In this document: positions 1 through 64,000 of the stretch, piece after piece
Numbering within the stretch: the first letter of the stretch is position 1
How the letters are laid out: each line of letters begins with the position of its first letter
Source of the DNA: Candidatus Zixiibacteriota bacterium
GTDB taxonomy: Bacteria > Zixibacteria > MSB-5A5 > GN15 > FEB-12
Reading direction: 5' to 3'
DNA length: 64,000 bases
NCBI GenBank assembly: GCA_029860345.1
Contig: JAOUBJ010000003.1
Location: 68,709-132,708, forward strand
The notes under the pieces: model-generated
Seen by the model: only the letters and a program-made list of their open reading frames with translations
Told to the model about the DNA's origin: nothing
Databases searched by the model: none
Program-made: the position numbers and the translations under genes

Positions 1-814
1 CTACTTCGAAAGTCCCCGCATTGCCCGGCGTGATGGGAATCAACAGGGCCAGCGTGTTTACTATCATAACCACGGCGGCGGCGGCAAAGGGTAGATGGAG
101 TCCGAACGACAGAAACAAAAAGTAAATGACAGCTGTATGGGCGGTCCATGAAGCCAACGAGTACGCCACGGTGCCGAAAAAGTGCTGGCTGGAACGTAGC
201 GTCCTAATCCCCTTGGTGAATGAGCGCATGAACTTCTTCAGACCGACATACATGCTCGGCCAGCGGTGTCGCAGCCGGAGCCGTCCGATATCTTCCAGCT
301 TGGTCTGAAAGTGGAGCACCGTGTACAGGAGTATCAACAAGCTGACGGTGATTACGGCAATGACAACGCCGGCCGCGCGATACTCCGCCTTTACTCCAAA
401 GGCTAAAGAGGAAAAGGCCAGAAAGATCACCAGGCTCGTGGCATCGAAAAGCACTTCCAGGATGATCGTTGAAAAGACAAAGGTCTTTCTGAGGCCTTCC
501 TTGCGAGCAAACAAAAACAACCGGCCGACCTGACCGGTCAGCATCGGCATGACAATGTTCAGAACCTGGCCGGCCGAATAAAGAGCAATGGCTCGGGGGG
601 CTTTGATTTTCTTGTGCTGCGACACCATGAGTTGCCACCTCATGGCCCTCAGGACGACAAACAGAAAAGTGCAGAAAAGAGCCGGTAGCAGGTACCAGTA
701 ATCGACACGCTGGGAGAGTATTCTCAATTCGTCCAGCGTGATATCCTTAACGCAGTAGCCGAGCAGGGCCACCGCTACAATTGTGCCCCAGAATTGCTTA
801 CTCTTCCAAAACAT
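1..814 (-). CDS. Multi-pass membrane protein, UPF0104 / lysylphosphatidylglycerol-synthase-TM-like (flippase-like) family; 3' end runs off the window
   Basis: Absent from the ORF track because it has no stop inside the window. My translation of the minus strand from ATG (814-812) is open to position 1: MFWKSKQFWGTIVAVALLGYCVKDITLDELRILSQRVDYWYLLPALFCTFLFVVLRAMRWQLMVSQHKKIKAPRAIALYSAGQVLNIVMPMLTGQVGRL...IPITPGNAGTFEV. Several hydrophobic helices and family-like RAxRW and PxTPGxxG motifs. Confidence 0.5.
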   Translation of the reverse strand, partial: MFWKSKQFWGTIVAVALLGYCVKDITLDELRILSQRVDYWYLLPALFCTFLFVVLRAMRWQLMVSQHKKIKAPRAIALYSAGQVLNIVMPMLTGQVGRLFLFARKEGLRKTFVFSTIILEVLFDATSLVIFLAFSSLAFGVKAEYRAAGVVIAVITVSLLILLYTVLHFQTKLEDIGRLRLRHRWPSMYVGLKKFMRSFTKGIRTLRSSQHFFGTVAYSLASWTAHTAVIYFLFLSFGLHLPFAAAAVVMIVNTLALLIPITPGNAGTFEV

Positions 815-927
815 CAGACGCACTTCTCCGGCAAAAAGTCGGCGTGTAAGATAGAGTCTGAGCAAAACAGTGTCAACGAAAACAGTGGTTGCGGTTCTGT
901 GTACGCAACCTCGTGCTAGGAGCACAA

Positions 928-1240
928 CCTCATGCTGAGCGCAGTCGAAGCATGAACCCCCGCCCCAAAAGAGGATTGAGTCGACCACCCGGACGGGATA
1001 CCACAGGCAATGTCACCCTGAGCGCAGTCGAAGGGTGAATCCCTGTTGCCGTTTATAATCTCAAACAAAGTCTGACTCGACCACCCAGAAGGGATACTAA
1101 TTACATTGTCACCCTGAGCGCAGTCGAAGGGTGAATCTATGTTGCCGTTTATAATCTCAAACAAAGTCTGACTCGACCACCCGGACGGGATACCACAGGC
1201 AATGTCACCCTGAGCGCAGTCGAAGGGTGAATCCCGAACC
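928..1240. repeat. Intergenic repeat block: one palindromic unit (cctcatgctgagcgcagtcgaagcatgaacc) followed by a ~97-98 bp tandem repeat of ~2.7 copies
   Basis: Units start near 975, 1071 and 1169. Each reads tga(g/c)tcgaccaccc(g/a)ga(c/a)gggata...tgtcaccctgagcgcagtcgaagggtgaatc...gttgccgtttataatctcaaacaaagtc. The track ORF 916..1449 shows the repeated peptide DSPFDCAQGD...IPSGWSSQTLFEIINGN. Confidence 0.85.
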
Positions 1241-1395
1241 AAAGGGCTGGTTGACAAGCCCTCGATTGCGTCATTGCGATACATCCCGCGTCTCGCCGGA
1301 CGTGACGCTGCAATCTCGCTCCATAATTCGGGCGGTGTTGCCTCAAGGTCGGTCATTCTGGCAAAGGCCGGAATCCAGTCTTCGACGTCGGAGCG

Positions 1396-1520
1396 GGATG
1401 CCGGATCAAGTCCGGCATGACGAGATTTGTGCCCCGCCCAAGAACCCACCCGCCGCCAAGCGCTCTGGGTGGGGTACCGAAGTCCTTGTCACCGGTCGAC
1501 TCCACTCAGGGTGAGGTTGG
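1396..1520. repeat. Cluster of short palindromic (REP-like) modules
   Basis: Hairpin gggatgccggatcaagtccggcatgac. Hairpin cccacccgccgccaagcgctctgggtgggg. Module gtcgactccactcagggtgaggt. All three recur elsewhere, e.g. 48068-48100, 48345-48385, 52455-52492 and 57745-57780. Confidence 0.7.
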
Positions 1521-1638
1521 TGATGCGCGAGGACGTACACCACGCACAAAGAGTTACGTAGGGCAACCGCCGCGGCGGACCTTCGGCGCAGGGATGCCGC
1601 CTTGCAAAGAGAAGATGGGTTCACCTTCCCGCCTGCGC

Positions 1639-1705
1639 GGGAATGACAGAGAGGGGCGGGAACGACAGAGAGGGGCGGGAACGACAGAGAGGGGCGGGAA
1701 TGACG
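1639..1705. repeat. 19-bp tandem repeat, about 3.5 copies (gggaa(t/c)gacagagaggggc)
   Basis: Copies begin at 1639, 1658, 1677 and 1696, giving a 19-nt period by direct counting. Confidence 0.8.
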
Positions 1706-1761
1706 AAAGAGTGGGGGAGAATGAAAGTAGGGGGCAGGGCTGACCGAACTGGAACGATCCG

Positions 1762-2523
1762 TCAGATTGGAGCAACGAGTTCTTTTCTGATCCATCCGCG
1801 ACGCTTGTTTTCAAACAGAACGTTCAGGAAGTCACCTGATTCGGAAGCGATTTCGACAATGAGTCCGGGCGCACCGCGCAGTTCGATTTCGGACTGTTCC
1901 GATGCGCCGGTGTAGACTGGGCTTTCGTCGGCTATGATGACCGCGCGGCGCGTAAGATAGTCGTACCGATACTTGAATGTCGTCAGGCTGCCGGCGGCCA
2001 AAAGTAAAATAGCACAAATGACCATCAGGACTCGCACCGGCGAGGAGTTGTGACCGAGTCCGAAGCGAACGGTCAAGGTGGCCAGCAACAAGACGAAAAA
2101 GGCGGTGGCAATCCAGGCCAGGCGTTGTAATTCATAGGTATCCACTAAATCCACGAAAAAGCTGCGAATCGGATTGAGTTGCACACCCTGCATTTGGACT
2201 CGCGAAAACTGTTTGGCAAACTCCAGATTGAAGGCTATGTCCTCATCACCGGGCGCCAGGCGGCGGGCCTTGGAATAATATAAGACGGCGTGACCGAGGT
2301 CGCCGGACTTGAAATATGCGTTGGCCAGATTGAAATGGACGTCGGCCGATTCCACGCCGCGGTTGAGAATGCTTTCATACATTCTGATAGCGCTGGCAAA
2401 GTCTTTGTCTTCATAAAACCTGTTGGCCATGGCGAACTCTTCCGACTGAGCCATCACAGAAAACCGCCCAGTCACCATGAACAAGACCGCCAACACGAGC
2501 AGACAAAGCACACGCCTAAGCAA
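1762..2523 (-). CDS. BatE-like protein: signal peptide, TPR repeats, TM helices and a C-terminal SH3b-like domain
   Basis: 253-aa ORF. TPR-like FAMANRFYEDKDFASAIRMYESIL...NLANAYFKSGDLGHAVLYYSKARRLAP, then hydrophobic helices, then tail AVIIADESPVYTGASEQSEIELRGAPGLIVEI...GWIRKELV. Last gene of the Bat cluster. Confidence 0.55.
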   Translation of the reverse strand: MLRRVLCLLVLAVLFMVTGRFSVMAQSEEFAMANRFYEDKDFASAIRMYESILNRGVESADVHFNLANAYFKSGDLGHAVLYYSKARRLAPGDEDIAFNLEFAKQFSRVQMQGVQLNPIRSFFVDLVDTYELQRLAWIATAFFVLLLATLTVRFGLGHNSSPVRVLMVICAILLLAAGSLTTFKYRYDYLTRRAVIIADESPVYTGASEQSEIELRGAPGLIVEIASESGDFLNVLFENKRRGWIRKELVAPI

Positions 2524-4417
2524 GCTTTACCCCCTCGATCCTGATGATGACTTCCTCCGATTGCTTAAGCGTCCGATCTATATCCGACTGGGTAAGGGCA
2601 GCCGAGGCAAACCGGGCGTAATCGCATTGGGTGATAACGCCGGTGTAACTCTCTATAAGTTCCTCGGGAGTCAAACGCTCGGCCAACTCCTGGCGAATTG
2701 TGTCGGTGGTCAAACCGTGTGGCGAGATGTTGAGTTTGTCGGCCAGGTAGGATGTCAAAGCACGATATATCTCGACGTAGAACTCTCCGACCGAGTCCAG
2801 GTTGGCCAGTGCCCGAGCTTGGGCTAGTCTCTTTTTGGCGATCTTGGCCGCCCCCCTGGCTCTGGCTCGTCCGGTGTCGGCAGCCAGCTTCTCGCGCCGA
2901 CGGCGCACCAGCACGGTGGTGATCAGACCCACCAACGGTAGGAAATTGGCCAACACGTATGCATAATTGAAGACCGGAAGATGACCGGTGGCCTGCATCT
3001 TGCCCAGCTCAGCTTTGATGTGCCTGATGTCGTGGGCGCGACTGTCAATAGTCAGACCGGGCGCCGAGTATGGAACGCCGGAACTGCCCGAGTATCCGGC
3101 CGGCGCCGTCACGGTGACCTGAATCGGCTGAGTTGCTACCTTGTTGTATTGGTCACGGTCCGGGTCGAAGTAGTTGAAAGCAACGCTGGGTATCACGAGG
3201 TCTCCCGGCACACGAGGGATGAAAACTTCTTCAAAAACTTTGGTGCCGCCCAGCTTGTCGTTCTGCTGCGAAACAGACTCCGATGACGAAGCCCGATAGA
3301 TCCGGAATTCGTCCATCTCCGACAACACCGGCTCAGCTACCGATTTGATATTACCGGTTCCAGATATCCGAAACTTCACCGTGACCGGTTCGTTTACCTC
3401 AACCTGCCGTTTGTCGGCTTCGGCCTTGATTTTGAAGCGACCGATAGTGCCGGTAAAGTCTGCGGGTCGGTTCTCCTGCGGAATTGGTTTGACATTAATG
3501 CGCAAGGGCTGGCTGGATGCACGCGCTTCGACACCACGTCCAAAGAAATCATCCAGATTGAAAGAACCGAAAGGATCACGGGAACGCCGCCGCTTACCGG
3601 CCACGGTGGCCCGGATTGTGGCGCGACCGATGGTGAGTTCTCCGGTCTGAGTTGGAAAGAGCGCATACTTGCGTTCGATCAAGCGGTAGCGACGATTGTT
3701 GAGGCTTTGGTAATACGGCGCCTTGTTGCCCAGCACTTCGGTCCAGAACCCGGTGGTGGTCGGCTCGGTCAACTCGGGGCTGCCGTAGTACTGAACTGCG
3801 ATGTAAAACTTCAGGGTGAGTGTCACCTGTTCGTTCACATACGGGTCCTTCTTATCTACGACCGCTTCCAGGAAATAGTCTTTACTGTCGCCCTTGGAAT
3901 CCAGGCTGCGATCATTGATGTCATCCGAGGCACTGCTGCCCCGGTTCAGTACCGTCAACATTACCATGTTGCCTTTGTAACGTTTATTATTGTGGACGAC
4001 TGAGATGTTGTCTATGGGAAACTTGCCCGCCTTACGCGGTATGACAAGATAGCGGTAGATCAGAGACGACTCCACGACGCCGTTGGCGATACTGATGTTG
4101 GAGGAGCGACCCTTCGAGTAGATTTCAAAAGTCGGCAGGGTGGGCAGTTGTGGTTCCGGCAGGTTCTGAACACTACCGGCCACTTGCACCTGGAGAAGCG
4201 CCTGTTCGTCCATGCCGATGGTGGTTCGGTCCAAAGTAACGCCGACGGTAATTTCATCGGCCGCCATAACTGCGGTCGTCATTATAACCACGGTCAGTGC
4301 GGCGGAAAGACACCAAACGATACGATGATCAAAAAAAACTTTGTTACCAATCCTTGCCGACATAATTCCCTGATACCTTACGACGCTTGATCTTCTTCTG
4401 GATATCACTTTCGTCAT
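2516..4417 (-). CDS. batD: BatD-family oxygen-tolerance protein
   Basis: 633-aa ORF. N-terminal signal anchor, long beta-rich body, a single TM near the C-terminus (LPVFNYAYVLANFLPLVGLITTVLV) followed by a basic stretch. Sits after batA/batB/batC. The start may instead be ATG at 4363 (MSARIGNK...). Confidence 0.65.
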   Translation of the reverse strand: MTKVISRRRSSVVRYQGIMSARIGNKVFFDHRIVWCLSAALTVVIMTTAVMAADEITVGVTLDRTTIGMDEQALLQVQVAGSVQNLPEPQLPTLPTFEIYSKGRSSNISIANGVVESSLIYRYLVIPRKAGKFPIDNISVVHNNKRYKGNMVMLTVLNRGSSASDDINDRSLDSKGDSKDYFLEAVVDKKDPYVNEQVTLTLKFYIAVQYYGSPELTEPTTTGFWTEVLGNKAPYYQSLNNRRYRLIERKYALFPTQTGELTIGRATIRATVAGKRRRSRDPFGSFNLDDFFGRGVEARASSQPLRINVKPIPQENRPADFTGTIGRFKIKAEADKRQVEVNEPVTVKFRISGTGNIKSVAEPVLSEMDEFRIYRASSSESVSQQNDKLGGTKVFEEVFIPRVPGDLVIPSVAFNYFDPDRDQYNKVATQPIQVTVTAPAGYSGSSGVPYSAPGLTIDSRAHDIRHIKAELGKMQATGHLPVFNYAYVLANFLPLVGLITTVLVRRRREKLAADTGRARARGAAKIAKKRLAQARALANLDSVGEFYVEIYRALTSYLADKLNISPHGLTTDTIRQELAERLTPEELIESYTGVITQCDYARFASAALTQSDIDRTLKQSEEVIIRIEGVKLA

Positions 4418-5144
4418 CGCGCATGGCGTTTAGAATTCGTTCAGCATCCTCTTTGGACATCTGTTGCGCATCCTGTGGTTGCGGCTGCTTTTGTTGCTGT
4501 TCGTCTTTGTTTTCCTGATCCTGCTGTTGCTGCTGTTGTTGTTCGTCTTCGTTTTGTCCCTGTTGATCCTGCTGCTCTTCCTGCTCTTTGTCCTGCTGTT
4601 GCTCTTCCTGCTCTTCCTGCCCGTCCTTCTGCTGGTCCTGTTGCTGTTCCTGTTGTTCCATCTGTTCTTTGAGCAGGCGACGCGCTAGTTCAAGATTATA
4701 CTTGGCATCCATGTCGTCGGAATTGATTTCCAGAGACTTCTGGTAACTCTGAATAGCGTTTTGATAGTCTTGCATACGGAAGAGGGTGTTGCCAAGATTG
4801 TAATGAGCCTGAGCTTCAGTCTCAATGTCGGTGGTGTTTAAGGCTCGCGTGTACTTGTCGACGGCCTCCTCGAAACCGCCGTCCTCATGAAGAGCCCCGG
4901 CGATATTGTAATTCAGTTCCGGCGATTCCGGAATGTCCGTTTCGGCGTTATGATAGTAGTCCAGAGCCGTCTGGAAATCACCTGATTTCATCGCCTCATT
5001 GCCCTTTTTCACCTTGTCAAAAAGGCCTTCGGCGGCCGCCGAACCAGCCAGAACCAACAGTATTGCAACTACTCTCATCATAACAGACTTACGCATGGCC
5101 ACTGGCCTCCGTTCGCTTTTTTCGTTCAGAAAGAAAGAACTCAC
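4344..5144 (-). CDS. batC: BatC-like TPR protein with a Gln/Glu-rich C-terminal tail
   Basis: 266-aa ORF with a signal peptide (MMRVVAILLVLAGSAAAEG) and TPR repeats (FQTALDYYHNAE..., AHYNLGNTLFRMQDYQNAIQSYQKSLEINSDD). Followed by a ~70-aa low-complexity Q/E/D stretch. Alternative starts at 5096 or 5081 remove the overlap with batB. Confidence 0.65.
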   Translation of the reverse strand: MSSFFLNEKSERRPVAMRKSVMMRVVAILLVLAGSAAAEGLFDKVKKGNEAMKSGDFQTALDYYHNAETDIPESPELNYNIAGALHEDGGFEEAVDKYTRALNTTDIETEAQAHYNLGNTLFRMQDYQNAIQSYQKSLEINSDDMDAKYNLELARRLLKEQMEQQEQQQDQQKDGQEEQEEQQQDKEQEEQQDQQGQNEDEQQQQQQQDQENKDEQQQKQPQPQDAQQMSKEDAERILNAMRDDESDIQKKIKRRKVSGNYVGKDW

Positions 5145-6111
5145 CGATCACCAGAAATATGGCCAATAAAAGCGGCCACTGGAAGCGGTCATCATAACGA
5201 GTCACCAGCGCTCCCTCCAGTTCTTTCTTCTCCATAGAAGATATTTCGTCAAAAATCCTGTCCAACTCAATCTCCCCCGCTGTGGCGTGGTAGTACTTGC
5301 CGCCCGTGGCCAACGACACTTTCTGAAGCGTGGTTTCGTCAAGACTGGAAACAATGACCTCACCGTTCTCATCCTTCTTGAAACCCATCTGCTTGCCTGC
5401 GCGGTCGAGGATCGGGATCGGTTCGCCGTCGGGGTTGCCTATCCCTACCGTGTAAATCTTGATGCCTTCCTGACGAGCTTCCTCAGCTTTCTCTTCGGCC
5501 CCGCCTTCATGATCCTCGCCGTCGGTCAACAACAAGAGCACTTTGTGTTGTTTCTCTTGCTGAGCAAAGGCGCGTGAAGACATTTCGATGGCCGAAGTCA
5601 ACGATGTACCCTGGACGCTCACCGAGGCGTTGTCGACAGCCTCAAGCAAAAACCCGGCTGCCGAGTAGTCAAGGGTCAGGGGACACTGAATAAACGCCTC
5701 CCCGGCAAAAACGACCAGGCCGATACGATCACCTTTAAGACGTTCGATTATGCCGCGAATTTCCTGCTTGGCTTTATCCAATCGGTTGGGCGCCATATCA
5801 CGAGCCATCATCGAGTTTGACACGTCCAGGGCGATCACGATGTCGATCCCTTCGCGCTTCAACAGTTCCAGATGGGTACCAAACTGAAGCCGAGCCAGGG
5901 CTACGGCAACCAGCATCAAAGCCAGGAGGATCAATACGCTCTTTGTTCGTTGACGAGTGAAACTGATGTACGGTGCGTTTTTCATCAACAGGGGTAGATC
6001 ACCAAACCGTTGCATCAGCTTCTTCTTGCGCGCCAGGGCGAAAAAGACAAAGACGCCCAACAACAAAATGATCGGCAGGATGGCGAAGTTTATCGGATCG
6101 GCAAAACGCAT
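5089..6111 (-). CDS. batB: VWA-domain protein BatB
   Basis: 340-aa ORF. Two N-terminal TM helices, then a VWA domain with MIDAS-type motif (DIVIALDVSNSM...LLLTDGEDHEG). Confidence 0.8.
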   Translation of the reverse strand: MRFADPINFAILPIILLLGVFVFFALARKKKLMQRFGDLPLLMKNAPYISFTRQRTKSVLILLALMLVAVALARLQFGTHLELLKREGIDIVIALDVSNSMMARDMAPNRLDKAKQEIRGIIERLKGDRIGLVVFAGEAFIQCPLTLDYSAAGFLLEAVDNASVSVQGTSLTSAIEMSSRAFAQQEKQHKVLLLLTDGEDHEGGAEEKAEEARQEGIKIYTVGIGNPDGEPIPILDRAGKQMGFKKDENGEVIVSSLDETTLQKVSLATGGKYYHATAGEIELDRIFDEISSMEKKELEGALVTRYDDRFQWPLLLAIFLVIGEFFLSERKKRTEASGHA

Positions 6112-6129
6112 GGGCTATCTATACCTCTG

Positions 6130-7173
6130 CTAAGGCAACTTTCGAAAAAAGGTTTGGGCCAACAGTATCTCAAGCACCAAGAGCAGCAGGCCGGTATACG
6201 TGAAAAAATGAAACAGCTCTGTGTACTGGATGTGTGAGGCGATTTTGACCTCAGTTTTTTCCAGGGCATCGATTTCTCCGTAGATTTCTTCCAGTTCTTC
6301 ACCCGATCGTGCCCGGAAATACTTACCGTCGGTCTTCTCGGCAATCTGTTTGAGCGTCTCTTCGTCGATCCGCGTCGGCTGGTATACATAGCGCTTGCCG
6401 AACAGCGGGTCCTGAACCGGGTACATGGCATTGCCCGGTTTGCCGGCGCCGATGGTGTAGATTTTGATATCCATGGCTTCAGCCAATGAAGCCGCCGTCA
6501 CCGGGTCGATCTCGCCGGCGTTGTTGTCGCCATCGGTCAGAAGAACCATGATGCGACTCTTGGAATCCGACTCACGCAACCGATTGACACCGTTGATCAA
6601 GGCCATACCGATGGCCGTGCCGTCCTCGACCAGCCCGAAGTCCACCTGATCGATGAAGTTCAGCAATACACCGTAGTCCGTGGTCAACGGACACTGCGTG
6701 AATGAGTAGCGCGCGAACACAACCAGGCCGATGCGATCATTGACACGGCGTTCGACGAACTTTTTGATCTCCTCCTTGGCTACGTGGAGACGATTGTGCG
6801 GCTTGAAATCTTCGGCCTGCATCGATGACGAGACGTCGAGCGCCAGCATGATGTCGATACCTTCCGAAGTCACTTCGGTGTACTCGGTGCCGCTGCGCGG
6901 ACGAGCAAAGGCGACCACAAACAAAAGCACGGCCAGCATGCGAAAGGCGGTCAACAGAAAGCGATAACGCTGACGAGCCGACCGTCCGGCGCGGCGAACG
7001 ATTTTTAAGTCGGAGTATTTGATGGTAGCCGATTTGAACCGACGGTGCCGACGATGGTAGTAGATCATCCAGGCCAGAATCAGCCCGCCGACAATGAATA
7101 TGGCCAGCGGTGGAATGGTGGTATTGACTACATCAAAAAGGTTGATACTCAGGCCGGCGAATTCGAGGTTCAT
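6130..7173 (-). CDS. batA: VWA-domain protein BatA
   Basis: 347-aa ORF. N-terminal TM helices, VWA/MIDAS motif (DIMLALDVSSSM...VLLTDGDNNAG) and a C-terminal TM. Confidence 0.8.
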   Translation of the reverse strand: MNLEFAGLSINLFDVVNTTIPPLAIFIVGGLILAWMIYYHRRHRRFKSATIKYSDLKIVRRAGRSARQRYRFLLTAFRMLAVLLFVVAFARPRSGTEYTEVTSEGIDIMLALDVSSSMQAEDFKPHNRLHVAKEEIKKFVERRVNDRIGLVVFARYSFTQCPLTTDYGVLLNFIDQVDFGLVEDGTAIGMALINGVNRLRESDSKSRIMVLLTDGDNNAGEIDPVTAASLAEAMDIKIYTIGAGKPGNAMYPVQDPLFGKRYVYQPTRIDEETLKQIAEKTDGKYFRARSGEELEEIYGEIDALEKTEVKIASHIQYTELFHFFTYTGLLLLVLEILLAQTFFRKLP

Positions 7174-8261
7174 TCCTCCACCTCCGTGGGACCTTCTGTC
7201 GGCTTTTCTTTGTCATTGGAAGCCACGGCCATTTCGACCTGCAATCGTCGCTCAAACTCAAGGCGCACCGACTCAACCATATCGTGCGCGAGATTGAAAT
7301 CGGTACCGGCCCGTTCCTCCTGGGGAACGAAGCGCGCAAACTTCACCAGGTCGGCATGACTGAGAAAATTGCGCAGGTTGTCATACAAGTCGTTCGGCAG
7401 GGCAACATCGATAAACCTCACCAGAAACTCGTCGGTTGTCATCTCAAGAACGTCGACCTCATACATCCGTCCGAAGTACTCGCGGACGATCTCGGTCAGT
7501 TCTATGTAGTAGAGTTTGTGCTTACTCTGGGCCATTAGGCTTTTCTCGGAAAGCAAGGCTAGTCGTTCGAACGCAATCTCCCACGGCTGGCGCCGGTCGA
7601 CAAAGGCAGCTCGATCAGGCTTGCGACGGAAACGACGCCACAAATACCAGGCAATGACTATGAGAACAACCGTGGCGGCGCCGCCAATGATTCCCTTTTC
7701 ACGAGGATCACGGGCAAACACGGTGGGTGGTTTCGGCGGTTTGAGCGGACGAATGTCGGCCGAGTCAGATTCTGCACCCAAAAGAGAATTCACCACAATC
7801 GGCACCGCTTCAGACAGAATCACTTTCCGAGAACCGTCGGGCAAGTTGAACAACGCAGGTATCGGCGGGATGACGTAGTCGCCGGTGGTAAAAGTGCTAA
7901 GCACGAAATTGCTTTCGCTTCGCATCCGTCCGTCATCAAGCCGCGAAATCTGATCCGTTTGGTAATCCTTAACATCGAATGCACCCAGGTTGGCGCCCAG
8001 CGGCGGCGGCACCAACTCGTAGGTGGAGTCGTAGGTGATGGTCAGTTTGTAATTGATCAAGTCACCGATGAACATATCGGCTCGGTCCACCGCTGTTTCC
8101 ACGGTGATCCCCCGGATCGTGGATACGGTGTCGACCTGAGCCATCACCGGCAAGGACAAAGCGGTCACGACAAGCCACACCATCAGCGAAACTGCTGCCG
8201 CTTCTCGAAAAACAAGTCGACCACGCAGGTCGACCCAATCTGGGGACTCACGCTTCGTCAT
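7170..8261 (-). CDS. Membrane protein: BatD-N-like beta domain + TM + DUF4381-like C-terminal region
   Basis: 363-aa ORF. Signal anchor, beta-rich ectodomain, TM (IIGGAATVVLIVIAWYLW), then PWEIAFERLALL...YYIELTEIVREYFGRMYEVDVLEMTTDEFL. This resembles the small DUF4381 gene normally found between DUF58 and batA. Confidence 0.45.
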   Translation of the reverse strand: MTKRESPDWVDLRGRLVFREAAAVSLMVWLVVTALSLPVMAQVDTVSTIRGITVETAVDRADMFIGDLINYKLTITYDSTYELVPPPLGANLGAFDVKDYQTDQISRLDDGRMRSESNFVLSTFTTGDYVIPPIPALFNLPDGSRKVILSEAVPIVVNSLLGAESDSADIRPLKPPKPPTVFARDPREKGIIGGAATVVLIVIAWYLWRRFRRKPDRAAFVDRRQPWEIAFERLALLSEKSLMAQSKHKLYYIELTEIVREYFGRMYEVDVLEMTTDEFLVRFIDVALPNDLYDNLRNFLSHADLVKFARFVPQEERAGTDFNLAHDMVESVRLEFERRLQVEMAVASNDKEKPTEGPTEVEE

Positions 8262-9139
8262 TTGATATTCTGATCGTAGAATTCTACTTTCTCCGCTTTC
8301 GACAGCATGGCGATGTAATCTGAAAAAGCTGCGTTCGCTTTCGTTCCCTGATAATCCAAAAACACCTGCGCCCGCACCGAATCATAGGGCGCGTTTTGGT
8401 ATTTGTCCTGCTTGTGAGCCAGCCAAAAATTGCGCACGTCGCTTGAATCAATAGTCACTTTCGGCATGACTTTATCTACAACATATTTGTCAACCAGCAG
8501 TTTTCTCTGCAATTGCCGCTGCTGTTTTTGAACTTCGGGGTCGTTGTCATACCCTTCCCGCAGGGCGGCGCGATAGATCAATTCCATGGCAACGTATTGA
8601 TGCGCATATTCCACCCGTGCCTGACGCGACGTGAACTGTTTCTGAATCTGGACCGGCATCGCCTGAATTTCATCTTCCACCTGCGACAACCAGATGGGTA
8701 CGCCGCCGACCCGCGCCACGGCCACATCCCCTTGCTGCTTGGGCGTGGTCACCAGATCGGTAGCGTCGTTCAATTGCTGCCTGGCTTCCAGTATTTGCCC
8801 CATCTTCTCAAGCGATGCTACCAGGTTTTTCGACGCTTCATTCACGAAGGAACCGTTCGGATCGATCGAACGAGCACGGACATAGTAAGCTGCCGCTTGG
8901 TCGTGGTTGGAAAGGTTCTCAAAGTAAATCTTCCCGATCAGATAGTTGACATTGCCACGGGTCTTAACGTCGACATCAGGATACTTAAGTAACGTCTGGT
9001 ACTCTTCGATCGCTGCCGTGTATAGCCTGGTATCGCGCAACTCACCGGCCAGCTTCTTGTGTCGTTCGATAGCCGCAGAGTTATCGACATTGGTGCATGA
9101 CACAAGAGCCATCAGGAGTATGCCGAGGGCAACGGTCAC
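8258..9139 (-). CDS. Lipoprotein with TPR-like N-terminal part and SurA-N/PpiD-like chaperone-type region
   Basis: The track ORF runs to 9436, but 9140-9436 is built from intergenic repeat modules. GTG at 9139 gives (M)TVALGILLMALVSC with an LVSC lipobox; ATG at 9112 is an alternative. The body has VARVGGVPIWLSQVEDEI...ELIYRAALREGYDNDPEV. Confidence 0.5.
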   Translation of the reverse strand: MTVALGILLMALVSCTNVDNSAAIERHKKLAGELRDTRLYTAAIEEYQTLLKYPDVDVKTRGNVNYLIGKIYFENLSNHDQAAAYYVRARSIDPNGSFVNEASKNLVASLEKMGQILEARQQLNDATDLVTTPKQQGDVAVARVGGVPIWLSQVEDEIQAMPVQIQKQFTSRQARVEYAHQYVAMELIYRAALREGYDNDPEVQKQQRQLQRKLLVDKYVVDKVMPKVTIDSSDVRNFWLAHKQDKYQNAPYDSVRAQVFLDYQGTKANAAFSDYIAMLSKAEKVEFYDQNIK

Positions 9140-9203
9140 AGGCCTGCCTGCCTGCAAATATGTCTTCTGCGCTGCGCGCGCCTCGGGTGGCCGCCTCAAT
9201 TTT

Positions 9204-9420
9204 GTGGGCGGCAAGTGGAAGCCACTTGTGGCCGTCCTCGTCTGCCCCTGCCTCGACTCCGCTCGGCATGACATTCTCGCGGCGCACGAAGACGTACACC
9301 GCGCACGAAGCGATTGTGGGCGGCATGTGAAGACCACTTGTGACGGCTCCTGTCTGCCTCTACCCCGACTCCGCTCGGCATGACATTCTCGTGGCGCAAG
9401 AGAACGTACACCACACACAG
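9204..9420. repeat. ~112-bp tandem repeat, ~1.9 copies, made of dispersed modules
   Basis: gtgggcggca... begins at 9204 and again at 9316. Both copies contain cgactccgctcggcatgacattctcg and acgtacacc modules, which also occur at 1540-1560, 19961-20185 and 52520-52545. Confidence 0.8.
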
Positions 9421-9443
9421 TCCCTAAGTTTTTCAACAGCCTG

Positions 9444-10319
9444 CTAATGCCGACGCTCCCTTGCTTTGAAAAAGTTTATAAGAGGGACGATATACGACTG
9501 GTCGGTGTGAATGTCGATAAAGTCGAGGTTTATCAATTGGAAGCCTCTTTTCAGGTCAGAGGTATCTTCGTCCGCTTTGGCTGCGAACTGTCTACGGAAG
9601 GTCCGCGATCCGGTGTCGACCATGATTACCTCACCCGTCTCGGCATCCTCAAGTTCGATCAAGCCGACATCATCAAAACGAGTCTCGCGCGGATCGGTGA
9701 TTTTCACGGCGATAATATCATGCTTGTTGTTGGCGATACGAAGGGGGCGAAAGAAATCCTCCGACAAAAAGTCCGACACCAAAAACACCACCGATTTTCT
9801 TTTGATGACTTTGTTGAAATACTCAAGAGCGCCGCCGATGTCGGTCTTTGTTCCCTCCGGCTTGAAATACAAGACTTCCCGAATGAGCCTGAGAACATGG
9901 CCACGGCCTTTTTTGGGCGGCACGAACTTCTCGATAGTGTCGGTGAATATTATCAAGCCGACTTTGTCGTTGTTCTTGATAGCCGAGAAGGCCAACAATG
10001 CGCACAGTTCCGCCGCCATATCGCTCTTGAATCGACCCCGGGTGCCGAACCGACCGGACGATGAAGCATCGACCAACAGCACCACCGACAGTTCACGCTC
10101 TTCCTTGAACTTTTTGATATGCGGATAGCCGGTACGAGCCGTTACGTTCCAATCAATCAGACGCACATCATCGCCGGGCTCGTACAGACGTACTTCCTCA
10201 AACTCCATCCCCTGACCTTTGAAAGTGGAGTGATACTCGCCCGAAAAGAGGTCGTTGACCAGTTTTTTGGTCCGAATCTCTATTCGACGAATCTTTTTGA
10301 GTACTTCCTTCGGGATCAT
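9444..10319 (-). CDS. DUF58 domain protein (MoxR-associated, VWA-like)
   Basis: 291-aa ORF. Signature GEYHSTFKGQGMEFEEVRLYEPGDDVRLIDWNVTAR. Lies immediately downstream of the MoxR ATPase. Confidence 0.85.
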   Translation of the reverse strand: MIPKEVLKKIRRIEIRTKKLVNDLFSGEYHSTFKGQGMEFEEVRLYEPGDDVRLIDWNVTARTGYPHIKKFKEERELSVVLLVDASSSGRFGTRGRFKSDMAAELCALLAFSAIKNNDKVGLIIFTDTIEKFVPPKKGRGHVLRLIREVLYFKPEGTKTDIGGALEYFNKVIKRKSVVFLVSDFLSEDFFRPLRIANNKHDIIAVKITDPRETRFDDVGLIELEDAETGEVIMVDTGSRTFRRQFAAKADEDTSDLKRGFQLINLDFIDIHTDQSYIVPLINFFKARERRH

Positions 10320-10328
10320 AGGCGTCTG

Positions 10329-11318
10329 CTACGGAACTTCTATAGTGTCGAAGATCTTCGCGACGATGTTGTCCGAGTCGATCTCCTCCGCCTCCGCTTC
10401 ATAGGTGATAATGACGCGATGGCGCAGCACGTCGTAGCCGACCGCCTTGACATCCTCAGGCGTGATGTAACCACGACCTTTCAGGAAAGCATGAGCCTTC
10501 GCAGCCAGGTTGAGATAGATCGATGCCCTGGGCGAAGCGCCGTAGGCGATCAGATCGGTCAGGTCGCCCAGACCATACTTGGCCGGTTCGCGCGAGGCAA
10601 AGACGATGTTGATGATATACTCTTTGACTTTGTCGTCGACGTAGATATCCCTGAGGACCTTCCGGGCATTCAGAATCTCGGTCGGCGTGACCACTTTTGA
10701 GACTTGCTCAACCAGGGCGCCGGTGTTACGATCCATAATCTCGCGTTCTTCAGCCGGGGTCGGATAGCCTATCTTTAGCATCAGCATAAACCGGTCAACC
10801 TGCGCTTCAGGCAAAGGGTAGGTACCCTCCTGCTCAATCGGGTTCTGTGTGGCCAGAACCAGAAAAGGCGCGTCCAACGGGAAAGTGGTTTCACCAATCG
10901 TAACCTGCCGCTCCTGCATCGCTTCCAACAAAGCCGACTGTACTTTGGCCGGGGCACGGTTTATCTCGTCGGCCAGAATAATATTGGCGAAGATAGGACC
11001 TTTTTTCACCGAGAACTCAGATGTCTGAGGATTGTAAATCTGCGTGCCAATCAGGTCAGCCGGCAAAAGATCGGGTGTAAACTGAAGCCTTTGGAACTTG
11101 GCATCGATGGCATCCGACAGCGTTTTTACCGATAGCGTTTTGGCCAAACCCGGCACACCCTGAATTAGGATGTGACCGTCGGCCAGAATTCCAATCAGGA
11201 GCCGGTCTATGAGATACTGTTGACCGACGATGACATTATGCATTTGCTGAGTCAATCGTTCAACAAATGACGACTCCTCTTCTACCTTGGCTTGAATTGC
11301 TTCAATGTCGATGTTCAT
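10329..11318 (-). CDS. MoxR-family AAA+ ATPase
   Basis: 329-aa ORF. Walker A-like GVPGLAKT, Walker B ILADEINRAPAKVQSALLEAMQERQVT, and family-typical VLATQNPIEQEGTYPLPEAQVDRF. Confidence 0.9.
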   Translation of the reverse strand: MNIDIEAIQAKVEEESSFVERLTQQMHNVIVGQQYLIDRLLIGILADGHILIQGVPGLAKTLSVKTLSDAIDAKFQRLQFTPDLLPADLIGTQIYNPQTSEFSVKKGPIFANIILADEINRAPAKVQSALLEAMQERQVTIGETTFPLDAPFLVLATQNPIEQEGTYPLPEAQVDRFMLMLKIGYPTPAEEREIMDRNTGALVEQVSKVVTPTEILNARKVLRDIYVDDKVKEYIINIVFASREPAKYGLGDLTDLIAYGASPRASIYLNLAAKAHAFLKGRGYITPEDVKAVGYDVLRHRVIITYEAEAEEIDSDNIVAKIFDTIEVP

Positions 11319-11341
11319 TCATCCTCCGGTATCGTTCAAAA

Positions 11342-12199
11342 CTAAAGTTTCTCAAACAGTTGGCGGATTTCCGCTTCGAGTCTAATGGTCTGACCCGGAC
11401 CCACTGAGACCGGGCTGAATTTGTCGCGCGCCGCCTGTGCGAACCAGGCTGCGATTTTCGAACCTGACTGGTCGCTCAAACCGACTGAGAGAAGTTGATC
11501 TTTCAGGTCCTCCTGGCCTATTCCTTCCGGACTGAGGCCGTATTGTCGGCTGAGGAATTCGGTCATAATCTTGTGCAGCCCGGTCTGGAACCGCTTGTGG
11601 TCGTTTCCGGACTCAGTTTTCAACCGGCTCAACTCATCCAGGAACTGTTCCACTACCGTTCTTACCGGTTCCAACCGCTGCTGGTTCCGGGCTCGTCTGT
11701 TAATAACTGTTAACAATCCGACCACCGCGATCAGGACGGCGCCGCCCAGCCACCAGAATATCGTAAAATCGAACGGTTCCACGGGCGGCAGCGGCTGGGC
11801 AATTGATATGGTCATCGCTTCGGTGGTCAATTCACCCGGCAACGAATCCGGCCAGGTATAATAGCTGATCGTAACCGGCGCTATGTGTCCCAATCCGGAC
11901 GATTTCGGCAGCAGGACATAGCGGTATTTCTTGATCGTTCTCTCGGATTCGTCATCGCCGGCCGAAGCCACCGATGAGGAGAAGCCGCGAACAGTCATCC
12001 GGTCTATTATGGGACTGAGCGGCCGGGGAAACAAGTAGGCAGCCTGCGATCCGTCCCAGGACAGCTCGATCTCGAACAGCACGCTGTCTTCAAAGGCAAT
12101 ACTGGAACTGCTTACCGTCTGGCTGACTGAGATGCCATCGGCTAGTATCGAAGCGGCTATTGTTGAAAGGGAGAGAAGCGTTATCAGTTGCTTGATCAT
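11342..12199 (-). CDS. Hypothetical membrane protein with the same layout as 7170..8261 (beta ectodomain + TM + helical tail)
   Basis: 285-aa ORF. Signal peptide MIKQLITLLSLSTIAASILA, TM IFWWLGGAVLIAVVGLLTVI, and C-terminal helical region. First gene of the MoxR cluster. Confidence 0.4.
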   Translation of the reverse strand: MIKQLITLLSLSTIAASILADGISVSQTVSSSSIAFEDSVLFEIELSWDGSQAAYLFPRPLSPIIDRMTVRGFSSSVASAGDDESERTIKKYRYVLLPKSSGLGHIAPVTISYYTWPDSLPGELTTEAMTISIAQPLPPVEPFDFTIFWWLGGAVLIAVVGLLTVINRRARNQQRLEPVRTVVEQFLDELSRLKTESGNDHKRFQTGLHKIMTEFLSRQYGLSPEGIGQEDLKDQLLSVGLSDQSGSKIAAWFAQAARDKFSPVSVGPGQTIRLEAEIRQLFEKL

Positions 12200-12347
12200 T
12201 TTGAAGAACCGTGAATCTAACTCCTGTTTGGGGCCGACTTTCCAGCGGTACGGTTAACGCCGGGCGGTTGTTTCGTTTTTTGCCTGCGTCCAGCCCTGCT
12301 CGTAACGGCTGTTATACGCGCAAGCTCATTGTTCGTTTCCCAAAAGC

Positions 12348-13211
12348 TCAGGCCACCCAAATGGCCACAATTCCCACGACCATTCCAGCCTTCAAGGCCC
12401 AGGACACAGTCTGCAACATCCCGTCAGTGGGCCGGAGACAAAGTAAAAACAAAAGTGCGCCCAGAGGCAAGTCCATTATGAATACCGTAATCAGTTTGTA
12501 CCAGCCGCCAAACCAGTCCAGCAAAATGGGGACGAGCGTCAGCACCGCCAAGAGCATGAAAAAACCCCAGGCGAGCCAAAGTGACCGCCTGACACCGACC
12601 AGTTGCGGCAAAGTCCTCACTTCCAACCGTCGATCGCCCTCAATGTCCTGAACATCTTTGACGATTTCCCGCACCAGGTGAAAAATAAACGCAAATAGCG
12701 CCGGAATCAGCGGCCCCGGTAGTCCGAAAGCGGCGGCAGTATCGACCGCCATACCACCGGTCAAAAAAGTCATACCACCCAGAATGGAAATGATTACGTT
12801 GCCAAGAAAAGTGACCCGCTTCAGCTTGAAATTGTAGGCCATCAGCAGCCCGATTGCTACCAGCCCGATCAGGGCCACCGCCATACTGACAGTCAGGGCC
12901 ACGGCCAGGGCGGCCAGATTCAGAATCACAGCCAGTGTTATCGCATAGCGGCGGCTGAGCGCTTGCCTGACCAATACACGCTGTGGACGGTTGATGCGGT
13001 CTATGTCTATGTCGACCAGATCGTTTACGATATTCCCGGCGGCGCAAACGAAGGCGGCACACAAAGCCGCCATAGCCGGTCCATAGTAGGCCACACTGGC
13101 CTCGACCAAATGCGCGCCCAACCCCACTCCCAACATGGCCATGATGCAATTGATAACGCGAATCAGCCTGAGTGTTTCTATCAGCTTACGCACAGTTGAG
13201 GATAGGCACAT
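12348..13211 (-). CDS. UbiA-family prenyltransferase (DGGGP-synthase-like subgroup suggested)
   Basis: Multi-TM protein with an Asp-rich motif AAGNIVNDLVDIDIDRINRPQRVL and a second Asp-rich region VKDVQDIEGD. I chose ATG at 13211 (MCLSSTVRKL...), 20 nt after the upstream stop, rather than the track start at 13274. Confidence 0.7.
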   Translation of the reverse strand: MCLSSTVRKLIETLRLIRVINCIMAMLGVGLGAHLVEASVAYYGPAMAALCAAFVCAAGNIVNDLVDIDIDRINRPQRVLVRQALSRRYAITLAVILNLAALAVALTVSMAVALIGLVAIGLLMAYNFKLKRVTFLGNVIISILGGMTFLTGGMAVDTAAAFGLPGPLIPALFAFIFHLVREIVKDVQDIEGDRRLEVRTLPQLVGVRRSLWLAWGFFMLLAVLTLVPILLDWFGGWYKLITVFIMDLPLGALLFLLCLRPTDGMLQTVSWALKAGMVVGIVAIWVA

Positions 13212-13230
13212 GTCACCGTGGTGGTCAAGT

Positions 13231-14862
13231 TTAGATGTCGGCTGAGAACTCGATGGAGAGTCGCGGCTGGTCAATGGCCGACTCCGGATTCCAGCCCAGT
13301 GACAGCCGCAAGCGGCTTCCCGGCCCTATCACGGCCAGCCCCACTCCGTAGCCGTGACGATAGCGTTCTTCCGTATAGACCGAACCATCGAAGCGGCGCA
13401 CCCGATTGTTCAGATAGGCGCCGTCATGGAACAAGTACAGGTAGCCGCTTTCAAAACGAAAACGCGGTTCCACGGTGCCTATCACGGCATGCACAGCCGG
13501 GAAGTTCTCGTTGCGAAAACCGCGAAGCGAGCGCGGCCCGCCTATCAGGAACAACTCCGATGTCGGCGGCAGTGGCTCATCGGTCAGATAGCCCAGGTAC
13601 CTTACCCCCAGCTTTGTAACCAGCCGTCCCCAAAGCGCAGGCGCCAGTTGCATTGCCACAGCAGCGCGTGTATCGTTCAAGACCCGATGTTCAATCTCGG
13701 CGGTCGCACTGTCCTGCCGGTAGCGTCGATGAGCGTAGATCAGGGACCACGAAAGCGCCCAGCCGCCGGTCGGATTGTGTTCAGGGTGCAGAGTCTGTCG
13801 CTCAGAAGAAAGTTTGGCGGCCCAACGGACGAACGAAGGGTGATAATCGTCGGGCGTCACTGCTTTGTATGATACTCCCAAGCCCCCCTCCCAGCCGGCA
13901 GCCAGACGGGCGGTGTAATCGGCGCCGGCGTAGAACTCGTAGAACTGATCCCGATAGTCCCGGGTCGACACTTCAATGCCAAGCCTTCCCACTCCGGCGA
14001 GATAGAGCGGCTGCCGGTATTTCAACAACAGGCTATTACGCCCTTTTTCGGATCGCTCGGTATGAACCCATGCCTGCCGACCCCGGCCGAACATATTGGT
14101 GAATGCCGCCCTCAGCGACCAGACCAGACCGATAGATGCATCCGGGATGTAACCGGCGCTGCCTTCGAGATGAAACTGCTTTCGTTCGGCAAAACCGATT
14201 TCCAACGCTGCCGCCCTAAAGCCGGTTTGTGGCTGCACTCGCAGCGGCGGCTGGAACACAACCTGGTCCAACTCATCAGCCGCCGCTTCGACCGAGCGCA
14301 AAAGCCGACCGGTCAGCGTATCACCCCGACGAACCGGCAGGCTGCGTTCGATCATGGCAGGGAGGCTTCGCGTAAGTCCGACCAAGCGCAAGTCTGATAC
14401 CGTCACAACCGGACCCCGGTTGAGGTTGATATCCAGATTCACCGAATGACCGTCCCGATGCACACCACTGATTTGCATCGATGCGAAGTAGTACCCTCGG
14501 TCGTTCAATCTGTCGATTATGCCGGCCAGCCGGTCCTGAACGTTGCGACGACTGAAGAAGCCCTGACCGTAGACATCAAAAGTGCTATCTCCGAAGATAG
14601 CTATCCGACCCAGACTGAATCTCGACCCACCATGGACAATCAGACTCTCGCCACGAAGCCCGGCCCTGGCCTCAAGGTATCCCAGATCATGCAAGAGTAC
14701 CTCCGCGCTGTCAGCTTGTTCTCTCGCCGATAACCGAGAGGCCGTCAGCCGCTTGATCTGCTTTGCGTTTACCGGATGATCGCCGCGCCAAACCAGTTCG
14801 CCCGCCGAGCCGCAAGCGGCTATCACGGCTGTAATCAGTATTATAATGGCTGGTCGCTTCAT
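13231..14862 (-). CDS. Omp85/BamA-family outer-membrane protein (POTRA + surface-antigen barrel)
   Basis: 543-aa ORF. Signal peptide MKRPAIIILITAVIAACGSA, POTRA-like N-terminal region, and a Gly/aromatic-rich beta-barrel-type C-terminal half (LIGGPRSLRGFRNENF..., GYGVGLAV). Confidence 0.6.
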   Translation of the reverse strand: MKRPAIIILITAVIAACGSAGELVWRGDHPVNAKQIKRLTASRLSAREQADSAEVLLHDLGYLEARAGLRGESLIVHGGSRFSLGRIAIFGDSTFDVYGQGFFSRRNVQDRLAGIIDRLNDRGYYFASMQISGVHRDGHSVNLDINLNRGPVVTVSDLRLVGLTRSLPAMIERSLPVRRGDTLTGRLLRSVEAAADELDQVVFQPPLRVQPQTGFRAAALEIGFAERKQFHLEGSAGYIPDASIGLVWSLRAAFTNMFGRGRQAWVHTERSEKGRNSLLLKYRQPLYLAGVGRLGIEVSTRDYRDQFYEFYAGADYTARLAAGWEGGLGVSYKAVTPDDYHPSFVRWAAKLSSERQTLHPEHNPTGGWALSWSLIYAHRRYRQDSATAEIEHRVLNDTRAAVAMQLAPALWGRLVTKLGVRYLGYLTDEPLPPTSELFLIGGPRSLRGFRNENFPAVHAVIGTVEPRFRFESGYLYLFHDGAYLNNRVRRFDGSVYTEERYRHGYGVGLAVIGPGSRLRLSLGWNPESAIDQPRLSIEFSADI

Positions 14863-14868
14863 AACAGA

Positions 14869-17800
14869 TCAGAATCCCGCCACCATCTCGGTGCGACCGG
14901 TCAATCGGGCCGTGCGGTTGTCGGCATGGCGACCGGTCAACGAGAAATTGAGACGAACCTCACCTTTCACCCCGTAGTTCAGGTTTACCGACCAGATAGC
15001 ACCCTTCTCACCAGGTCTGTTGTCGGTCAGGAAGTAGGAGTGCGACCCCCCAACGTTGGTCAATCGTTGGCTGTACCCCTCAAGCGAGGAGCGCAACTCC
15101 CCTTTGCGCACCATCTGCCACCGCGCGTTCAGTGAGACGGTATAGAGTTGCGAGAGTTCGTCGGTCGATGATTTTGCGCGACGGTAGCTGCCGGTAGTTG
15201 TGATTTCCAAAACCGTAATTCGTCGACGCGCCGAGATACTGATCTTATAACCATCGATCTCTCCCGAACTTCCATAGTAACGGTCACGGTCGACCTGGAA
15301 GAGTTCCAGCTTTTGTTCCAGATAGGTATCCAGGGCCACCTCTTTTAGGTTCAACGATTCTTCTCGCTGCCTGCGCAACCGGGGTGCGTCGGCCACCTGA
15401 CGGCGCTGCATGGTCTCGCGGTACGACAGGTTGATCACGTGAAAACCGCCCACCTTCCACAAACGCAGGTCTGAATCGTATTGACGATCATAAAACAGGT
15501 ACGGCTCAGACTCATCTGAATAAAAGGGCAGACTCCACAAGAGCCCGCGATTACCACCATCGAGAAGTTCTTCGTTGATACGCGAATTGAAACGGACATA
15601 GACATGGTTGAACTCACGCCTGAGGTGAAAACTTTTCTCGCCGCGACGAACCCGCGAACGCTCGGAAAGGAGTTGGTCGACCTGGATGAAGTTGCCGTCG
15701 GGATCGGGGACGAATATGCTGTCCTCGAAAATGAAGTCGCCCCGGCCCGGTTCAACTTCCAGGTAGGTCAAGCCACGGGCATGGCGCGACTCGGTGGAGA
15801 TGGTGTAAGCTCCTTCGATAGTCAGTCGTCTATGTTGACTGTGGTAGCGATAACCCAACCGCCCCAGAAAACTGCGTTCCGTGATACTTGGGCCGTCCAG
15901 CCACTGATGGGTCACAGTCAACTGGTAACTCATTTCGCCGATGCGACGGTTGGATGCCAGCGCAATTCGCCTCCGCCTCAGACTCTGTTGCCAATCTGTT
16001 ACAAGGCTGTCTTCGCCATACTGTTCAAAACGGAGGTTCTCGTTTTCACCGGACAATCCAATGCTGGACCTCAGATACCGGGTCCCCTGGGCGATTCCGT
16101 TATACTCGTGCTTGCGGTTGTCTGACTCGACCAACGACGTGAGGCTGATGTTTTTGGTTAAACCAAACCGCACCCGTCCCAGCAGGTTTTCACCATCACC
16201 CTGGCGTGACTGAGCGTCGGGTGAAAACTCCGATCTGATGGCGTAGGCCTCCAGAGTTATGTCGACCCGATCGTGCGGCTGGACTTGCAGGCCGAGGTGA
16301 CCCTTGTTGGCCTGGAACTGTTCAGCGTACTGAAGCCGTCCAAATTCGGAACGCACTGTCAGGAAACCGAACGGTCTGGCGACACTTCTTCCGCGAAACA
16401 CTGTTTCATCATCGTCCTGATCGTATTGCCGTGGTAGCAGAAACTCGCGGCGGAACTCCGGTTCGTTCAACCGTTCCAGGGTCATGTATTCAGATTGCCG
16501 ATGACGGACGGTGAGAGTCAGTTCATCCTCGCGACCGAAACGCTTATCGAGATTCACGCGGTAATAGAGGCCGTCATTGTTGTCGTCGTCCAAAGATGAA
16601 AACAAGTTGCGATCAAAGCGGCTCTGACGCACATCGGTGCTGATGGTGCCCAGCGTTGCGGTTTTGAGTCGGGCTCGCAGGCGGTAGTGATCGGTCCGCA
16701 CGGCTGCAGCCAGAGTGACCAGGGGAAGATAGTCGCCCTGCCCGGCGCCCGAGAACTCGTAGACGTCCGCACCGAGAAAACGATAACTCCCCGCACCCAG
16801 ACCGACGAAACTGAAAGTGACACGGTAGTCGCCGTTGGGAACGCCGACATACTGAAACACAGAATCGGGCAGACTGTCGGCAATCAACCGGTATGCGCCA
16901 AGGCTGTCCTCTGTCGCCGAGGATCGCACCGCTTGTTGGGTACTGTCGCCAAGCTCCGAAAGAAGTTCGGTATTGGCCGCCGACAGTTCACCCCAGAGCG
17001 GCTGGTCTTTGTCGTCACCGTCGCGCTGAACTTCAACGTCGACAGAGAACATCGAATCTCCAAACACGGCACCGCCGGCCATCGACAACAGTTCACCTTT
17101 GTAGTCGGCTATCAGCGGCTCGAAGTCGATTTCGATTCTGCTGCGCCGGTCGATGGGATGATTGACATTGAAAGTTATGCCGCCGACCGGATATTCCATG
17201 GTGTAATCTTTGGTCGTGCCGCGCTCCAGGCGCTCACCATCCAGCCAGACCGACTCCGAACCGGGGACTATCGGCTGAATACGAGAACTCTCACCGATGA
17301 AGTAAGGTCCCTGCAAGCCATCGTCACCTGCGATACGCACGCTGGCAAACCTTCCTTTGGGTCGGGCAGCCAGAGCATCGACCCGCCAGTTTGGTTTATG
17401 CACCATGAACCTGACCCCGGACAGAGCTCGGGGGATTACTCGCGATGGCGAAATGCGACTGCTCACGGATATGTCTCCGATTTGGGCCGTGACCGATGGG
17501 GAGTTCAACTGTAGTCGGACCTTGTCCAGTTCGTTGAGCCGACTGTCGGCGGTGCCGTATGATGGGTCGTAGCCACGGTCGGAGACAGCGCCGCTGATGA
17601 TAACGCCGGGGGCCAACTCACCCTCGACAGAAAGATCCAATGATTGGCTGAACTGGGAAGGTCCATTGGTTCGCGCCAAAAAACGAAAGGTCTTGGCGCC
17701 GGTTAGCGACACGCTGCTTTCATCGGCAGCTCGACCGGGCAGGCCGAGGTCGGTAGAGAACTCCGGGACCGTTGGCTGGGCCGGGGTCGTCGTCGGCAGA

Positions 17801-18180
17801 CTGGCGCCGTAGCTTGTTTTGAGCCATTCAGGCAGCCGGTGGTAGCTTGCAATCAGCGTGTCGTTAACGGTCGGCTCAAGCGATGAAAGATCAAAGGCGC
17901 CTTGCCCGCTTGCAAAACTATAGTCAACACCGCGCCTCAAGTGGCGGCCGTTGAAATAGAGCGAGTCCGATCCGTCGAATATGTGGTGTGATCCGATAAA
18001 CAAACGGCTTGGGATATCAGGTCCAACCAAAACCTGCCGGACCGTGCCGCCGGTCACAGAGGCAGCCAACATGAACAAGAGAGAGCTAATTGTGAGAAAG
18101 AAAGATCGGCTCAGGCCGCTTGCGGGTTTGCACAAAGAGCCTATGCTCCGTTGGGCTTTGCCCTTAGTCCGTCTCATCAT
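14869..18180 (-). CDS. Large hypothetical outer-membrane beta-barrel-type protein
   Basis: 1103-aa ORF. N-terminal hydrophobic signal, amphipathic beta-strand-like composition throughout, and a C-terminal ...RTEMVAGF ending in Phe as in many OMPs. I recognise no family. Confidence 0.35.
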   Translation of the reverse strand: MMRRTKGKAQRSIGSLCKPASGLSRSFFLTISSLLFMLAASVTGGTVRQVLVGPDIPSRLFIGSHHIFDGSDSLYFNGRHLRRGVDYSFASGQGAFDLSSLEPTVNDTLIASYHRLPEWLKTSYGASLPTTTPAQPTVPEFSTDLGLPGRAADESSVSLTGAKTFRFLARTNGPSQFSQSLDLSVEGELAPGVIISGAVSDRGYDPSYGTADSRLNELDKVRLQLNSPSVTAQIGDISVSSRISPSRVIPRALSGVRFMVHKPNWRVDALAARPKGRFASVRIAGDDGLQGPYFIGESSRIQPIVPGSESVWLDGERLERGTTKDYTMEYPVGGITFNVNHPIDRRSRIEIDFEPLIADYKGELLSMAGGAVFGDSMFSVDVEVQRDGDDKDQPLWGELSAANTELLSELGDSTQQAVRSSATEDSLGAYRLIADSLPDSVFQYVGVPNGDYRVTFSFVGLGAGSYRFLGADVYEFSGAGQGDYLPLVTLAAAVRTDHYRLRARLKTATLGTISTDVRQSRFDRNLFSSLDDDNNDGLYYRVNLDKRFGREDELTLTVRHRQSEYMTLERLNEPEFRREFLLPRQYDQDDDETVFRGRSVARPFGFLTVRSEFGRLQYAEQFQANKGHLGLQVQPHDRVDITLEAYAIRSEFSPDAQSRQGDGENLLGRVRFGLTKNISLTSLVESDNRKHEYNGIAQGTRYLRSSIGLSGENENLRFEQYGEDSLVTDWQQSLRRRRIALASNRRIGEMSYQLTVTHQWLDGPSITERSFLGRLGYRYHSQHRRLTIEGAYTISTESRHARGLTYLEVEPGRGDFIFEDSIFVPDPDGNFIQVDQLLSERSRVRRGEKSFHLRREFNHVYVRFNSRINEELLDGGNRGLLWSLPFYSDESEPYLFYDRQYDSDLRLWKVGGFHVINLSYRETMQRRQVADAPRLRRQREESLNLKEVALDTYLEQKLELFQVDRDRYYGSSGEIDGYKISISARRRITVLEITTTGSYRRAKSSTDELSQLYTVSLNARWQMVRKGELRSSLEGYSQRLTNVGGSHSYFLTDNRPGEKGAIWSVNLNYGVKGEVRLNFSLTGRHADNRTARLTGRTEMVAGF

Positions 18181-19117
18181 AGATTACGCGACAAACCAAT
18201 ACTCGATCATTGCCCGAGTCGACAATCATCAGGCGACCATCATCCAGAAGGGCAACATCGGCCGGCTCTTTCAGCCGCTTTCGATCACCCATAAGCTGCG
18301 GGCCGGTTACCAGCAACTGCTCACCGCTTCTTGAATCCAGACAGGTCAGGCGGCCCTGAGCGATGTCAAGCAGCCACACAACATCTTCTGCAATGGCCAC
18401 CGAGGTGGGAGCGCCAAAAGTCCGTGTAGAAGTTTCTGCGATGAATCCACCGTAGGCATCATAGCGGGCCAATCGTAAGTTGCCCGGATCGCAGACCACA
18501 AACTGCCCATCGGCATCCAGCGCTATCTCGCTGGGACGTGACAGTTGGCCGCCGGAATAACCGAAATCGCCGACGAATCGGCTGAATTTGCCGACGTTGT
18601 CAAAGACGGCGATACGGTCCTGATCTGCATCGGCCAGCCATACCTCGCCGTAATCGGTCACGCCCAGTCCGGCCGGTCGTCCGTACTTGAAAGGATCGTC
18701 TTCATCGCGCAACTCGAAATCATCGACGAAGTTCAAGCGGGTGTCAAATCGCACCAGGCGGTGATTACTCTCATCGGCCACCATCAGATTAAGGCTGTTG
18801 TCCAGGGTCACCCAGGCCGGGTTGTTGAGCAGGCCGGCGCCGAAACCGTAGCCACCGGTTTGGTCCTGTGGTGTCAGCGCGGTGTTGAACCTTATCAACC
18901 GGTTGTTTCCGTTGTCGACCAGATACCAACTGCCGTCGGTCGCCACCGCCACACTGCGCGGGTTTTTCAGAGATTGTCCCAGCATGGGTCCCTCGATCAC
19001 TTGCTCTACCAGCAGAGCGGAGGGTGCACTTGTATCGTCAGGTTTCTCTGATCCTACTCGTGGCCCAGGACCACAAGCCAGGACCGACAAGAACAGCAAG
19101 GTGATGAACCTGTACAT
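18164..19117 (-). CDS. NHL-repeat beta-propeller lipoprotein
   Basis: 317-aa ORF. Lipobox LSVLAC. Repeated NHL motifs: VDNGNNRLIRF, VADESNHRLVRF, ADADQDRIAVF, CDPGNLRLARY, IVDSGNDRVLV. Confidence 0.75.
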   Translation of the reverse strand: MYRFITLLFLSVLACGPGPRVGSEKPDDTSAPSALLVEQVIEGPMLGQSLKNPRSVAVATDGSWYLVDNGNNRLIRFNTALTPQDQTGGYGFGAGLLNNPAWVTLDNSLNLMVADESNHRLVRFDTRLNFVDDFELRDEDDPFKYGRPAGLGVTDYGEVWLADADQDRIAVFDNVGKFSRFVGDFGYSGGQLSRPSEIALDADGQFVVCDPGNLRLARYDAYGGFIAETSTRTFGAPTSVAIAEDVVWLLDIAQGRLTCLDSRSGEQLLVTGPQLMGDRKRLKEPADVALLDDGRLMIVDSGNDRVLVCRVIYDETD

Positions 19118-19137
19118 GCCGACCTCGTAACGTCTGA

Positions 19138-19959
19138 TCAGAAGCGAGCCAACAGTTCCAGCCGAACCTGTTGCCCGGCGCTCAAGGGATCTATGTCCAG
19201 GCGATAACCGAAGCGCTCACGCCCGTTGGACGGTGTAGTATCACCGAACAGACGGCGGGTTTTGCGGGCATCGTGAATAGCGTCAATGATTGACACGATC
19301 CGGTTGAGAATCATCAGGCCGACCGTGAAGTCTCGTCGCCGAAAGGCTTCCCGACTGCGATTCTTAAGCTCGCGGTAGGCCGATTTGTCGGAGGCGCTGC
19401 GCCAGCGCCAATGGTTTGATTCGTTGTCCACCAGATAGGGGCGTTCGCGATCCTGCACCCGACCGAATTCGTTGAACTGATCGATGTCATCATAGAACCC
19501 GACCCAATCGCGGTGGAGATCGTCTTTGTCTTCAAGCTGTGCTCCGGCTCGTTCGCGGGCAAAGTTTATATAGTCATCCTCTCTCCAGTTGCCGTAAGTG
19601 TGGTACGACAGAAAACCCAACCACGAAATCGCCTCAACCGCGAAGAAGTAGCGCGCCTTCTTGCGACTGCCCACATAATGCTCACCCAGACCCGGCAACA
19701 GAGCAGAGTACAGCATGGCTCTGGAAACGGATTTGCGGTTGGCATCCTGTTTTGTCAAGCCCCAATCATCGCGATCCTGCTGGGCCAGAGACACCGGTGA
19801 ACCGATTACAGGCCGAGTGGGAGCGGAATATGAGGCCAGGGCAGCGAAGCCTGACTGGATTGGTGTCGGACCGGGTCGGAAGCCTGAGGCCACAACCGGC
19901 ACTGTCATCAACGTGCACAGACCAAATATGATACAGATACGTCGCATAGCGGCAAACAT
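19138..19959 (-). CDS. DUF5683-like membrane protein (PGLG motif)
   Basis: The track ORF extends to 20385 through a 114-bp tandem repeat. ATG at 19959 gives MFAAMRRICIIFGLCTLMTVPVVASG (signal peptide). Motif LYSALLPGLGEHYVGSRKKARYFFAVEAISWLGF. Confidence 0.45.
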   Translation of the reverse strand: MFAAMRRICIIFGLCTLMTVPVVASGFRPGPTPIQSGFAALASYSAPTRPVIGSPVSLAQQDRDDWGLTKQDANRKSVSRAMLYSALLPGLGEHYVGSRKKARYFFAVEAISWLGFLSYHTYGNWREDDYINFARERAGAQLEDKDDLHRDWVGFYDDIDQFNEFGRVQDRERPYLVDNESNHWRWRSASDKSAYRELKNRSREAFRRRDFTVGLMILNRIVSIIDAIHDARKTRRLFGDTTPSNGRERFGYRLDIDPLSAGQQVRLELLARF

Positions 19960-19960
19960 C

Positions 19961-20185
19961 TTGTGCGTGGTGTACGTCCGCGTGCGCCGCGTCGGTGCAG
20001 TCAGGTGACTCGCCTGACCGCCTCTGGGATGCACGGTAGGTGTCGGGCGGGGTCGCCCAACATCACCCACACCCTTGTGCGTGGTGTACGTCCGCGTGCG
20101 CCGCGTCGGTGCAGTCAGGTGACTCGCCTGACCGCCTCTGGGATGCACGGTAGGTGTCGGGCGGGGTAGCCCAACACCACTCAGG
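19961..20185. repeat. 114-bp tandem repeat, about 2 copies
   Basis: ttgtgcgtggtgtacgtccgcgtgcgccgcgtcggtgcagtcaggtgactcgcctgaccgcctctgggatgcacggtaggtgtcgggcgggg... starts at 19961 and again at 20075. Sub-modules recur at 37780-37925. Confidence 0.85.
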
Positions 20186-20391
20186 CCCATGTTGCGGTGG
20201 GTCTTGTCCCGCCCTGGCGGGATGTGACCCGCCGCCCTCGTCTGACCGGCAATGGTGTGTCGGGTCACAACCACGCCTTCGGCGTGTCCAAGACCCGACA
20301 CAACGGGATGGTCGGTTTTTGATACGTCCCTTGGTAGGGGTGACAAATCTGTCGGCACTTTAGAACGATCTAACACTTTGTCCAAACCCCA

Positions 20392-21369
20392 TCAAAACTT
20401 GTACGTGAAAGTCACGTAGGGCGTGTCTTTCCACTCGTTGTAGGAGCGTATAGATGGTTTGACATCGATATTCGAAAAAGGCTGGTCGTACTTCAACCCG
20501 TTATTATGTCGCTTGGTGGCGAAGAAGGCCTCAAAAGCGCTGATCAGGTGATTACCCATGACCACAAAGACCATCTTCATCCCTTTGTCGTACTCTTTGT
20601 TGGCGTTGTCACGCAAGCCTTCATAGTGGAGACGGTTCTCAGAATGCGGGATAGTTTCCTCGGTTACAGCCTTTTGCACACCATTTCCGAGGAGAAAATC
20701 GTTCAGATACTCGCCGTCTATATTGGCATCGTCCCAACCCCACGAAAACTGGTGGTACTTACCGGTCATTTCGTAGTACTGCTGCGTTCGTGTGTCGGGC
20801 AGGATGTGGGTGAAACCATGTCTATCATCCGGTTCCTTCAGCGTGTCCGGACTCAGGGTACCATAAGCCGACATCAGATAGGCCTGATAAGCAAGGTAGT
20901 CGTCGCCGTTGACGGTGTATATGCTGTCGGGATGGTTCCAGTGATCCCTGTTGAACTGCTCGAACTCGGCCGTGATATCCTCACCATTGCCATGATACTT
21001 AAACGCCTGACTCAGACCGAACACCTCGACGGCCAGAAACACCAGCGGTTTCCACTTACTGCCGGAGTAATACTGGCCCAAACCGGGCACGGCCAACGAA
21101 TAGATGAAGGCCTTGCCGGGCGACTTGTATTCCGGCGGACGGAGATCGGCCTGGGACAGATCAGCCAGGGTCAGATTATCCTCGCCCGACGGAGTGCCGG
21201 TTACATCATCCGTCTGAGTGGCTTCATAGTCATAGTTGTAACGGATTCTCTGAAGTTCACTTTCGAATACCGATGTTTCACCTTCGGCAATAGCAACCGA
21301 TGGGGTTGACAACAGCAATAGCAAACCCAGACTCAAAATGAGACCGACTATTCTAATTCTCGTTTTCAT
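20392..21369 (-). CDS. DUF5683-like protein, paralog of 19138..19959
   Basis: 325-aa ORF. Signal peptide MKTRIRIVGLILSLGLLLLLSTPSVAIA. Motif FIYSLAVPGLGQYYSGSKWKPLVFLAVEVFGLS. Confidence 0.45.
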   Translation of the reverse strand: MKTRIRIVGLILSLGLLLLLSTPSVAIAEGETSVFESELQRIRYNYDYEATQTDDVTGTPSGEDNLTLADLSQADLRPPEYKSPGKAFIYSLAVPGLGQYYSGSKWKPLVFLAVEVFGLSQAFKYHGNGEDITAEFEQFNRDHWNHPDSIYTVNGDDYLAYQAYLMSAYGTLSPDTLKEPDDRHGFTHILPDTRTQQYYEMTGKYHQFSWGWDDANIDGEYLNDFLLGNGVQKAVTEETIPHSENRLHYEGLRDNANKEYDKGMKMVFVVMGNHLISAFEAFFATKRHNNGLKYDQPFSNIDVKPSIRSYNEWKDTPYVTFTYKF

Positions 21370-21381
21370 GTTTCTGACTCC

Positions 21382-24300
21382 TCATCTGATAACGGCGATA
21401 TCGGTGAAGGCGGTCTCTGTGGTTCCGCCAAAATCTACTTCAATCAAACAGCGATACACTCCGGGCGTGGCGTCTGAGCATACCCACACCAATTCGTTGT
21501 CCACCCCACCATTGCGAGGTCCATCAAAACGGGCAACTTCCTGACCCGAAAGATCATAAACTGTAAACTCCACGGCGTTGGCATCCTCGCCCAGGTAATA
21601 TCGAATGGTCGTGCTGCCGTCTACCACCGGGTTGGGATAGTTGTAATACCTTTCCTCGGGGAACAGTCCGGAATACAGACTGACCGGTGCGGACAAACTG
21701 GCCGAGTCGTATGCAAAACTGCCGGACGGATCGTGACCACCCATCGGCCAGTGAATAGGATCAATATCGGGACCTGTTTCCCACAGGTAGAACCAGCCGT
21801 CGGCGCCCAGATAGCCCAGTCGACCGCTCGACGACGTGTCGGCAAAGGTCAGACAGGAACCCGCGCCACGTTCGCCGGCCGACATCGGAAAACCATAAGA
21901 CAACTCGGGACCGAACGAATAGACGTTACCGGCGAAACTGGGGAAGATTATCTCGGGCGATCCACCCTTCTGAATATCACCGATTACCGGCGCGGCGATG
22001 GCCAGGTCTTCGTAGTATCCAAAGAAATTCACGTCGTCATACTGCAACCGGTCATCGATTTCAATCGGGAAACCGGTCAGCAGGGTTAGATTTCGGTTGA
22101 ACGCATACACGGCATTGGCGCCGCCGATGACCAGATCGGGATACCCGTCGCGATCAATATCTCCTGCGACTGGATTGGTGGTGAAACTGTAGCCGGTCTC
22201 TATTGAAGCCAACACCTGGGTGAGGGGGTCGAAGACCAGTGCAGGTCCGAGGTGCCAATGAACTGTCAACAGCAGGATGCGGCCGTCGGAAGAAGCCATA
22301 GCCAATTCAGGGATGCCGTTGCGGTCCACATCGACCAATATGGGGCCCAGGTTGTAGTAACCGTCAAGCGCAAAGTTCAGGCTGTCAGCGCCATCCATAA
22401 GCCACAACCGCGTCTGCACTGTTGCATCCGTCGCCGACGAGTCTCCAGCCAATACCCAGAGTAGATCTTCACTACGGCAAATACCGTGAAAGACCTCTTC
22501 GTCCAATACATGGACGCGTGGAAAAGTTGGTCCCAGGTCCTCTTTGAGATAGACACTGCCATCACTGGTCAAGACCCAGAGAGCGTCCCCGAACGACAAG
22601 GCCAGGGGTGCACCCGAGGTGGAGAAATCAGGCTGGCCTGGGATCGCTGCATCGGCCAGGCCGTCGTTGTTGGCATCGCTCGGTCGATAGATGGCCACCC
22701 GTCCGGCCGCGCCGCTTGGATAGCCGACCGCGACGAATTTCTCGGTCAGGCCGAATCCGAAATCTCCGGTGACCGGCCCGGCATAGATATTCTCGGCAGT
22801 CCGTGCAAACAGGGGTAGCGGATGCGGGCGACCGGTATGGATCGAAGCCAGCGCGGTATCATCGTAAGTGACACACGGGTCGCACTGGGACACCTGGTGC
22901 AGGAAATTCTGACCATCCAAAGTCACCACCGACAGATTGCTGCCGGAGGCGAAAATAATCTCGCTGCTGCCGTCGCCGTTGAGATCATCCAGCACAGGTG
23001 ACAGGCCGAGAACAGGCGGTCCGCCACGTACCGGAAAACCATCGACCAGCTTATCCGTCTCCAGATTGAAAGTCATGGCCGTGTCCAGCCTGCGGGGAAT
23101 GCCGCCGACAGAATAGCGAACACGTCCGATACGTTCCACCCGCACGTGAGTGTCGTTGCCGGAGTTGTCGATTGCCGGTGGGTTGGTGTTGGGCGTAAAC
23201 GAACTCTTGGTGTCCTCACGGAACATATCTTCGGCCGACCCGAAGCGGCGGCGTCCGGTTTCATAGTAACCGCTCATGTCAACGACGCCGTCGGCTTCGA
23301 CGATCCGAATAAACCGCCGGGTGGGCACCAGTTGCAGTTTGTTATCCTCGAAATTGACCACCGTGTCGCCGGTAAACCAGTCGTAGTTGAGCCCGGCCAC
23401 TCCTTCGTCGACATGGTAGATCAAAAGACCGTTGCCGGGAATCAGAAAGTCAAACTCGCCGGTGAATTCACGGGTCTCTACATCGACCGGATACTGAATC
23501 ACCCCGGTGGCCGAATCGGCCAGCAAAGCGGTTTCGATATCGGGGTAAAGATCGTCGACCCGGTTCTCCAGCAGGTAGTACTCGTTTTCACTGATGGGAA
23601 TACGTGCGATCCGAGTGCTGTCTGAGGCCAGTTCGGCGGCGGCGAGATAGATGTCGGTCCCCGCACGGAAATCGCGCACCTCGACAAAGCCCAGGTAGGC
23701 CCGCGACCAGGCACAGGGGAAAACCGGGATGGTGCCGAAAGAATTACCGGCCTCCCAACCAAAATCGACACCGGTGTTGAAACCGTTGTGATCCATCAGC
23801 GCAAAGTCACCCAGATTGGTGATGAAGGCATCGGTGCGGTACAGATCGGGCAGGCCCAACTGATGACCGAATTCGTGCGCCAAAACGGCGTTGAGGGCGG
23901 TGGCGCGGTTGTCCTGGTTGGAGGTTTCCGGGATTATCATGGCATCCCAGATGGTGGTCGAGTCGTTGTCGACATAGAGGGTGTCAAAGAAAACCGTGTC
24001 GGGTACGAAATTGATATATCCGGTGAACATATCGGAACATGTCGTCGGGAAGCCGATGTCGTTCTGACGATCACTGCCGGCATGGAACAAAAAGTACGAG
24101 TCGTACTTTGAAAACTCGATTTCCGGAGAGACGGCATCGGCTGTCTCGAAGCAATCGACAAAGTAGTGCACCAGCCCGTAGATGACGGTGTCGAAAGCCT
24201 GGTTTTCCGGCAGACCGGCGGCGCAGATGCCGTACTCGCTCATCGGGGCCGGCAGGCGGTAGGTCGAGTCGATCCCGGGCGGCCAGACATCCCAGTCGAG

Positions 24301-24828
24301 AGTGATCTTGCCGTCACTGACCGTCTCCCAGTAAACCCGGAGCGCTTTCAGGTGGGCGTCAAAGTAGAGCGAGTCGTGGGGCGGCGGATCGATCCAGTGC
24401 CTGACCTCATTGTAGTAAGCGGCCGAATCGGTTAGGTTATCGAGCGGACGCCTGAGATCCATCTCGCCGTTGCCGGTGGTGTTGGGATCGTCGCTTGTCT
24501 CCTTTTGAAAATTGAAACGCATGACGAGTATCTTGATTGTGTCGAGTGGATCAGCCAAAGCCATCGTCGGCAACGACCAGGGCGCCTTACGTTCCAGCGC
24601 CACCAGGTCCGACCGGGGACGTCGCTGGGCCAGCGAGTGATGTTGCACTTTGTTGTCGGTAACCCGGGTGTCCTCTCGTTGTCGCTCAACTCTGAGAACA
24701 CGGCCACCGGACTGGGCGGTCGAGACCATGTATGCAGTCGTAACCATAGCAAGGCTCAGAACTAGCGACAAGATGAGTCGGGGCACAAATGTCATTCGAT
24801 TGGTGCGCATGTTCCTTCCATCTACCAC
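21382..24828 (-). CDS. Secreted M6 (InhA-like) zinc metalloprotease with FG-GAP/VCBS-type repeats and a T9SS C-terminal sorting domain
   Basis: 1148-aa ORF. HExxH in AVLAHEFGHQLGLPDLY. Repeats DLNGDGSSEIIF, DVDRNGIPELA, GDIDRDGYPDLVIG. C-terminus YNYPNPVVDGSTTIRYYL...VYDLSGQEVARF...GVYRCLIEVDF resembles the Por-secretion tail. The start may be 24810 or 24795. Confidence 0.75.
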   Translation of the reverse strand: MVDGRNMRTNRMTFVPRLILSLVLSLAMVTTAYMVSTAQSGGRVLRVERQREDTRVTDNKVQHHSLAQRRPRSDLVALERKAPWSLPTMALADPLDTIKILVMRFNFQKETSDDPNTTGNGEMDLRRPLDNLTDSAAYYNEVRHWIDPPPHDSLYFDAHLKALRVYWETVSDGKITLDWDVWPPGIDSTYRLPAPMSEYGICAAGLPENQAFDTVIYGLVHYFVDCFETADAVSPEIEFSKYDSYFLFHAGSDRQNDIGFPTTCSDMFTGYINFVPDTVFFDTLYVDNDSTTIWDAMIIPETSNQDNRATALNAVLAHEFGHQLGLPDLYRTDAFITNLGDFALMDHNGFNTGVDFGWEAGNSFGTIPVFPCAWSRAYLGFVEVRDFRAGTDIYLAAAELASDSTRIARIPISENEYYLLENRVDDLYPDIETALLADSATGVIQYPVDVETREFTGEFDFLIPGNGLLIYHVDEGVAGLNYDWFTGDTVVNFEDNKLQLVPTRRFIRIVEADGVVDMSGYYETGRRRFGSAEDMFREDTKSSFTPNTNPPAIDNSGNDTHVRVERIGRVRYSVGGIPRRLDTAMTFNLETDKLVDGFPVRGGPPVLGLSPVLDDLNGDGSSEIIFASGSNLSVVTLDGQNFLHQVSQCDPCVTYDDTALASIHTGRPHPLPLFARTAENIYAGPVTGDFGFGLTEKFVAVGYPSGAAGRVAIYRPSDANNDGLADAAIPGQPDFSTSGAPLALSFGDALWVLTSDGSVYLKEDLGPTFPRVHVLDEEVFHGICRSEDLLWVLAGDSSATDATVQTRLWLMDGADSLNFALDGYYNLGPILVDVDRNGIPELAMASSDGRILLLTVHWHLGPALVFDPLTQVLASIETGYSFTTNPVAGDIDRDGYPDLVIGGANAVYAFNRNLTLLTGFPIEIDDRLQYDDVNFFGYYEDLAIAAPVIGDIQKGGSPEIIFPSFAGNVYSFGPELSYGFPMSAGERGAGSCLTFADTSSSGRLGYLGADGWFYLWETGPDIDPIHWPMGGHDPSGSFAYDSASLSAPVSLYSGLFPEERYYNYPNPVVDGSTTIRYYLGEDANAVEFTVYDLSGQEVARFDGPRNGGVDNELVWVCSDATPGVYRCLIEVDFGGTTETAFTDIAVIR

Positions 24829-27581
24829 AGCACGGCCAGTGAGACGCGCAAGGTGTTCCTGAGTGACTCCGTGGAACCTGAGGGGATATAAGAGAAGTCG
24901 AATTTGAGTTTATCAAAGAGCGAGAGTCCCACACCCAGGGTCAGAGTCTTGACATCACCCTCTTCGTCATGGATGTATCCACCCCTGAGAGCGAACATAT
25001 TGGCATACAAGAACTCCGCGCCGGTATTGAGGATCAACTGCTTCAACTCTTCGGAGAGGCCATCGTCCATACCGACCAGAATCTTGTTCACCTCCGACGT
25101 CACCAGCAGTCGATAGTACTCAGACTGAAGCAACTCATAGGCAAACCCGACCGCCAGGTTGCGCGGCAGGTCGTCGGCCTGGGCGGCGTCGATGTAGGCC
25201 ATCTTGGGACCTAAGTTGGTAAGAGCCATCCCGAAGGTCAAACGGTGCGACAACATATAGAGCAAACCGAAGTCGACGGCAAATCCGCCCGAGGTTCCCT
25301 TGCCCTTCTCCAGCCCGGCCCCGAGGTCGGACAGTTTTGAGTACAGCACTTTGGCCGAGAGTCCCACTTTGAGACGCGATGACAGAGCGGTACCGTAGGA
25401 GCCGGTAAACGAGATGTCAAAAGAGTCGAACGATCCCAGGGTGTCGGCTGCTTCGTTGGTGCGGAGGAATTTTCCGTATGAAATAAAGGTGATGTTGCCG
25501 CCGAAGGTCCCCCACTCTTCGCTGGAGGTTACAAACGACACGAACTCATAGTAAACATCATCAGTCAACTCCGGCAGCCACTTAACGTGCATCAGAGTAA
25601 TCTGCTGCAGGGCGTTGGCCTTGATTACGATCTTGTCCGGGCCCACCAACCATAGTTCATCATCAACAGAGTACACATCGGCCGTCGGAGTGCGATCAAG
25701 CCCCCGGATATTGGCTCGTTCCCAGTATAGGCCGTCGTGGGCGATAAGCCCTACGTCGGTGGCAAAGAACAGACGCTCACCGGCCCGAACAATAGCGTTG
25801 ATCCCGGCTGCTGCGGGATTGCGATACATCTTGACCCGGCGTCCGGGGGCGATCGGATCTTCGTCGAGATCGTTGATATCGGTGATTGCTGCGGCATACG
25901 ATGCCCGCGCGTCGGCGTCGGCATGATTCTTTACATCGACCAGTTGGTCAAAAGTTTCTCCGGCCTTCATTGTGTAGTCACGATAGCCCGGCGTCGACCA
26001 GGTGGAGCCGTCAAAATAGAGCAAGCCGTAGTCGGTCCCGATCCAGACGCGGTTGTTGGGTCCACCGAAGATGGAGTTGACCTTCCCCTTGATGGCGTTC
26101 ACATAAGGAACCTGGACAATATTCCCCGGCTTCAAACCGCCCGAGTCAGCGCCTGGGGAGGATGTAGTTTCCTGGGTTATTTCATTGTCGGTGGCCGGAG
26201 TATCGGTTGTGTCTGAGGCTGAAGTTTCGGTCGTATCGTTTTCATTCCCGGCATTTCCCTGGGCCACCATAGACATGATATCGACCTCGCCTGAACCACC
26301 CGGATCGACCATTCCCACGCCACTGGTGGCTTCGTTGGCCAACCGGTATTTTTCGATGTATCCCTGGACTTCGGTGGAAGAATTGTAGATGACATTTCGA
26401 CGTGCGATAGATTCAGGAGTGTCGTCCAGCGCGACTTTATAACTCATGCTGTTGGACCAGGTCCGGCCATCGAAATGATAAAGGTCGTCGCCGAGAACCA
26501 TCCACAGATCATTCTGGGATCGTCCACCGATGGCCTGCACCGATCCTTCAGGCAATTGGTCGGCGCCCTCGATAGGCGCCACTCTGGCCCCGAAGAAACG
26601 GGCCGGACCGGCGCTCGTGCCCACATAGGCTTGACCCTGAACCGCAAAAACACTGGTGACACTGTTCGAAGGAAGTCCGTCGACAACGGTCAATGTCCGC
26701 CACCGGTTACTGTTGGCATTGTATACCAGCAGACCGTCGTTGGTGCCGACCAAAAGGTCAGAGCCGGAAACCGCGACGGCGGATGGCTCGCCGGTGTAGT
26801 TGACACTGTACGGAACAGTTATCTCTTCCTTAATGAAACGTGAGCGTGATTTCTCAACCGCAATACTGATCCGGTCGGCCTCCACCTCCGATACGCCATC
26901 GTCTTTCAAGCCGTCTTTGAGGCGACGTTCGATTTGCTTCACCTGATCCCAGTTGACACGGCACTTATTGTAGGCCAGCATCAGGCTGTCGAACAGGGTC
27001 GTTAGTGACTCCAGGCCGGAGTACTCGGTGTCGACAGCGGCCATCACCCGTCCGCGCAGACTGTCCAGGTAGGTGTATGTCCGCTTGTTGTTGATCGCGG
27101 CTATCCTCTGGACCATTTCGGCCAGCCGTTCTTCGTCGCTCACATTGAAATACGAAGTGAGGATTTTCTCCACTGTCTGGTCGGTCTTGGTGGTGAACTT
27201 TTCGCTCAGGTGCCAATTCTTGTTATCAAACCGCACCAATCCTTTGGGTGATATAGCCCAGATTTCGTAGGCCGTATAGTCACCGGCGCCGCCGGATTTG
27301 AGCGCGGCCATGCCTTTCAAAGGTCGATAAGCTTTAGGGATACCGGCCTCGATCCAGGAATCAGCCAAAGGATAGGCCCCCAGCCCGGCCGGATTCCAGT
27401 GGGTGGCCGTGGCATCGTCGGTGATTGCCACATACGCCTCGCCCATTCCGGCGGCTCGGGCGCCAGGGGCAATCCTGAGATACAACACGGCGGCGTTTGA
27501 AATGTCGGCGGTGGCATCGCCCGCTATGACGGATAACAGTAGCACCAGGGCCAGTAACACAAATATCCTTGGTCGGATCAT
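24822..27581 (-). CDS. PorV/PorQ-family outer-membrane protein with a large inserted beta-propeller-like region
   Basis: ATG at 27581 has GGAG upstream and gives MIRPRIFVLLALVLLLSVIAGDATA. N-terminal signature AAVLYLRIAPGARAAGMGEAYVAITDDATATHWNPAGLG. The C-terminal ~300 aa are barrel-like and end ...LRVSLAVLW. In between are repeats such as LLVGTNDGLLVYNANSNRWRTL and VWIGTDYGLLYFDGSTWST. Confidence 0.6.
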   Translation of the reverse strand: MIRPRIFVLLALVLLLSVIAGDATADISNAAVLYLRIAPGARAAGMGEAYVAITDDATATHWNPAGLGAYPLADSWIEAGIPKAYRPLKGMAALKSGGAGDYTAYEIWAISPKGLVRFDNKNWHLSEKFTTKTDQTVEKILTSYFNVSDEERLAEMVQRIAAINNKRTYTYLDSLRGRVMAAVDTEYSGLESLTTLFDSLMLAYNKCRVNWDQVKQIERRLKDGLKDDGVSEVEADRISIAVEKSRSRFIKEEITVPYSVNYTGEPSAVAVSGSDLLVGTNDGLLVYNANSNRWRTLTVVDGLPSNSVTSVFAVQGQAYVGTSAGPARFFGARVAPIEGADQLPEGSVQAIGGRSQNDLWMVLGDDLYHFDGRTWSNSMSYKVALDDTPESIARRNVIYNSSTEVQGYIEKYRLANEATSGVGMVDPGGSGEVDIMSMVAQGNAGNENDTTETSASDTTDTPATDNEITQETTSSPGADSGGLKPGNIVQVPYVNAIKGKVNSIFGGPNNRVWIGTDYGLLYFDGSTWSTPGYRDYTMKAGETFDQLVDVKNHADADARASYAAAITDINDLDEDPIAPGRRVKMYRNPAAAGINAIVRAGERLFFATDVGLIAHDGLYWERANIRGLDRTPTADVYSVDDELWLVGPDKIVIKANALQQITLMHVKWLPELTDDVYYEFVSFVTSSEEWGTFGGNITFISYGKFLRTNEAADTLGSFDSFDISFTGSYGTALSSRLKVGLSAKVLYSKLSDLGAGLEKGKGTSGGFAVDFGLLYMLSHRLTFGMALTNLGPKMAYIDAAQADDLPRNLAVGFAYELLQSEYYRLLVTSEVNKILVGMDDGLSEELKQLILNTGAEFLYANMFALRGGYIHDEEGDVKTLTLGVGLSLFDKLKFDFSYIPSGSTESLRNTLRVSLAVLW

Positions 27582-27594
27582 TGCCTTCTCCTCA

Positions 27595-30500
27595 CTAATT
27601 GATAACAACAACTTTACCAAACATCTCGACCTCGTCTCGTCCGTCGGTCGGACGAGCGGTCGCTTTGTAAATATAGACTCCGGTGGCCACGCGATCGCCG
27701 CCGGAATCTTCGCCCCGCCATTCGATTTCATCATGATAACCGGGGAGGAGCGAGTTTTGACTATAACTCTTTATCTTTCGGCCGGAAAGTGTAAAAATCT
27801 CCAGGGAAAAACTTTCCAACTGACGCGCGGCGTAGAACGAAAACCGGGTCGTCTTTTGCATCGGGTTGGGGTAGTTCAACAACTCGGTAACCACCGGTCC
27901 GCCGGCGGCAACCATCTCGGCGGAAAACGAAACCGATGCTGAGTTGTTGGCGTTGTCCCACGCTTTGATCTTGAAGCTGTGACGGCCTTCCTCCAGGCTG
28001 TCGGGTGCATACTCGACACTGCCGCCGGTAAAATCATCGGTGTCGTACTCGAACTGCGCGGTCAAATTCAAAACGCGATCGGAGCGGCCGTCAAGCTCAA
28101 GCGTCACGCCGTGTCCCAAACCGGCCGTGAGGTTGATCCCTGATGGATCGGAAATCACCGCGCGCAGAGTATCACCGGGTTGAATGTGATCACCATCGGC
28201 GAAGTGGCTCTGGCCGCTGAAACTGTACTCAATCGATGGTCCAACCGAGTCGGTCACCTCAGCGATAGACTCCGCGACATAGACGCTGTCGATGATACCG
28301 GCCGCGTCGACACTGTCCAAGGTGGCATAGGCGGTGATCCGCGCCCTATGCCCGCCGAATCCGATGTCCAGCGGCGGCATAAACTCAAAACTGAAGCGAC
28401 CGTCTGAAACACTGGCCGATCCACGATAAATCGCAGCGCCGTCCACACTATAATCGATAACTCCGCCGGTGCCACCGTGCTGGGCGGAGTTGTAGCTCTT
28501 TTGTTGGTCGGAATCATACACTCTGATGTCCAGTCGGCCATCGCCACGGAACAGGCCGCCGAACTCATCGACAATCTCGCCGGTGACCGCGACCGGCTCA
28601 AGCGCCACCAGACTGTCCGGCGCCGTATCGTAGTTCACGACGTGGTTCGGCTGGGCCAGTTTTAGCATGGGGTCGCCCATATATATGAAAGCTCTGTCGT
28701 TTCTCGTCTGAGTAGAGGGACCGCCTGCCCAGAGTTGATGCAACAGTTTGGCTGTGAACATACTCTCGCAAATAGTTAAGCGCGGCGCCGAGAACAAGAC
28801 GTCGAAGACGGTCTGATTAAACTGCTTGTTGGGTGAAGACCAGACCAGCCGGGTGGCGGAGATAACAGCAATGGCGCCGCCGTTTGTATGCGTCAGCAGG
28901 TCTTCAGCCATGGCCTGACCCTCCGGTTCGTCATAGGCGCCGATTGCACACGACGCAGCCACCACCAGAGGCAGGCGGTCATAGTTGGCCAAACGGGGTA
29001 GATCGTCGGCCACCGTGAAAATACGCTCGTGCGCCCATAGGCCGGGATTGCCGTGCCCGACATAGTTGATTACCAGACGACCCTCATTGAAAGCATCGAC
29101 GATGGCGTCGTTGACTTCGGGCTTGCGGTTGTTCACGAATGGATACTCTATCGAATAAACTTTGTCGCGCGCAAACATGGGTGGAAGATGGTACATGCCC
29201 AGGGTGTCGGTTTGTCCGGTGTGCACCAGTTCGGAGGTTCGGTTTCCGGCGAATTCGTCATCGGCCACCATGGCAATCTTGGTCCGCCAAAGCCCGAAAT
29301 TTGTCGGCGACTCATACCGTTTGATCTTGTCGATAATAGTCTGTATATCACCTGCGTTTCGCACCGTCCAGCGCGCCGATACCATGTCCAATCCGCGGTC
29401 GACCTGTGGACTGTAGCTGGAATCACCGTCGAGAGTGCCATACTCGCCAAAGTACACATAGTTGTCGTCGCTGTAGGCAAAGGCCTGGTCGTATTCATGG
29501 ATCAGCGGCGGCACATGGTTGGGCGCATCGTGACCAGTCAGATTCAGGTAGTCATAGTTGCCGTCGCCGACCAACAGCACCACTGAAGGCGCCGGGGCCG
29601 GCCAGGTTTCATAGGCAAACTTGAGGAAATCCCGGATGGCCACCGGGTCAAAAACACCACCGGCGAAATTGTCGTAAATGTCTTCGGTGGACACTATTCG
29701 CACCCGCTGGTTCTGTCGGTAGTCGATATACTCCTGCATGGCCTCAGTAAAGGCGGCAGGTGTGACGACAATCAGATCGGCCTGTGCGTTTCCCGCCCTC
29801 AGGTCTTCCGGGCTGCTTTTTTCAACGGCCACCGGTGACAACGTCCGGTTGAGGGTAGTTGCGAAGAAATGGTTTGGTCGCGTAGGCGTCATATCGAGAC
29901 CGAACGAAAGCAAACCTCCCGCCCGTGTGAATCCCGTTAGTACTCTCGGTTGGCGGCCGTCGGCTATGTCGACGATTAGCGGCACAGATGAAAAATCGTC
30001 GATCAGTTCCACCCGGGCACGACCATCATAGCTCACCAGATTAAACTCCAAACGGTCACTTTGCGGGGCCAGATCGCTTGAGTAGGCCAACTCGATGTAA
30101 TCCAGGAACGGTCGGTGGCTGCCACCGATGTTGAAATTCAGATTGAACTGGTTGAGTCCTTCACGCAGCGAAGATACTGCGAAAGTGCAGCTGGAGTCGT
30201 CGCAGGACATTTTAGCGGCCGTCACGCCGGCCACTCGCAGAGTGTAGGAATCGGTCGACCACGGCAGTTTGGCCACCACTCGCACCTCAGCCGGCGGACC
30301 CACAACGACGTTTGATGCCGCAATGTAAACCGACTGACTCATGTCGTCGCTTGCATACCAGCGGTAGTAGTCGCGAATGTGCTCGGTGTTGTCACTGCTT
30401 AACAGCGTATCACTCTCAGAATGAACCAAGCGACGGAAACTGGTAACGACCGTATCCTCGGACCCGTCCGGCGCCCCGGCCATTGAGGCCATGCGGCGAC

Positions 30501-31488
30501 CAGAAGTGCCAATGAGCTCCGAAGCGGTGAACCAATAGACATTCTGGGTAGCATAGTGGTGGTGATAAAACCCGACCGAATCATAAGGCCGATACCACCA
30601 ACGATTGAGCGCCTCGCCGTAAAACAGTATATAATCCTCGCGGTCAAAGACACCATCATTGCCGTCCTCGACCAGGATAGCCACCTCGCGAAAATCAGGC
30701 CTCGGTGATTCGTTGGGAACCTCCAACTGCCGTCCACCGGCATTGAACAGATGAATCTGCTCTGATGGAATCCCGGTGAGAATCATTCCCGCCCGCTGTA
30801 ACTGCGCTCCGGTGACTTTGTAAAGTCCGCTCTGATTGGTTGTGATCTTGTACCAGTCCGAGGTAACCCCAAAAAGACCGGACGAAGCAAACTTGTAACC
30901 TGGCTTTTCGGTCGTCGACCAATGGCTCAACTGCTCATGGTTGACCACGGCCACCTCGGCTAAACGGCCGAAAAACGGATCGGGTACCGATACACCCACG
31001 CCCGCCCGGCCGCCACCAAAGCGAAGTGATACCTGGACCTCTCGGTAGATCGACTGCTCGGTGACAGGATAGACCCGTATGCCAACCAGCCGCTGACCCC
31101 GCACCATGAACGGTTTCTGTAATCTGGCCAAGGGGCCCGGTCCGGACACTGGTGGGACCGAGTTATGCTCAGTCGCTCTTGCTTGCCGCCCGACCACTGA
31201 GACGATTTCAGCAGTGGCTCCGGGTGGAAGCCCGATCAAGGTAACGGTGTAAAGCCGCACAGTCGAATCAGGACCCACCTCTTGAAACAACTCAGCCGGG
31301 CTATCGGGGATACTGACGAGAAACTGCAACTCCTGCTCACTGGATTGCAGCACGGCTGTTTCAGCGCCACCGACATTGCCGGCCAGCGCCACAGCCACCA
31401 TACAGATATATGGAAAAAGTGACTTATACAGGCTGTTGTCCTTGAGGACCGGGGAATCCACCCCGGCTCTCCGACCGAAAAAAAACAT
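27595..31488 (-). CDS. porU: Peptidase C25 (gingipain-like) family protein, PorU-type T9SS sortase candidate
   Basis: 1297-aa ORF. C25-type catalytic regions INYVGHGNPGLWAHERIF (His) and LPLVVAASCAIGAYDE (Cys). C-terminal LLNYPNPMQKTTRFSFYA...GVYIYKATARP tail. Lies directly upstream of the PorV-like gene, as in Bacteroidetes. Confidence 0.7.
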   Translation of the reverse strand: MFFFGRRAGVDSPVLKDNSLYKSLFPYICMVAVALAGNVGGAETAVLQSSEQELQFLVSIPDSPAELFQEVGPDSTVRLYTVTLIGLPPGATAEIVSVVGRQARATEHNSVPPVSGPGPLARLQKPFMVRGQRLVGIRVYPVTEQSIYREVQVSLRFGGGRAGVGVSVPDPFFGRLAEVAVVNHEQLSHWSTTEKPGYKFASSGLFGVTSDWYKITTNQSGLYKVTGAQLQRAGMILTGIPSEQIHLFNAGGRQLEVPNESPRPDFREVAILVEDGNDGVFDREDYILFYGEALNRWWYRPYDSVGFYHHHYATQNVYWFTASELIGTSGRRMASMAGAPDGSEDTVVTSFRRLVHSESDTLLSSDNTEHIRDYYRWYASDDMSQSVYIAASNVVVGPPAEVRVVAKLPWSTDSYTLRVAGVTAAKMSCDDSSCTFAVSSLREGLNQFNLNFNIGGSHRPFLDYIELAYSSDLAPQSDRLEFNLVSYDGRARVELIDDFSSVPLIVDIADGRQPRVLTGFTRAGGLLSFGLDMTPTRPNHFFATTLNRTLSPVAVEKSSPEDLRAGNAQADLIVVTPAAFTEAMQEYIDYRQNQRVRIVSTEDIYDNFAGGVFDPVAIRDFLKFAYETWPAPAPSVVLLVGDGNYDYLNLTGHDAPNHVPPLIHEYDQAFAYSDDNYVYFGEYGTLDGDSSYSPQVDRGLDMVSARWTVRNAGDIQTIIDKIKRYESPTNFGLWRTKIAMVADDEFAGNRTSELVHTGQTDTLGMYHLPPMFARDKVYSIEYPFVNNRKPEVNDAIVDAFNEGRLVINYVGHGNPGLWAHERIFTVADDLPRLANYDRLPLVVAASCAIGAYDEPEGQAMAEDLLTHTNGGAIAVISATRLVWSSPNKQFNQTVFDVLFSAPRLTICESMFTAKLLHQLWAGGPSTQTRNDRAFIYMGDPMLKLAQPNHVVNYDTAPDSLVALEPVAVTGEIVDEFGGLFRGDGRLDIRVYDSDQQKSYNSAQHGGTGGVIDYSVDGAAIYRGSASVSDGRFSFEFMPPLDIGFGGHRARITAYATLDSVDAAGIIDSVYVAESIAEVTDSVGPSIEYSFSGQSHFADGDHIQPGDTLRAVISDPSGINLTAGLGHGVTLELDGRSDRVLNLTAQFEYDTDDFTGGSVEYAPDSLEEGRHSFKIKAWDNANNSASVSFSAEMVAAGGPVVTELLNYPNPMQKTTRFSFYAARQLESFSLEIFTLSGRKIKSYSQNSLLPGYHDEIEWRGEDSGGDRVATGVYIYKATARPTDGRDEVEMFGKVVVIN

Positions 31489-31879
31489 AGCTACGGTTCA
31501 GATCGCACGCGACCTGCCTTTGTACTGTGTCGGTCTTGTCAGACCGAATGATTCAACCAGTTAACCGTTATGCTATATTCATTTCCTCTCACTGTATAAA
31601 TCGACAGATAGTACGAAGTTCCTTAGAAAATGTCAAGTTCGCAAAAAAACCACGATCTGATGTTCCTTGCAAAAAAGCGGCCTGGCCGCAACCTATCTTC
31701 TTCCGGCGCGGCCAAGTCCCCCAAATGTAGTAACTTCCCTGGATATCAGACGCGCCGGAAGCCAATACTGTTCAAATATTGAGCAGACAAAAACCGGCAA
31801 AAACCGGTACCAGCTTGCGCAAAAGGAGAAATCGGTGCGGCAACCTGGTCCTTTTCAACCTCTAGCCAAGCCCGCTGCA

Positions 31880-32040
31880 ACCTCATGGTGAGCTGGTCGA
31901 ACCATGAGCGGGGTCGAAGCTCGGACAAAAGTAAGGCAGATACCTACAGTTGAAAAGTCCTTTCCAACCTCATGGTGAGCGGAGTCGAACCATGAACTTT
32001 GTCTTCCGGTTCACCCTTCGACTCCGCTCAGGGTGAGGTG
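31880..32040. repeat. REP-like module cluster
   Basis: cctcatggtgagctggtcgaaccatgag (31880-31907). cctcatggtgagcggagtcgaaccatgaac (31968-31997). ttcacccttcgactccgctcagggtgaggtg (32010-32040). The same modules occur at 37822-37859, 48197-48226 and 48299-48330. Confidence 0.8.
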
Positions 32041-32338
32041 GTGGGATGCTCAGGGTGAGGCAGTATGGGATGCTCAAGGTTAGGTTGTGCGGCTCAGGGT
32101 GCGGTTTTAGAGTGAGGCGCGTTTGGTGTTTTTTCACTTGCACCAGAAGCATCCAATTCTGTATACTCCCTTCAGAGACGCAGCAAAACAAACCAACTAT
32201 GATTGATCAAAGCATAGCCGAGCCGGTAGCGGCCGCGTTTTTGCATGATCTGGAGGAGCCTATATGGATAATGGCCTGAATTAGTCCGTATTTGCAGTAC
32301 ATTGGTGACTAACTTCTTCATTTCGTTTCGGAGGATCC

Positions 32339-35300
32339 ATGAAAACTTGCGCCGTTGCACTATTGATGGTCTGTCTTATCGCCCCACTGGCGACATCCGC
32401 CGATCAAATCAAACAGATTGACCGGCCGGACCGACTGCCGTCGTTTCTCGGGTATAAATCAAATGAGTTTATTGTCGTCATGCGCCCTGATGTTGGCAAG
32501 CTGAGTACGCAAAAGGCGGCCAGCGGAATCGTCGCAATTGGCGAAACCGATTTCGACAATATATCAAAGCAATTCGTAGTTTCCCGTATCAAAAAACAGT
32601 TCCCGGGCACAGAGGCCGGTGCTCTGTCGCCAACCGCAGAACTGGCCAAATATCACAAAGTCAAATTCGAGCAAGGCACCCTGGATGAAGCTATGGAGGC
32701 CTATCGAAATCATCCGATGGTCGAAAAAGTAGAGCCGATCGGCATCCACACGATGCTTGCGACGCCGAACGACGGTTTTTTTGACCCCTATCAATGGTAT
32801 CACAATCAAACCAATGATGACGATTTGGATTCACCCGAAGCCTGGGACATCCAGACCGGCAGCTCTTCTTTCATCCTCGCGATTCTTGATTCCGGAACTC
32901 GTTACTATCACCGCGACCTTGGCGGCGGCAACACATCGCCGTCAAATGAAGCTGCCGCACGCGGTAATATGTGGATAAACAACGCCGAACTGAACGGTTC
33001 CACCGGCGTCGACGATGACGGTAACGGCTATACCGACGACTGGATCGGATATGACTTCATATCCTCGACCTCCAACTGTTGGCCCGGCGAAGACTGCAAT
33101 ACTCAAGACAATGATCCTCGCGACTTCAACGGCCACGGTACGCATACTGCGGGTATTGTTGGCATGATCACCAACAACGGCTACGGCATGGCCGGTGTTG
33201 CCGGCGGCTGGGGCAATGGTTCCGAACAGCAGTATGGCAACGGCGTGAAAGTTATGGCCTGTCGTATGGGCTTTTCCTATAATCACCCTCTATATGGTGA
33301 GGTTGGAGTGGTCTACATGGACGCTGCCGCAGAAGCGTTCTATTACGCCGCCGACAACGGAGCCAAAATCGCCTCGTGTAGTTGGGGTTCCTCCAACTCG
33401 GGCGGCATCGGCGCCGCAGCCAACTACTTCCTGAGCAATGGTGGTCTGATTTTTGTCGCCGCCGGTAACGACGGCACCCAGTCAGCCGACTATCTGAACG
33501 GACGTGGAGATTGTATCTCTGTTGCGGCTACCAATCAAAATGATGGAGCAGCATCCTTTACAACCTACGGCACCTGGGTGGATATCTGCGCCCCCGGTGT
33601 AGGCATCTACTCGACATATCATGATCACTATGATCCCAGTGTTGATTACTGGGCATCGATGGACGGCACCTCGATGGCCTGTCCGATGGCCGCCGCTGTA
33701 GGCGCCATGATATGGTCCCAGAATCCGACATGGACTGCTTCTCAGGTTGAAACTCAGCTATATGCCAGCGCCGAGAACATTGACGCCGAATTATCAGGAG
33801 CTTATATCGGCAAAATGGGCGCCGGCCGTATAAACCTATACGACGCCGTCAACACCGGTCCGCCCCCGCCTCCGGTAGCCGCCTTTGTCGGTTCTCCGAC
33901 TTCTGGTACCGAGCCGTTGACCGTGAACTTCACCGATCAGTCGACGGGCAGTATTACCGATTGGAGTTGGACTTTCGGCGACGGTGGTTCGTCAACATCT
34001 CAGAACCCGTCATACGAATACACTTCGGCGGGCACTTATGACGTCACCCTGACCGTGACCGGTCCCGGCGGTTCCGATGGCGAGACCAAGAATGGCTACA
34101 TCACAGTCAACCCCTGTGTAGCACCCACCGCCGACTTCTCAGGCAGCCCCACCTCGGGCACCGAGCCGTTGGATGTAAGTTTCACCGATCTCTCGACCGG
34201 CGCTACATCCTGGTCGTGGACCTTTGGTGACGGCGGAAATTCCACGCAGCAGAACCCCAACTACACCTATGACACAGCCGGTACCTACACGGTGACGCTG
34301 ACCGCTACCAACGCCTGCGGTTCCGATGTCAACACCAAGGTCGACTACATTACAGTCAACCCGTGCGTGTCACCGACTGCAGACTTCTCAGGCACACCGA
34401 CCAACGGCGAGGTTCCGCTGGATGTTTCGTTCACCGATCTCTCGACCGGCGCTACGTCCTGGTCGTGGACCTTTGGTGACGGCGGAAATTCCACACAGCA
34501 GAATCCGAACTACACCTACAACACAGCCGGTACCTACACGGTGACGCTGACCGCTACCAACGCCTGCGGTTCCGATGTCAACACCAAAGTGGATTACATC
34601 ACTGCCGATCCGTCCACCGCCGTCAACCAGGCCTTTGCACTTTCCGACATTCCGGTGAATGGCACCGCCTCGGGAAGCTACCTGAACACTCAGGCCAGCG
34701 ATGACTCCTACGAAGGTCTTACCGAAGGCGAGTCCGGCGGCAAACCGAGCCGACGTTACAGCACGCTCGATTGGAAATGGAACTTCTCGGTCATTGCCGG
34801 TGCTACGACCAGTTTCAATGTCGAAGCCTACCGTCCGGACAACGCCGAAGGTGACGACTTTGCATTTGAGTACTCCACCGATGACATCAACTACTCGTCG
34901 TTGGTAACGGTCACCTCTGCCGTTGAGCAGATGTATTCGGTGTCAATGCCCAATGTCAGCGGAACCGTTTACATCCGTTGCGTCGACACCGATCACACTC
35001 AGGGCGCACGAACTTTTGACGATGTGTTCATCGACTACATGTACATCGAAACAGGTGGCACTCCACCGCCGCCGGACACCATGCATGTCAACAGCATCAC
35101 GGTGACTCGCATCGGTGGCAAAGGTAACCGTTACAACGGCCAGGCGACTGTGACAATCCTCAACCAGTCCGGTCAACCGGTCGGTGGTGCCTCAGTCACT
35201 GGCGACTTCAGCGGCCCGTCCTCCGACACTCAAGGCGGCACAACCGATGGCTCAGGTTCGGTGACTCTCACCTCGCAGCGGATCAAGAGCCCGGTCGGTA

Positions 35301-35683
35301 ACTGGTGCTTTACGGTCACAGGTGTTTCGCTCGGCAGCAACGTCTACGATCCCTCGCAAAATGTCGAATCTTCCGACTGCGAAGGCGGCGCGGCCAAACT
35401 GGTCGACGGTTCGATGCCGTACACGTTCAATCTCGACCAGAACTATCCCAACCCGTTCAACCCGAAAACGTCGATCCGATTCAGTCTGCCGTCCTCGATG
35501 AACGTCCGGCTGGAAGTGTTCAATGTTCTCGGCCAAAACGTGGCGACCTTGTACGAAGGCACGCTCAACGCCGGGCTGCACGAGTACGAGTTTGACGCAT
35601 CCCATCTGTCCAGCGGTATCTACCTGTATCGTTTACAGGCGGATGACATGATTGAGACGAAGAAGATGGTTCTGATGAAATAG
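32339..35683 (+). CDS. Secreted subtilisin-like serine protease (S8) with three PKD domains and a T9SS C-terminal sorting domain
   Basis: 1114-aa ORF. Catalytic triad contexts ILDSGTRYYHRDL, HGTHTAGIV, GTSMACPMAAAVGAMI. Three PKD units (F.G.PTSGTEPL.V.FTD.STG....WSWTFGDGG.S..QNP.Y.Y..AGTY.VTLT). C-terminus NYPNPFNPKTSIRFSLP...GIYLYRLQADD. Confidence 0.9.
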   Translation: MKTCAVALLMVCLIAPLATSADQIKQIDRPDRLPSFLGYKSNEFIVVMRPDVGKLSTQKAASGIVAIGETDFDNISKQFVVSRIKKQFPGTEAGALSPTAELAKYHKVKFEQGTLDEAMEAYRNHPMVEKVEPIGIHTMLATPNDGFFDPYQWYHNQTNDDDLDSPEAWDIQTGSSSFILAILDSGTRYYHRDLGGGNTSPSNEAAARGNMWINNAELNGSTGVDDDGNGYTDDWIGYDFISSTSNCWPGEDCNTQDNDPRDFNGHGTHTAGIVGMITNNGYGMAGVAGGWGNGSEQQYGNGVKVMACRMGFSYNHPLYGEVGVVYMDAAAEAFYYAADNGAKIASCSWGSSNSGGIGAAANYFLSNGGLIFVAAGNDGTQSADYLNGRGDCISVAATNQNDGAASFTTYGTWVDICAPGVGIYSTYHDHYDPSVDYWASMDGTSMACPMAAAVGAMIWSQNPTWTASQVETQLYASAENIDAELSGAYIGKMGAGRINLYDAVNTGPPPPPVAAFVGSPTSGTEPLTVNFTDQSTGSITDWSWTFGDGGSSTSQNPSYEYTSAGTYDVTLTVTGPGGSDGETKNGYITVNPCVAPTADFSGSPTSGTEPLDVSFTDLSTGATSWSWTFGDGGNSTQQNPNYTYDTAGTYTVTLTATNACGSDVNTKVDYITVNPCVSPTADFSGTPTNGEVPLDVSFTDLSTGATSWSWTFGDGGNSTQQNPNYTYNTAGTYTVTLTATNACGSDVNTKVDYITADPSTAVNQAFALSDIPVNGTASGSYLNTQASDDSYEGLTEGESGGKPSRRYSTLDWKWNFSVIAGATTSFNVEAYRPDNAEGDDFAFEYSTDDINYSSLVTVTSAVEQMYSVSMPNVSGTVYIRCVDTDHTQGARTFDDVFIDYMYIETGGTPPPPDTMHVNSITVTRIGGKGNRYNGQATVTILNQSGQPVGGASVTGDFSGPSSDTQGGTTDGSGSVTLTSQRIKSPVGNWCFTVTGVSLGSNVYDPSQNVESSDCEGGAAKLVDGSMPYTFNLDQNYPNPFNPKTSIRFSLPSSMNVRLEVFNVLGQNVATLYEGTLNAGLHEYEFDASHLSSGIYLYRLQADDMIETKKMVLMK
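34106..34603 (+). repeat. Near-identical 249-bp tandem duplication (PKD units 2 and 3) inside the S8 protease gene
   Basis: gtcaaccc(c/g)tg(t/c)gt... begins at 34106 and again at 34355. The copies differ at only a few positions over long stretches, e.g. gtttcaccgatctctcgaccggcgctac(a/g)tcctggtcgtggacctttggtgacggcggaaattccac. Confidence 0.85.
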
Positions 35684-35803
35684 CAGGCAAGCCAGTTTTT
35701 TGGCGCTTCGCGCCCCTTTGTCATTCCCGCGAAGGCGGGAATCCAATTTCTTGTGCGCGGCAGATGTCCACATCTGCCGTTCGCAGGCACATACTAGAAC
35801 AGA

Positions 35804-35836
35804 AAAAGGCAGGAGCATGGGCTCCTGCCTTTTGTG
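35804..35836. terminator. Bidirectional rho-independent-type terminator hairpin
   Basis: aaaaggcaggagc-atgg-gctcctgcctttt. GC-rich 9-bp core stem flanked by an A-run and a T-run, about 120 nt after the S8 protease stop. Confidence 0.6.
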
Positions 35837-36137
35837 TTGGTGATCTCTGCGATTCCTAAATTGGTCTTGACGATCGTGGGTGGCACCCTCAAACTCGGTT
35901 TGGGGGTGGACATTGTTTTCTCCGTCCCAAACAAGGTTTGAGACGACCACCCGGAGCAGGTTTTGTAGGGCGGGTCCGTCTTCGCCTGCGCTCCTGACAC
36001 GGTGTCGAAACCACAGGGGTATCGACCTACAAGACTGAGGAATTAAAACACCAACGTCTTGTGACGAAGGTCGTATTCATTCGTGACCTTGGTCGTTTAG
36101 GCGACCGGCTCACATACTAGAACCAACAAAGGCAGGA

Positions 36138-36166
36138 GCACAAGCTCCTGCCTTTTGTGTGAGTCC
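36138..36166. terminator. Second copy of the same terminator-like hairpin
   Basis: aaaggcaggagc-acaa-gctcctgcctttt, about 175 nt beyond the stop of the minus-strand gene ending at 36342. Confidence 0.5.
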
Positions 36167-36341
36167 TTCTCGAGTAGGTCAGGAGCCCTGTGCTCCTGAC
36201 ACAACGTCGAAACCACATCGGTATCGACCGACGAAACTTCCCAATATGACGACCCACAGTGGGGCAGGTGGCGAAACCACAAGAACACGGCTTGACCGTG
36301 ACACCCGCGGCTTGACCGTGACACCCACGGCTTGACCGTGC

Positions 36342-37562
36342 CTACGGCTGCCGGATGTTGATCAGCATCTGGCCTTTCTGCACCTCGACAATGATCTCGT
36401 CGGCATCGACAGTGTAAGTACGACGTTCGCTGGCATGCTTGGTTTTCAGCGAAACCGTGCGGAAACTCAAAGGACCCACCGTGTCACCCTCAAGCAAGGC
36501 GCCATCCTTGGCCAGCTTGACCACGCACACCGATTCACCGTCGTGAATGTTAACAAGGCGCATCACGATTTCCTGGTTGGGCGCCACCGTCTGCTTGTGC
36601 TGACGTCCGGCGGCAATGGTCTGACCAAATCCGAGTTCGATCTGCTGTATAGTAAAGGCGACGGTACCTTCGTTGACACGGATCACCACTTCATCGGCCT
36701 CCAGGGGTGTTTCTTCAAAGGTCCAACCACCGCCGGTTCCCTGATTGGGCAGGTTCAAACTGTACACCGAGACATCGGCAATAGGCAGGCCGAGAATGAA
36801 CGGCACGGCCGAGAACGAGGCGCTGCCGTCTGAGACGTTGCGCCCATGCACGTCCAGCCCGTAGCCCGGCTCCACGGCCACTTTGAAAAGCTCACCGGCG
36901 GCCACCGTCTGCTCAAAGGGCGGCGAAGTATGCTCCACACTGCTCACATCCAGAATCCAGCCCGGCACTTCAACCGGCCCCTGCCCCGCCTCGGATTTCG
37001 TGTTATAGCCTTCGGGAATTGCAAACATAGAGTCGTGAACAGCGGTCAATTCGATATTGTCTATCTCAAGAAACAACTCTTCCGAAATGTGATTGACCGT
37101 CTTGAGCACGAAATTAAGGTCCAGCGACAAGTATTCAGTCACCAACGGTTGACCCTGCATGCTGACAACAGTGATCTGACACTCATACCCGGCTATCTCC
37201 TCGCTGCCCAGGTCCCGCAGGGTGCCGATTCCGCGCAGGAACCTCATTCCCTGGATGGGGTCTACCATAATGCTCTGCTGATCGTTGGCCGCGATTTCTA
37301 CATACGTCTTATGTTGGGGAGAAAACGACCGACTCAAATTAGCCTCCTGGTCGACCGTCATGAACCAGGCAGCGCCACCTTCGGATAGGTCCATGCGGTA
37401 CCGAGAATTCTGTACATAGATCTTGCCGCGCGTGATTTTGTCAACATCGCCGATTGTAATGTCGGCCATAAACTGTCCCGGCGGGGCGCTTTCGCAGCCA
37501 AAACCGACCAGAGCCGTCAGAACCATCAAGGGCAGGACAAGAGATGCTCTCTTTAATGTCAT
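36342..37562 (-). CDS. Hypothetical lipoprotein (DUF4412-like N-terminal region suggested)
   Basis: ATG at 37562 gives MTLKRASLVLPLMVLTALVGFGC (lipobox). TRGKIYVQNSRYRMDL resembles DUF4412. The rest is unrecognised. Confidence 0.4.
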   Translation of the reverse strand: MTLKRASLVLPLMVLTALVGFGCESAPPGQFMADITIGDVDKITRGKIYVQNSRYRMDLSEGGAAWFMTVDQEANLSRSFSPQHKTYVEIAANDQQSIMVDPIQGMRFLRGIGTLRDLGSEEIAGYECQITVVSMQGQPLVTEYLSLDLNFVLKTVNHISEELFLEIDNIELTAVHDSMFAIPEGYNTKSEAGQGPVEVPGWILDVSSVEHTSPPFEQTVAAGELFKVAVEPGYGLDVHGRNVSDGSASFSAVPFILGLPIADVSVYSLNLPNQGTGGGWTFEETPLEADEVVIRVNEGTVAFTIQQIELGFGQTIAAGRQHKQTVAPNQEIVMRLVNIHDGESVCVVKLAKDGALLEGDTVGPLSFRTVSLKTKHASERRTYTVDADEIIVEVQKGQMLINIRQP

Positions 37563-37779
37563 GGCAGTGGTTTTCCTTCTCATTGAATTGTGGGCGGCAG
37601 ACATTCTCGTCTGCTCCTCCTTCGGCCCCAAACAAAGTTCAAGGCGGCCACCCGACGTTTTTGTACACCGGGTGAACGCATGTTCACATCCACCTACTCA
37701 GGCAAGGTAGCCCAGACCCGGTCGGTTGTCAAACAATTGAACTTCCGTCTTCGTGTCGCCGGTTGTCTCTCTGGTTGGC

Positions 37780-37925
37780 AGGTGCAGTCAGGCGACTCGC
37801 CTGGCTGTCGTGGGCTGGTGAGTTCATGGTCACCCTTCGACTCCGCTCAGGGTGAGGTTACAAAAGCGCGAAGTGCAAGAAATTGTTTTATCAGCGGGCG
37901 GGGTCGCCCAACACCACTCGATCAA
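37780..37925. repeat. REP-like modules in the divergent intergenic region
   Basis: ggtgcagtcaggcgactcgcctgg (compare 19990-20015). gttcatggtcacccttcgactccgctcagggtgaggtt. gcgggcggggtcgcccaacaccactc (compare 20155-20183). Confidence 0.75.
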
Positions 37926-38009
37926 CAATTGAACATCGGCCCTTGTATCGTTGGTTTTCCCCCTTGTTTTTGATCCTCAATTGCCGTTATATACCGCTGA
38001 GGCATCCGG

Positions 38010-38891
38010 ATGCAGAAACAGACCTTTCACAGACCAGAGGAACTAAAGAAAGTCCTGCAATTAGCTGTCGGACGGCAGTTGACCCTGAGCCGCCCCCTGG
38101 TAATGGGTATACTGAACGTTACCCCCGATTCCTTCTCCGACGGCGGACGGTTTACCACGGTCGAGGCAGCCGTCGAACGAGCCCTTCAGATGGAACAATC
38201 GGGCGCTGATATAATCGACGTCGGCGGCGAATCAACCCGACCCGGAGCCAAACCGGTCGAGCAAGAAAAAGAACTCAAGCGCGTCATTCCGGTCATCAAC
38301 AGGCTGCGCGATCTGACCACCATTCCGATCTCAATTGATACTTACAAAGCGAGTGTAGCCGAAGCGGCTCTTGATGCCGGGGCCGATATGGTCAATGATA
38401 TTTCCGGTCTCAGGTTCGACACCAGAATGCTGCGATTGGTTGCCGACCGTCGAGTCGTGGTCGTGATCATGCACATGCAGGGAACACCGCGCGAAATGCA
38501 GGCCGATCCGCACTACGAAGACTGTGTCCGAGAAATATCGGAGTTCTTCAGGCGACGGATCGCAATCTGCATCAAACAAGGAATTGATAAATCCAAAATC
38601 ATAATCGATCCCGGCCTTGGATTCGGCAAGCGACTTAGTGACAATCTCGATATTCTGAATCACTTTGAGGAATTCTCGCAACTGGGTGTGCCTGTGATGG
38701 TGGCCGCATCGCGCAAATCGTTTATCGGCATGCTCCATGACGCTGATAAAGAAGCCGACCTCAGACTGGGCGGCTCACTGTCGGCAGCGATAGTCGGCGT
38801 GATGAAGGGGGCCGCTGTTGTCCGCACCCATGACGTAGCCGAGACGGTCGAAGCCCTGAAGGTTTTGCAGGCAGTTAAGGAATCCAAGTGA
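38010..38891 (+). CDS. folP: Dihydropteroate synthase
   Basis: 293-aa ORF. Signature GILNVTPDSFSDGGRF, GADIIDVGGESTRPGA, ISIDTYKASVA, MVNDISG, DPGLGFGK. Confidence 0.9.
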   Translation: MQKQTFHRPEELKKVLQLAVGRQLTLSRPLVMGILNVTPDSFSDGGRFTTVEAAVERALQMEQSGADIIDVGGESTRPGAKPVEQEKELKRVIPVINRLRDLTTIPISIDTYKASVAEAALDAGADMVNDISGLRFDTRMLRLVADRRVVVVIMHMQGTPREMQADPHYEDCVREISEFFRRRIAICIKQGIDKSKIIIDPGLGFGKRLSDNLDILNHFEEFSQLGVPVMVAASRKSFIGMLHDADKEADLRLGGSLSAAIVGVMKGAAVVRTHDVAETVEALKVLQAVKESK

Positions 38892-39019
38892 GTTTTCTGG
38901 AAAAGCTCGTTCAAACTGTGAGGAGACCCAGGTGAGTTTCCTGGAAAAGCTCGTTCAAACTGTGAGGAGACCCAGGTGAGTTTCCTGGAAAAGCTCGTTC
39001 AGACCGTGAGGAGACCCAC
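38888..39019 (+). repeat. 44-bp tandem repeat x3 carrying SD + GTG start; encodes three chained 15-codon mini-ORFs
   Basis: GTG at 38888, 38932, 38976 and 39020 gives an exact 44-nt period. Unit: gtgagttt(t/c)ctggaaaagctcgttca(a/g)ac(t/c)gtgaggagaccca(g/c). Each copy reads (M)SFLEKLVQTVRRP(R/T)-TGA, and that TGA overlaps the next GTG as GTGA. Confidence 0.9.
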
Positions 39020-39781
39020 GTGAGTTTCTTTGAACTCGACTTTCTGACGTTTGGGTTGAAGGACGTTGTCGATATTCTCATCGTCGGATTCATCATCTAT
39101 CAGATACTGAAACTGGTTCGCGGCACTCGGTCAGCCCAAATCGTCATTGGGTTGACTTTGATCGCCGGACTGGCTTCAGTCGCCTTTTGGTTTCAACTGG
39201 AGGGACTGACCTGGCTGTTTAGTATCCTGGCGCCGTTCGGTCTGATCGTGCTGGTGATTGTCTTCCAGCCGGAACTGCGCGGCGTTCTGGCCCAAATGGG
39301 ACAACATCGTTTTCTGAGACGTTTCTTCACGGTGCAACAACGCCGAACAATCGAAGAGGTCACTCGGGCCGTTCTCAGGCTGGCCGAGTTGAACTATGGC
39401 GGCCTGATAGTAATGGAACGCAACACCGGTCTCAGGAACTTTGCCGAATCGGGCAAGGACTTAAACGCTGAGTTGTCATCGGAGCTACTGGTAACACTCT
39501 TCACACCATACACACCGCTTCACGATGGCGCCGTCATCGTCTCCGGTGATCACATTTCGGCCGCCGCTACATCGCTCCCGTTGACGACCAATCTTCGCTA
39601 TCGCAAACTGTTCGGCATGCGCCACAAAGCTGCCATAGGTGTCTCTGAAGTTTCCGACGCCGTCGTGGTGGTGGTATCAGAGGAAACCAGCCAGGTATCG
39701 ATAGCCTACAACGGCCTGTTGAACACCGATATTCCCAAATCAGAGTTCAAGGACAAGCTGACCGAGTATATGGGCAGGTAG
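39020..39781 (+). CDS. cdaA: Diadenylate cyclase CdaA/DacA (three N-terminal TM helices + DisA_N domain)
   Basis: 253-aa ORF with a GTG start. TM helices, then GGLIVMERNTGL, TPLHDGAVIV, GMRHKAAIGVSEVSDAVVVVVSEETSQVS (DGA and RHR-type motifs). Confidence 0.85.
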   Translation: MSFFELDFLTFGLKDVVDILIVGFIIYQILKLVRGTRSAQIVIGLTLIAGLASVAFWFQLEGLTWLFSILAPFGLIVLVIVFQPELRGVLAQMGQHRFLRRFFTVQQRRTIEEVTRAVLRLAELNYGGLIVMERNTGLRNFAESGKDLNAELSSELLVTLFTPYTPLHDGAVIVSGDHISAAATSLPLTTNLRYRKLFGMRHKAAIGVSEVSDAVVVVVSEETSQVSIAYNGLLNTDIPKSEFKDKLTEYMGR

Positions 39782-40090
39782 AGTTTACCGAGGCCACGCC
39801 AAGCGCGTGGCTTCGCAGGGCGTATTTTCATCTCCTGCAGCGGACTGGCACACAACGCCCACGATAGTACTTGGTGTTCTTTCTCCACGATCCAGCCCAC
39901 CCCGGCCCTGGATGACTCAAATGTGATACGCTCAACGTTTTGTGGAACAGTGAGTTCGGATCACGGCGAGAACTATTTTGCTTTTCCTCGCATGCCGCTG
40001 ACAGACTGTGGCAGTGACCTTTTGTATAATTCCGATGCACACGGAGAAGAAGACAACATCAACCTCCATCCGGAGTCGAAGACAGGAGAC

Positions 40091-40678
40091 ATGGATATGT
40101 CCCATTCACCCAGCCGTGATTCAACAGGACCGAGCGGCTATCGCTCCCATCTGATTAAAGCCGTCATCTATTTTGTCGTTATCGGTGGTGGCGTCGCTAC
40201 CGGCATTGTGGTTGCAACAAAACTCGGCGTTGCCGACAAACTTTCGTCGATGACGTATTCTGTCGAAGATCTCGACAACAACAGCCTTCTAAAGGTCGAA
40301 TCACCGTTTCCTCTGCTTGAGGCAACCGGTGTCGATGGCGACACTGTCGACCTCGTACCGCTCTTGAAAGGGCAACGGTGTGTCGTGGCCATAGTATCTG
40401 CCGGGTGCGAACCTTGCCACCGATTTATCCGATTTGCTGAGCGGGAGGGCATCGGTACCAATGACGATCTGCGCGTTATCCTGCTGGCCCTCGATCCGGA
40501 GCCGTTCAAAGAGGAAACTGACCTCACGGTGCTGAAGGTTTCGATGGATCAACTAAACGAGCACGACATATACTCTTTCCCCACCTTAATCGGCATAGGC
40601 AAGGATGGGCGCATGAAATTTGTGGCTTCCGGGTTCAACCGATACATCACCGAGGATTTCATCCGCGACAATATCTGA
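40091..40678 (+). CDS. Membrane-anchored thioredoxin-fold thiol:disulfide oxidoreductase (TlpA/ResA-like), CEPC active-site motif
   Basis: ATG at 40091 lies 5 nt after AGGAGA. One TM (LIKAVIYFVVIGGGVATGIVVA). Redoxin-like GDTVDLVPLLKGQRCVVAIVSAGCEPCHRF and a cis-Pro region YSFPTLIGIGKDGRM. The track start at 39923 has no SD. Confidence 0.6.
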   Translation: MDMSHSPSRDSTGPSGYRSHLIKAVIYFVVIGGGVATGIVVATKLGVADKLSSMTYSVEDLDNNSLLKVESPFPLLEATGVDGDTVDLVPLLKGQRCVVAIVSAGCEPCHRFIRFAEREGIGTNDDLRVILLALDPEPFKEETDLTVLKVSMDQLNEHDIYSFPTLIGIGKDGRMKFVASGFNRYITEDFIRDNI

Positions 40679-40710
40679 TCTAACATCTCAAACAGACAAG
40701 GAGGTATGTT

Positions 40711-40959
40711 ATGAAACGTTTACTTTTGATCGGAACTGTTTTTTGTGCCGCGGCTTTGTTGGGGTTCGGCGTAACCCTGTTCATGCCGCCCGATGCACAG
40801 GCGACAGAATGTAACCACAGCTACCCACAGACGGTGTGGGATTGCAGCAGTGGGACCTGTAATTTCCCTCTCTGTGCTAAGTACGATTGCTTCACCGTGA
40901 CCCCATGTTGTGGAGAACCGTGCCAATGTACGTTCGTCGGCTGCTTTCTCAAACCGTGA
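40711..40959 (+). CDS. Secreted Cys-rich mini-protein, array member a (82 aa, 10 Cys in the predicted mature part)
   Basis: AAGGAGG lies 7 nt upstream. MKRLLLIGTVFCAAALLGFGVTLFMPPDAQA | TECNHSYPQTVWDCSSGTCNFPLCAKYDCFTVTPCCGEPCQCTFVGCFLKP. Confidence 0.8.
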   Translation: MKRLLLIGTVFCAAALLGFGVTLFMPPDAQATECNHSYPQTVWDCSSGTCNFPLCAKYDCFTVTPCCGEPCQCTFVGCFLKP

Positions 40960-41000
40960 CTTGAGACTGACCCGATAAGTTTGAACCTGTGGCCACAATC

Positions 41001-41031
41001 GGCCGGGGCTGCTCGGCAGAGCAGCCCGGCC
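41001..41031 (+). terminator. Post-gene hairpin after member a
   Basis: ggccggggctgctc-ggca-gagcagcccggcc. A 13-bp GC-rich stem with one bulge and no clear T-run. Confidence 0.45.
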
Positions 41032-41204
41032 AATATGGATTACGGGCCAGCGGTCCCATGCGGTTCGAGAAACAAAAAAGGTCGAAACAACCAACTGATG
41101 AGCGATAGACGATCGCGTCCGTCGGGTTCGGCCGAACACCTATGGGAGGGATACTCAACAAAGACAGTTAGACTCAAAACTTCTGACACACCATGGAGGG
41201 ATGT

Positions 41205-41468
41205 ATGAAACGTTTTCTTTTGATCGGAACTCTGTTCTGTACCGCGGCTCTGCTTGGACTTGGGATCACGCTGTTCCTGCCGTCCGAGGCAGGAGCCTGG
41301 GAATGCGACGAAACTACTCGCATAACGATGTTCAAGTGCGTTTCCGACGAGTGTACCGATCCGAACTTTCCGGTGGAAAAACTGGACTGCGGTTCCAGCA
41401 ATCCACCGGGACACTATTGCGATTGTTACCATGTCAGTTGCCAGTTGCGGTGCCCGCCGGGCTGGTAG
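41205..41468 (+). CDS. Secreted Cys-rich mini-protein, member b (87 aa, 8 Cys)
   Basis: Start moved to the conserved ATG after GGAGG. MKRFLLIGTLFCTAALLGLGITLFLPSEAGA | WECDETTRITMFKCVSDECTDPNFPVEKLDCGSSNPPGHYCDCYHVSCQLRCPPGW. Confidence 0.8.
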   Translation: MKRFLLIGTLFCTAALLGLGITLFLPSEAGAWECDETTRITMFKCVSDECTDPNFPVEKLDCGSSNPPGHYCDCYHVSCQLRCPPGW

Positions 41469-41510
41469 ACCCGTGACCAGATAGGCTGAACCAGCGCTCA
41501 TCAATGGTGA

Positions 41511-41534
41511 AGGCTGCTCCATCCGGGGCAGCCT
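41511..41534 (+). terminator. Conserved post-gene hairpin after member b
   Basis: aggctgctcc-atcc-ggggcagcct, preceded by the conserved taggctgaacc.gcgctcatca block. Confidence 0.5.
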
Positions 41535-41631
41535 GGTCAAAATGACGGGCGCAGGTGAAGTCGGAACTTTGGATCATCGAAGTTTCCGAAGTTTTCAATG
41601 ACGAATGCGGACAGCGGTGTCAATCGGATTC

Positions 41632-41701
41632 AGCCGACACCTGATGGAGGGATTTCTCAACGAAGTCAGTTAGATTCACAACTTCAAACAAACCATGGAG
41701 G
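41632..41701 (+). promoter_or_regulatory. Conserved ~70-nt 5' leader upstream of array member c
   Basis: agccgacacctgatggagggatttctcaacgaagtcagttagattcacaacttcaaacaaaccatggagg. It recurs at 42139-42208 with one mismatch. A diverged version lies upstream of member b. Confidence 0.55.
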
Positions 41702-41707
41702 TTTTGT

Positions 41708-41980
41708 ATGAAACGTTTTCTTTTGATCGGAACTCTGTTCTGTACCGCGGCTCTGTTCGGACTCGGGATCACGCTGTTCCTGCCGTCCGACGCATACGCG
41801 GGGATCTGCATAGAAGCCGAACGACAGGCCTACTTCGACTGCGCCGACGCGGCATGTTCGCCCCCGACACCGGTGGGTGTTTATGACTGCGGAACCTGGG
41901 ACGGTGGCAACGACCCCGGTGGTCCTTGCAATTGTCAATTCATCCGCTGCCAGTTGAAGTGCCCGCCCCCACCGCTGTAG
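41708..41980 (+). CDS. Secreted Cys-rich mini-protein, member c (90 aa, 8 Cys)
   Basis: MKRFLLIGTLFCTAALFGLGITLFLPSDAYA | GICIEAERQAYFDCADAACSPPTPVGVYDCGTWDGGNDPGGPCNCQFIRCQLKCPPPPL. Confidence 0.8.
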   Translation: MKRFLLIGTLFCTAALFGLGITLFLPSDAYAGICIEAERQAYFDCADAACSPPTPVGVYDCGTWDGGNDPGGPCNCQFIRCQLKCPPPPL

Positions 41981-42026
41981 TGGTGGCCTGACACACCAGG
42001 CTGAATCCACGCCCGTCATTGATCCA

Positions 42027-42048
42027 GGCTGCTCCAGACGGAGCAGCC
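42027..42048 (+). terminator. Conserved post-gene hairpin after member c
   Basis: ggctgctcc-agac-ggagcagcc. A perfect 9-bp stem followed by gggtttgaaag. Confidence 0.5.
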
Positions 42049-42138
42049 GGGTTTGAAAGCCGAGCGTGAGCCTGGCCTTGGTGCTTGACAATGGGATATG
42101 CCGGTGATGAGTGCTTGACGTGAGTGTCATTCGGACTA

Positions 42139-42208
42139 AGCCGACACCTGATGGAGGGATTTCTCAACGAAGTCAGTTAGATTCGCAACTTCAAACAAAC
42201 CATGGAGG
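42139..42208 (+). promoter_or_regulatory. Second copy of the conserved 5' leader, upstream of member d
   Basis: Identical to 41632-41701 except a->g at one position. It ends in the shared acttcaaaca(a/g)accatggagg SD block found before members b-g. Confidence 0.55.
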
Positions 42209-42213
42209 TATGT

Positions 42214-42483
42214 ATGAAACGTTTTCTGTTGGTCGGTGCGTTGTTCGGCACAGCAGCATTGTTGGGATTCGGGATAGTACTGTTCTTGCCAACCGACGCC
42301 TCGGCCACCTGGTGCGACACTAATGACCGGTTCACTTGGTTTGACTGCGACGATCCGGTTTGCTCGGAACCGACACAGGTTGGTGTTTATGACTGCGGGT
42401 CTGACTGGTTCCCCTGGGGTCGTCTTCCCTGCGACTGCGTTTTCATCCGTTGCCAACTAAAATGCCCGACGCCGCTGCCTTGA
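42214..42483 (+). CDS. Secreted Cys-rich mini-protein, member d (89 aa, 8 Cys)
   Basis: MKRFLLVGALFGTAALLGFGIVLFLPTDASA | TWCDTNDRFTWFDCDDPVCSEPTQVGVYDCGSDWFPWGRLPCDCVFIRCQLKCPTPLP. Confidence 0.8.
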   Translation: MKRFLLVGALFGTAALLGFGIVLFLPTDASATWCDTNDRFTWFDCDDPVCSEPTQVGVYDCGSDWFPWGRLPCDCVFIRCQLKCPTPLP

Positions 42484-42543
42484 TGGCGTAAGGGTGTGGT
42501 TGTCATTGGACCTACGAATCGAAACAAACCATGGAGGTTTTGT

Positions 42544-42816
42544 ATGAAACGTTTTCTTTTGATCGGAACTCTGTTCTGTACCGCGGCTCTCTTCGGACTC
42601 GGGATTACACTGTTCCTGCCGTCCACCGCCGTAGCCTGTCATTGCGACGAGAATGACCGGCAGCCCTGGTTCGACTGTGAAGACCCCGGTTGCACGCCGG
42701 AATTACCCGTCGGCCTTTATGACTGCGGAACATGGGACGGTTACTGCATCCCCCCCGGGACTCCCTGCAACTGTCAGTTCGTCCGCTGTCAATTGAAGTG
42801 CCCGACTCCGATTTAG
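42544..42816 (+). CDS. Secreted Cys-rich mini-protein, member e (90 aa, 10 Cys)
   Basis: MKRFLLIGTLFCTAALFGLGITLFLPSTAVA | CHCDENDRQPWFDCEDPGCTPELPVGLYDCGTWDGYCIPPGTPCNCQFVRCQLKCPTPI. Confidence 0.8.
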   Translation: MKRFLLIGTLFCTAALFGLGITLFLPSTAVACHCDENDRQPWFDCEDPGCTPELPVGLYDCGTWDGYCIPPGTPCNCQFVRCQLKCPTPI

Positions 42817-42861
42817 TAATAGCTTGACCCTTTAGCTTGAACCTGCGCTCATCATTGGCCG

Positions 42862-42885
42862 AGGCTGCTCCGTCCGGGGTGGCCT
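42862..42885 (+). terminator. Degenerate copy of the post-gene hairpin after member e
   Basis: aggctgctcc-gtcc-ggggtggcct followed by tgtttgaag. Confidence 0.4.
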
Positions 42886-43049
42886 TGTTTGAAGATGAAG
42901 CACAGGTGAAACCTGAATTATAGAAGATTGGAGTCACCAATGACGGGCGCAGACAACACTGTCTATCGGGTTCAGCCGGGACTCGACGGAGGCCTTCCTC
43001 CGTGACAACATTCAGTTTCACAACTTCAAACAAACCATGGAGGTACGTT

Positions 43050-43310
43050 ATGAAACGTTTTCTTTTGACCGGTACGGTTTTTTGTGCCGCCGCCATTCTT
43101 GGGATCGGAGTCACTCTGTTCCTTCCCAGCAACGCCGTTGCTTGTATATGTGACTTTTACGACCCCCAAGTGATGTTCGAGTGCGACAGTCCGCTCTGTT
43201 CAGCCCCGACCCCGCACGCCCTCTTTGATTGCTTCACCTGTGTAGGAACGGGCGCTCCGTGCAGCTGCACATTTAGGGAATGTCGGACTAGGTGTCCCAA
43301 CCCGATCTAA
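43050..43310 (+). CDS. Secreted Cys-rich mini-protein, member f (86 aa, 10 Cys)
   Basis: MKRFLLTGTVFCAAAILGIGVTLFLPSNAVA | CICDFYDPQVMFECDSPLCSAPTPHALFDCFTCVGTGAPCSCTFRECRTRCPNPI. Confidence 0.8.
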   Translation: MKRFLLTGTVFCAAAILGIGVTLFLPSNAVACICDFYDPQVMFECDSPLCSAPTPHALFDCFTCVGTGAPCSCTFRECRTRCPNPI

Positions 43311-43355
43311 GGGTAGTCTGACATCATAGGCTGAACCCACGCTTGTCATTGGCTG

Positions 43356-43379
43356 AGGCTGCCCCATCCGGGGCAGCTT
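43356..43379 (+). terminator. Conserved post-gene hairpin after member f
   Basis: aggctgcccc-atcc-ggggcagctt. A 10-bp stem including one G-U pair, followed by cgtttgaat. Confidence 0.5.
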
Positions 43380-43544
43380 CGTTTGAATACCGAGCGCGGA
43401 GACGGTCTTGATATGTGACAATTGGAATTGCCGATGATGGGTGCTTGACAACGGTGTCATGCTAGTTCAGCCGACAACTTGAAGGGGCTTTCCACCACGC
43501 TAAACTGTAACATTTGAACTTCAAACAGACCATGGAGGTATGTT

Positions 43545-43805
43545 ATGAAACGTTTTCTGAAGGTTGGTATGTTGTTCTGTACCGCCGCCATTCTCGGGAT
43601 GGGAATCACTCTATTCCTTCCAGGCAATGCCTCAGCTTGCATTTGTCTCCCCGAGGTCTGGCAACCGTTATACGATTGTGACAGTCCGCTTTGTTCAGAA
43701 CCTACTCCGCACGCCGTATATGACTGTGGCACTTGTTCAGGATCAAGCAATCCGTGTGGCTGCGTCTTTAAGGAATGTCGCACGAGATGCGTCATCGAGC
43801 CGTAA
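43545..43805 (+). CDS. Secreted Cys-rich mini-protein, member g (86 aa, 10 Cys)
   Basis: MKRFLKVGMLFCTAAILGMGITLFLPGNASA | CICLPEVWQPLYDCDSPLCSEPTPHAVYDCGTCSGSSNPCGCVFKECRTRCVIEP. Confidence 0.8.
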   Translation: MKRFLKVGMLFCTAAILGMGITLFLPGNASACICLPEVWQPLYDCDSPLCSEPTPHAVYDCGTCSGSSNPCGCVFKECRTRCVIEP

Positions 43806-43850
43806 CGATAGTATGATACTTTAGGCTGAACCCACGCTCATCATCGGTAG

Positions 43851-43884
43851 AGGCTGCTCCATCCGGGGCAGCCTTGCTTTATTT
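43851..43884 (+). terminator. Conserved post-gene hairpin plus T-rich tract after member g (end of array)
   Basis: aggctgctcc-atcc-ggggcagcct followed by tgctttatttgtgg. Confidence 0.55.
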
Positions 43885-43952
43885 GTGGATTTGCGCGATA
43901 GCTGGCTCTGCCGCCGGACAGACACAGACAACCACCATGATAGGCCGTCCAA

Positions 43953-45905
43953 TCAGTTATTGAGTCCGAGCGCTTGTTTCAGTTGGTTTATTTTGGCCAG
44001 CAACCGCGTGTCATTTGGCCTGAGCCTGTATAGCTGCTCGTATTGGTACAGCGCCGAGTCCAGTTGCCCCTCCTGGTCAAAAATATACCCCAGGCGATCA
44101 TAACCCGGTGCGAAATCCGGCGCGTACTGTATGGTAGTTCGGAAGTACTGTCTGGCTGCCTCAATGTCATTGTTCAGTTGGGCAATTCGCCCGAGGCTGA
44201 AATTGTACTGGGGATATACCGGAAACTTCTGAAGCCCAGCCTCTAAGATACTCTTCGCCTTGTCAATCTGATTGGACTTCATGTACGTTTTCCCAAGGTT
44301 TTCATACAACTGCATATTGTCCGGCGACAACCGAAGCGCCCGCTCCATATACATGGCCGCTTGATCATAGTCCGCCCGGTTGTGGTAACTGTTTCCCACA
44401 AACCCGGCAAAGAAAGAGCGATTGGTGGGCGAATCAATGTCTCCTCCGATGTTCAATACTGCCAGCAATAACGCCAAAACGGTCAGACCGACCCAGAAGA
44501 AGCGGCGGTCCGAATGAAAATATCCTATCAGACCCCGGCCTCCGTAAACGGCAAAAACCACGGCCAGTGGCAAGACTGGTTGGCGAAAACGGGCACAGAC
44601 AAAGAAGGCCGTCACAACTAAGGCCATCCCGACGACATAGGCCAGGGGAACGAACAAGTCCAGCCTCTCGCGCCGCGCATAAAAGAACCCCAGGAAAGCC
44701 AGTCCGAAGATCAGCCCGGTGGGGAAATTGAGAGCGTACTTCCATAGAGCCAATCTCATAAACCAGGAATACTCACCGCTGTAATACAATGAGTAGTTGT
44801 TGATAATCTCCTGACCATGGAAGAAATAGTAGAATTTCCTGACCACCCGAACCGCTGCCGCCATCGGCTCCTCTGTCATTTCCTTCACCGTTTCACCAAA
44901 CCAAAAACTGGAGACTTCGCTTTCTCTGAACTTCCGCCCCGCCCGGCGCTCGGCTTCATCAACCGAGGCAGTCCATACATTGTCACGGTACTTGCCCATG
45001 CGCAGTGGTGGCCCGGGCGACTTGACGGTGATTCCGTCTGCTTCTGAGTTGTTGCCGATATAGAAGTTCACTCCACCCTGGGTCGAGATCAGAACAAACT
45101 CCCCCCCCTTCGTCACATTAGCCAGGGTTACCGGAAGAATCGGTAGAGAGATTCCCAGTAGAAACCAAAGGCTCGGCAACATGAGCATCTTGCGGTTGGA
45201 CCATCCACTCTTCAACAAGAGAGCTACCGGAAGAATGATCAAAAGGGGAAGTATCGTCGGTCTTGTGATTGCTGCCAAGCCCAGGACAACACCGGCAACG
45301 AGACTGTTCCGCAACCGGGGGGAGTTGACCGCGATATAGCTGCAGTAGATTGCCAGCATGTAGAGAAACACTGTCATCGTTGTCATCAGTGTCTCCCCTT
45401 CGTAGAAAATCAAAGTCGGATACACCGCTACTACAGCAGCAGCCCAAAGGGCCAATCGCCGACCGATAAGCTTCGTTGCGAAACGGTAAGTCACAACGAC
45501 TGTCAACAGACCCAGAATGTTCTGGAAAACGACAACCGGCCACGGTGATACGCCAAACCACTGGTACAATTGAGCCACCGTGTACGGGTAAAGTGGAGCC
45601 CGAAAAAAAGGGCTGTCCATCTTAACTCCGTTCAGAATATCCAGCGCCCAGGTATGATAGGCTTGGCTGTCGAGCAGGTAATTGCCCCAGAAAATACTGC
45701 CGGCCAGATCAATGTCGTAGAGACCACGAAGCAACGCACCCACGGCAATGATGATAAGCAGGGACTTGTGTTCGATCCAGAATGGTTGCGATCGGGTAGA
45801 CGGCTTCGGTCCTTTTCGATCTCGCCTGTTCTTCAATCGGTCCTCCGTTGGAGCGTTTTGAGCCTTGGGGACTCCGGCGATAACCGGTCCCGGTTGCTCT
45901 GCCAC
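43953..45905 (-). CDS. Polytopic GT39-like (ArnT/PMT_2-type) glycosyltransferase fused to C-terminal TPR repeats
   Basis: 650-aa ORF. About 11 hydrophobic helices with PMT_2-like segments (FFRAPLYPYTVAQLYQWFGVSPWPVVVFQNILGLLTVVVTYRFATKLIGRRLALWAAAVVAVYP). C-terminal TPRs (YHNRADYDQAAMYMERALRLSPDN..., YENLGKTYMKSNQIDKAKSILEAGLQKFP...). Confidence 0.6.
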   Translation of the reverse strand: MAEQPGPVIAGVPKAQNAPTEDRLKNRRDRKGPKPSTRSQPFWIEHKSLLIIIAVGALLRGLYDIDLAGSIFWGNYLLDSQAYHTWALDILNGVKMDSPFFRAPLYPYTVAQLYQWFGVSPWPVVVFQNILGLLTVVVTYRFATKLIGRRLALWAAAVVAVYPTLIFYEGETLMTTMTVFLYMLAIYCSYIAVNSPRLRNSLVAGVVLGLAAITRPTILPLLIILPVALLLKSGWSNRKMLMLPSLWFLLGISLPILPVTLANVTKGGEFVLISTQGGVNFYIGNNSEADGITVKSPGPPLRMGKYRDNVWTASVDEAERRAGRKFRESEVSSFWFGETVKEMTEEPMAAAVRVVRKFYYFFHGQEIINNYSLYYSGEYSWFMRLALWKYALNFPTGLIFGLAFLGFFYARRERLDLFVPLAYVVGMALVVTAFFVCARFRQPVLPLAVVFAVYGGRGLIGYFHSDRRFFWVGLTVLALLLAVLNIGGDIDSPTNRSFFAGFVGNSYHNRADYDQAAMYMERALRLSPDNMQLYENLGKTYMKSNQIDKAKSILEAGLQKFPVYPQYNFSLGRIAQLNNDIEAARQYFRTTIQYAPDFAPGYDRLGYIFDQEGQLDSALYQYEQLYRLRPNDTRLLAKINQLKQALGLNN

Positions 45906-46129
45906 TGGCTAAGTTACTTCTGTTGCCGGTTTAGTCAAGCTGTTTGGAGGTAGACGGAGGCCCGAGACTTTTCGCCGTTCTGGTGTGCCCCCGACACCAC
46001 TCATTTGACAAATCAGCTACATTCCAGTATCTTCGCCGCCGCTAAGCAGCTTGAACCGTCGCCCGATAACTATCAAAGATGCGACCGGGGCCGAGTAAAC
46101 GGCTGCAAAATGAAAGTGTGCCTGTAGTG

Positions 46130-47929
46130 ATGGACCAGAAACAGATCAGAAACTTCTCGATAATCGCCCATATCGACCATGGCAAATCTACCCTGGCCGA
46201 CCGTCTGTTGCAGGACACACACACCCTGCCCGACCGTCAGATGAAAGCCCAGGTGCTCGACACCATGGACCTGGAACGGGAGAGGGGTATCACTATCAAG
46301 GCCCACGCGATCCGACTCAAATATGTAGCCTCCGATGGCCTCGATTACCAGCTCAATCTGATTGACACCCCCGGCCATGTCGATTTCACCTACGAGGTCA
46401 GTCGCTCACTGGCCGCTTGCGAGGGAGCCATCCTGGTTGTCGATGCTTCGCAGGGGATTGAAGCTCAGACCTTGTCGAATCTCTACCTGGCCATGGAGAA
46501 CGACCTGGAGATTCTGCCGGTTGTCAACAAAATAGACCTGCCCAACGCCGAGACCGAACGAGTGGTCGGAGAAATCGTGGAATTGTTGGGATGTAACGCT
46601 GACGATATCGTCAGATGCTCGGCCAAGACCGGTATTGGTGTCGACCAGGTTCTGACGGCCATAGTCGAAAAGATACCACCGCCCGAAGGTGACCCGGATG
46701 CGCCGCTGCAGGCCATGGTCTTCGACTCTGTGTTCGACAGCTACCGGGGAGCCATGCCATTCGTGCGGATTATGAACGGCACCTTGCACAAAGGTGCGCG
46801 CGTGAAATTCTTCTCGACCGCTCAGACTTACGAAGTGGACGAACTCGGCCACATGATTCTGTCTACCATATCGCAGGAATCACTCTCAGCCGGTGAGGTG
46901 GGTTACTTCTTCGCTTCGATCAAGGAAGTAGCCGACACGCGAATAGGAGACACCATCACCACCGCCGCCCACCCGGCCAAGACCGCACTTGAGGGCTTCA
47001 TCGATGTAAAACCAATGGTCTTCTCCGGGCTCTATCCGGCCATCGCCGAAGATTTCAGTCGGCTGCGCGAATCGCTTGAGAAACTGAAACTCAATGACTC
47101 CTCGCTCACTTTCACACCGGAGTCTTCGACGGCTCTGGGCTTTGGTTTCCGGGTCGGCTTTCTCGGACTTTTGCACATGGAGATTATTACCGAACGACTG
47201 TCACGCGAATACGGCCAAACGATAATCAACACCGTACCCAATGTCGAATACCACGTGCACAAGTCCGATGGTTCCATAGTTGATGTAGACAACCCGGCCG
47301 ATCTGCCTTCACCGGGCGACACGGAATTCATAGAGGAGCCCTATGTCGACGCCCAGATAATCGCGCCGGCTGAGTACATCGGTGCTATTATGCGTCTGTC
47401 GATGGACCGCCGGGGTGAATACAAGGACACTGAATACCTGACTTCAGATCGGGTCAGCCTGTCCTACCGTTTTCCATTGTCGGAGATCATTTTTGATTTC
47501 TATGACAAACTAAAATCGTCCACGCGCGGTTACGCCTCGCTTGACTACGACCAGCCTTACTATCGTCGCTCAGACGTTGTCAAGCTGGACATTCTACTCA
47601 ACGCAGAACCGGTCGACGCCCTCTCGGTGATTATTCATCGCGACAAAGCTTACCGTTGGGGTAAAGAACTCAACGAAAAACTCCGCACATTGATACCGCG
47701 ACAGATGTACGAAGTCGTCATCCAGGCCACTATCGGCAGCCGCATTGTCAGCCGCGCCACGGTACGACCCTTGCGCAAGAATGTCACGGCCCGATGCTAC
47801 GGTGGCGACATCACCCGCAAACGCAAGCTTCTGGAAAAACAGAAGGAAGGCAAGAAGCGGATGAAACAATTCGGCTCTGTGGAGATACCTCAGGAAGCCT
47901 TCCTGGCCGCCCTCCAAATCGACCGGTGA
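46130..47929 (+). CDS. lepA: Elongation factor 4 (LepA)
   Basis: The ATG at 46130 gives [27 protein letters not shown], followed by [14 protein letters not shown] and the LepA C-terminal domain. 599 aa. The track start at 46079 adds 17 atypical residues. Confidence 0.95.
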
Positions 47930-47994
47930 GCGATAAATCGCTTTCTTGGCGCTACGCGCCCTTGAAACCAAACATCCAATTGACAACTCTTAAC

Positions 47995-48385
47995 GCGAGC
48001 GGGTGGCCGTCTCAAACCTTGTTTGGGGCGGCGGACAAGCCCGTTTTTTGTGCTACGCATCCCACGTCCGTCATGCCGGACCTGATCCGGCATCCATCTT
48101 CTCTTGTAGGTCGAAACCCCTGTCCCCAGGGTGTCGTCCTGAGCGCAGTCGAAGGGCGAGGTTTCGACGATGTCGCAAAAGACACGGCTTGACCGTGTCA
48201 CCCTTCGACTCCGCTCAGGGTGAGGTTGAGCTGCTCAAGTTTAGGTTGTGGTGCGTTGGTTGAGGTAGAGACGCGGAACACAAGATAGAGAATCATCACC
48301 TCATGGTGAGCGGAGTCGAACCATGAACTTGGGCAGATATGGGAACCCACCCGCCGCAAAGCCTCTGGGTGGGGTACCTTTTTGA
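47995..48385. repeat. Mosaic of REP-like modules downstream of lepA
   Basis: gggtggccgtctcaaaccttgtttgggg. cgtcatgccggacctgatccggcatcc. ttgtaggtcgaaacccc. cgtcctgagcgcagtcgaagggcgaggtttcgac. acacggcttgaccgtgtcacccttcgactccgctcagggtgaggtt. cacctcatggtgagcggagtcgaaccatgaac. acccacccgccgcaaagcctctgggtgggg. Confidence 0.8.
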
Positions 48386-48421
48386 CTTATCACCGCAAAG
48401 CGCATAAGACCCATTTATGGG

Positions 48422-49165
48422 TTACCACAGGTCGGCGGGAAAGGTGATAGCGATTTTCACGTCGGCTTGCGGCGTTACGCTCACGGAAAAAGTCGTTGTA
48501 TCATTGTCGGGCAGGTATACGACCCTAAGGGTCTGATTGCCTGCCGGTATACCGACAAACGAGAAGCCGCCCTGAATCGTGGGATTGATCATACTCGTGG
48601 TCGTACTGCCGACGCCATCGGGATACGTCAGATGAATCTCCAACGAGTCGGAGTAAACAGCACCCGGCATTTCATCGTCGGCATCTACTATGTATCCGTC
48701 AACCGTGTTGCTCAGCAGAGCAGCGGTAGACGTTGCGAGAAGTTTGTCGATGTTCGATCCCGATCCGGTCGAACGAATGAGTGAATCGGAGTAGGTGTAT
48801 AACACGTTCCAACCATCCGTCTTGAATTCGTTCAGATCGATTCCGCGATTAATATAGGGTCCATCCCAGGTTGAGTATCCACCCGCGTTGGTCACCAAGG
48901 CATCCAGGTTGGGCGGCAACGACCCAACATCGCCGACATACCCAAAATCCGTTCGGCTGCTCTCGCTGTATAGATTCGTGTTACCGGCAATAGCTTCGGC
49001 CAGCGCATTCATTTCTTTCAGGGTGTGCTCGTACCTGGCCGTTTCCACCGAGGTCGACAGTTTGCGCACGGCCACCGTAGCCAGTATACCGACGATTATT
49101 ATCACCATGACCAGCTCTATCAGCGTGAAACCCCGGTTGTTGCGAAGGGACAAGATCACTGGCAA
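48422..49165 (-). CDS. Type IV pilin/T2SS pseudopilin-like protein (prepilin N-terminal motif) with a CarboxypepD_reg-like C-terminal domain
   Basis: 247 aa. MPVILSLRNNRG|FTLIELVMVIIIVGILATVAV. Shared block DFGYVGDVGSLPPNLDALVTNAGGYSTWDGPY. C-terminal GYIVDADDEMPGAVYSDSLEIHLTYPDG...GFSFVGIPAGNQTLRVVY. Confidence 0.75.
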   Translation of the reverse strand: MPVILSLRNNRGFTLIELVMVIIIVGILATVAVRKLSTSVETARYEHTLKEMNALAEAIAGNTNLYSESSRTDFGYVGDVGSLPPNLDALVTNAGGYSTWDGPYINRGIDLNEFKTDGWNVLYTYSDSLIRSTGSGSNIDKLLATSTAALLSNTVDGYIVDADDEMPGAVYSDSLEIHLTYPDGVGSTTTSMINPTIQGGFSFVGIPAGNQTLRVVYLPDNDTTTFSVSVTPQADVKIAITFPADLW

Positions 49166-50340
49166 GCTCCAAAACTGATGGCGAAAGTCGAACCGTCGGA
49201 TAAAAGCACCGTCACACTCACATTCGACATGTCCACATTGGCTCCCCCAACAGGGTTAGCCTCGAACGTCTCGATCTGCACTCGGGCACTGTCCCCATCG
49301 GCAACCGCCTGGCCGACAGAGAAGGACGCCAGCTCACCGCTGCCTGCTTTCGGGTTGTTGGAGTCGAACACTGTCGTGCCGTTCCACCTGACATAGCGAT
49401 AATAAGCGGTCGGTGTTGCATAGGTCAAAGTGATACTGTTAACCGAGACCAGACTGCCGCTGTTATTGATTACCCAGAACGAAAAATTGTTGCACTGCGG
49501 CGTGGTGTACACACTGTCGCGTCCGGCCATACTTTCCAGACCGCTGCCACCGGCGCCTGAGACCGCCCAAACATCCGAGGGTAAACCATACTCGCCGTAG
49601 GGCGACGACGCCGGTAAAACCGAAACGAACCGGGTCAGGCTGTCATCGTTGGGCATGTAGACTATCTGAATGTCGTGGTTGCCTACCGGAACGGAGTCGA
49701 ATGAAAAGTACCCACCGACATCGACGGTTGACACCTTGCCAACCATTCCGCCGGTACCGTTGGGAATGGTCAAGGTCACCTCGACAGAATCCATATAGGT
49801 CGGACCGGGTGGCGTACCATCGCGGTCGGAGACAACACCACGAACCTGATTGAAGGTAAAATCGTTTACACTTTTGCCAAGCGTGCGGACAATGTCGGAG
49901 CCGGAGCCGCTGGAAGTTATATTAACCCCAGCATAGTCGTAGTTGACCCCCCAGGCGTCTGTCTTATAGTCGTCGACTTTCTGCGTAAACTCATCGACGA
50001 TGTAGGGACCGTTCCAGGTTGAGTAACCGCCGGGGTTGCTCTTGAGGGCATCCAAATCCGGGGGCAAGGCGCCAACGTCCCCGACATATCCAAAATCGGA
50101 ACGCACACTGTTGTTAGCCAGGGCCGGGTTGCCGACCATCGAAAAAGCCAGCGCCTGCAACTCCTGTTTGGTCTCCTCGACTTTTGCCGTGTCGGACAGA
50201 GTGATAGCCGAACGCAGTGCGACACTAGCCAGAATGGCGCCAATTACGACCACAATGATCACTTCGATCAGAGTGAAACCGGAACGATTGAAAATTCTGT
50301 GTGGCAACCGCGCCTGCATAACAGACCTCACCAAAATCAA
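49156..50340 (-). CDS. Prepilin-like protein, paralog 2 (394 aa, extended C-terminus)
   Basis: ...NRSG|FTLIEVIIVVVIGAILASVAL. DFGYVGDVGALPPDLDALKSNPGGYSTWNGPY. GVVSDRDGTPPGPTYMDSVEVTLTIPNG...GYFSFDSVPVGNHDIQIVY. Overlaps its neighbours by 10 and 4 nt. Confidence 0.75.
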   Translation of the reverse strand: MILVRSVMQARLPHRIFNRSGFTLIEVIIVVVIGAILASVALRSAITLSDTAKVEETKQELQALAFSMVGNPALANNSVRSDFGYVGDVGALPPDLDALKSNPGGYSTWNGPYIVDEFTQKVDDYKTDAWGVNYDYAGVNITSSGSGSDIVRTLGKSVNDFTFNQVRGVVSDRDGTPPGPTYMDSVEVTLTIPNGTGGMVGKVSTVDVGGYFSFDSVPVGNHDIQIVYMPNDDSLTRFVSVLPASSPYGEYGLPSDVWAVSGAGGSGLESMAGRDSVYTTPQCNNFSFWVINNSGSLVSVNSITLTYATPTAYYRYVRWNGTTVFDSNNPKAGSGELASFSVGQAVADGDSARVQIETFEANPVGGANVDMSNVSVTVLLSDGSTFAISFGACQ

Positions 50341-51590
50341 TTACTGTACGCCACTTCCACCCACATCTGTGTGCATCGAGCGGGATGGGTAGCCTTACTG
50401 GTTTTCAATTGAGCGCCGATCTCCAGGTCAATCAGTTCGGTCCAGGTCCAGGCGACTCCGGTGAACGGATTGGCGACCCATAGTTGACTGTGATCCAGGA
50501 AATCGTCAGTCAGGGTTTCTTCAGCGCCGTTGTAATCGGTCCCATTGGTGCGCATGACAATCTGTGCATGGGCGTCTTTGACAAATCTGCGCGCCCGCAT
50601 GTAGACGGTTATCGAACTGATACTGCACGAAGTGTCACTCGGATCAGTGATGGCGTAAATGTCTCTCAGATAAGTCAGGCTGTTTGACTCTACGTAGGTG
50701 ACATTTGAGTCGCTGACCACTTCATCGACACACTGATAGTTCGACCCGCAACCGCTGGTCTGGAGTTCTGCGGCACTGCCTGCTGCCACCGGCCGCAAAG
50801 CCATGCTGCCGGAACCTGCGCAACCTCCGCCCGCGAAGTAGGCTGAGGCAAATTTGTAACTAACCGGACTTTTGTGCCGGGGAAGAATAGTGACATATCG
50901 CAATAGGGTATCGACATTCGGTGTGTATATCAGTCGCACCGGATGCGTGCCCACGGGCAGTGAGTCCAGGGTGAAGGCACCGACCGCGTCCGGTGTGTAG
51001 CTCTTGGTTGCCGAGCCGCCGACTCCGTTCGGTATCGTCACGGTGATATCGACAGAGTCCATGTAGATAACACCCGGCAACGAGTCATCGGCGTCAAGGA
51101 TTGTGCCATCCAGACTGTTGAGTGTATGGTCAGCAACCTGGTCGGCGATCTTGTGGGTCAGTGTCGATCCACTTCCGGATGATTGAATGGCCACACCACC
51201 GGTGTATGCATACAGTGTCCCCCACTCGTCCGTCTTGAATCCGACCGCGTCCTCGCTGATTCCGGGTGGCAGGTAGGGACCATCCCAGGTGCTGTATCCA
51301 CCCGGGTTTTCGTAAAGGGCTTGCAGACTGGCCGGGAAACTCCCGACATCGCCCACATACCCAAACTCCGCCCGCTGCCCGTTGCTTTTGATCGATGGAT
51401 CCCCCACGATGGCCCGAGCCAGCATCTCCATCTCGCGCTCGGTTGCCACCCGCCTGGCATCCTGCACCATCACCGTGGCCGACTGCATAGCCACGGCCGC
51501 CAGCACGCCGATTATGATAATCACGATGGTCAGCTCGATCAGCCCGAAGCCGTGGTTGTTATGAAGTCTGGGTAGCATCAATCTCACCAC
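50337..51590 (-). CDS. Prepilin-like protein, paralog 3 (417 aa, extended C-terminus)
   Basis: ...HNNHG|FGLIELTIVIIIIGVLAAVAM. EFGYVGDVGSFPASLQALYENPGGYSTWDGPY. GTILDADDSLPGVIYMDSVDITVTIPNG...AFTLDSLPVGTHPVRLIY. Confidence 0.75.
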   Translation of the reverse strand: MVRLMLPRLHNNHGFGLIELTIVIIIIGVLAAVAMQSATVMVQDARRVATEREMEMLARAIVGDPSIKSNGQRAEFGYVGDVGSFPASLQALYENPGGYSTWDGPYLPPGISEDAVGFKTDEWGTLYAYTGGVAIQSSGSGSTLTHKIADQVADHTLNSLDGTILDADDSLPGVIYMDSVDITVTIPNGVGGSATKSYTPDAVGAFTLDSLPVGTHPVRLIYTPNVDTLLRYVTILPRHKSPVSYKFASAYFAGGGCAGSGSMALRPVAAGSAAELQTSGCGSNYQCVDEVVSDSNVTYVESNSLTYLRDIYAITDPSDTSCSISSITVYMRARRFVKDAHAQIVMRTNGTDYNGAEETLTDDFLDHSQLWVANPFTGVAWTWTELIDLEIGAQLKTSKATHPARCTQMWVEVAYSN

Positions 51591-52342
51591 AAATCACCGA
51601 ACAACTGAGTTTGCATGAAGCTGTCGCCGCCGGGCGTGAAAGTGACCAGCCGCGTGAGCGTATCATTGGACGGCAGATAGACAGTCCGAAGTGTCTGTTG
51701 TCCGATGGGGATTGAGTCGAACAGTGCCAACCCGTTGGCATCGGGAGATGAGTTGCGAGTGGCAAAACCACCGGCGCCGTCGGGATGAATCAGGATCAAC
51801 CGCACCGAATCTCGGTAAACGCTTCCCGGCGGGTCGTTGTCGAGATCAACCACGGTTACCGTTAGCCGGTTGTACAGTAGATCGTCAAGGGAATTGGCCA
51901 ACCGTTGTGTGATAGTCGTCCCGCCACCGGTGGATACAATGGTGGCCCCGCCCGAAAACTGGTAGGCTCTGCCCCAGGCGTCGGTCTTGAACTCAGACGA
52001 CGGACCACCAACGGCAGCGTAGAAGTCATCCTGCACGTAAGGACCATCCCAGGTGGCCAATCCGCCTGGATTGCTGATCAGGTCATCCAGATTGCTCGGC
52101 AGTGCGCCGACATCGCCGACATAACCGAAATCGATTCGAGAGCCACCGGAAACCAGCGACTGGTTGCCGGTAATGGCCCAAGCCAACTGCTCAAGCTCCC
52201 CTTTGGTTTCTTCGACCCGGACAATGTCGTTGGTCGCCGTCTGCGACTTCATGGCCACCGTAGCGATTATGGCCACAATGACAATGACAATCACCAACTC
52301 CAATAGCGAGTAACCGGCTGTCGAACGTATTTTTGCGAGCAT
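51584..52342 (-). CDS. Prepilin-like protein, paralog 4 (252 aa)
   Basis: MLAKIRSTAG|YSLLELVIVIVIVAIIATVAM. DFGYVGDVGALPSNLDDLISNPGGLATWDGPY. VTVVDLDNDPPGSVYRDSVRLILIHPDG...LALFDSIPIGQQTLRTVY. Confidence 0.75.
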   Translation of the reverse strand: MLAKIRSTAGYSLLELVIVIVIVAIIATVAMKSQTATNDIVRVEETKGELEQLAWAITGNQSLVSGGSRIDFGYVGDVGALPSNLDDLISNPGGLATWDGPYVQDDFYAAVGGPSSEFKTDAWGRAYQFSGGATIVSTGGGTTITQRLANSLDDLLYNRLTVTVVDLDNDPPGSVYRDSVRLILIHPDGAGGFATRNSSPDANGLALFDSIPIGQQTLRTVYLPSNDTLTRLVTFTPGGDSFMQTQLFGDLW

Positions 52343-52439
52343 ACAGTCTGGGTCCCATCATCTTTGGTCTCATTAGGTTATCGGCAGACTACCGGGACCG
52401 TTTTATCCCGACCCGGTTTCGAGGGACTTGTGATAAGCT

Positions 52440-52870
52440 GTGGAGACGCTTGGTAGAAACCCACCCGACGCAAAGCCTCTGGGTGGGCTACCACGTTTCC
52501 ACCTGGCCCACGTCGACGTATACCACGCACAACCCGCCGAAGTGTCAGAGTTCCCGCCACCCTTGTCTGAACTTTGGTAGGGCGGGTCCGTCTTCGCCTG
52601 CGCGCCGCGGCGTGAACCCGCCAGTCTTGTAGATCGAAACCCCCGGCCCGAAGGGGAAGAAACATGGCTTGACCGTGTCGTCCGGAGCGCAGTCGAAGGT
52701 GATAAATCACATTTTCGCGCTCCGCGCGGCTGACGAATGAACCTTCTGTGACGGAGTCTTCGGATTCAGGCACAGACAACCACCTCATCCTGAGCGGAGT
52801 CGAAGGTGATAAATCACATTTTCGCGCTCCGCGCGGCTGACGAATGAACCTTGTTTGGGGCGGATGTAAC
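52440..52870. repeat. Mosaic of REP-like modules, including two copies of a ~60-bp element
   Basis: acccacccgacgcaaagcctctgggtggg. gtagggcgggtccgtcttcgcctgcgc. catggcttgaccgtg. (g)agcg(c/g)agtcgaaggtgataaatcacattttcgcgctccgcgcggctgacgaatgaacc at 52684-52745 and 52790-52851, with a partial third copy at 55175-55207. Confidence 0.85.
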
Positions 52871-52926
52871 CCACCCTCACCAGACAGACAATGGATGTCC
52901 ACCGCTGACAAAATCGAGCAGGAGCG

Positions 52927-53223
52927 CTATGCTTCCGGCGGAATTACCAAAACCAAATCGCCGCCGATCTGGCATTGGCAAGCAAGCCGCGAGGATTCGG
53001 TGACGCCCTCAGCCTCCTCAAGCAGATCAAGCTCATCTTCGGTCTTGCCGTTGAGCGTCTCCAACCCTTGTTCGACCACAACATGGCAGGTACTGCAAGC
53101 GCCATTGCCGCCACAATCATAGTTGATATCGATATCAGCATCCAAGGCGGCATCCAAAATGGTCGTGCCCGCTTCGGCTTCAATTGTCCTGTTCTCGGTT
53201 TTGAAAAACAGCTTCGATTTCAT
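52927..53223 (-). CDS. 2Fe-2S ferredoxin (adrenodoxin/Fdx-type)
   Basis: ATG at 53223 gives a 98-aa protein MKSKLFFKTENRTIEAEAGTTILDAALDADIDINYDCGGNGACSTCHVVV...SRLACQCQI with a C-x5-C-x2-C...C pattern. The long track ORF (to 53568) adds a non-homologous extension. Confidence 0.8.
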   Translation of the reverse strand: MKSKLFFKTENRTIEAEAGTTILDAALDADIDINYDCGGNGACSTCHVVVEQGLETLNGKTEDELDLLEEAEGVTESSRLACQCQIGGDLVLVIPPEA

Positions 53224-53571
53224 GCTGTCGTCAACATCTTTGGCCCGGCTTTGTTCCCCGTCTGGTGGTTGAAAGTGAAATGGCTTTGTCGGTCGGCGTT
53301 CAACAGCCTTATATGGCCCGAAAACCCTTGACTGGCGCAGCTTGCTGGAATTCTGACGGACTGACACCGGCCCGTTAACGACCCCCCTTTTGTCATAAAA
53401 CGTGCAAAAGTCCACTTTAGGTGCAAAAAAGGCCAAATGGGGCAATTTTGTTATGGACATAATGCATCTTTTTAGATATAATGCCTCGAACATGGAAAGG
53501 TAGGGATAGTATTCCCGCCATGGAAGTCTGTAGAAAACGACAGCTTGAACTAAAAAGAGAAGGAACATCGC

Positions 53572-53982
53572 ATGCGGTTATCACGCAAATCAGACTACGC
53601 CATCAGAGCCATTCGGCATATTTCAACTCTGGGCAGAGGCCAGCTTGGATCTATCAACTCCATCGCAGAAGGAGAACAGATACCTCGCGAATTCCTGGCC
53701 AAAATCCTCAAGGACCTCACACGCGGCGGTATCCTGGTTTCCTATCAGGGCGTCAAGGGTGGATATGCGATGGCTCGTGAGCCCAAGGAAGTCAGCTTTT
53801 TGAACGTCATCGAAGCCATTGACGGTCCCATTCATCTCAATCTCTGTACCGAACCGGATGGCTGTCGCTGTGAGCAGTTCAACACCTGTGACTTGAAAGG
53901 TTTCTGGGAGACGCAGGAAGGTACTTTCAAGAGAGCATTGGGCAAGCAGCACTTTGGCAAGTATCGCAAGGGCCGCAAGTAG
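53572..53982 (+). CDS. Rrf2-family transcriptional regulator with a C-terminal Cys cluster
   Basis: 136 aa. MRLSRKSDYAIRAIRHISTL...SINSIAEGEQIPREFLAKILKDLTRGGILVSYQGVKGGYAMA (wHTH). CTEPDGCRCEQFNTC are potential Fe-S ligands. Divergent from the ferredoxin gene. Confidence 0.85.
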   Translation: MRLSRKSDYAIRAIRHISTLGRGQLGSINSIAEGEQIPREFLAKILKDLTRGGILVSYQGVKGGYAMAREPKEVSFLNVIEAIDGPIHLNLCTEPDGCRCEQFNTCDLKGFWETQEGTFKRALGKQHFGKYRKGRK

Positions 53983-54021
53983 ATCATTCGGCCAACGCGC
54001 CTGATAGATCGAAGACGTGAG

Positions 54022-54058
54022 GACGGGTCGCCTTTGTCAGTGACCCGTCTTATTTTTT
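54022..54058 (+). terminator. Rho-independent-type terminator after the Rrf2 gene
   Basis: gacgggtc-gcctttgtcagt-gacccgtc followed by ttatttttt. Confidence 0.6.
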
Positions 54059-54216
54059 GGGACTTGTGCCTTCGCCGAGGCGCATGTTATATTCAACCAG
54101 AGAACCGGCCGGAATGCCACGCCGGTTCGACACGAGCACCGCGCGACATTCGGTGAAGATACGAACTTCCAGTCGACAGCGGTGTCTAAGAATAGAACCA
54201 ACCTGTTGTCAGGAGA

Positions 54217-55107
54217 ATGAGAATGGTAGATTTCAGTGATAAACAGCATCGTGTGAAAATCGGCCTGGCCGAAATGCTCAAAGGCGGCGTGATAATGGAT
54301 GTCACCAACGCCCAGCAGGCATCGATAGCCGAACAGTCCGGCGCAGTGGCCGTAATGGCCCTAGAGCGAGTCCCCTCCGATATTCGCGCTGATGGCGGCG
54401 TGGCCCGCATGGCCGACCCCGACGTTATCGACTCAATCAAAAAAGAAGTGTCCATTCCGGTTATGGCCAAATGCCGGATCGGACATTTTGCCGAGGCTCA
54501 TGTACTTGAAGCTCTGGAAGTGGACTTCATAGATGAGTCCGAGGTGTTAACCCCGGCCGATTACAAACATCATGTCGACAAATGGCCATTCAAGGTGCCG
54601 TTCGTGTGCGGTTGCCGCAATTTGGGTGAAGCCCTCAGACGAATCTCAGAAGGCGCCGCCATGATTCGCACCAAGGGTGAGGCCGGTACCGGTGACGTTT
54701 CCGAGGCGGTCAAACATCTGCGCGAGATCGGATCGGCCATGAAAACGCTCACCGTCATGCCCGATGAAGAGCTATACGGTGTGGCCAAGGAACACCGGGT
54801 GTCAATCGACCTGGTTCGCATGGTGGCCAAAACCGGTGTCCTGCCGGTACCGAATTTCGCCGCCGGCGGCATCGCTACACCGGCCGATGCGTCACTCTGT
54901 ATGTACCTCGGCGCCGAGGCGGTGTTTGTTGGCTCAGGGATTTTCAAGTCGGACAATCCCGAAGCAAGAGCCAAGGCTATCGTTGCCGCTGCCACACATT
55001 ACAAAGATGCAGCGATCGTGGCCGATGCCTCACGCGGTCTCGGTGATGCCATGAAAGGTATGCAGGTCGACAGCATTCCCGACGAGGAGCTGCTGCACAC
55101 CAGGTAG
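54217..55107 (+). CDS. pdxS: Pyridoxal 5'-phosphate synthase, lyase subunit PdxS
   Basis: 296 aa. Near-collinear with canonical PdxS as I recall it: [49 protein letters not shown]...[33 protein letters not shown]...[12 protein letters not shown]...[10 protein letters not shown]. Confidence 0.95.
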
Positions 55108-55315
55108 GCGCAGGCAAGCCCATTAATGGGTCTTACTCGCTTCGTGCGGCCGACGCAACGGAACGATTCTTCGGAGGGTGATAAATCACATTTTCGCACT
55201 CCGCGCCTTTCTCAACATAAGGGCATTGCTGCAATGCCACGGCATGTCAAAACCATAGCGGCGCAAAGACCCGCCGTGGCTTCAGCCGCAACAGTTGGAA
55301 CCAATGGAGGAATCA

Positions 55316-55606
55316 ATGCTACCCAAAGAACAGAAACAGACTTATGGCGCTTTCTACAGTGCGGCTCGCAACAACGATATCCTGCCGCCGGAAACCACCC
55401 TCATGATCCATCTGGCCGCAGCCATGGCTTCAGGATGCGGTCCCTGAATGCAACATTACTTTGGCGTGGCCAAAGAACAAGGTATCTCAGATGACGAGAT
55501 CGGCGCCGTGCAATCCATTGTTATGGCCGTTGTCTCCGGCAAGGTTCGCGCCCAGTTTCGTGATGCGCGGGTAGCAGCCAAAAAACAAGGAAAAGACGCA
55601 GAATGA
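55316..55606 (+). CDS. AhpD-like / carboxymuconolactone-decarboxylase-family protein with in-frame TGA at the second Cys of CxxC (selenoprotein candidate, 96 codons)
   Basis: Missed by the ORF track. GGAGG lies 5 nt before ATG 55316. Translation: MLPKEQKQTYGAFYSAARNNDILPPETTLMIHLAAAMASGCGP-TGA(55445-55447)-MQHYFGVAKEQGISDDEIGAVQSIVMAVVSGKVRAQFRDARVAAKKQGKDAE. The frame is continuous across the TGA. The stop TGA at 55604 overlaps the next gene's ATG as ATGA. Confidence 0.55.
55459..55475 (+). promoter_or_regulatory. SECIS-like hairpin
   Basis: ctttggc-gtg-gccaaag. A perfect 7-bp stem with a 3-nt G-first loop, 17 nt in total, starting exactly 11 nt after the in-frame TGA. Confidence 0.45.
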
Positions 55607-56562
55607 AATTGAATGTATTTATCATGTCGGTCGTCCTGTTGTCGGTACTGGTAGTTGGTGCGTTCGCTGAAGAGCCAGTTGTTCTCACCGGTCCTTACCT
55701 GGGTGAAGAGCCGCCGGGGGACAAGCCCAGGCTGTTCTCACCCGGGGTCGTCTCGACCGGCAAAGAACACAGTGCGGCTATGTTTACCGCCGACGGAACC
55801 GAGTTGTGGTTCGGTCGGATGTTCCCGGCGGCCATCTGGTACATGAAACAAGTCGATGGACAATGGACCGAACCCAAACTGGCGCCGTTTGCCCACCAGG
55901 CTGGTGAGTTGTACCCGTTTCTTGTGCCCAGCGGTGATCGTATTTTCTATAACACCATGCGTCCCCTAACCGAAGGCGGAGCACCGCTCAGGAACGATCA
56001 AGGACATCTGTGGTGTGTCGAGCGCACCGGGTCACAGTGGAAAAAACCAGAGTACCAAAACGCCCGCATAAACTCACTGGCCGGTCTGGCCTGCGGCTCG
56101 GTGGCTGAGAGCGGCACGATGTACCTAAGCGCCCGGACCACCTCCGATGGAAAACCAAACCACGATCTGTTCACATCAGAGTTGGTTGACGGTAGCTACA
56201 GCGAACCAGTGAATCTCGGACAAGTGATCAATAGCCCCGCCCCAGAATTCTGTCCCTTTGTAGCGCCCGACGAGAGCTATCTGATCTTCTCATCGTTCCA
56301 GGGTGGGAGCGGTTTGTCTGACCTGTTTATCAGTTATCGCAACCATGACGGTTCCTGGACCAAACCCAGAAACCTGGGTACTGCCATCAATTCCAGCGCC
56401 AAGGATGATTCCCCGTATGTCACGGCCGACGGAGAATACTTGTTTTTCAACAGCAACCGTCGCTCCGCGCTCAACAGTAGTCCTATCCCCGATGGACCGG
56501 GCAACATGTATTGGGTGAATACCAGCTTCATCGAACGTCTGAAACCCGAGGACATGAAATAG
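55603..56562 (+). CDS. Secreted PD40/TolB-like beta-propeller repeat protein
   Basis: 319 aa. Signal peptide MKLNVFIMSVVLLSVLVVGAFA. Repeats of the type FCPFVAPDESYLIFSSFQGG and DDSPYVTADGEYLFFNSNR. Confidence 0.5.
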   Translation: MKLNVFIMSVVLLSVLVVGAFAEEPVVLTGPYLGEEPPGDKPRLFSPGVVSTGKEHSAAMFTADGTELWFGRMFPAAIWYMKQVDGQWTEPKLAPFAHQAGELYPFLVPSGDRIFYNTMRPLTEGGAPLRNDQGHLWCVERTGSQWKKPEYQNARINSLAGLACGSVAESGTMYLSARTTSDGKPNHDLFTSELVDGSYSEPVNLGQVINSPAPEFCPFVAPDESYLIFSSFQGGSGLSDLFISYRNHDGSWTKPRNLGTAINSSAKDDSPYVTADGEYLFFNSNRRSALNSSPIPDGPGNMYWVNTSFIERLKPEDMK

Positions 56563-56597
56563 CGCCACGCACCGGCTGCGTGGCAGGTAGAAACTGA

Positions 56598-57674
56598 ATG
56601 CGTAAACTATCCATAGTAACCGTTGGTCTGATTTGTTTGGTCGTGTCTGCCTCGTTGTTTGCCGCCAGACGTGTCTGTGACAAATGCAAACAGCCTATCA
56701 CTAAAGGTAGCTGGGTCGAAGTCGACGGTAAGACCTATCACGGCAATCACTTTCTGTGCGATCATTGTTCGAAGCCGATAGGGAAAAAGCGTTTTTACGA
56801 ACACGAAGGAGGCAACTACGACAGCACCTGCTTCGCCGACCATGTTATCTTCCGGTGCGGCTATTGCTCCAAGCCGGTTCTAACCAGCTACGTTGGAGAC
56901 GACACCGCCTTATACCACACCACCTGCTTTTACGATCATGTCGTCGAAAGGTGTATGGTCTGTAAGAATGCGCTGACGGATTCACTCTATTACGACCCGT
57001 TTGGGAACAAGGTATGTTCCGATGACTTCGAGAGAATTCTGCGCTGTCAGTCATGCGCACGGTTTCTGAAAGATGCTCCCGGCATTGAGCATCTCAGATA
57101 CGCCGACGGACGTACAATGTGCGCCTCCTGTACGGAGACGGCTGTCACCGACCTGGATGAAGCTGAGTCTATTATGAAAGGTGTTACCAGGCGTCTCCGT
57201 GGCGAGGGAATCGATATAAAGCCCGAAGTCACGCTGCAACTGGTAACGCTTGACGAACTGGGTCTGCTGTCCGATCACTTCACGCACGACCAGATGGGTA
57301 TAACGATATTTGAGAAGCAGACTATAGAAGGCGGTAGCTGGTCGCATTCGGATTTTCAGATATGTATCCTGGTCGGCCTGCCGGCTTACCATTTCCGCGT
57401 CATCGTAGCGCACGAACTGATGCATGTCTGGATGTTCAACGAGGGACGGCCCGATCCGGAGGACTTGTTGCGCGAGGGAAGTTGCAACTATGCCGCCTAC
57501 CTGATCCTGCGTCGGGACTCATCTGAGAAGGGACAACTCCTTCTGGAACGATTCGTGAACGATGACCACCCTGTTTACGGCGAGGGTTTCCGCAAGGTGA
57601 AAACGTTCGTCGACAAAGCCGGCATCGAGGCATGGCTTGAGTATCTCACCACGTTCACCGACCCTCCCTGGTAA
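56598..57674 (+). CDS. LIM-type zinc-finger repeats fused to a DA1-like HExxH metallopeptidase domain
   Basis: 358 aa with a signal/anchor. CDKCKQPITKGSWVEVDGKTYHGNHFLCDHCSKPI...CFADH and two further Cys/His-rich units. C-terminal VIVAHELMHVWMFNEGRPDPEDLLREGSCNYAAYLIL resembles DA1 HEMMHAW...EEGICQV. Confidence 0.6.
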   Translation: MRKLSIVTVGLICLVVSASLFAARRVCDKCKQPITKGSWVEVDGKTYHGNHFLCDHCSKPIGKKRFYEHEGGNYDSTCFADHVIFRCGYCSKPVLTSYVGDDTALYHTTCFYDHVVERCMVCKNALTDSLYYDPFGNKVCSDDFERILRCQSCARFLKDAPGIEHLRYADGRTMCASCTETAVTDLDEAESIMKGVTRRLRGEGIDIKPEVTLQLVTLDELGLLSDHFTHDQMGITIFEKQTIEGGSWSHSDFQICILVGLPAYHFRVIVAHELMHVWMFNEGRPDPEDLLREGSCNYAAYLILRRDSSEKGQLLLERFVNDDHPVYGEGFRKVKTFVDKAGIEAWLEYLTTFTDPPW

Positions 57675-57675
57675 C

Positions 57676-57780
57676 ACGGTCAAGCCGTGTTCTTCGCGCA
57701 CTTCCTAACCTCATGCTGAGCGGAGTCGAAGCACGCACCACTCAGTCATTCCGGACTTTGATCCGGAATCCATCTTCGTC
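57676..57780. repeat. REP-like modules
   Basis: cacggtcaagccgtg. cctcatgctgagcggagtcgaagcacgcacc. cagtcattccggactttgatccggaatccatcttcgtc. Confidence 0.75.
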
Positions 57781-58146
57781 ATGTGACGCGAAGTCGTGAT
57801 ATGGTACACGGGGACAAAAGGTTGCAACGGATTGGGTTCGTTTTGGGTACTTTCGCTTTTCCCAACAACCCACCCCTGAGCAAATGGGTTCGTTTTGCAT
57901 AGTTACACGTTCGCATAATACATTCGGTAGTGAAATCGTCCGGGCACCAAGTTGCTTTCTCGCGCTCCGCGCATAGTCCCCGATCATTCCTGTAGGCCTG
58001 TAGTTGGTGTTCGAATGTCATCTCCTTTAAGGATGACGAGCAGCCGCGTTTTGGGAGGAGTTGGTGGTGTTTTTGTGATGTCCTGGAAACCCACCGCGAG
58101 CGGATGGGCTGCCTGTCCTCGGGCCGAGAAGGGACGAACCGAATGC

Positions 58147-58175
58147 TTGACTGACAACTTATGCCAACGTATTAT
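58147..58175 (+). promoter_or_regulatory. Sigma-70-like promoter candidate for the GNAT fusion gene
   Basis: TTGACT (58147-58152), a 17-nt spacer, then TATTAT (58170-58175), about 25 nt before ATG 58201. A second TATAAT lies at 58181-58186. Confidence 0.3.
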
Positions 58176-58200
58176 GGGATTATAATAAAGGGATTACTCC

Positions 58201-60297
58201 ATGAAGATCGAGACTTTGGGAGCCTCAAGTGAATTGTTCAAGCAAGTAATCGAGCTTGGGAACAAGAACAGTGCTACACTAGGGTTTATCCCAAAGGGTG
58301 CAATCGGAGAAAAGGCCGATGAAGACAAACTTCTGGTGGCGATTGAGAAGGGCAAGGTTCAAGGGTATCTCTTGTTCGACTTCAAGCTGAGTACGCGAAC
58401 GGCGCGGATAGTTCATCTTTGTGTTGAGAAGGAGAGGCGAGGACACGGAATAGCAAAGCGGCTTTTTCGTGAGCTGGAAGCGACGGTTGGAGATATGGTT
58501 GTTGGCATTAGGGTGCACTGTCGTATAGACTACGAGGAGGCTGCCGTTTGGCCAAAGCTCGGCTTCACTCGATGTGGCACGATACCGGGGCGAAGCAAGG
58601 CTGGAAGTGAGCTCGGCGTTTGGCGCAAGGATACTCCGCTGCCTAGCCTGTTTGACCCGGCCATAGTAACACAAGACACAAGACTACGTGTTGCGCTAGA
58701 CCACAACATCCTTGCAGATTCAATGAAACCCTGCTCTGATGCAACAAGCGGCGCGCATGCCGTCATGGCCGATTGGCTGCCAGAAGTGATTACGTTCTAT
58801 GTGACTCCAGAGATCTTCGAAGATATAGCGCGCGATCCGATAGCCGATCGAGGTGCGAAGACCAAGAGGATGGCTCAGTCATTTGCAAGGATAGCTCGAG
58901 CGTCAGAATTATTCGATGAGTGTAGACACAAAGCAGAAACGCTGTTTCCAGCTCCTCGAAGCGCACAAACCGAATCAGACCTTAGACATATCGCATGGTG
59001 TTGGGCCGGGACAATACAGTACTTTGTCACCAGTGACAGGGAACTCATTCAGAAAAGTAGTGACGTTTACGATCTAACTGATGTCAGAGTGCTACACCCA
59101 GCTGACTTTATTTCTCGGCCTGACAGCCTATTGAGATCAGCAGAGTATCAACCCAAACGCTTTTCAGAGTCGGAACTTCGAATCCGTCGTGTGACAGGGG
59201 ACGATCTTGATGGTATTGAGTCGTCAGTAGCGGATTTGGGGCTGGAAGGGAAGAAGGAGTTTCTGAGGAAGCTTAGACTTCAAATGACACAGCCAGAGCA
59301 GAGGATTACTCAACTCATACTCCATGGAAATACTGTTCTGGCTTTGGTGAGTTGGGAGATCGTCGGGCAGCAGAGACTGTTGGTGCACCTTCTAAGGCTC
59401 GCACCAAGTGAATCGGATAAAACTGTCGCACTGGGAATTGTGAATTGGCTGATTGCTGAATGTCGTTCTAGCAATCTGGAATGCCTCGAAATCGTGGACT
59501 CACACATGACCTCCACGTTGACCAGAGCCTGTTTTGAGTTTGGGCTATTCCAGGAGAAAAGAAAATTGTTTCGATGGGTCGGACAGGGTCGATACGATTC
59601 GAAGGGTGTCAAGACGGCAATTACCGCCCCGAGTTTGCGGTTGACCATTCCACAGAAATACGCAACAACTGTAAAGAGTCAACTAGAGCGAGCAATTGGC
59701 GCCAAAGATATATCTCTCTTACACCAACTTGAGAAACAATTATGGCCTACAAAGCTCAGAGAATTGGAGCTACCGACTTGGGCAGTTAGCATTCGGTCGC
59801 AGTATGCCATGCACTTATTTGATCAAGGTATCGCGGAAGGTGACCTTTTCGGCGGAAGGGCGAAGCTACTTCTCAATATCGAAAACGTGTACTATCGCTC
59901 GGCCACAGTTAGACGACTAAAAGCGCCGGCACGAATCCTGTGGTACGTGAGTAGAGGGCAGGGTCGATATCACGGTAGTAAAGCTATCAGGGCTGCGTCC
60001 TATCTTAATGAAGTACACATAGGTGATCCAAAAACACTTTTCAATTGGTTCCAACATCTAGGCATTTATCGTTGGGAAGATGTTAAACACACAGCGATGA
60101 AGAGAGCCTCTGGGGAGCTTATGGCATTGGTCTTTAGCCACACAGAGATTTTCGACAATCCAATCCCGCGATCCGACCTGAACCAGTTTTGGCAGCAGGA
60201 GAGAGGGCGCAATTTTTATATTCAGCAACCGATCGAAATCCCCGATAATCTGTTCTGGAAGATATATAACCTAGGAATTGGACGATCCGATGAATAA
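58201..60297 (+). CDS. Multidomain protein: N-terminal GNAT acetyltransferase, PIN-like domain, second GNAT-like region, C-terminal ASCH/PUA-like region
   Basis: 698 aa. GNAT motif A: ARIVHLCVEKERRGHGIAKRLFRELE...WPKLGF. PIN-like acidic positions: RVALDHNIL, ITFYVTPEIFEDI, ESDLRHIAWCWAGTIQYFVTSDRELI. The C-terminal ILWYVSRGQG...KAIRAASYLNEVHIGDPKTLF...MALVFSHTEIFDNPI pattern parallels the downstream ASCH protein. Confidence 0.5.
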   Translation: MKIETLGASSELFKQVIELGNKNSATLGFIPKGAIGEKADEDKLLVAIEKGKVQGYLLFDFKLSTRTARIVHLCVEKERRGHGIAKRLFRELEATVGDMVVGIRVHCRIDYEEAAVWPKLGFTRCGTIPGRSKAGSELGVWRKDTPLPSLFDPAIVTQDTRLRVALDHNILADSMKPCSDATSGAHAVMADWLPEVITFYVTPEIFEDIARDPIADRGAKTKRMAQSFARIARASELFDECRHKAETLFPAPRSAQTESDLRHIAWCWAGTIQYFVTSDRELIQKSSDVYDLTDVRVLHPADFISRPDSLLRSAEYQPKRFSESELRIRRVTGDDLDGIESSVADLGLEGKKEFLRKLRLQMTQPEQRITQLILHGNTVLALVSWEIVGQQRLLVHLLRLAPSESDKTVALGIVNWLIAECRSSNLECLEIVDSHMTSTLTRACFEFGLFQEKRKLFRWVGQGRYDSKGVKTAITAPSLRLTIPQKYATTVKSQLERAIGAKDISLLHQLEKQLWPTKLRELELPTWAVSIRSQYAMHLFDQGIAEGDLFGGRAKLLLNIENVYYRSATVRRLKAPARILWYVSRGQGRYHGSKAIRAASYLNEVHIGDPKTLFNWFQHLGIYRWEDVKHTAMKRASGELMALVFSHTEIFDNPIPRSDLNQFWQQERGRNFYIQQPIEIPDNLFWKIYNLGIGRSDE

Positions 60298-60739
60298 ACT
60301 GGATTCCAGCCGGTCAGCCATTTTTTCAATCAAGCCCAAATTTATATCCCTGATCTTTTCAGGGTTAAAGACTGTTGAATTGCGAAGAACGAAGCCACTT
60401 CGAATAAGGAAAGGCACGCGGATTTTCTTCTGGGAGACTTCACCGAGTAAACAACTCGCTGGATTCGCCCACGTAGAGGCAATCATATCTGCCCCCGTTG
60501 AGAAACTGTGGACAATTGTCTCTGAACACGCTGGCGTCACTCGAGAGGAGTTCGATGCCTATTTTGAAGGCTCAGACTTGGGCGTGGCAGTGTTCCTTTC
60601 CGACGCTACAGAATTCCGAAAGAAACCACAACTCTCCGTTCTTCGAAAACACCTCGGATTCATGCCGCCACAGAGCTTTCGCTATGTATCGGCATCTGAA
60701 TCAAGATATATCGGACGTCGAGCCAGTTCGGCTGCGTGA
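60278..60739 (+). CDS. ASCH-domain protein
   Basis: 153 aa. AIFSIKPKFISLIFSGLKTVELRRTKP...RIFFWETSPSKQLAGFAHVEAIISAPVEKLWTIVSEHAGVTREEFDAYFEGSDLGVAVFLSDATEF. Overlaps the upstream gene by 20 nt, or 8 nt if the start is ATG 60290. Confidence 0.6.
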   Translation: MDDPMNKLDSSRSAIFSIKPKFISLIFSGLKTVELRRTKPLRIRKGTRIFFWETSPSKQLAGFAHVEAIISAPVEKLWTIVSEHAGVTREEFDAYFEGSDLGVAVFLSDATEFRKKPQLSVLRKHLGFMPPQSFRYVSASESRYIGRRASSAA

Positions 60740-60745
60740 CCCCCC

Positions 60746-62080
60746 TCACCTAACCTTCCCCTCCAAAAACTCGACGATCTCGGGAGCTTTCATGCGCGTT
60801 TGGTCCATAGAGTCGCGGTCGCGCAAGGTCATGGTCTCATCTTCCAAAGTCTGGCCGTCGATAGTGATGCAATACGGCGTACCGGCTTCGTCCATTCGCG
60901 CATAACGCCGACCAACAGCGCCGGAGACATCGTAGAAGACTTTGAACTGCTTTTTGAGATTGTTGTAGACCTTCTCGGCAAACTCAGGCATGCCGTCTTT
61001 TTTGACCAGCGGAAGGACAGCCGCTTTGATCGGCGCCACCTTCGGTGACAAACGCAAGAAGACCCGTTTCTCACCCTTGATCTCAACTTCGTCGTAGGCA
61101 TCGCACAACAAAGTCAGCAATGTCCGGTCACACCCGGCTGAGGTCTCAACAATGTAAGGCACAAACTTTTCTTCGAACCGTTCGTCTTTGTAACCCATGT
61201 CTTTGCCGGTCGCTTCCTGATGTCGTCCGAGATCAAAGTCGGTCCGGTTGTGCACACCTTCGAGTTCCTGCCAGCCGAACGGAAACTCATACTCGACATC
61301 GTAGGCCGCTTTGGCATAGTGGGCCAGTTCGTCCGGTCCGTGCTCTTTCCAGCGGAGTTTACTCATGTTGAGACCCAGCGACTGATACCACTCCCAGCGC
61401 TGTTGTTTCCAATAGTCGAACCACTTTTCATCTTCTGATGGATGCACGAAGAACTGCATTTCCATCTGTTCGAACTCGCGGGTACGAAAGATGAAATTGC
61501 CCGGCGTGATTTCGTTGCGGAAAGCCTTGCCGATCTGCGCAATTCCGAATGGTATCTTTTGGCGCGAGGAGTTTTTGACGTTGAGGAAATTTACATAGAT
61601 ACCCTGCGCGGTTTCCGGGCGCATGTAGATAGTGTTGGAGCTATCTTCGACCGGACCCATGAACGTTTTGAACATCAGGTTGAACTGTTTCACCTCGGTC
61701 AGGTCGCATTGGTGTTCCACCGGACTTTTCGACGGTTTGTTGGGGCAGCGGGCCTGATCGAGCTGGTCGGCCCGGAACCTCGCCTTGCAGGTGCGGCAGT
61801 CGACCATGGGATCATTGAACTCAGCCACATGACCGGAAGTGTGCCAGACCTGGGGATGCATCAGAATTGCGGCGTCGAGACCTTCGATGTCGTCGCGACG
61901 ATTGGTCATGGCATCCCACCAGTAGTTCTTGAGATTGCGCTTCAACTCCGCGCCCAGCGGACCGTAGTCCCAGCAGGAAGTGAGACCTCCGTAGATTTCC
62001 GATGACTGAAAAATGTAGCCGCGCCGCTTGCACAGCGACACCAGTTTTTCCATCGTATCGTTTTCGTTCTTCTTGGCCAT
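60746..62080 (-). CDS. glyQS: Glycine--tRNA ligase (dimeric GlyQS type)
   Basis: 444 aa. MEKLVSLCKRRGYIFQSSEIYGGLTSCWDYGPLGAELKRNLKNYWW, FRNEITPGNFIFRTREFEQMEMQFF, and a C-terminal anticodon-binding region. Confidence 0.95.
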   Translation of the reverse strand: MAKKNENDTMEKLVSLCKRRGYIFQSSEIYGGLTSCWDYGPLGAELKRNLKNYWWDAMTNRRDDIEGLDAAILMHPQVWHTSGHVAEFNDPMVDCRTCKARFRADQLDQARCPNKPSKSPVEHQCDLTEVKQFNLMFKTFMGPVEDSSNTIYMRPETAQGIYVNFLNVKNSSRQKIPFGIAQIGKAFRNEITPGNFIFRTREFEQMEMQFFVHPSEDEKWFDYWKQQRWEWYQSLGLNMSKLRWKEHGPDELAHYAKAAYDVEYEFPFGWQELEGVHNRTDFDLGRHQEATGKDMGYKDERFEEKFVPYIVETSAGCDRTLLTLLCDAYDEVEIKGEKRVFLRLSPKVAPIKAAVLPLVKKDGMPEFAEKVYNNLKKQFKVFYDVSGAVGRRYARMDEAGTPYCITIDGQTLEDETMTLRDRDSMDQTRMKAPEIVEFLEGKVR

Positions 62081-62093
62081 GCGTCTCTTTCTA

Positions 62094-62912
62094 CTATGTC
62101 AGTTTTGTATCTTTCAACTTCTTCAAGAACTCCAGCGACTTGATTTTCGCCGACAGTCCGGTCTGAAAGCTCATGAATTTGGTCAACGCCTCCAGCAACA
62201 GTTCGGTATCTGCATAAGCTATCGGCAAGGCTGCGGCCTCGGTTAATGAGGCGGTCTGCAGGGCGACAAGCTGCTCAAACCCGGCTGTAGAGAGACGAAT
62301 ATAATGATCCGCCGCCGTTTGGCAAGAACTGCATAACACCCCCCCCCGTTCCGGATAGAACTGTATGTACTCAGTAGGTCGCGTAGCGACAAGAGAGACA
62401 GCTTGCTGTCCGCAGGAGGGGCAGTGGGTGAGCGAGGGGTGGTAGCCGAGGTGCGAAAGCAATCGCAGAAAGAAAGCCAAAAACAAACCCGGTAGCGACC
62501 GTTTGTCGGCCACTTCCACAGCGCTCAAGAAACCGACGAAGTAGTCAAATAGTGTCTCTTGCGGTTCCTCATCGGGCAGCAGCAGGTTGAGCAGTTCGCA
62601 GGCCGCCGAACCATAGGCCAGCCGACCGACCGCGCCGTCTTTCTCAAACGAAAAAGCTTGCATGGGGTCGACGTCGCGGATATACCCGTTCGATTCTTTT
62701 TCCGAGGCGTAGAAAGTCAATTCCATGTGAGCGAACGATACTATCCGACCGCGTTTGGACTTGATACTGCGACCCCCTTTGTCGACCAGCGCGATCTTGC
62801 CGAAGTTGCGGGTGAAAAAAACCACCGTCCGCGAAGATTCGGACCAATTGAACGTCCTCAGAACAACGGCGTCGGTTTTTTCAAGAGCCATAACGTCTAC
62901 CGACCCCTGCAT
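62094..62912 (-). CDS. recO: DNA repair protein RecO
   Basis: 272 aa. OB-fold N-terminus EKTDAVVLRTFNWSESSRTVVFFTRNFGKIALVDKG. Zinc-finger CPSCGQ...CSSC. The start may be ATG 62891. Confidence 0.85.
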   Translation of the reverse strand: MQGSVDVMALEKTDAVVLRTFNWSESSRTVVFFTRNFGKIALVDKGGRSIKSKRGRIVSFAHMELTFYASEKESNGYIRDVDPMQAFSFEKDGAVGRLAYGSAACELLNLLLPDEEPQETLFDYFVGFLSAVEVADKRSLPGLFLAFFLRLLSHLGYHPSLTHCPSCGQQAVSLVATRPTEYIQFYPERGGVLCSSCQTAADHYIRLSTAGFEQLVALQTASLTEAAALPIAYADTELLLEALTKFMSFQTGLSAKIKSLEFLKKLKDTKLT

Positions 62913-63083
62913 ACGGTTTCGCAGGGTCCTGACACCGCCCCCGGCGGGGTTGTGACCCTGCGAAGCTCACTATGCAAACAGAGAATCCGAACGAGAGAGA
63001 TCGGCGGTTCTCACGACCTCCGCGGGAGGTCGAAGGAACCACCGAAACAACCTCCGAGAATACCGCTTCGTCCGCCATAACGC

Positions 63084-63449
63084 CTACCGACCGCGGTAGA
63101 GGTAGATGGTTTCCTCGGGGCGGGCCATGTGGAAGCGGGTGCGGGCGATCCGTTCCAGGTAGATCGTGTCCGATTCGAGCATCTTGCGGACGCGATCGTT
63201 GTCCACCAGGTTTACCAACAGTTGCCTATTGGATTCGGCCAGTTCCGTCTTTTCCATTTCGAGGCGAATGATGCGCGGAATACTGTAGGTACCGACCATC
63301 AGCGAGTAGAAAAACAACAGCCCCACCGACCAAAATGCGTAACGGACGACTTTTCGTCTGAGACGGGCATCGGCGGAGGAGAGCTTTTTGACAAAACTTT
63401 CAGCCAACGATGGCCTTTTCGACTTAGTTTTTCTCACACGCGGACACAT
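63084..63449 (-). CDS. ftsB: Septum formation initiator (FtsB/DivIC family)
   Basis: 121 aa. Single TM (YAFWSVGLLFFYSLMV), then a coiled coil IIRLEMEKTELAESNRQLLVNLVDND and IARTRFHMARPEETIY. Confidence 0.7.
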   Translation of the reverse strand: MCPRVRKTKSKRPSLAESFVKKLSSADARLRRKVVRYAFWSVGLLFFYSLMVGTYSIPRIIRLEMEKTELAESNRQLLVNLVDNDRVRKMLESDTIYLERIARTRFHMARPEETIYLYRGR

Positions 63450-63554
63450 GGACAGAAGGAAACGGGGGCAGGTTCACGATGCAAGGTTTAACTGGAGACG
63501 GCTGTCGGGTACTCTTCATTACGGCGGGTTTGCCTTCAGACCAACCAACCAGAG

Positions 63555-64000
63555 TCAGTCACAGACCGCCGGTGCAGGTCCTCCGGCAAACATGAAGTCC
63601 ACGAGATAAACCAGGTCGGCAATGTCGATAGGTCCATCACCGTTGAGATCAGCTTCCTTAGGACACGGCGGATAAGGACCGGCTACGAACATCCAATCGA
63701 CAAGGTAGACCAGATCCGCAATATCTATGACTTCAGCCGGGTCTCCATTGACGTTTCCTCGGACGCCGGTGCAGCATGGCTCACAGACGTCGCCGACACC
63801 GTTGCTGTCACTGTCTTGCTGGTCAACATTATCAATGTGCGGGCAGTTGTCGCAGCTATCCGGAATGCCATCGTTGTCGCTGTGTAGATTGTCATCGAAA
63901 CCGGGGCAGAGGTCGCAACTGTCTCCCACGCCGTCCAGGTCACTGTCCTGTTGGTCGGTGTTAGCCAGTTCCGGGCAATTGTCGCAATCATCTCCGAGAA
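63555..64000 (-). CDS. C-terminal part of a secreted protein with thrombospondin type-3-like Ca-binding repeats and two dockerin-like repeats; 5' end beyond the window
   Basis: The frame stays open from 63929 up to 64000 (...[76 protein letters not shown]). Then [24 protein letters not shown] and [21 protein letters not shown]. Confidence 0.6.

What the first reader, a model, noticed from the sequence alone, without database searches (positions are those of the whole stretch)
40091..45905. Array is bracketed by a CxxC thioredoxin-fold membrane protein and a GT39-like/TPR glycosyltransferase: possible maturation module
The TlpA-like gene (CEPC motif, single TM) ends 32 nt before array member a on the same strand, with no intervening hairpin. 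That fits a dedicated periplasmic oxidoreductase or isomerase for proteins with 4-5 disulfides. Immediately after the array, convergently, lies a polytopic PMT/ArnT-like glycosyltransferase with TPR repeats. Five of the seven peptides carry an (S/T)-x-P-(T/E)-(P/Q/L) stretch right after the third Cys: SPPTP, SEPTQ, TPELP, SAPTP and SEPTP. This is the kind of Pro/Thr-rich loop that PMT-type enzymes O-glycosylate in other bacteria. The usual cdaA partners (cdaR/ybbR, glmM) are absent downstream of cdaA, so this block looks inserted. The functional linkage is hypothesis only.
Basis: inference. Interest (0 to 1): 0.6.

Follow-up and report, generated by a model that had tools for sequence, protein, structure and literature searches.

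The report
Cysteine-rich peptide array with dedicated thioredoxin-like partner
A candidate-phylum (Zixibacteria) genome carries seven tandem genes for small secreted cysteine-rich proteins that always sit directly behind a membrane-anchored thioredoxin-like enzyme, whereas the neighbouring glycosyltransferase was at this site before the peptides and is not reliably tied to them.

Summary
A 193-aa single-TM TlpA/ResA-like protein (CEPC) ends 32 nt before the first of seven paralogous Sec-signal peptide genes with 8-10 Cys. A PMT_2 + TPR GT-C glycosyltransferase converges on the end of the array.

The two halves of the interpretation fare differently. The Trx-peptide link is well supported. In all seven relative lineages where the upstream side can be read, the same Trx gene lies 32-37 nt upstream on the same strand. 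This holds whatever the peptide copy number (1 or 7) and whether or not the GT is present. The C-x-P-C motif and the cis-Pro are invariant. Cys counts in the mature peptides are even in 37 of 40 family members.

The GT link is weak. GTs at this locus form one clade that sits beside cdaA. That clade and its sister occur without Trx or peptide (folP-cdaA-GT-lepA). The GT is missing from three lineages that keep Trx + peptide, one of them with a 100% identical peptide. The proposed S/T-x-P-T/E acceptor loop occurs in only 7 of 40 family members and is absent from one lineage where the GT is adjacent.

A residual hint remains: every S/T-x-P-loop peptide whose context is known has the GT next to it.

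Verdict: a new, lineage-restricted variant of the [quoted passage not shown] theme. Glycosylation is unproven.

The parts
39020..39781 (+). cdaA (diadenylate cyclase); upstream anchor of the variable cdaA-lepA interval
   Evidence: Pfam CdaA_N + DAC, E 2.4e-37. It is 72-92% identical in all related loci.
40097..40678 (+). Membrane-anchored TlpA/ResA-like thiol-disulfide oxidoreductase, 193 aa, active site C-E-P-C, cis-Pro FPT (alternative start 40091)
   Evidence: C-x-P-C, FPT and SGF are invariant across 9 homologues. AF2 domain pLDDT is 78-91. Foldseek hits TlpA/ResA/DsbE at E ~1e-8. The profile hits PDB ResA at E 4e-4. Only 8 protein clusters were found in 5.8e9.
40711..40959 (+). Peptide a (82 aa; 31-aa Sec-type signal ending A-Q-A; 10 Cys in the mature part)
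   Evidence: The RBS AAGGAGG lies 8 nt upstream.
41205..41468 (+). Peptide b (87 aa; 8 Cys)
   Evidence: P0009, found elsewhere, looks like a b-type orthologue.
41708..41980 (+). Peptide c (90 aa; 8 Cys; loop SPPTP)
   Evidence: AF2 pLDDT is 83 overall and 87-94 in the mature part, with three long beta-strands. No PDB fold match.
42214..42483 (+). Peptide d (89 aa; 8 Cys; loop SEPTQ); only 60 nt and no hairpin before e
42544..42816 (+). Peptide e (90 aa; 10 Cys; loop TPELP)
43050..43310 (+). Peptide f (86 aa; 10 Cys; loop SAPTP)
43545..43805 (+). Peptide g (86 aa; 10 Cys; loop SEPTP)
41001..41031 (+). GC-rich hairpin after peptide a
   Evidence: MFE -33.5 kcal/mol, z -3.2.
41511..41536 (+). 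Conserved hairpin GGCTGCTCC-ATCC-GGGGCAGCC after peptide b. Equivalent copies lie at 42026-42048 (after c), 42863-42885 (after e), 43356-43380 (after f) and 43850-43875 (after g).
   Evidence: Repeat family D3 and inverted repeats I1-I6. MFE -27 to -39 kcal/mol. The copy after g scores as terminator-like. The same element follows the single peptide gene in L029.
43953..45836 (-). GT-C glycosyltransferase: PMT_2 membrane domain (~11 TM) plus C-terminal TPR domain, 627 aa; convergent with the array (the ORF extends to 45905)
   Evidence: Pfam PMT_2 E 1.2e-13 and TPR families. More than 440 homologues. It belongs to a clade of cdaA-locus GTs. Crude hydropathy gives ~11 TM, with N-in and TPR-out.
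46079..47929 (+). lepA; downstream anchor of the interval
   Evidence: Pfam families. It is 74-91% identical in related loci.

Best explanation
The core unit is two-part: a membrane-anchored, periplasm-facing TlpA/ResA-like thiol-disulfide oxidoreductase (C-x-P-C) co-transcribed with Sec-exported mini-proteins of ~55 aa.

After signal-peptidase cleavage at a conserved A-x-A, each peptide is predicted to fold into a three-stranded beta-sheet held by four disulfides. A fifth disulfide appears where two extra Cys are present.

The Trx-fold enzyme most likely acts on these peptides as a reductase/isomerase. It would resolve mispaired disulfides, as DsbC and the bacteriocin accessory oxidoreductases do, rather than act as the primary oxidant. 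The basis is that x-P active sites (CGPC, CEPC, CVPC) are typical of reducing Trx-fold proteins. This step is inferred.

In this genome the single ancestral peptide gene has expanded to seven old, divergent paralogues. The duplicated unit is ~500 nt and comprises RBS, signal, mature part and 3' hairpin. The hypervariable mature parts on a fixed Cys scaffold suggest a diversified extracellular effector, for example an antimicrobial or binding peptide. That function is inferred, not shown.

The PMT_2 + TPR glycosyltransferase is an older resident of the cdaA-lepA interval with its own, unknown substrate(s). It is not a dedicated maturation enzyme of the array.
For: Shown:
- Strict Trx->peptide adjacency (32-37 nt, same strand) holds in all seven lineages with a readable flank, through GT presence, absence and inversion, and through copy numbers of 1 (relatives) and 7 (window).
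- There is no hairpin between Trx and peptide a, but strong hairpins follow six of the seven peptide genes.
- Both families are tiny and co-restricted. The peptide family has 16 clusters at 90% identity and 23 representatives at 50% identity out of 1.8e9 proteins. The Trx family has 8 clusters.
- C-x-P-C and the cis-Pro are invariant, and the fold is TlpA/ResA-like.
- Eight Cys columns are conserved. 37/40 members have an even Cys count in the mature part. In the 10-Cys members examined (window a, e, f, g and P0164) the two extra Cys occur together.
- A-x-A precedes the mature part in nearly all members.
- GT independence: L033/34 is folP-cdaA-GT-lepA and L019 is cdaA-GT, both without Trx or peptide. 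GT is absent in L004, L010 and L014. L014 and L024 peptides are identical while only L024 has the GT. L010 and L024 differ by a clean GT-sized indel ~139 nt upstream of Trx.

Known precedent: Trx-fold accessory proteins are needed for disulfide-containing bacteriocins, namely PedC, BlpG(St) and BdbA/BdbB (PMC4919988, PMC6405829).
Against: - Trx homologues at 32-36% identity exist without any peptide gene: L013 (cdaA-Trx-lepA) and L012. The enzyme may therefore have an older, different substrate.
- TlpA, ResA and CcmG are classically cytochrome c or Cu-centre maturation reductases, and ResA has the same CEPC motif.
- All relatives come from one narrow clade, so conserved adjacency could partly be inherited synteny.
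- No expression, redox or mass data exist.
- No partner that would recycle the enzyme (CcdA/DsbD or DsbB/VKOR) was looked for.
- The GT cannot be fully dismissed. The locus GTs form a clade seen only at this locus, and every S/T-x-P-loop peptide with known context (window, L029, L027) has the GT adjacent.
Confidence: 0.5

Rival explanations
1. The peptides are oxidatively folded by the Trx-like protein and O-glycosylated in the periplasm on the S/T-x-P-T/E loop by the PMT_2 + TPR GT-C enzyme. The TPR domain would recognise the peptides, as in TMTC. It would amount to a Sec-dependent, periplasmic analogue of glycocin clusters.
For: - GT is adjacent to Trx + peptide in 4 of 7 lineages, in two different gene orders: GT-Trx-pep in L024 and L027, and Trx-pep-> <-GT in the window and L029.
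- The GTs at this locus form one clade distinct from the unlinked paralogue P0033.
- Peptides with an S/T-x-P loop and known context all have the GT adjacent. The clade that lost Ser/Thr from the loop (PPN[LF]PN, GPILKAG) is the one where the GT is missing in 3 of 4 lineages.
- Crude topology puts the TPR domain in the periplasm.
Against: - The GT clade and its sister occur at the cdaA locus with no Trx or peptide (L019, L033/34).
- Identical peptides occur with and without the GT (L024 versus L014).
- L024 has the GT but no Ser/Thr in the loop.
- The motif is present in only 7/40 family members.
- The loop-GT correlation rests on roughly one evolutionary transition.
- The donor, the acceptor class and even protein-versus-lipid specificity of this GT are unknown.
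Confidence: 0.2
2. The Trx-like protein is a housekeeping extracytoplasmic reductase for cytochrome c or copper-centre maturation, as ResA, CcmG and TlpA are. It merely shares a conserved chromosomal neighbourhood with the peptide genes, and the peptides are folded by general machinery.
For: - The fold and the CEPC motif are those of ResA/TlpA.
- Distant homologues occur without peptides, including cdaA-Trx-lepA in L013.
- All the evidence for linkage is synteny within one clade.
Against: - The family is extremely small (8 clusters in 5.8e9 proteins), which is unlike a housekeeping enzyme.
- No ccs/res/ccm or sco/cox genes lie beside it in any locus.
- The 32-37 nt hairpin-free junction to the peptide gene, carrying the same RBS leader as the internal array junctions, is kept while everything else around it changes.
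Confidence: 0.15
3. The peptides are periplasmic metal-binding (for example Cu or Zn thiolate) or redox-buffer proteins. Their cysteines are kept reduced by the TlpA-like reductase, as TlpA does for ScoI, rather than forming disulfides.
For: - C-x-C and C-x3-C spacings occur in the C-terminal half.
- TlpA-type enzymes reduce metal-site cysteines (PDB 4txo and 4txv titles).
Against: - The Cys count is even in 37/40 members. In the 10-Cys members examined the extra Cys come in pairs: an N-terminal Cys with a loop Cys in e, f, g and P0164, and two loop Cys in a.
- There is a confident beta-sheet model.
- No His/Met-rich motifs are present.
Confidence: 0.07

Closest known systems
TlpA / ResA / CcmG (DsbE) family of membrane-anchored extracytoplasmic thiol-disulfide oxidoreductases
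   Same: Both have a single N-terminal anchor and a Trx fold with C-x-P-C and a cis-Pro. The CEPC motif is identical to that of B. subtilis ResA. The structural match is E ~1e-8.
   Different: Sequence similarity is marginal: Pfam Redoxin is below its cut-off and there is no NCBIfam hit. There are no cytochrome or copper maturation genes nearby. It is co-transcribed with Cys-rich secreted peptides.
Bacteriocin-dedicated thiol-disulfide oxidoreductases: PedC (pediocin PA-1), BlpG(St), BdbA/BdbB (sublancin 168)
   Same: In both cases a Trx-fold CxxC protein is encoded next to a small secreted disulfide-containing peptide and is needed, or proposed to be needed, for correct disulfide pairing (PMC4919988, PMC6405829).
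   Different: The known examples are in Firmicutes and have double-glycine leaders, ABC-transporter/peptidase export and 1-3 disulfides. Here there is a Sec-type signal, a diderm-type candidate phylum, 4-5 disulfides, a beta-sheet scaffold, no transporter or immunity gene in the locus, and no demonstrated antimicrobial activity.
Glycocin gene clusters (sunA-sunT-bdbA-sunS-bdbB; pallidocin palA/S/T/dbA/dbB)
   Same: The gene triad is the same: peptide, Trx-like protein and glycosyltransferase (PMC6405829).
   Different: Glycocin GTs are soluble cytoplasmic SunS-like (GT2) enzymes that act before export. The GT here is a polytopic GT-C enzyme with TPRs that would act in the periplasm. Its linkage to the peptides is not conserved.
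TMTC1-4 (eukaryotic GT-C + TPR protein O-mannosyltransferases) and actinobacterial/fungal PMT (GT39)
   Same: Both have an N-terminal GT-C membrane domain related to PMT_2/ArnT followed by C-terminal TPRs, as in TMTC (PMC7801869). PMTs O-mannosylate Ser/Thr- and Pro-rich stretches of translocated proteins.
   Different: There is no hit to PMT (PF02366) at E <= 0.1, and no MIR, PMT_4TMC or DUF1736 domain appears among the Pfam hits. No solved homologue of the membrane domain was found by sequence. The acceptor class is unknown.
cdaA-cdaR-glmM operon of Firmicutes
   Same: cdaA is followed by genes for membrane or envelope proteins.
   Different: There is no YbbR/CdaR and no glmM. In this clade cdaA is followed instead by the GT and/or the Trx-like gene, with folP upstream and lepA downstream.

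Membership tests
TlpA/ResA-like thioredoxin-fold oxidoreductases | Trx fold with an N-terminal beta-hairpin and central insertion, judged by structural similarity to TlpA/ResA/DsbE | tested here: met
   The AF2 model has pLDDT 78-91 over residues 60-180. Foldseek hits 3kcm, 4txv, 1jfu and 2h19 at E ~1e-8, prob 1.00, TMt 0.55-0.71.
TlpA/ResA-like thioredoxin-fold oxidoreductases | Conserved CxxC active site and cis-Pro loop | tested here: met
   C104-x-P106-C107 and F161-P162-T163 are invariant in 9 homologues.
TlpA/ResA-like thioredoxin-fold oxidoreductases | Sequence-profile membership (Pfam Redoxin/AhpC-TSA/Thioredoxin_2 above the gathering score) | tested here: not met
   Redoxin scores 14.3 bits against a cut-off of 26.6. 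There is no NCBIfam hit. One distant homologue has a precomputed PF13098 hit, flagged weak. The profile against the PDB reaches only E 5.6e-5 to 5e-4.
TlpA/ResA-like thioredoxin-fold oxidoreductases | Extracytoplasmic location through a single N-terminal membrane anchor | tested here: inconclusive
   A hydrophobic helix at residues ~15-42 and a basic N-terminus are seen. No topology predictor or experiment was available.
GT39 protein O-mannosyltransferases (PMT) | PMT domain (PF02366), with the C-terminal 4TMC module (and MIR domains in eukaryotes) | tested here: not met
   Only PMT_2 (PF13231, 52 bits) and TPR families were hit at E <= 0.1. PF02366, PMT_4TMC and MIR do not appear.
GT-C superfamily (PMT_2/ArnT-like) | Polytopic membrane domain matching a GT-C clan profile, with acidic residues in the first extracytoplasmic loop | tested here: met
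   PMT_2 E 1.2e-13 over residues 102-252 of the 650-aa ORF. 'YD' and 'LDS' in the first loop are conserved in the orthologues read. About 11 TM segments by hydropathy. A catalytic role for these residues was not tested.
TMTC-like GT-C + TPR O-mannosyltransferases | N-terminal GT-C domain followed by C-terminal TPRs on the lumenal/periplasmic side | tested here: inconclusive
   The architecture is met. A periplasmic TPR location follows only from a crude odd TM count. DUF1736 was not hit. Activity is not testable here.
Glycocin-type biosynthetic clusters | SunS-like GT2 glycosyltransferase, a double-glycine leader peptide and a SunT-type peptidase/ABC transporter | tested here: not met
   The GT is GT-C PMT_2. 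The peptides have Sec-type signals with A-x-A. No ABC transporter lies in the locus.
Peptide + dedicated oxidoreductase module (functional class, not a sequence family) | Conserved co-directional adjacency of the peptide and oxidoreductase genes across genomes | tested here: met
   Seven of seven lineages with a readable flank show it.
Peptide + dedicated oxidoreductase module (functional class, not a sequence family) | Oxidoreductase-dependent disulfide pairing of the peptide | not testable with these tools
   This needs co-expression and mass spectrometry.

The most novel reading that the evidence does not exclude
This would be a periplasmic, Sec-dependent counterpart of glycocins. Disulfide-knotted mini-proteins would be proofread by a dedicated TlpA-like isomerase, and those with an S/T-x-P-T/E loop would be O-glycosylated by a bacterial TMTC-like GT-C/TPR enzyme. 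Loss of the acceptor loop in one subclade would have been followed by repeated loss of the GT. That would give the first assigned protein substrate for the very large, uncharacterised bacterial PMT_2 + TPR family.
Probability: 0.15. Interest if true: 0.75.

Novelty: new variant of a known kind. Interest (0 to 1): 0.42.

Why it matters
If the Trx-peptide link holds, it has three consequences:
- It defines an undescribed family of secreted, disulfide-rich mini-proteins in an uncultured phylum. The family has no Pfam or NCBIfam model, no PDB fold match, and about 40 sequences among 15 billion proteins.
- It shows that the 'private oxidoreductase for a small secreted peptide' arrangement, known from Gram-positive bacteriocins, also exists with Sec export and a TlpA/ResA scaffold.
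- It offers compact new disulfide scaffolds, each with its candidate folding catalyst, for expression work.

The analysis also shows that a PMT_2 + TPR glycosyltransferase is a recurrent neighbour of cdaA in this clade. That is a separate lead on c-di-AMP and envelope biology.

Tried and rejected
- Rfam scan of 36-50 kb: only two sub-threshold chance hits, so no known RNA is involved.
- Pfam and NCBIfam on the peptides and the Trx protein: nothing, or sub-threshold hits only.
- GTDB genome scan with the Trx profile: it found only JAUWIB01, which was already known.
- Metagenome scan with the peptide profile: nothing found. The repeat with the Trx profile gave one useful new locus, L027, and one unrelated one, L028.
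- dN/dS between paralogues, as a test for diversifying selection: synonymous sites are saturated in the mature part (mean pS 0.81). Where measurable, dN/dS is 0.19-0.48. Positive selection can be neither claimed nor excluded.
- Search for relics of a deleted GT in the cdaA-Trx spacers of L004, L010, L014 and the window: none found.
- Search for a near-identical GT orthologue from the L010 genome among the GT hits: none above 80% identity to L024's GT came from an NCBI source. MAG incompleteness and the limited hit list make this weak evidence.
- Foldseek of the peptide model against the PDB: no match below E 2.9.
- Sigma-70 promoter scan: no more sites than in shuffled sequence (4 found, 4.2 expected), so unit-internal promoters remain unresolved.
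- Rejected idea that the array is a recent amplification: mature parts are only 25-63% identical, and b-type and c/e-type relatives exist in other samples.
- Rejected lipoprotein reading of the Cys within the signal: the residues before it (L-F-C) do not fit a lipobox (inference from the sequence).

Full report
**Origin and layout**

The window matches a 370-kb metagenomic contig (ENA ERZ27296428). NCBI names its proteins as coming from a candidate division Zixibacteria MAG. The gene order around the finding is as follows:

| Feature | Coordinates | Strand |
|---|---|---|
| DUF4412-like | 36342-37631 | - |
| folP | 38010-38891 | + |
| cdaA | 39020-39781 | + |
| Trx-like ORF | 40097-40678 | + |
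| seven small ORFs (a-g) | 40711-43805 | + |
| PMT_2 + TPR ORF | 43953-45836 | - |
| lepA | 46079-47929 | + |
| type IV pilin-like genes | downstream of lepA | - |

**Checking the observation**

The Trx-like ORF stops at 40678 and peptide a starts at 40711. The 32 nt between them contain an AAGGAGG RBS and no stable structure (MFE -5 kcal/mol, z +1.7).

The protein has one N-terminal hydrophobic helix and a domain that AlphaFold models at pLDDT 78-91. Foldseek places that domain with TlpA, ResA, DsbE and other membrane-anchored thiol-disulfide oxidoreductases (E ~1e-8, prob 1.00). A profile of the family finds ResA by sequence (E 4e-4), and ResA's own active site also reads CEPC. Pfam alone is below threshold (Redoxin E 0.036).

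C-x-P-C, the cis-Pro motif F-P-T and an S-G-F motif are invariant in nine homologues, down to 32% identity. All 193-aa orthologues begin MSxxP / MPEHA.

The seven peptides share a 31-residue Sec-type signal (MKRFLLIGTLFCTAAL.G.G.TLFLP..A.A) and eight conserved Cys. The loops SPPTP, SEPTQ, TPELP, SAPTP and SEPTP follow the third conserved Cys, as described.

The convergent ORF hits PMT_2 (E 1.2e-13) and many TPR families. It does not hit PMT (PF02366), so 'GT39' is only the NCBI label.

**The array**

The repeat unit is about 500 nt. It includes a nearly identical RBS leader (TCAAACAAACCATGGAGGTATGTTATG, also present at the Trx-a junction), the signal-coding part, the divergent mature part, and an ~80-nt 3' element. 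That element ends in a 10-12 bp GC hairpin, GGCTGCTCC-ATCC-GGGGCAGCC.

Hairpins of -27 to -39 kcal/mol follow a, b, c, e, f and g. There is none between Trx and a, and none in the 60-nt d-e spacer.

The paralogues are old. Their mature parts are 25-63% identical while their signals are 58-94% identical. Non-synonymous difference is 0.43 in the mature part against 0.17 in the signal. Synonymous sites are saturated in the mature part, so positive selection cannot be tested.

**The peptide family**

The family is very small and restricted:
- A word-indexed search of 5.8e9 clusters gave 16 clusters, 7 of them from the window itself.
- A full HMMER scan of 1.84e9 representatives gave 23.
- There is no Pfam or NCBIfam model.

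In an alignment of 40 distinct sequences, eight Cys columns are conserved. The number of Cys after the signal is even in 37 of 40 members: 8 in 30 members, 10 in 5, and 6 in 2. In the 10-Cys members examined the extra Cys co-occur as pairs. In e, f, g and P0164 an N-terminal Cys pairs with a Cys in the C4-C5 loop. This is what fully disulfide-bonded proteins look like, not metal-thiolate sites.

The AF2 model of peptide c has pLDDT 83 overall and 87-94 in the mature part. It shows three long beta-strands and has no PDB fold match (best E 2.9).

**Co-occurrence test**

I fetched every context I could.

Peptide-bearing loci:

| Lineage | Gene order |
|---|---|
| L004-9/L026 | folP-cdaA-Trx-1 peptide-lepA |
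| L010/11/18 (GCA_030605565.1) | same |
| L014-17 | same |
| L024/25 | cdaA-GT(+)-Trx-1 peptide |
| L027 (Trx 45% identical, CGPC) | GT(+)-Trx-1 peptide |
| L029 (GT 74% identical) | Trx-1 peptide-hairpin-> <-GT, the window layout with one copy |
| L030 | at least 5 tandem peptide genes; flanks unknown |

In all seven lineages with a readable flank, the Trx gene is immediately upstream and co-directional. The GT is adjacent in four of them.

Loci without peptides:

| Locus | Gene order |
|---|---|
| L013 | cdaA-Trx(CEPC, 32-36% identical)-lepA |
| L012 | Trx alone |
| L019 (GT 66% identical) | folP-cdaA-> <-GT, 25 nt apart |
| L033/34 | folP-cdaA-GT-lepA |
| L020-22 (GT 52% identical) | LptE-GT-peptidase M24 |

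In an NJ tree of about 50 full-length GTs, those found at the cdaA locus form one clade: the window, P0026, P0027/L019, P0028/L024, P0031 and L027. P0042 (L033/34) is its sister, and the LptE-linked P0033 lies elsewhere.

**What this means for the GT**

The simplest history is that this GT paralogue was already a neighbour of cdaA (cdaA-GT-lepA) before the peptide gene existed there. The Trx gene may be equally old at the site, given L013.

Within the peptide-bearing clade the GT has been lost or moved repeatedly:
- L010 and L024 have 96%-identical Trx proteins and 93.5%-identical DNA for 139 nt upstream of Trx. Beyond that point they differ by the presence of the whole GT gene.
- L014 and L024 encode 100% identical peptides, yet only L024 has the GT.

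The proposed acceptor loop is not a family trait. The S/T-x-P-T/E-x pattern occurs in 7 of 40 members: five in the window, plus L027 and P0158. Fourteen members have no Ser/Thr in that loop at all. L024, with the GT adjacent, reads CPPNLPN. The widely conserved motif in that region is instead P-H-[AG]-x-[YFW]-x-C-G-T.

Every S/T-x-P-type loop with known context has the GT adjacent (window, L029 with SEPYP, L027 with SAPTP). The subclade that lost Ser/Thr from the loop is the one losing the GT. This rests on roughly one evolutionary transition and is not statistically meaningful, but it keeps the glycosylation hypothesis alive at low probability.

**Mechanism**

Shown:
- a hairpin-free operonic junction from Trx to the peptide gene
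- a periplasm-type Trx-fold enzyme with an intact active site
- Sec-type signals with A-x-A
- even, scaffold-like Cys patterns
- adjacency that is invariant across rearrangements

Inferred:
- The enzyme works on the peptides.
- It acts as a reductase/isomerase. C-x-P-C motifs (CGPC, CEPC, CVPC) are those of reducing Trx-fold proteins, and 4-5 disulfides in ~55 residues make isomerisation the limiting step.
- It is recycled by a CcdA/DsbD-like partner encoded elsewhere.
- The hairpins act as partial terminators or stabilisers.
- The peptides are diversified extracellular effectors.

**Precedents and differences**

PedC, BlpG(St) and BdbA/BdbB are Trx-fold accessory proteins of disulfide-containing bacteriocins (PMC4919988, PMC6405829). 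Glycocin clusters combine a peptide, a Trx-like protein and a glycosyltransferase. Their GT, however, is a cytoplasmic SunS-type enzyme, and export is through a double-glycine leader and ABC transporter (PMC6405829).

The GT here resembles TMTC1-4 in architecture, with a GT-C domain related to PMT_2/ArnT plus TPRs (PMC7801869). It has no assigned substrate and no solved sequence homologue for its membrane domain.

**'Inserted block'**

cdaR/YbbR and glmM are absent downstream of cdaA in the window and in all relatives examined. In L005, glmM-glmS lie ~6 kb upstream of cdaA; the 64-kb window has neither. The cdaA-lepA interval is a variable spot. Its content ranges from GT only, through Trx only, Trx + peptide and GT + Trx + peptide, to Trx + 7 peptides + inverted GT. 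Only the peptide genes are clearly a lineage-specific addition.

**Verdict**

The bracket is real. The Trx-peptide half of the proposed module is well supported by comparative evidence. It is a new, lineage-restricted variant of a known theme.

The glycosyltransferase half is not supported as a dedicated maturation step. It is better explained by older synteny with cdaA, with a small residual chance (~0.15-0.2) that some peptides are its substrates. No literature on these proteins was found.

Noticed in passing
window 41474-41552, 41989-42067, 42825-42903, 43319-43397, 43814-43892; L029 2100-2190 (minus strand): An ~80-nt 3' element (TGAC..TAGGCTGAACCCACGCTCATCATTGG..GAGGCTGCTCCATCCGGGGCAGCC) follows most of the peptide genes. 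It is better conserved between paralogues, and in the L029 orthologue, than the mature-peptide coding sequence. It may be a terminator or stabiliser, or the substrate for the unequal crossing-over that built the array.
   Followed up: partly
window 40685-40713 and the 30 nt before each peptide start (e.g. 41178-41207, 42517-42546): A near-identical leader, TCAAACA(A/G)ACCATGGAGGTATGTTATG, precedes all seven peptide genes, including at the Trx-a and d-e junctions. Synonymous difference in the signal-coding part is much lower among b, c and e (pS 0.14-0.25) than in their mature parts (0.62-0.89). This suggests gene conversion or nucleotide-level constraint at the 5' end.
   Followed up: partly
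L030 1-1791 (JGI 3300033529): This is a second tandem array in another metagenome: at least five peptide genes in 1.8 kb, spaced 74-195 nt apart, with their own signal variant (MKRxxVFGVFFxAAAAMGFGLNLL). Multi-copy arrays are therefore not unique to the window.
   Followed up: partly
L033/L034 1267-6020; L019 558-3997; L023-25: A PMT_2 + TPR glycosyltransferase of one clade (with its sister) is a recurrent immediate neighbour of cdaA in these Zixibacteria, including loci with no Trx or peptide (L033/34 is folP-cdaA-GT-lepA; L019 is cdaA-> <-GT). It might take the place that cdaR/glmM hold in Firmicutes, which would be a possible link between c-di-AMP and the envelope.
   Followed up: partly
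L028 735-1787 (60% GC contig, Ga0233365_1021072): An unrelated high-GC contig carries two paralogous small Cys-containing peptide genes (MKKMQAVADRLLEKFVPHASAQAVEC... and MKRMRSVADRLLETFVPHASARAAEC...). They are followed by a TM-anchored TlpA-like gene with ...SAGCEPCH. This is an independent case of 'Cys peptides next to a CEPC Trx-fold protein'.
   Followed up: no
L023 5444-6445: In this contig the Trx ORF breaks off after '...YAFP' into unrelated sequence, and a second Trx start of the L014 type follows 200 nt later. It is probably an assembly chimera between strains, or a local rearrangement.
   Followed up: no
window 40379-40381 (Trx Cys95): A third Cys, nine residues before the CxPC motif (R/K-C-[IV]-[IV]), is conserved in the six close peptide-linked Trx orthologues. 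It is Thr or Val in L027, L012, L013 and P0022. It could be a resolving cysteine specific to that subgroup.
   Followed up: no
P0009 (ENA, 979-nt contig): This b-type peptide orthologue has Trp where the seventh conserved Cys should be (HVRWQLKC), giving 7 Cys. It could be a sequencing error, a decaying copy or a free-thiol variant.
   Followed up: no
window 39783-39830: An inverted repeat, GCCACGC-CAAGC-GCGTGGC, lies just after the cdaA stop. A ~315-nt spacer then precedes the Trx gene. Trx and the peptides may therefore be transcribed separately from folP-cdaA.
   Followed up: no
window 48422-50340 (minus strand) and beyond: A run of three or more genes for large type IV pilin-like proteins with N-terminal GFTLIE methylation motifs (245-413 aa) lies downstream of lepA.
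   Followed up: no

Follow-up and report, generated by a model that had tools for sequence, protein, structure and literature searches.

In the window, that is, the whole 64,000-nucleotide stretch of DNA analysed here, from the genome of an uncultivated member of the Zixibacteria, seven plus-strand ORFs of 82-90 aa lie in tandem from 40711 to 43805, and the question raised by this locus is what such a series of small, secreted, cysteine-rich proteins is made for. The original prediction took them for the signature of toxin or bacteriocin-like families under diversifying selection. Its observation was confirmed by the present analysis, which supports a genuine family of coding sequences whose leader is conserved, whose disulfide core diverges and whose cysteine framework does not vary; its interpretation stood only in part.

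The mini-protein genes and their cysteine framework

All seven ORFs were present at the predicted starts and on the + strand: a (40711-40959, 82 aa), b (41205-41468, 87 aa), c (41708-41980, 90 aa), d (42214-42483, 89 aa), e (42544-42816, 90 aa), f (43050-43310, 86 aa) and g (43545-43805, 86 aa). A GGAGG ribosome-binding site is located 5-8 nt 5' of the ATG in each of them. The family profile recognised every copy with an E value between 1e-27 and 1e-35 and matched no other ORF of the 64 kb window; judged by these profile matches, a chance origin of the array is excluded. As predicted, the seven proteins start with MKR(F/L)L and carry a 31-residue leader that ends in AxA (residues 29-31 are AQA, AGA, AYA, ASA, AVA, AVA and ASA in a to g); the leader of d is Cys-free. 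Across 46 family members, residue -1 is Ala in 96% (A31), residue -3 is small and a Pro stands 4-6 residues before the putative cleavage site. The Ala at -1 and the small residue at -3 suggest that the signal peptide is cleaved after AxA. The leader, with a mean entropy of 1.67 bits, is better conserved than the non-Cys positions of the mature part (2.56 bits).

The mature framework, C-x10-C-x4-C-x9-11-C-xn-C-x-C-x4-C-x3-C, holds as it had been described, the only absence being that of the last Cys (framework Cys 8) in a. The number of mature Cys is 8 in b, c and d and 10 in a, e, f and g, and the evenness of these counts extends to 43/46 members of the family. The predicted co-occurrence of two extra Cys was also borne out, since all seven sequences with a Cys at +1, other lineages included, have the loop Cys. 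C2 and C8 are lost jointly in four sequences, and C2 may shift by ~4 columns. From these patterns of gain and loss, four disulfides per mini-protein are proposed, and five in a, e, f and g. Structure prediction, one of the checks suggested originally, gave a confident AF2 model of copy c (pLDDT 90.4), in which residues 3-24 form a helix and the strands 33-44, 56-65 and 73-82 make up an ordered, aromatic-rich three-stranded sheet; Foldseek found no match to this fold in PDB or BFVD. The mature peptides are all acidic (pI 4.1-4.8). Sequence searches of Pfam, NCBIfam, PADLOC and PDB were equally empty, in agreement with the claim that no described family has this framework. The family is represented by ~46 distinct sequences in collections of ~15 billion proteins and by 24 representatives among 1.84 billion.

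The partner oxidoreductase

The main clue to the function of the mini-proteins is their thioredoxin-like partner gene. The original prediction noted neither this gene nor the upstream relics, the RNA stems and the age of the copies described below. It lies at 40091-40678 on the + strand and encodes a membrane-anchored, TlpA/ResA-like thiol-disulfide oxidoreductase of 195 aa (homologues, 184-193 aa), with a GxxxG motif in its transmembrane helix, a CEPC active site and a cis-Pro ('FPT'). The mechanical ORF is longer, as it starts at GTG 39923 and encloses the promoter. The invariant residues are G34, G38, C106, C109, P164 and T165. The protein matched ResA at E 4e-6 in a PDB profile search, and Foldseek analysis of its AF2 model retrieved TlpA, ResA, Etrx, StoA and DsbE with probability 1.0 (TMt at most 0.72). 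Wherever a contig extends far enough upstream, one or more mini-protein genes lie 3' of the oxidoreductase gene and share its strand; most loci have a gap of ~35 nt (range 26-36 nt), and L010 has one of 214 nt. L001-L006, L011-L013, L017, L018 and L019 carry one copy each, L022 carries two, the window seven, L010/L015 18, and L020, where the contig is cut, at least five. The flanking genes vary among lineages, so that only the oxidoreductase/mini-protein pair is conserved. The oxidoreductase family, with 8 clusters, is as rare as that of the mini-proteins. The two genes constitute a previously undescribed and very rare two-gene module, and their linkage and co-distribution, on which the pairing rests, make it likely that they work as enzyme and substrate in disulfide chemistry. 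Such a dependence has a parallel in methylamine dehydrogenase, whose small subunit, with its six disulfides, requires MauD, a protein with a thioredoxin fold (bioRxiv 10.64898/2026.03.05.709764). The partner may act as an oxidase, an isomerase or a reductase; its closest solved relatives, TlpA, ResA, StoA and Etrx, are extracytoplasmic reductases, an observation that was counted against the oxidative-folding view.

TlpA keeps the cysteines of ScoI and CoxB reduced, and ResA does so for apocytochrome c. The mini-proteins could accordingly be clients of a TlpA-like reductase in thiol redox or metal handling, able to bind copper, zinc or some other thiophilic ligand or to serve as a redox relay of the periplasm, as the reductase character of the relatives, among which is the TlpA-ScoI mixed-disulfide complex 4txo, and the identity of the partner's CEPC to that of ResA would indicate. 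The C-x-C and C-x3-C spacings and the acidic surface also fit metal binding. Against this, the paired gain and loss of Cys and the even counts fit disulfides better than sites of three or four Cys, and C2 shifts or vanishes along with C8. The 46 members have no conserved His or Met, no CxxCH, ferredoxin or rubredoxin motif is present, and the confident, aromatic-rich beta sheet model is unlike metallothioneins. No electron donor of the CcdA/DsbD type was found among the scanned subset of window ORFs. Taken together, these data render a metal or redox client improbable.

The leader raises a further possibility, since its hydrophobic core of ~21 residues, modelled by AF2 as a single helix, is long enough for a membrane anchor; this length was counted against a cleaved leader. 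The mini-proteins would then be uncleaved bitopic membrane proteins, with a signal anchor that keeps their Cys-rich domains at the outer face of the inner membrane, in a complex with the oxidoreductase. There they could serve as exchangeable subunits for specificity or sensing, perhaps tied to the ECF sigma factor and the membrane ZAS-type anti-sigma factor that adjoin the module in L011 and L017. The full conservation of A14 and G18 and the 93% conservation of F11 in the 46 members are unusual in a disposable signal peptide, and the GxxxG of the partner's helix is invariant. However, the Ala at -1, the small residue at -3 and the Pro before them make up a textbook signal peptidase I site throughout the family, and the pairing of the +1 Cys with the loop Cys is easiest if +1 is a free N-terminus. 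An uncleaved anchor was thus considered slightly less probable still than a metal or redox client.

Probable RNA stems, relics and the exchange of types

The array is probably one operon. A probable promoter/operator was located at 39998-40030 (+), where the palindrome CTGACAGACTGTGGCAG (39998-40014) is followed by TATAAT (40025-40030). A single copy of this palindrome is present in the window (0 expected), and L002, L005, L019 and L022 also have it 5' of the partner gene. At the other end, the hairpin of unit g (43852-43873) plus GCTTTATTTG form the probable operon terminator; among the unit hairpins, this is the only one reported by the terminator scan and the only one with a good U tract.

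Between these limits, all on the + strand, mini-protein genes are bracketed by the two arms of a putative long-range stem, and the 3' arm is followed by a GC hairpin. In unit a, the 5' arm (40600-40640) lies within the oxidoreductase coding sequence, at its 3' end, and the 3' arm (40979-41002) and the hairpin (41005-41029) span 40979-41029; helix A is degenerate here. The conserved blocks that precede b (41091-41173), c (41595-41675), d (42101-42182), f (42937-43019) and g (43431-43514) are, by their sequence, relics of this 3' end (the translation of the block before f is SIGFSRDSTEAFLRDNI), and they include the 5' arms at 41091-41133, 41595-41635, 42101-42142, 42937-42977 and 43431-43472. 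The 3' arms and hairpins are located at 41484-41507 and 41512-41533 in unit b (no U tract; whole element 41484-41533), at 41999-42022 and 42027-42048 in unit c (41999-42048), at 42834-42858 and 42863-42884 in a unit shared by d and e (42834-42884), at 43329-43352 and 43357-43377 in unit f (43329-43377), and at 43824-43847 and the hairpin already described in unit g (43824-43885). Genes d and e are separated by 60 nt only, with neither a relic nor a stem arm in between, and the arm before d serves both. In the stem, 84.7% of the cells were paired, compared with 31-41% when one partner was slid. Ten stem pairs have changed on both sides, which was matched by 2/500 shuffles, and the covariation score was attained in 1/500, statistics that are inflated because the 11 related units are phylogenetically non-independent. 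In unit c, for instance, the relic bears GGATTCAGCC, and the 3' arm carries the compensatory GGCTGAATCC. The long-range stem appeared in both the MFE and the centroid structures of unit f (42930-43385; z = -4.87) and unit g (z = -2.88). An equivalent stem, made from different sequence and with compensatory changes, was also seen in the distant lineage L011/L017; the 18-copy L010 array showed none at its first gene. On this evidence, it is likely that the stem is real.

The original prediction had named a non-coding repeat as a finding that would count against it; such a repeat could be of the REP, MITE or integron attC-like kind, with incidental ORFs. The intergenic regions do hold conserved non-coding sequence, inverted-repeat arms and a GC hairpin, and the order of the arms between neighbouring mini-protein genes superficially resembles an attC site. 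Yet duplexes with the unit's own flank were stronger than those with the neighbour's in 5/5 units, which indicates that the arms pair across the gene and not across the intergenic spacer, and in single-copy loci the 5' arm sits in the coding sequence of the partner. The core sequences are unlike GTTRRRY and no integrase was found near the array. The repeat reading is also contradicted by the protein profile matches, the ribosome-binding sites, the confident AF2 fold, the Cys columns that stay invariant despite saturated synonymous sites and the purifying selection on single-copy homologues elsewhere, so that it is highly improbable as an account of the ORFs.

As described, b, c and e are nearly identical at their 5' ends and then diverge abruptly: over nt 1-93 there are 8 mismatches between b and c, 10 between c and e and 11 between b and e, and 14-18 in the following 30 nt. 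Synonymous divergence is low in the 5' end (pS 0.14-0.25) and saturated in the mature part, and the conserved block extends upstream into non-coding DNA (the oxidoreductase relic and one RNA stem arm). The resemblance at the 5' end is partly an effect at the nucleotide level. Mean pS in the mature part is 0.81; the proposed dN/dS check gave omega 0.2-0.5 where measurable. Between L002 and L018, which carry one type, mature pN is 0.088 versus a pS of 0.75, a sign of strong purifying selection. Because synonymous sites are saturated and selection within types is purifying, positive selection, and with it the diversifying selection of the original prediction, is unsupported. Further, strains whose oxidoreductase genes differ by a dS of 0.14-0.23 carry mature regions at a pS of 0.76-0.93. 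The conclusion of these comparisons is that the copies are ancient types, each under purifying selection, and that types have been exchanged among near-identical strains.

From toxin to a proposed folding module

The mini-proteins could form a secreted, diversified arsenal of toxins or bacteriocin-like peptides that kills or disables competitors, grazers or hosts, with the thioredoxin as a folding accessory, analogous to PedC for pediocin. A conserved leader joined to a divergent disulfide core recalls the conotoxin and defensin gene families, near-identical strains with different types at one locus are what frequency-dependent selection predicts, and bacteriocins with disulfides are known to have thioredoxin-like accessory proteins (PMC4919988). 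Directly 3' of the module in L011 is an RND efflux system with an outer-membrane factor. The usual companions of such toxins were nevertheless absent from every locus examined, where neither an immunity gene nor a dedicated exporter (ABC/PCAT) nor a double-glycine leader was found, and the antisense ORFs across the array had no Pfam match. The array is embedded in a conserved housekeeping neighbourhood, folP-cdaA-...-lepA, with no plasmid or phage match. The organism encodes cargo of the type IX secretion system (T9SS), whose sorting domain the mini-proteins lack, and because it is presumably diderm, a Sec signal alone would deliver them to the periplasm only. The acidity of the peptides and a dN/dS below 1 wherever measurable also speak against a toxin, which was judged unlikely.

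The explanation that we prefer overall, with a probability of about 0.5, is that the second gene of an oxidative-folding module, made of an enzyme and its substrates, has been multiplied in tandem. The first gene would encode an outward-facing, membrane-anchored thioredoxin of the TlpA/ResA type with a CEPC site, and the second, in 1 to 18 copies, a precursor of ~85 aa with a 31-residue Sec leader cut after AxA. After export by Sec, the precursor, still tethered by its leader, would encounter the co-encoded oxidoreductase; the invariant A14/G18 of the leader and the conserved GxxxG of the enzyme suggest helix-helix docking. The oxidoreductase would then make or proofread the disulfide pattern, and signal peptidase would free a very stable product outside the cytoplasmic membrane, an acidic three-stranded beta-sheet mini-protein of ~55 residues with four or five disulfides. 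Each unit would be closed by a long-range stem of ~22-24 bp and then a 3' hairpin, and we infer that the stems process or stabilise the substrate mRNAs relative to the enzyme mRNA. Homologous recombination could plausibly use the conserved flanks as handles, namely the relic, 5' UTR and leader before each core and the 3' arm and hairpin after it; it would alter the copy number and the ancient type that occupies the locus. In conclusion, the module may, as a tentative view that draws chiefly on absences and on the acidity of the peptides, supply the organism with a repertoire of rigid periplasmic binding or inhibitor modules, the role of which would be defensive rather than that of an offensive toxin.

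Mini-protein family and leader

The array at 40711-43805 comprises seven ORFs on the + strand (copies a to g), each encoding 82-90 aa and each carrying a GGAGG ribosome-binding site 5-8 nt ahead of the ATG. The original prediction had described seven same-strand ORFs in this stretch, and the ORF positions and a search of the 64 kb window with the family profile, which matched only the seven ORFs (E 1e-27 to 1e-35), bore it out. Alignment of the seven proteins gave a mean column identity of 65% and revealed seven invariant Cys columns in the mature part together with invariant leader residues (M1, K2, R3, L5, G8, F11, A14, A15, G18, G20, L23, F24, P26, A29 and A31). The AxA triplets that end the leaders, the numbers of mature Cys (10, 8, 8, 8, 10, 10 and 10 in a to g) and the spacing of the framework were found in this alignment as first read. 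The near-identical 5′ ends of b, c and e, and the collapse of identity after the leader, were likewise recovered, with pairwise mismatch counts of 8-11 in the first 93 nt and 14-18 in the next 30 nt.

Under locus tags OEV49_04115 to 04135, five of the seven array proteins have NCBI entries from a MAG assigned to candidate division Zixibacteria. When 5.8 billion clusters were searched by word index, only nine non-self relatives came up, and an exhaustive HMM search of 1.84 billion representatives gave 24 matches. All were of 79-97 aa except for a eukaryotic protein of 960 aa with chitin-binding-like repeats (E 2e-5), a spurious match judged to be compositional. All searches pooled yielded 46 distinct family sequences, a small and phylogenetically related sample. 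The mini-proteins matched nothing in Pfam, NCBIfam, PADLOC or PDB sequences, even at permissive thresholds, and no account of such a bacterial family turned up in the literature searched, in agreement with the first reading of the DNA, which had known of none. Plasmids and phages searched by tblastn gave zero matches, which argues against a mobile origin of the array. Among GTDB representative genomes a single locus was found, and a scan of JGI metagenomes with the neighbouring oxidoreductase as query found three. The family, and the two-gene module that it forms with this oxidoreductase, is real and previously undescribed, and occurs in few uncultivated lineages.

The cysteines change in number pairwise. 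Among the 46 members, 37 have eight mature Cys, five have ten and one has six, and the number is odd in three only. Framework Cys 2 is absent in four sequences, all of which lack Cys 8 too, and where present it occupies either of two alternative columns, never both in one sequence. A Cys at position +1 occurs in seven sequences (e, f, g and members of three other lineages), and all seven carry an extra Cys in the loop after Cys 4. Such paired gain and loss looks like the behaviour of disulfide partners, and on this basis Cys 2 is predicted to bond with Cys 8, and the residue at +1 to form a fifth bond with the loop that follows Cys 4. The mature peptides are all acidic (net charge -2 to -6, pI 4.1-4.8) and rich in Pro and aromatics, with 3-9 aromatic residues each. 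An AlphaFold2 model built from a 37-sequence alignment (pLDDT 90.4) shows a leader helix at residues 3-24 and three long strands (33-44, 56-65 and 73-82), with no helix in the mature part. Foldseek found nothing similar to this model in PDB or BFVD, although small disulfide-rich folds are hard for this program.

The leader consists of MKR, ~21 hydrophobic residues and a P-x-x-A-x-A end, and displays the basic n-region, the hydrophobic h-region and the small residues at -3/-1 expected by signal peptidase I. Because AxA with an upstream Pro is a textbook site for this enzyme, the leader is taken to be a cleaved Sec-type signal. Export by the Tat pathway is unlikely and was rejected, RR being present in only 3 of the 46 members. 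A lipoprotein was also rejected: the leader Cys comes after Phe, so that there is no lipobox, and many members have no leader Cys. Family-wide, the mean entropy of the leader is 1.67 bits versus 2.56 bits in the mature domain; A14 and G18 are invariant in the 46 members, and F11 (93%), G20 (87%) and A31 at position -1 (96%) are nearly so. Conservation as high as this is unusual for a Sec signal.

A putative private oxidoreductase

Directly upstream of copy a lies a gene for a TlpA/ResA-like protein (40091-40678, + strand), which the original prediction had not noticed. The mechanical ORF call gives 251 aa, while the homologues have 184-193 aa, and the longer ORF contains a promoter-like region formed by a 17-bp palindrome, CTGACAGACTGTGGCAG, at 39998-40014 followed by TATAAT at 40025-40030 on the + strand. 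Given the homologue lengths and the promoter inside the longer ORF, translation most likely starts at 40091. In five genomes the oxidoreductase gene is preceded by this conserved region of palindrome and TATAAT, and the palindrome is probably the operator for a regulator. The N-terminus is predicted to form a hydrophobic helix at residues 16-44, preceded by basic residues and containing an invariant GxxxG. GC(E/Q)(P/A)C, which reads CEPC in the window, and a cis-Pro motif, (F/Y/S)PT, are invariant in seven homologues. The protein profile matches ResA in a PDB profile search (E 4e-6), and an AlphaFold2 model (pLDDT 73.7) retrieves TlpA (1jfu/4txo), ResA (1st9, TMt 0.72), Etrx, StoA and DsbE with Foldseek (probability 1.0, best E 3.5e-7). 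The thioredoxin fold, the CxxC active site and the cis-Pro loop of the TlpA/ResA class are thus all present, and the predicted topology is that of a membrane-anchored, outward-facing thiol-disulfide oxidoreductase. Neither CcdA nor DsbD was seen among the window ORFs scanned.

Wherever a related contig extends far enough in the upstream direction, mini-protein genes lie on the same strand as the oxidoreductase gene and downstream of it, with a gap of ~35 nt in most loci and of 214 nt in L010. In the related loci L001-L006, L018 and L019 the context is folP-cdaA-trx-x-lepA (trx being the oxidoreductase) with one copy, and L022 has the same context with two copies. L011-L013 and L017, also with one copy, adjoin an ECF sigma and a ZAS-type anti-sigma; L010/L015 place 18 copies between an M28 peptidase and the ATP synthase operon; and L020/L021 carry at least five copies, the contig ending within the locus. 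Across lineages, the conserved part of the locus is only the oxidoreductase/mini-protein pair. The oxidoreductase family is as rare as that of the mini-proteins (8 clusters). P0049, a weak relative of the oxidoreductase, has no mini-protein gene after it and probably does not belong to the family. Together, the tight linkage, the equal rarity and the chemistry suggest, as the natural explanation, that the oxidoreductase and the mini-proteins are enzyme and substrates. Further, the unusual conservation of the leader, taken with the GxxxG helix conserved in the enzyme, suggests the hypothesis that the leader has a second role, in docking the precursor to the oxidoreductase prior to release.

Several features surround these loci. 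In two distant lineages (L011 2860-4064 and L017 243-1519) the anti-sigma adjoining the module is a membrane protein with an N-terminal HxxxCxxC (ZAS-type) motif. The ECF sigma linkage of these two loci hints at an envelope-stress connection. The linked module of L011 is directly followed by a gene for a TetR regulator and by an RND efflux operon. The 18-gene array of L010 contains a 585-nt gap (5275-5859) with no family ORF in any forward frame, which may be a decayed copy or an inserted element. In the window, a convergent gene for a PMT_2 (ArnT/PMT-like) glycosyltransferase with C-terminal TPR repeats (43953-45905, - strand) lies between the array and lepA. This insertion is found only in the genome of the window, L001-L006 and L022 running straight to lepA; the loops of the mini-proteins are rich in Pro, Ser and Thr. 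Elsewhere in the window, a BatA/BatD-type 'aerotolerance' operon occupies 1762-11318 (- strand; TPR, BatD, two VWA proteins, DUF58 and a MoxR AAA_3 ATPase). Two genes encode large secreted proteases: a gingipain-like peptidase of family C25 at 27595-31488 (- strand), and at 32339-35683 (+ strand) a subtilase of family S8, which has PKD repeats and a C-terminal sorting domain for type IX secretion. At 48422-51590 (- strand) are three genes for pseudopilin-like proteins bearing N-terminal methylation motifs. A 358-aa ORF at 56598-57674 (+ strand) pairs a LIM domain (Pfam E 1e-15) with a DA1-like peptidase domain (E 3e-12), as the ubiquitin-dependent DA1 peptidases of plants do; this arrangement is unexpected in a Zixibacteria MAG.

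Origin of the array and a probable gene-bracketing RNA stem

Copies b, c, d, f and g are each preceded by a conserved block of ~80 nt, a relic of the 3′ end of the oxidoreductase gene; that of f still reads SIGFSRDSTEAFLRDNI, where the intact relative L005 has SSGFSRHITEDFLRDNI. The internal hairpins are followed by GTTTGAA, which appears to be a remnant of the -35 element of the lepA promoter; in single-copy genomes this promoter comes after the terminator. The relic upstream and the -35 remnant downstream point to a duplication unit that began within the enzyme gene and ended shortly after the terminator. The hairpin-to-relic spacers (41030-41090, 41534-41594, 42049-42100, 42885-42936 and 43378-43430), of ~50-60 nt, have a GTTTGAA-like start and are otherwise poorly conserved. 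Copies d and e share one unit with a 60-nt spacer and were duplicated by a different route than the other copies. No sigma-70 promoter above chance was found inside the array, these spacers included. Only the last hairpin of the array is followed by a good U tract, which indicates that the array is probably a single operon.

Among the copies, the mature part is saturated at synonymous sites (mean pS 0.81), so that Nei-Gojobori estimates are unusable for most paralogue pairs; omega is 0.2-0.5 where measurable. The array copies are thus old. The leader pS among b, c and e is 0.14-0.25, and this abrupt change from leader to mature part points to gene conversion or a nucleotide-level constraint at the 5′ end, beyond selection on the protein alone. 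In L005, L018 and L019 the oxidoreductase genes are 87-96% identical (dS 0.14-0.23) and the spacers 94-100%, and the mature parts of the mini-protein genes only 37-52%, with pS saturated. L018 and L002 carry the same mini-protein type (78% nucleotide identity, pN 0.088 versus pS 0.75), and their oxidoreductase genes are only 68-73% identical. Several copies of the window are closer to members from other metagenomes than to their array siblings, b resembling the related protein P0009 and d P0012. These comparisons between genomes indicate that the mini-proteins represent ancient types, each under purifying selection, that have been differentially retained or exchanged at one locus; balancing or frequency-dependent upkeep of the types is possible. 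The original prediction had read a conserved leader with a hypervariable core as diversifying selection, and this was not demonstrated by the saturated pS, the omega of 0.2-0.5 or the L018/L002 pair. Its observations stood, and its interpretation was only partly right.

Directly after each stop codon lies a 3′ arm with the consensus GGCTGAACCCACGCTCATCATTGG, which is complementary to two segments of the relic. In copy a and in single-copy genomes, the 3′ arm is complementary to the 3′ coding end of the enzyme gene itself. The resulting stem consists of a 14-bp helix and an 8-10-bp helix with a small hairpin between them, and it encloses the whole ORF. In eleven units from five genomes, pairing was found in 84.7% of cells, versus 31-41% with the partner slid. 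Among the eleven units, which are related (a further analysis used nine), ten pairs had changed on both sides, a number reached by 2 of 500 shuffles, and the covariation score was equalled in 1 of 500. Folding of two whole units gave the stem in both the minimum free energy and the centroid structures, with z = -4.9 and -2.9. Further, in the distant loci L011 and L017, where the enzyme is only ~30% identical, its last five codons pair with a site past the mini-protein stop codon, 22 nt after it in L011 and ~36 nt in L017; the L011 duplex is a perfect 15 bp, and L017 departs from it by compensating changes. This would be the same architecture built from different sequence. The 18-copy array showed no equivalent stem at its first gene.

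An intergenic element of the attC or REP kind was considered and rejected, since the 5′ arm binds its own 3′ arm better than that of the preceding unit in 5 of 5 comparisons. The arm cores GCTGAAC and GTTCAGC each break the RYYYAAC/GTTRRRY consensus of integron sites at one position and, unlike in attC, the arms pair across the gene instead of the spacer and the 5′ arm is coding sequence in the single-copy loci; no integrase was found among the window ORFs scanned. Flanking duplexes followed by a hairpin are the geometry of the 16S and 23S processing stalks, which are RNase III substrates. The mini-protein units share with rRNA and polycistron processing stems a duplex of ~22-24 bp that flanks the whole gene and a stable 3′ hairpin behind it. 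They differ in that the 5′ arm lies within the coding sequence of the upstream gene and in giving no Rfam match, of which there were 0 in the whole window. We infer that stems and hairpins would act in processing, for which their geometry is RNase III-like, or in stabilisation of the substrate message.

Proposed function and meaning of the repertoire

A chain of properties that is shown or well supported frames the question of function: Sec-type export, four or five disulfides, a dedicated thioredoxin-fold neighbour, ancient constrained types and a variable copy number. The original prediction saw in the array the signature of a toxin or bacteriocin-like family, a reading that is disfavoured by the evidence from the loci. 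None of them has an immunity gene, an exporter or a GG leader; the peptides are acidic, and the site lies in a neighbourhood of conserved housekeeping genes. The host is presumably a diderm with T9SS cargo nearby, whereas the mini-proteins have no T9SS sorting domain. Compared with class II bacteriocins and microcins, the leader ends in AxA with no GG motif, no ABC exporter adjoins any locus and the intergenic spaces hold only relics, stem arms and hairpins; antisense ORFs across the array gave no family match, and single-copy loci continue straight to lepA. Compared with RiPP precursors (lanthipeptide, ranthipeptide/SCIFF and others), the only conserved neighbour is thioredoxin-like and the leader is of Sec type. 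CS-alpha-beta defensins are cationic, with a helical CxxxC preceding a CxC that lies in a strand; here the Cys order is reversed (C-x-C-x4-C-x3-C), the model has no mature helix, the charge is -2 to -6 and the 37 members searched gave no Pfam defensin or toxin match at E<=5.

A metal-binding or redox-client role, in which direction the nearest solved relatives of the oxidoreductase point by being reductases, is disfavoured as well, because the Cys behave pairwise and there is no conserved His or Met. Fe-S and haem motifs are absent from the mini-proteins. Metallothionein-like proteins hold their Cys in metal clusters, have few aromatics and adopt no fixed fold without metal, and the mini-proteins have 3-9 aromatics, a confident beta-sheet model, paired Cys changes and even counts. 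With the points against both readings, the mini-proteins would best be regarded as stable periplasmic binding or inhibitor modules, a defensive repertoire, to which we give a probability of about one in three. A model for such a repertoire is provided by the orphan immunity arrays of Bacteroidales acquired interbacterial defence clusters, which are tandem, strain-variable small exported proteins with no cognate toxin nearby in the FCB group (bioRxiv 10.1101/471110). Those arrays gather unrelated immunity families on mobile elements with recombinases, whereas the mini-protein array is one family with a dedicated oxidoreductase; its chromosomal site is conserved, and PADLOC, phages and plasmids gave no match.

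The closest precedents for the pair seem to be MauD with the methylamine dehydrogenase small subunit, and thioredoxin-like bacteriocin accessories such as PedC. MauD is membrane-anchored and its gene adjoins that of its client; Bdb proteins (sublancin) and SdbA are further thioredoxin-like accessories of disulfide bacteriocins. MauD, a thioredoxin-fold protein with a CxxC motif, is needed to mature the small periplasmic six-disulfide subunit of methylamine dehydrogenase (bioRxiv 10.64898/2026.03.05.709764), and thus offers the closest Gram-negative parallel to a private oxidoreductase with one client family. Here, in contrast, no MauE-like gene adjoins, and the mini-proteins are not an enzyme subunit, lack the tryptophan tryptophylquinone context, are multi-copy and diversified and have another Cys framework; the oxidoreductase gave no match at all in NCBIfam at E<=1, MauD models included. 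TlpA/ResA-group enzymes serve one or few dedicated clients. TlpA, ResA, StoA, Etrx and CcmG share with the mini-protein partner the fold, the cis-Pro loop, a CxxC that reads CEPC in ResA too and, as far as predicted, the N-terminal anchor, but sequence identity is only 14-23%, Pfam Redoxin and AhpC-TSA fall below threshold and their clients (apocytochrome c, ScoI, CoxB, SpoVD and MsrAB) are unrelated to the mini-proteins. PedC/PapC of pediocin is a thiol-disulfide oxidoreductase encoded with or required for small secreted disulfide peptides (PMC4919988). Systems of this type are Gram-positive, with double-glycine leaders, ABC exporters, immunity genes and cationic peptides of one or two disulfides, and the mini-protein loci have none of these last four traits. 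Exported disulfide-rich mini-proteins with a private oxidoreductase are of a known kind, to which the over-conserved leader and the gene-bracketing RNA stems are unexpected extras.

Conotoxins keep a fixed Cys framework and are folded with the help of specialised PDIs, and prochlorosins (ProcA/ProcM) are made by one enzyme that handles dozens of substrates via the leader. In logic, not in homology, the array resembles both, having many paralogues whose N-terminal leader is conserved while the mature part diverges strongly. Unlike them, it has a Sec signal with AxA instead of an ER signal and propeptide or a RiPP leader, it is accompanied by no lanthionine synthetase or radical-SAM enzyme, and positive selection was not demonstrated. 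A speculative and rather improbable extension would make the system a bacterial counterpart of venom-style libraries, in which a membrane-anchored thioredoxin-fold enzyme reads the signal-anchor leader via docking of the TM helix and oxidatively folds a repertoire of mini-proteins with a new four-disulfide fold, ancient types being shuffled between strains by flank recombination and expression being set by an RNA stem that evolved twice.

Only a handful of metagenomic lineages contain the family. If the reading holds, it would provide a new compact and apparently very stable bacterial disulfide scaffold of ~55 residues with 4-5 disulfides, whose confident model, lack of a PDB fold match and natural diversification would be relevant to peptide engineering. 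It would also add a new private oxidoreductase that serves a client family in a phylum without cultured members, where the signal peptide may double as a recognition handle. If true, birth-and-death evolution and the swapping of types could be followed at this single chromosomal site as in a clean natural experiment, and RNA stems with compensatory changes in two lineages, built from different sequences, would offer a testable case of post-transcriptional control inside an operon.

Follow-up and report, generated by a model that had tools for sequence, protein, structure and literature searches.

The window analyzed here, a stretch of DNA 64 kb in length, contains a cassette of two genes on the forward strand. 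The larger gene (58201..60297, ATG start), taken from the list of open reading frames (ORFs), encodes a protein of 698 amino acids that is the predicted effector ("toxin") of the pair, and the smaller gene (60278..60739, forward strand) encodes an ASCH protein, a homolog of GevA and PDC-M11B, that is the predicted antidote. If the smaller gene begins at the TTG at 60278, its product has 153 amino acids and the genes overlap by 20 nt; if it begins at the ATG at 60290, which is used in public gene calls, the product has 149 amino acids and the overlap is 8 nt. The ORF of glyQS on the minus strand starts at 60746, leaving a spacer of 6 nt after the small gene, a gap that the preliminary description of this DNA had given correctly. 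The genes flanking the cassette in the window are pdxS, genes for a PD40 protein and a LIM/DA1-like protein, glyQS, and recO, and its neighbors in this genome are housekeeping genes and not a defense island. The G+C content of the gene pair is 48.8% versus 54.8% in the remaining window (z = -3.9), which makes it the minimum-GC segment among all segments of equal length in the window, and GC3 is 48% in the pair versus 62-69% across five neighboring genes. These values bear out the low-GC foreign insert proposed earlier, for which five 60-nt hand counts of G+C were reproduced exactly (45, 43.3, 46.7, 55, and 65%). Identical gene order was found in three independent metagenome assemblies, ruling out mis-assembly as the source of the insert. 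The cassette is of foreign origin and was horizontally acquired.

Upstream of the large gene, a leader (57833..57897) carries two direct copies of TGGGTTCGTTTTG on the forward strand (57833-57845 and 57885-57897), and this repeat, with 2 matches versus 0.08 expected by chance, is possibly an operator-like element. In the two closest relatives of the locus (L006 and L015), whose upstream regions can be aligned with that of the window, two copies of ATGGGTTCGTYTTG precede the large gene, and no other fetched locus has them. A conserved block, GGAGTTGGTGGTGTTTTTGTGA (58041..58080, forward strand), is 84% identical to positions 592-629 of L015, and GACTGAC and GGGATAATA boxes are kept in both relatives. 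The leader gave no RNA-structure signal (z = +0.69) and no match to Rfam. A promoter-like region (58147..58186, forward strand) consists of TTGACT-17-TATTAT (58147-58175) and TATAAT (58181-58186); downstream of these lie GGGATTACTCC and the ATG. Of the sigma-70-like promoter that had been assigned to the insert, the site itself is present, with 10 of 12 consensus matches in a consensus scan, but promoter-like sites are no more frequent in the region than expected from shuffles (2 found versus 2.9 expected). In the upstream "repeat mosaic", segment 57706-57740 belongs to a hairpin repeat with copies scattered over the window and is not insert-specific.

The large protein is composed of a GNAT domain, a PIN domain, a GNAT fold, a helical linker, and a PUA/ASCH-like barrel, in that order (AF2 model, pLDDT 79.9), and this four-domain architecture was found in 227 of 269 fetched relatives. 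Domain 1 (amino acids 1-145; 58201..58635, forward strand) is a canonical GNAT acetyltransferase whose motif A reads R80-G-H-G83-I-A85. It matches the Pfam models Acetyltransf_1 (E = 4.7e-8) and Acetyltransf_10 (E = 4.6e-7) and, in Foldseek, Ard1/NatC/Naa10 (E = 2e-8, TM 0.8), and residues H72, L73, C74, R80, C107, R108, D110, and W117 are 94-100% conserved. Sequence and fold searches both place it closest to Ard1/Naa10/RimI-type acetyltransferases, and no specific similarity to TmcA/NAT10 was detected in the PDB sequence and Foldseek searches. The domain had been likened earlier to GNAT toxins of the TacT/AtaT/ItaT type, to which it shows no specific similarity. A toxin of that type, acetylating aminoacyl-tRNA, would fit the acetylation of alpha-amino groups by Ard1/Naa10/RimI relatives, which is the same chemistry, and aminoacyl-tRNA was also suggested as the target by Bell et al. 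(PMC7641849). This reading is nevertheless improbable, as neither the PDB sequence matches (E <= 1) nor the top 50 fold matches include TacT, AtaT, KacT, or ItaT, the antitoxin of the TacT family is an RHH/DUF1778 protein, unlike the partner, and the two genes stand in the opposite order.

Domain 2 (amino acids 160-311; 58678..59133, forward strand) is a PIN-type nuclease with D167, E204, D260, and T277-x-D279. The Pfam PIN match of this protein itself is sub-threshold (E = 0.21), and a PDB sequence search with the domain returned VapC as the sole match, which was not significant (E = 0.27); at the level of the family, 14 of 19 members match PIN_3 (best 5.9e-10) and 5 of the 19 match PF01850. 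The domain also aligns with positions 4-154 of the PDC-M11A model. The acidic quartet D167, E204, D260, and D279 is 98-100% conserved in the family, and the quartet and GNAT motif A are jointly 96-100% conserved. Judged by these residues, the large protein apparently holds two competent catalytic centers, the N-terminal GNAT and a VapC-like PIN.

Domain 3 (amino acids 325-465; 59173..59595, forward strand) has a GNAT fold without a recognizable acetyl-CoA motif A. Foldseek aligned it with AAC(6'), Ta0374, and Ard1 (E = 2e-6 to 1e-4, TM 0.5-0.68), no Pfam match was obtained in 23 members, no sequence profile detects a GNAT there, and hhalign against the N-terminal GNAT gave a probability of only 0.9%. 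Its only strongly conserved residues are E349 and R399, no Gly-rich loop follows R399, and the domain is probably non-catalytic. Domain 4 (amino acids 517-698; 59749..60294, forward strand) is a PUA/ASCH-like beta-barrel and a paralog of the small partner: hhalign aligned it with the small-protein family over 135 columns (probability 97%, E = 9.8e-11; controls <=1%), and Foldseek ranks 1-8 were all ZmASCH (5GUQ/5Y6B; E = 1e-7, TM 0.75-0.81). It matches neither ASCH nor EVE in Pfam. E561 (94%), Y564 and Y565 (both 100%), and R566 (88%) are conserved; E561 and Y564 replace the Lys and Glu of ASCH proteins in an alignment that comes after an insertion of 17 residues and may be out of register, and R566 is retained. 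The domain is predicted to be a nucleic-acid reader or targeting module. The domain identities and the conserved catalytic-type residues are established, and all four domain calls made earlier for this protein hold, by Pfam for the GNAT, by PIN_3 at family level, by Foldseek for the GNAT fold, and by hhalign for the ASCH-like barrel. Support for PIN and ASCH in the large protein, which had been set beforehand as a test of the earlier reading, is thus present.

The small protein, named "ASCH domain-containing protein" of a Zixibacteria MAG by NCBI, scores 21.7 bits against Pfam ASCH, just over the gathering score of 21.2, and its entire length matches PDC-M11B (E = 6.3e-29). Its closest solved relative is ZmASCH from Zymomonas mobilis (PDB 5GUQ; E = 1.6e-19), and with these matches its earlier identification as an ASCH protein stands. 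The two proteins have in common GxKxxExR, the PPQS motif, and the equivalent of Lys53; they differ at Tyr47 of ZmASCH, which is Trp52 in the small protein (Tyr in 96% of partners), and ZmASCH was characterized in isolation. ASCH proteins including ZmASCH strip ac4C from tRNA in vitro, where the target of ZmASCH is ac4C34, and the Lys and Glu of the K/E/R motif are essential for this deacetylation (2026 preprint). Free ac4C is not a substrate of ZmASCH, and the drop in ac4C in vivo was not significant. ZmASCH is also a Mg-dependent RNase that cuts ssRNA and not ssDNA. K31, E34, and R36 of the small protein are invariant in 81 of 81 partners, and together with the removal of ac4C in vitro this motif lends support to the deacetylase antidote that had been raised as a possibility; we regard an enzymatic antidote of this kind as a tentative proposal.

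In 77 of 80 genomes, which represent many phyla, the ASCH gene directly follows the large gene, mostly with overlaps of 1-23 nt, so that the conservation as neighbors on which the preliminary description had also staked its reading was observed. The two genes form an obligate pair. It occurs in 303 of about 185,000 species genomes, its neighbors differ from lineage to lineage, and the insertion site is not shared. The blastn similarity of the window to L006 and L015 spans 58187 to 60870 and includes the last ~41 codons of glyQS (60746..60870, minus strand), which form the right-hand limit of the DNA common to these genomes. This 3' scrap of glyQS stays joined to the cassette in both relatives, and in L015 the glyQS remnant is just 28 amino acids, MTLRDRDSMEQSRMKAPYIVEFLEGKVR, followed by lepA. 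In TmcA and NAT10, ac4C is written by GNAT domains. If the GNAT wrote and the ASCH protein erased an acetyl mark such as ac4C on tRNA or rRNA, the genes could serve as a non-toxic housekeeping or regulatory RNA-modification pair, in line with ASCH proteins as tRNA ac4C erasers, with GNAT domains as ac4C writers, and with the translation-related and housekeeping neighbors glyQS and recO. The foreign composition, sporadic distribution, and lineage-specific insertion sites, the occurrences in plasmids and phages, the fusion to a PIN nuclease whose active site is intact, a GNAT lacking specific similarity to TmcA/NAT10, and a glyQS scrap that moved along with the cassette make this very improbable.

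The gene pair is very probably a member or variant of the (PIN)-GNAT-EVE + ASCH class, listed in PADLOC as PDC-M11. PDC-M11A is matched by 12 of 12 family members, and the large protein matches three PDC-M11A models with its PIN and C-terminal parts (E = 1.4e-12 to 1e-6). Reportedly, a PIN-GNAT-PUA protein with an ASCH operon had been described computationally by Iyer et al. in NAR in 2013, and these authors are said to have proposed DNA-base acetylation. Bell, Wolf and Koonin described PIN-GNAT-EVE proteins with an ASCH operon partner from genomes in BMC Biol in 2020, tied the class to restriction-modification (R-M)/defense loci and prophages, and predicted a toxin-antitoxin (TA) or defense function (PMC7641849). 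With this work and PADLOC PDC-M11, the core architecture and its ASCH operon are already on record, contrary to the earlier remark that the arrangement had not been seen described. As in this class, the present locus encodes a fusion of PIN, GNAT-like, and C-terminal PUA-superfamily barrel domains and a separate ASCH gene in the operon; unlike it, the present clade has a canonical GNAT before the PIN, its internal GNAT fold is devoid of motif A, its barrel fits ZmASCH-type ASCH better than Pfam EVE, and no AAA_17 ATPase gene is present at the locus. A GNAT-PIN-GNAT-EVE architecture was not found in the text of Bell et al. (PMC7641849), and no description of the variant with the extra N-terminal GNAT was found in the literature, nor were published experiments on any member of the class. 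The clade with the N-terminal GNAT comprises >1,000 clusters, whose sole annotation is "GNAT family N-acetyltransferase". The four-domain protein is an apparently undescribed variant of an already predicted candidate class.

PDC-M11 (A + B) is an unpublished phage-defense candidate set in PADLOC-DB v2. Its models are matched at 2e-133 and 7e-52 by the E. coli phage proteins GevT and GevA, whereas the A match of the large protein is partial and far weaker and the models contain nothing that corresponds to its first 160 residues. The labels GevT toxin and GevA antitoxin stem from annotation only (Escherichia phage PhiR47_2, GenBank PV340567.1), and no publication behind them was found. GevA is an ASCH protein of 125 amino acids that is, along its entire length, 27% identical to the small protein (BLASTP E = 1e-18), and its gene overlaps that of the effector. 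GevT, at 357 amino acids, lacks the PIN and the N-terminal canonical GNAT and corresponds to the GNAT-fold and PUA part of the large protein (amino acids 322-698; collinear in hhalign, 284 columns, E = 2e-4), with an hhalign probability for the clade versus E. coli GevT of 0.5% as a single sequence and 44% with a small family alignment. For amino acids 160-698, hhalign gave a collinear alignment with the family of GevT and of ORFD from the archaeal prophage psiM100 (probability 93.9%, E = 1.6e-7, 463 columns).

The genomic context of homologous pairs is mixed. The pair on a Calothrix plasmid has an Eco29kI R-M system on one side and an McrBC-like system on the other. Pairs from gut Bacteroidota, and that of one Bacilli MAG, adjoin genes for a Septu-like ATPase, for an HNH protein, and for an R-M enzyme of Type IIG. 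In eight loci from three phyla, a gene for an HNH_5 protein borders directly on the pair, on its upstream side in 7 of them and on its downstream side in one; such a gene is missing from about 90% of loci, including the present one. Taken as raw counts, the 149 neighbor proteins include integrases and matches to SoFic, HmaC, HEC-05, and PDC-S, and many of the 26 sampled neighborhoods consist of housekeeping genes. If the barrel and the ASCH partner read modified invading DNA that is then destroyed by a nuclease, either the PIN domain or the neighboring HNH protein, with the GNAT perhaps marking self or foreign DNA along the lines of the DNA-base acetylation attributed to Iyer et al., the pair would be a modification-dependent, type IV-like restriction system. 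Besides the HNH_5 neighbors and the Calothrix setting next to McrBC-like and cytosine-methylase R-M systems, this reading draws on the many restriction systems that use PUA/EVE/ASCH domains as modified-base readers, on the protection against T-even phages by BapA, an ASCH-like 5hmC glycosylase, and on the "EVE domain" names that PGAP gives to some partners. Citing HTH-ASCH and HsdS-ASCH fusions, Bell et al. argued for binding of modified DNA, and for a possible regulatory role, by the ASCH partner of the class (PMC7641849). We nonetheless consider such restriction unlikely: the fused nuclease is a VapC-like PIN and not an HNH, PD-(D/E)xK, PLD, or GIY-YIG DNase, ZmASCH acts on tRNA and ssRNA, every partner keeps a hydrolase-type K/E dyad that a pure reader would not need, and most loci have no HNH neighbor.

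Homologous pairs also occur in plasmids, prophages, and temperate phages, and one of them, the prophage-borne GevT/GevA pair, lies directly after cI of a lambdoid phage, a difference from the present locus. Lambda carries rexAB at this very place, and by analogy the position suggests an exclusion function expressed in the lysogen. A selfish addiction cassette acting by post-segregational killing, in which the ASCH protein would bind the PIN and/or GNAT toxin stoichiometrically and no anti-phage role would exist, accounts for the tight operon of two overlapping genes, the patchy distribution and low GC, the plasmid and prophage occurrences, the toxin and antitoxin labels in GenBank, and the housekeeping neighbors in the window. 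It is quite unlikely given that a sequestering antitoxin does not need an invariant catalytic-type dyad, that PADLOC lists the class as a phage-defense candidate, that the pair recurs beside R-M and Septu-like genes, and that the place after cI points to exclusion; TA and abortive-infection roles can, moreover, coexist.

We therefore favor, at roughly even confidence, a conflict module of the toxin-antidote type that belongs to the (PIN)-GNAT-EVE + ASCH class and acts on RNA. Taken separately, a toxin-antidote relationship of the two proteins appears somewhat probable, and the case for an anti-phage role is about evenly balanced. The earlier toxin/antidote or defense reading agrees with the PADLOC entry, the GevT/GevA labels, and some defense-island neighbors elsewhere, but not with the surroundings of the cassette in this genome, where there is no island. 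Counter-points to such a module are the housekeeping neighbors, a GNAT that resembles protein N-alpha-acetyltransferases (Ard1/RimI) and not the known acetylases of nucleic acids or aminoacyl-tRNA (TacT/AtaT, TmcA), the results for ZmASCH with free ac4C and in vivo, the DNA-binding role argued by Bell et al. for the ASCH partner, and the weak sequence similarity of the clade to E. coli GevT.

In the proposed mechanism, the large protein would be the effector, with its GNAT and PIN mounted on a targeting scaffold made of the GNAT fold lacking motif A and the C-terminal barrel. The barrel, a paralog of the partner that would have lost the ASCH Lys/Glu dyad, may dock the effector on RNA, probably tRNA, and the small ASCH protein, which retains the dyad, would be translationally coupled to the effector. 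The GNAT could acetylate a base amine of the RNA or the alpha-amine of aminoacyl-tRNA, and cleavage of RNA by the PIN, acetylation by the GNAT, or both would arrest translation. The ASCH partner may neutralize the effector by hydrolyzing the acetyl mark, as an eraser to its writer, or by taking up the same site on the RNA or the protein, and the balance might tip upon phage infection or loss of the cassette, resulting in abortive infection, a possible mode of the module, or in addiction. In this scheme we infer the toxicity, the choice of RNA or tRNA as target, the chemistry of acetylation, the way the antidote works, and any role against phages. The pair resembles VapBC and TacAT/AtaRT in its PIN acidic quartet, its GNAT motif A, and its small co-transcribed partner; it differs from both in having no DNA-binding antitoxin (AbrB/RHH/HTH), in that the partner is a downstream, enzyme-like ASCH protein, and in the fusion of both toxin-type domains in one protein, and from TacAT/AtaRT in that its GNAT falls outside the TacT/AtaT lineage. 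DarT/DarG is likewise a two-gene module with a link to defense, in which an antitoxin hydrolase removes the covalent nucleic-acid mark written by the toxin; the proposed likeness is one of mechanistic logic only, the folds and chemistry being unrelated, with a macrodomain and ADP-ribosylation of ssDNA in DarT/DarG as against an ASCH protein and putative acetylation in the present pair.

The analysis confirmed the gene pair, which is conserved and of foreign origin in this genome. The large gene (58201–60297, + strand) is an open reading frame (ORF) of 698 aa and overlaps the small ASCH gene on the same strand, an ORF that runs from a TTG at 60278 to 60739 (153 aa) and that public gene calls begin at an ATG at 60290 (149 aa). 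The minus-strand glyQS ORF comes 6 nt after the small gene, the spacing read in the preliminary description and borne out by the ORF coordinates; the pair has no third gene in the window, where its neighbours are housekeeping genes. The G+C content of the pair is 48.8% versus 54.8% in the rest of the window (z = −3.9), the lowest of any stretch of this length in the whole 64 kb, and GC3 is 48% versus 62–69% in five neighbouring genes. These values uphold the earlier view of the pair as a foreign low-GC insert, and a recount of the five G+C samples originally counted by hand reproduced them exactly. The source genome is a Zixibacteria MAG, and the order pdxS, PD40 protein, LIM/DA1-like protein, pair, glyQS, recO is identical in three independent assemblies, which rules out a mis-assembly of the insert.

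Promoter-like motifs lie 5' of the start codon of the large gene on the + strand (TTGACT-17-TATTAT at 58147–58175 and TATAAT at 58181–58186). For the sigma-70-like promoter proposed earlier, the boxes are kept in the two closest relatives (loci L006 and L015), but the number of such motifs in the region is not above chance expectation. A cis-RNA element in the upstream leader was considered and dropped, as no Rfam match was found across 55000–64000 and folding gave no structure signal (z = +0.69). A terminator scan found none between the convergent pair and glyQS. The LIM/DA1-like gene (56598–57674, + strand) encodes a 358-aa protein with LIM zinc-finger domains (Pfam E 1e-15) and a DA1-like peptidase region (E 3e-12), a combination characteristic of DA1 proteins in plants that would not be expected in a bacterial MAG.

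The large protein has close homologs of approximately 700 aa, which are named only 'GNAT family N-acetyltransferase'. A profile of aa 322–698 matched 1,590 clusters at 50% identity, 1,069 of them with E ≤ 1e-30, and a scan with one genome per species resulted in 303 positive genomes, including Chloroflexota, Planctomycetota, Verrucomicrobiota, Bacteroidota, Cyanobacteria, Nitrospira defluvii, and Archangium. All four domains described below were present in 227 of the 269 fetched proteins, and culturable hosts with four-domain members include Archangium lansingense, Flavobacterium, Tenacibaculum, and Nostoc. As the preliminary description required, the two genes are conserved as neighbours: a same-strand ASCH homolog (E 1e-14 to 1e-65) follows the large gene in 77 of 80 fetched loci, mostly with an overlap of 1–23 nt; of the other three loci, the large ORF is broken at two and the partner is missing at one. 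The pairing is thus obligate, and the genes flanking the pair vary from lineage to lineage. The sole intact large gene without an ASCH partner is in an Abditibacterium MAG (L031, 9938–20484), where another gene may take the place of the partner. The genes that follow it encode a 259-aa protein in which an HKD/PLD-like motif was recognized by eye, a helicase-like protein of 1034 aa that looks SNF2-like by eye, and a protein of 1433 aa that groups with Type IIG restriction-modification (R-M) enzymes.

Comparison with L006 and L015 bears on how the pair reached this genome. Both have approximately 60% aa identity to the window pair and likewise carry a low-GC signature (49% vs 55%). All three loci have in common a leader of approximately 370 nt, in which the ATGGGTTCGTYTTG motif is duplicated, and, surprisingly, a stretch of approximately 130 nt past the ASCH stop that in the window is the 3' end of glyQS (60746–60870 in the window, 3326–3459 in L015, 4284–4418 in L006). 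In L015 this stretch is reduced to a 28-codon remnant ahead of lepA; the remnant after the ASCH gene of the closest relatives is near-identical to the C-terminus of the window GlyQS, and lepA is the next complete gene. Because both the leader and the glyQS 3'-end segment are similar in these relatives, the unit common to the genomes spans roughly 57,830–60,870, and illegitimate recombination appears to have carried it from genome to genome with a scrap of glyQS aboard. No copy of the glyQS 3' end exists left of the insert and no att-like duplication was found, and site-specific integration with att duplication, in which the repeat mosaic would mark insert ends or att sites, therefore has no support. 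Part of the 'repeat mosaic' reported upstream of the insert is explained by a hairpin-forming repeat with the core CTCATGCTGAGCGGAGTCGAAGCATGA, but this is not insert-specific: it has copies scattered across intergenic parts of the window (57706–57740, 925–1254, 31965–32039, 48191–48330, and 52678–52857), recurs in L006 and L015 with 93% identity over 28 nt, and looks like a REP/MITE-type element. The copy at 57706–57740 was rejected as an insert end for this reason. The window also contains seven copies of a periodic repeat of approximately 500 nt (40697–43900), four paralogous segments (48852–52315), and tandem repeats of 249, 114, 44, and 96 nt (34028–34525, 19960–20187, 38859–39034, and 966–1253, respectively).

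The domain parsing in the preliminary description (GNAT, PIN-like, GNAT-like, and ASCH-like regions plus an ASCH gene) was supported by profile and fold searches. An AlphaFold model of the large protein was built on 12 homologs (pLDDT 79.9); because a fold search with the full-length model was swamped by GNAT matches, aa 322–698 were modelled separately (pLDDT 87, pTM 0.85). Residues 1–145 form a canonical GNAT domain (Pfam E 5e-8) in which motif A, R80-G-x-G-[IV]-A, is conserved. The PIN domain (aa 160–311) is below the Pfam threshold in the window protein itself (E 0.21), and Pfam PIN_3 is matched by 14 of 19 family members (best E 6e-10). Its active site is intact, with D167, E204, D260, and T277-x-D279 conserved at 96–100% in 116 sequences. 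A second GNAT fold (aa 325–465) was recognized by structure only (Foldseek E 2e-6 to 1e-4, TM 0.5–0.68). Since aa 322–698 of 23 members had no Pfam match, EVE and ASCH included, at E ≤ 10, the internal fold has no significant profile similarity to the N-terminal GNAT, and the Gly-rich motif A is not present, this fold is probably non-catalytic. A helical linker (aa 467–514 in the predicted model) leads to a PUA/ASCH-like beta-barrel (aa 517–698), for which the best PDB matches in Foldseek were eight chains of the Zymomonas mobilis ASCH protein ZmASCH (E 1e-7, TM 0.75–0.81).

The preliminary description had also likened the large protein to GNAT toxins of the TacT/AtaT/ItaT type. This rival reading, under which the large protein would be a TacT/AtaT-type toxin, found no specific sequence or structure similarity: the top 50 fold matches of the N-terminal GNAT are Ard1/Naa/RimI-like (nearest Ard1/Naa10/NatC/RimI-type acetyltransferases), a PDB profile search (E ≤ 1) listed Ard1, AAC, YpeA, and NMT, and TacT, AtaT, KacT, and ItaT were absent from both sets. 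The best NCBIfam match was RimI, under its cutoff. Moreover, TacT/AtaT-type systems have an upstream RHH/DUF1778 antitoxin, whereas the partner here is a downstream ASCH protein, and the 526 nt upstream of the large gene hold short conserved blocks and no conserved ORF common to the relatives. The acidic quartet D167, E204, D260, and D279, conserved at 98–100%, resembles that of the PIN toxins of VapBC systems, but the window pair has no upstream gene for a VapBC-type DNA-binding antitoxin (AbrB/RHH/PhD/HTH).

The small protein matches Pfam ASCH (PF04266) marginally, with 21.7 bits against a gathering score of 21.2; many of its homologs have precomputed PF04266 matches. It also matches ZmASCH over its full length (PDB 5GUQ, E 1.6e-19) and the B component of the PADLOC phage-defence candidate PDC-M11 (E 6e-29). 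Its GxKxxExR octapeptide is G29-L-K31-T-V-E34-L-R36, and in all 81 partners compared, K31, E34, R36, P131, Q132, Y95, and Y136 do not vary. The Lys–Glu pair of this motif, a hydrolase-type dyad that the partner thus keeps invariant, is essential in the ASCH deacetylases TthASCH, EOLA1, and TRIP4. RNase and ac4C amidohydrolase activities have been reported only for ZmASCH and other ASCH proteins; ZmASCH binds nucleic acids, cuts ssRNA and not ssDNA, and in vitro takes ac4C34 off tRNA, free ac4C not being a substrate. Alphaproteobacterial homologs of the small protein (Paracoccus, Azospirillum, Methylobacterium, Rhizobium, and Sinorhizobium; plasmid hits H19, H21–H23, and H26) are approximately 264 aa long and are named 'helix-turn-helix domain-containing proteins', the name under which ZmASCH was deposited. 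ZmASCH, which alone among the relatives has been studied biochemically, may therefore also be the partner in a GNAT-EVE-type operon.

The barrel of the large protein is a paralogue of this partner. Their homology emerged only upon profile comparison, as BLASTP of the two gave a spurious 24-residue match and nothing else; hhalign of the two families over full length gave a probability of 97% (E 1e-10), with five control pairings each at 1% or less. At the positions aligned to the ASCH motif the barrel has E561, Y564, and R566, which are highly conserved, in place of the K31, E34, and R36 of the partner. Because both sets are conserved, the two modules have diverged into two different, constrained pockets, although the alignment that places the barrel residues lies after a 17-residue insertion and could be shifted.

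This combination resembles a class described from genomes by Bell, Wolf and Koonin 2020 (PMC7641849), after Iyer et al. 2013, in which a GNAT-like domain, in many cases preceded by a PIN, carries an EVE/PUA-like domain at its C-terminus, and 'almost all' operons have a separate gene for an ASCH protein. Members with the PIN occur close to defence systems, type I R-M among them, and those that lack it occur in prophages; toxin-antitoxin (TA) or defence roles were predicted, the modules in these systems being without experimental characterisation (PMC7641849). The large protein shares the GNAT-like domain followed by a PUA-superfamily barrel (GNAT fold E 2e-6; ZmASCH E 1e-7) and the PIN preceding them, which aligns to positions 4–154 of a PDC-M11A model, and the separate ASCH gene is present, overlapping and downstream. 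The window-type barrel does not match EVE (PF01878) and is nearer to ZmASCH-type ASCH, which weakens the label 'EVE' and not the resemblance to the class, since EVE and ASCH belong to one PUA-like superfamily. An AAA_17-type ATPase is a frequent but not invariable third gene in the class (PMC7641849); it is absent at the window pair, whereas AAA_5 ATPases follow the pair on Calothrix and Nostoc plasmids.

Matches of the large protein to PDC-M11A models (E 1.4e-12, 7e-7, and 1e-6) are significant but partial, covering the PIN and C-terminal parts only. In the record of Escherichia phage PhiR47_2, two overlapping genes are labelled as a 'GevT toxin' of 357 aa and a 'GevA antitoxin' of 125 aa, labels that are annotation only. 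The two proteins match PDC-M11A and PDC-M11B with E 2e-133 and 7e-52, respectively; GevA matches the small protein with E 1e-18. In hhalign the window family had no significant match to the E. coli GevT sequence taken singly. An alignment of five phage GevT-like proteins, with psiM100 ORFD (492 aa, from an archaeal prophage) as its master, was collinear with aa 160–698 of the window family over 463 columns (probability 93.9%, E 1.6e-7). A BFVD viral fold search gave single-domain matches only and no two-domain GevT-like match. Given this collinearity and the PDC-M11 and GevA matches, the large protein is therefore a PIN-GNAT-PUA effector with an extra canonical GNAT at its N-terminus. In the phage record (L088, 2944–4372) the two genes lie directly 3' of cI in the same orientation and before kil, the position at which lambda carries rexAB; this position suggests an exclusion function expressed in lysogens.

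The preliminary description had not seen this architecture described. This holds for the GNAT-first four-domain variant, which was not found in the text of Bell et al. (PMC7641849), but not for the PIN-GNAT-PUA + ASCH class, predicted since 2013 and again in 2020 and present in PADLOC as a candidate; the novelty is limited to the variant. Literature searches on GevT, GevA, GevAT, PhiR47, and GNAT-EVE found no experiments on any class member, and the searchable literature names PDC-M11 a single time, for its detection in E. coli O157:H7. The large sub-family to which the window locus belongs, with at least 1,000 clusters (50% identity) and 303 species genomes from many phyla, was not found described; it has gained a canonical GNAT, and its internal GNAT fold looks degenerate.

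Co-occurrence with defence genes, a check proposed in the preliminary description, was found at a subset of loci, whereas the window and many other loci lack it. The pair on the Calothrix plasmid has an Eco29kI R-M system on one side and an McrBC-like pair on the other. In gut Bacteroidota and one Bacilli MAG, the upstream genes encode a Type IIG R-M enzyme and an SMC/AAA_15 ATPase, followed by an HNH_5 gene where present and then the pair. The HNH_5 endonuclease-like protein (approximately 260–300 aa) adjoins the pair in Planctomycetota, Verrucomicrobiota, and Bacteroidota, as gene −1 in L008, L030, L050, L059, L062, L066, and L069 and as gene +1 in L060, and may be an accessory component or merely a neighbouring Septu-like system. 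Among 149 flanking proteins from 26 loci, very strong PADLOC matches include SoFic, PDC-S41, type III and type I methylases, HmaC, HEC-05, TmtA, and PDC-S02; four are phage-type integrases and many are plainly housekeeping. Any enrichment of defence neighbours is no more than suggestive. A conserved third gene beside the pair was considered, and none is general across the loci. Bell et al. (PMC7641849) see the ASCH partner as a type IV-like reader of modified DNA, a rival reading with which the McrBC and HNH neighbours agree. Type IV enzymes, however, fuse the PUA-like reader to an HNH, PD-(D/E)xK, PLD, or GIY-YIG DNase, whereas the effector here is fused to a PIN, and HNH_5 is a separate neighbour in 8 of approximately 78 loci and absent from the window locus. 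Two further rival readings are that the pair is a purely selfish addiction module, or a housekeeping RNA-modification pair.

The earlier interpretation as a toxin or defence module is reasonable as a predicted function and matches previous computational predictions for the class. On this interpretation, the barrel would direct the effector to RNA, most economically tRNA, since tRNA substrates are documented for GNAT toxins, VapC-type PINs, and ASCH proteins; the effector would acetylate and/or cleave the targeted RNA, and the ASCH partner would counteract it. Because the catalytic-type dyad is invariant in the partner, an enzymatic antidote, by analogy with the writer-eraser logic of the toxin-antitoxin system DarTG, would explain it more easily than sequestration. 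A more specific scheme, which we consider rather unlikely, is an immune or toxin system of the 'writer-reader-eraser' type that works by acetylation of nucleic acid. In this scheme the N-terminal GNAT would place an acetyl group on a base (e.g., cytidine N4) of tRNA, other RNA, or phage nucleic acid. The ASCH-like barrel, being catalytically altered, would recognize the site or the mark and guide the PIN nuclease there, and the separate ASCH enzyme would remove the mark, keeping the cell alive until infection. The mechanism is now directly testable, as the partner keeps the Lys/Glu/Arg motif that the effector barrel has replaced and ASCH proteins were recently reported to remove the acetyl group of ac4C in tRNA. 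Should the effector write an acetyl mark and the partner erase it, the pair would bring a new chemistry to toxin-antitoxin or anti-phage systems, an acetyl counterpart of DarTG, and would give the ASCH ac4C 'erasers' a natural substrate, a context, and a dedicated writer; if not, the cassette would be one more TA-like cassette with an unusual antitoxin. In the Lactobacillus prophage Lj965 (L095, 777–2872), a GevT-like + ASCH pair directly follows a cluster of phage tRNA genes (Ser, Glu, Tyr, Phe), a position that is curious in light of the proposed tRNA target.
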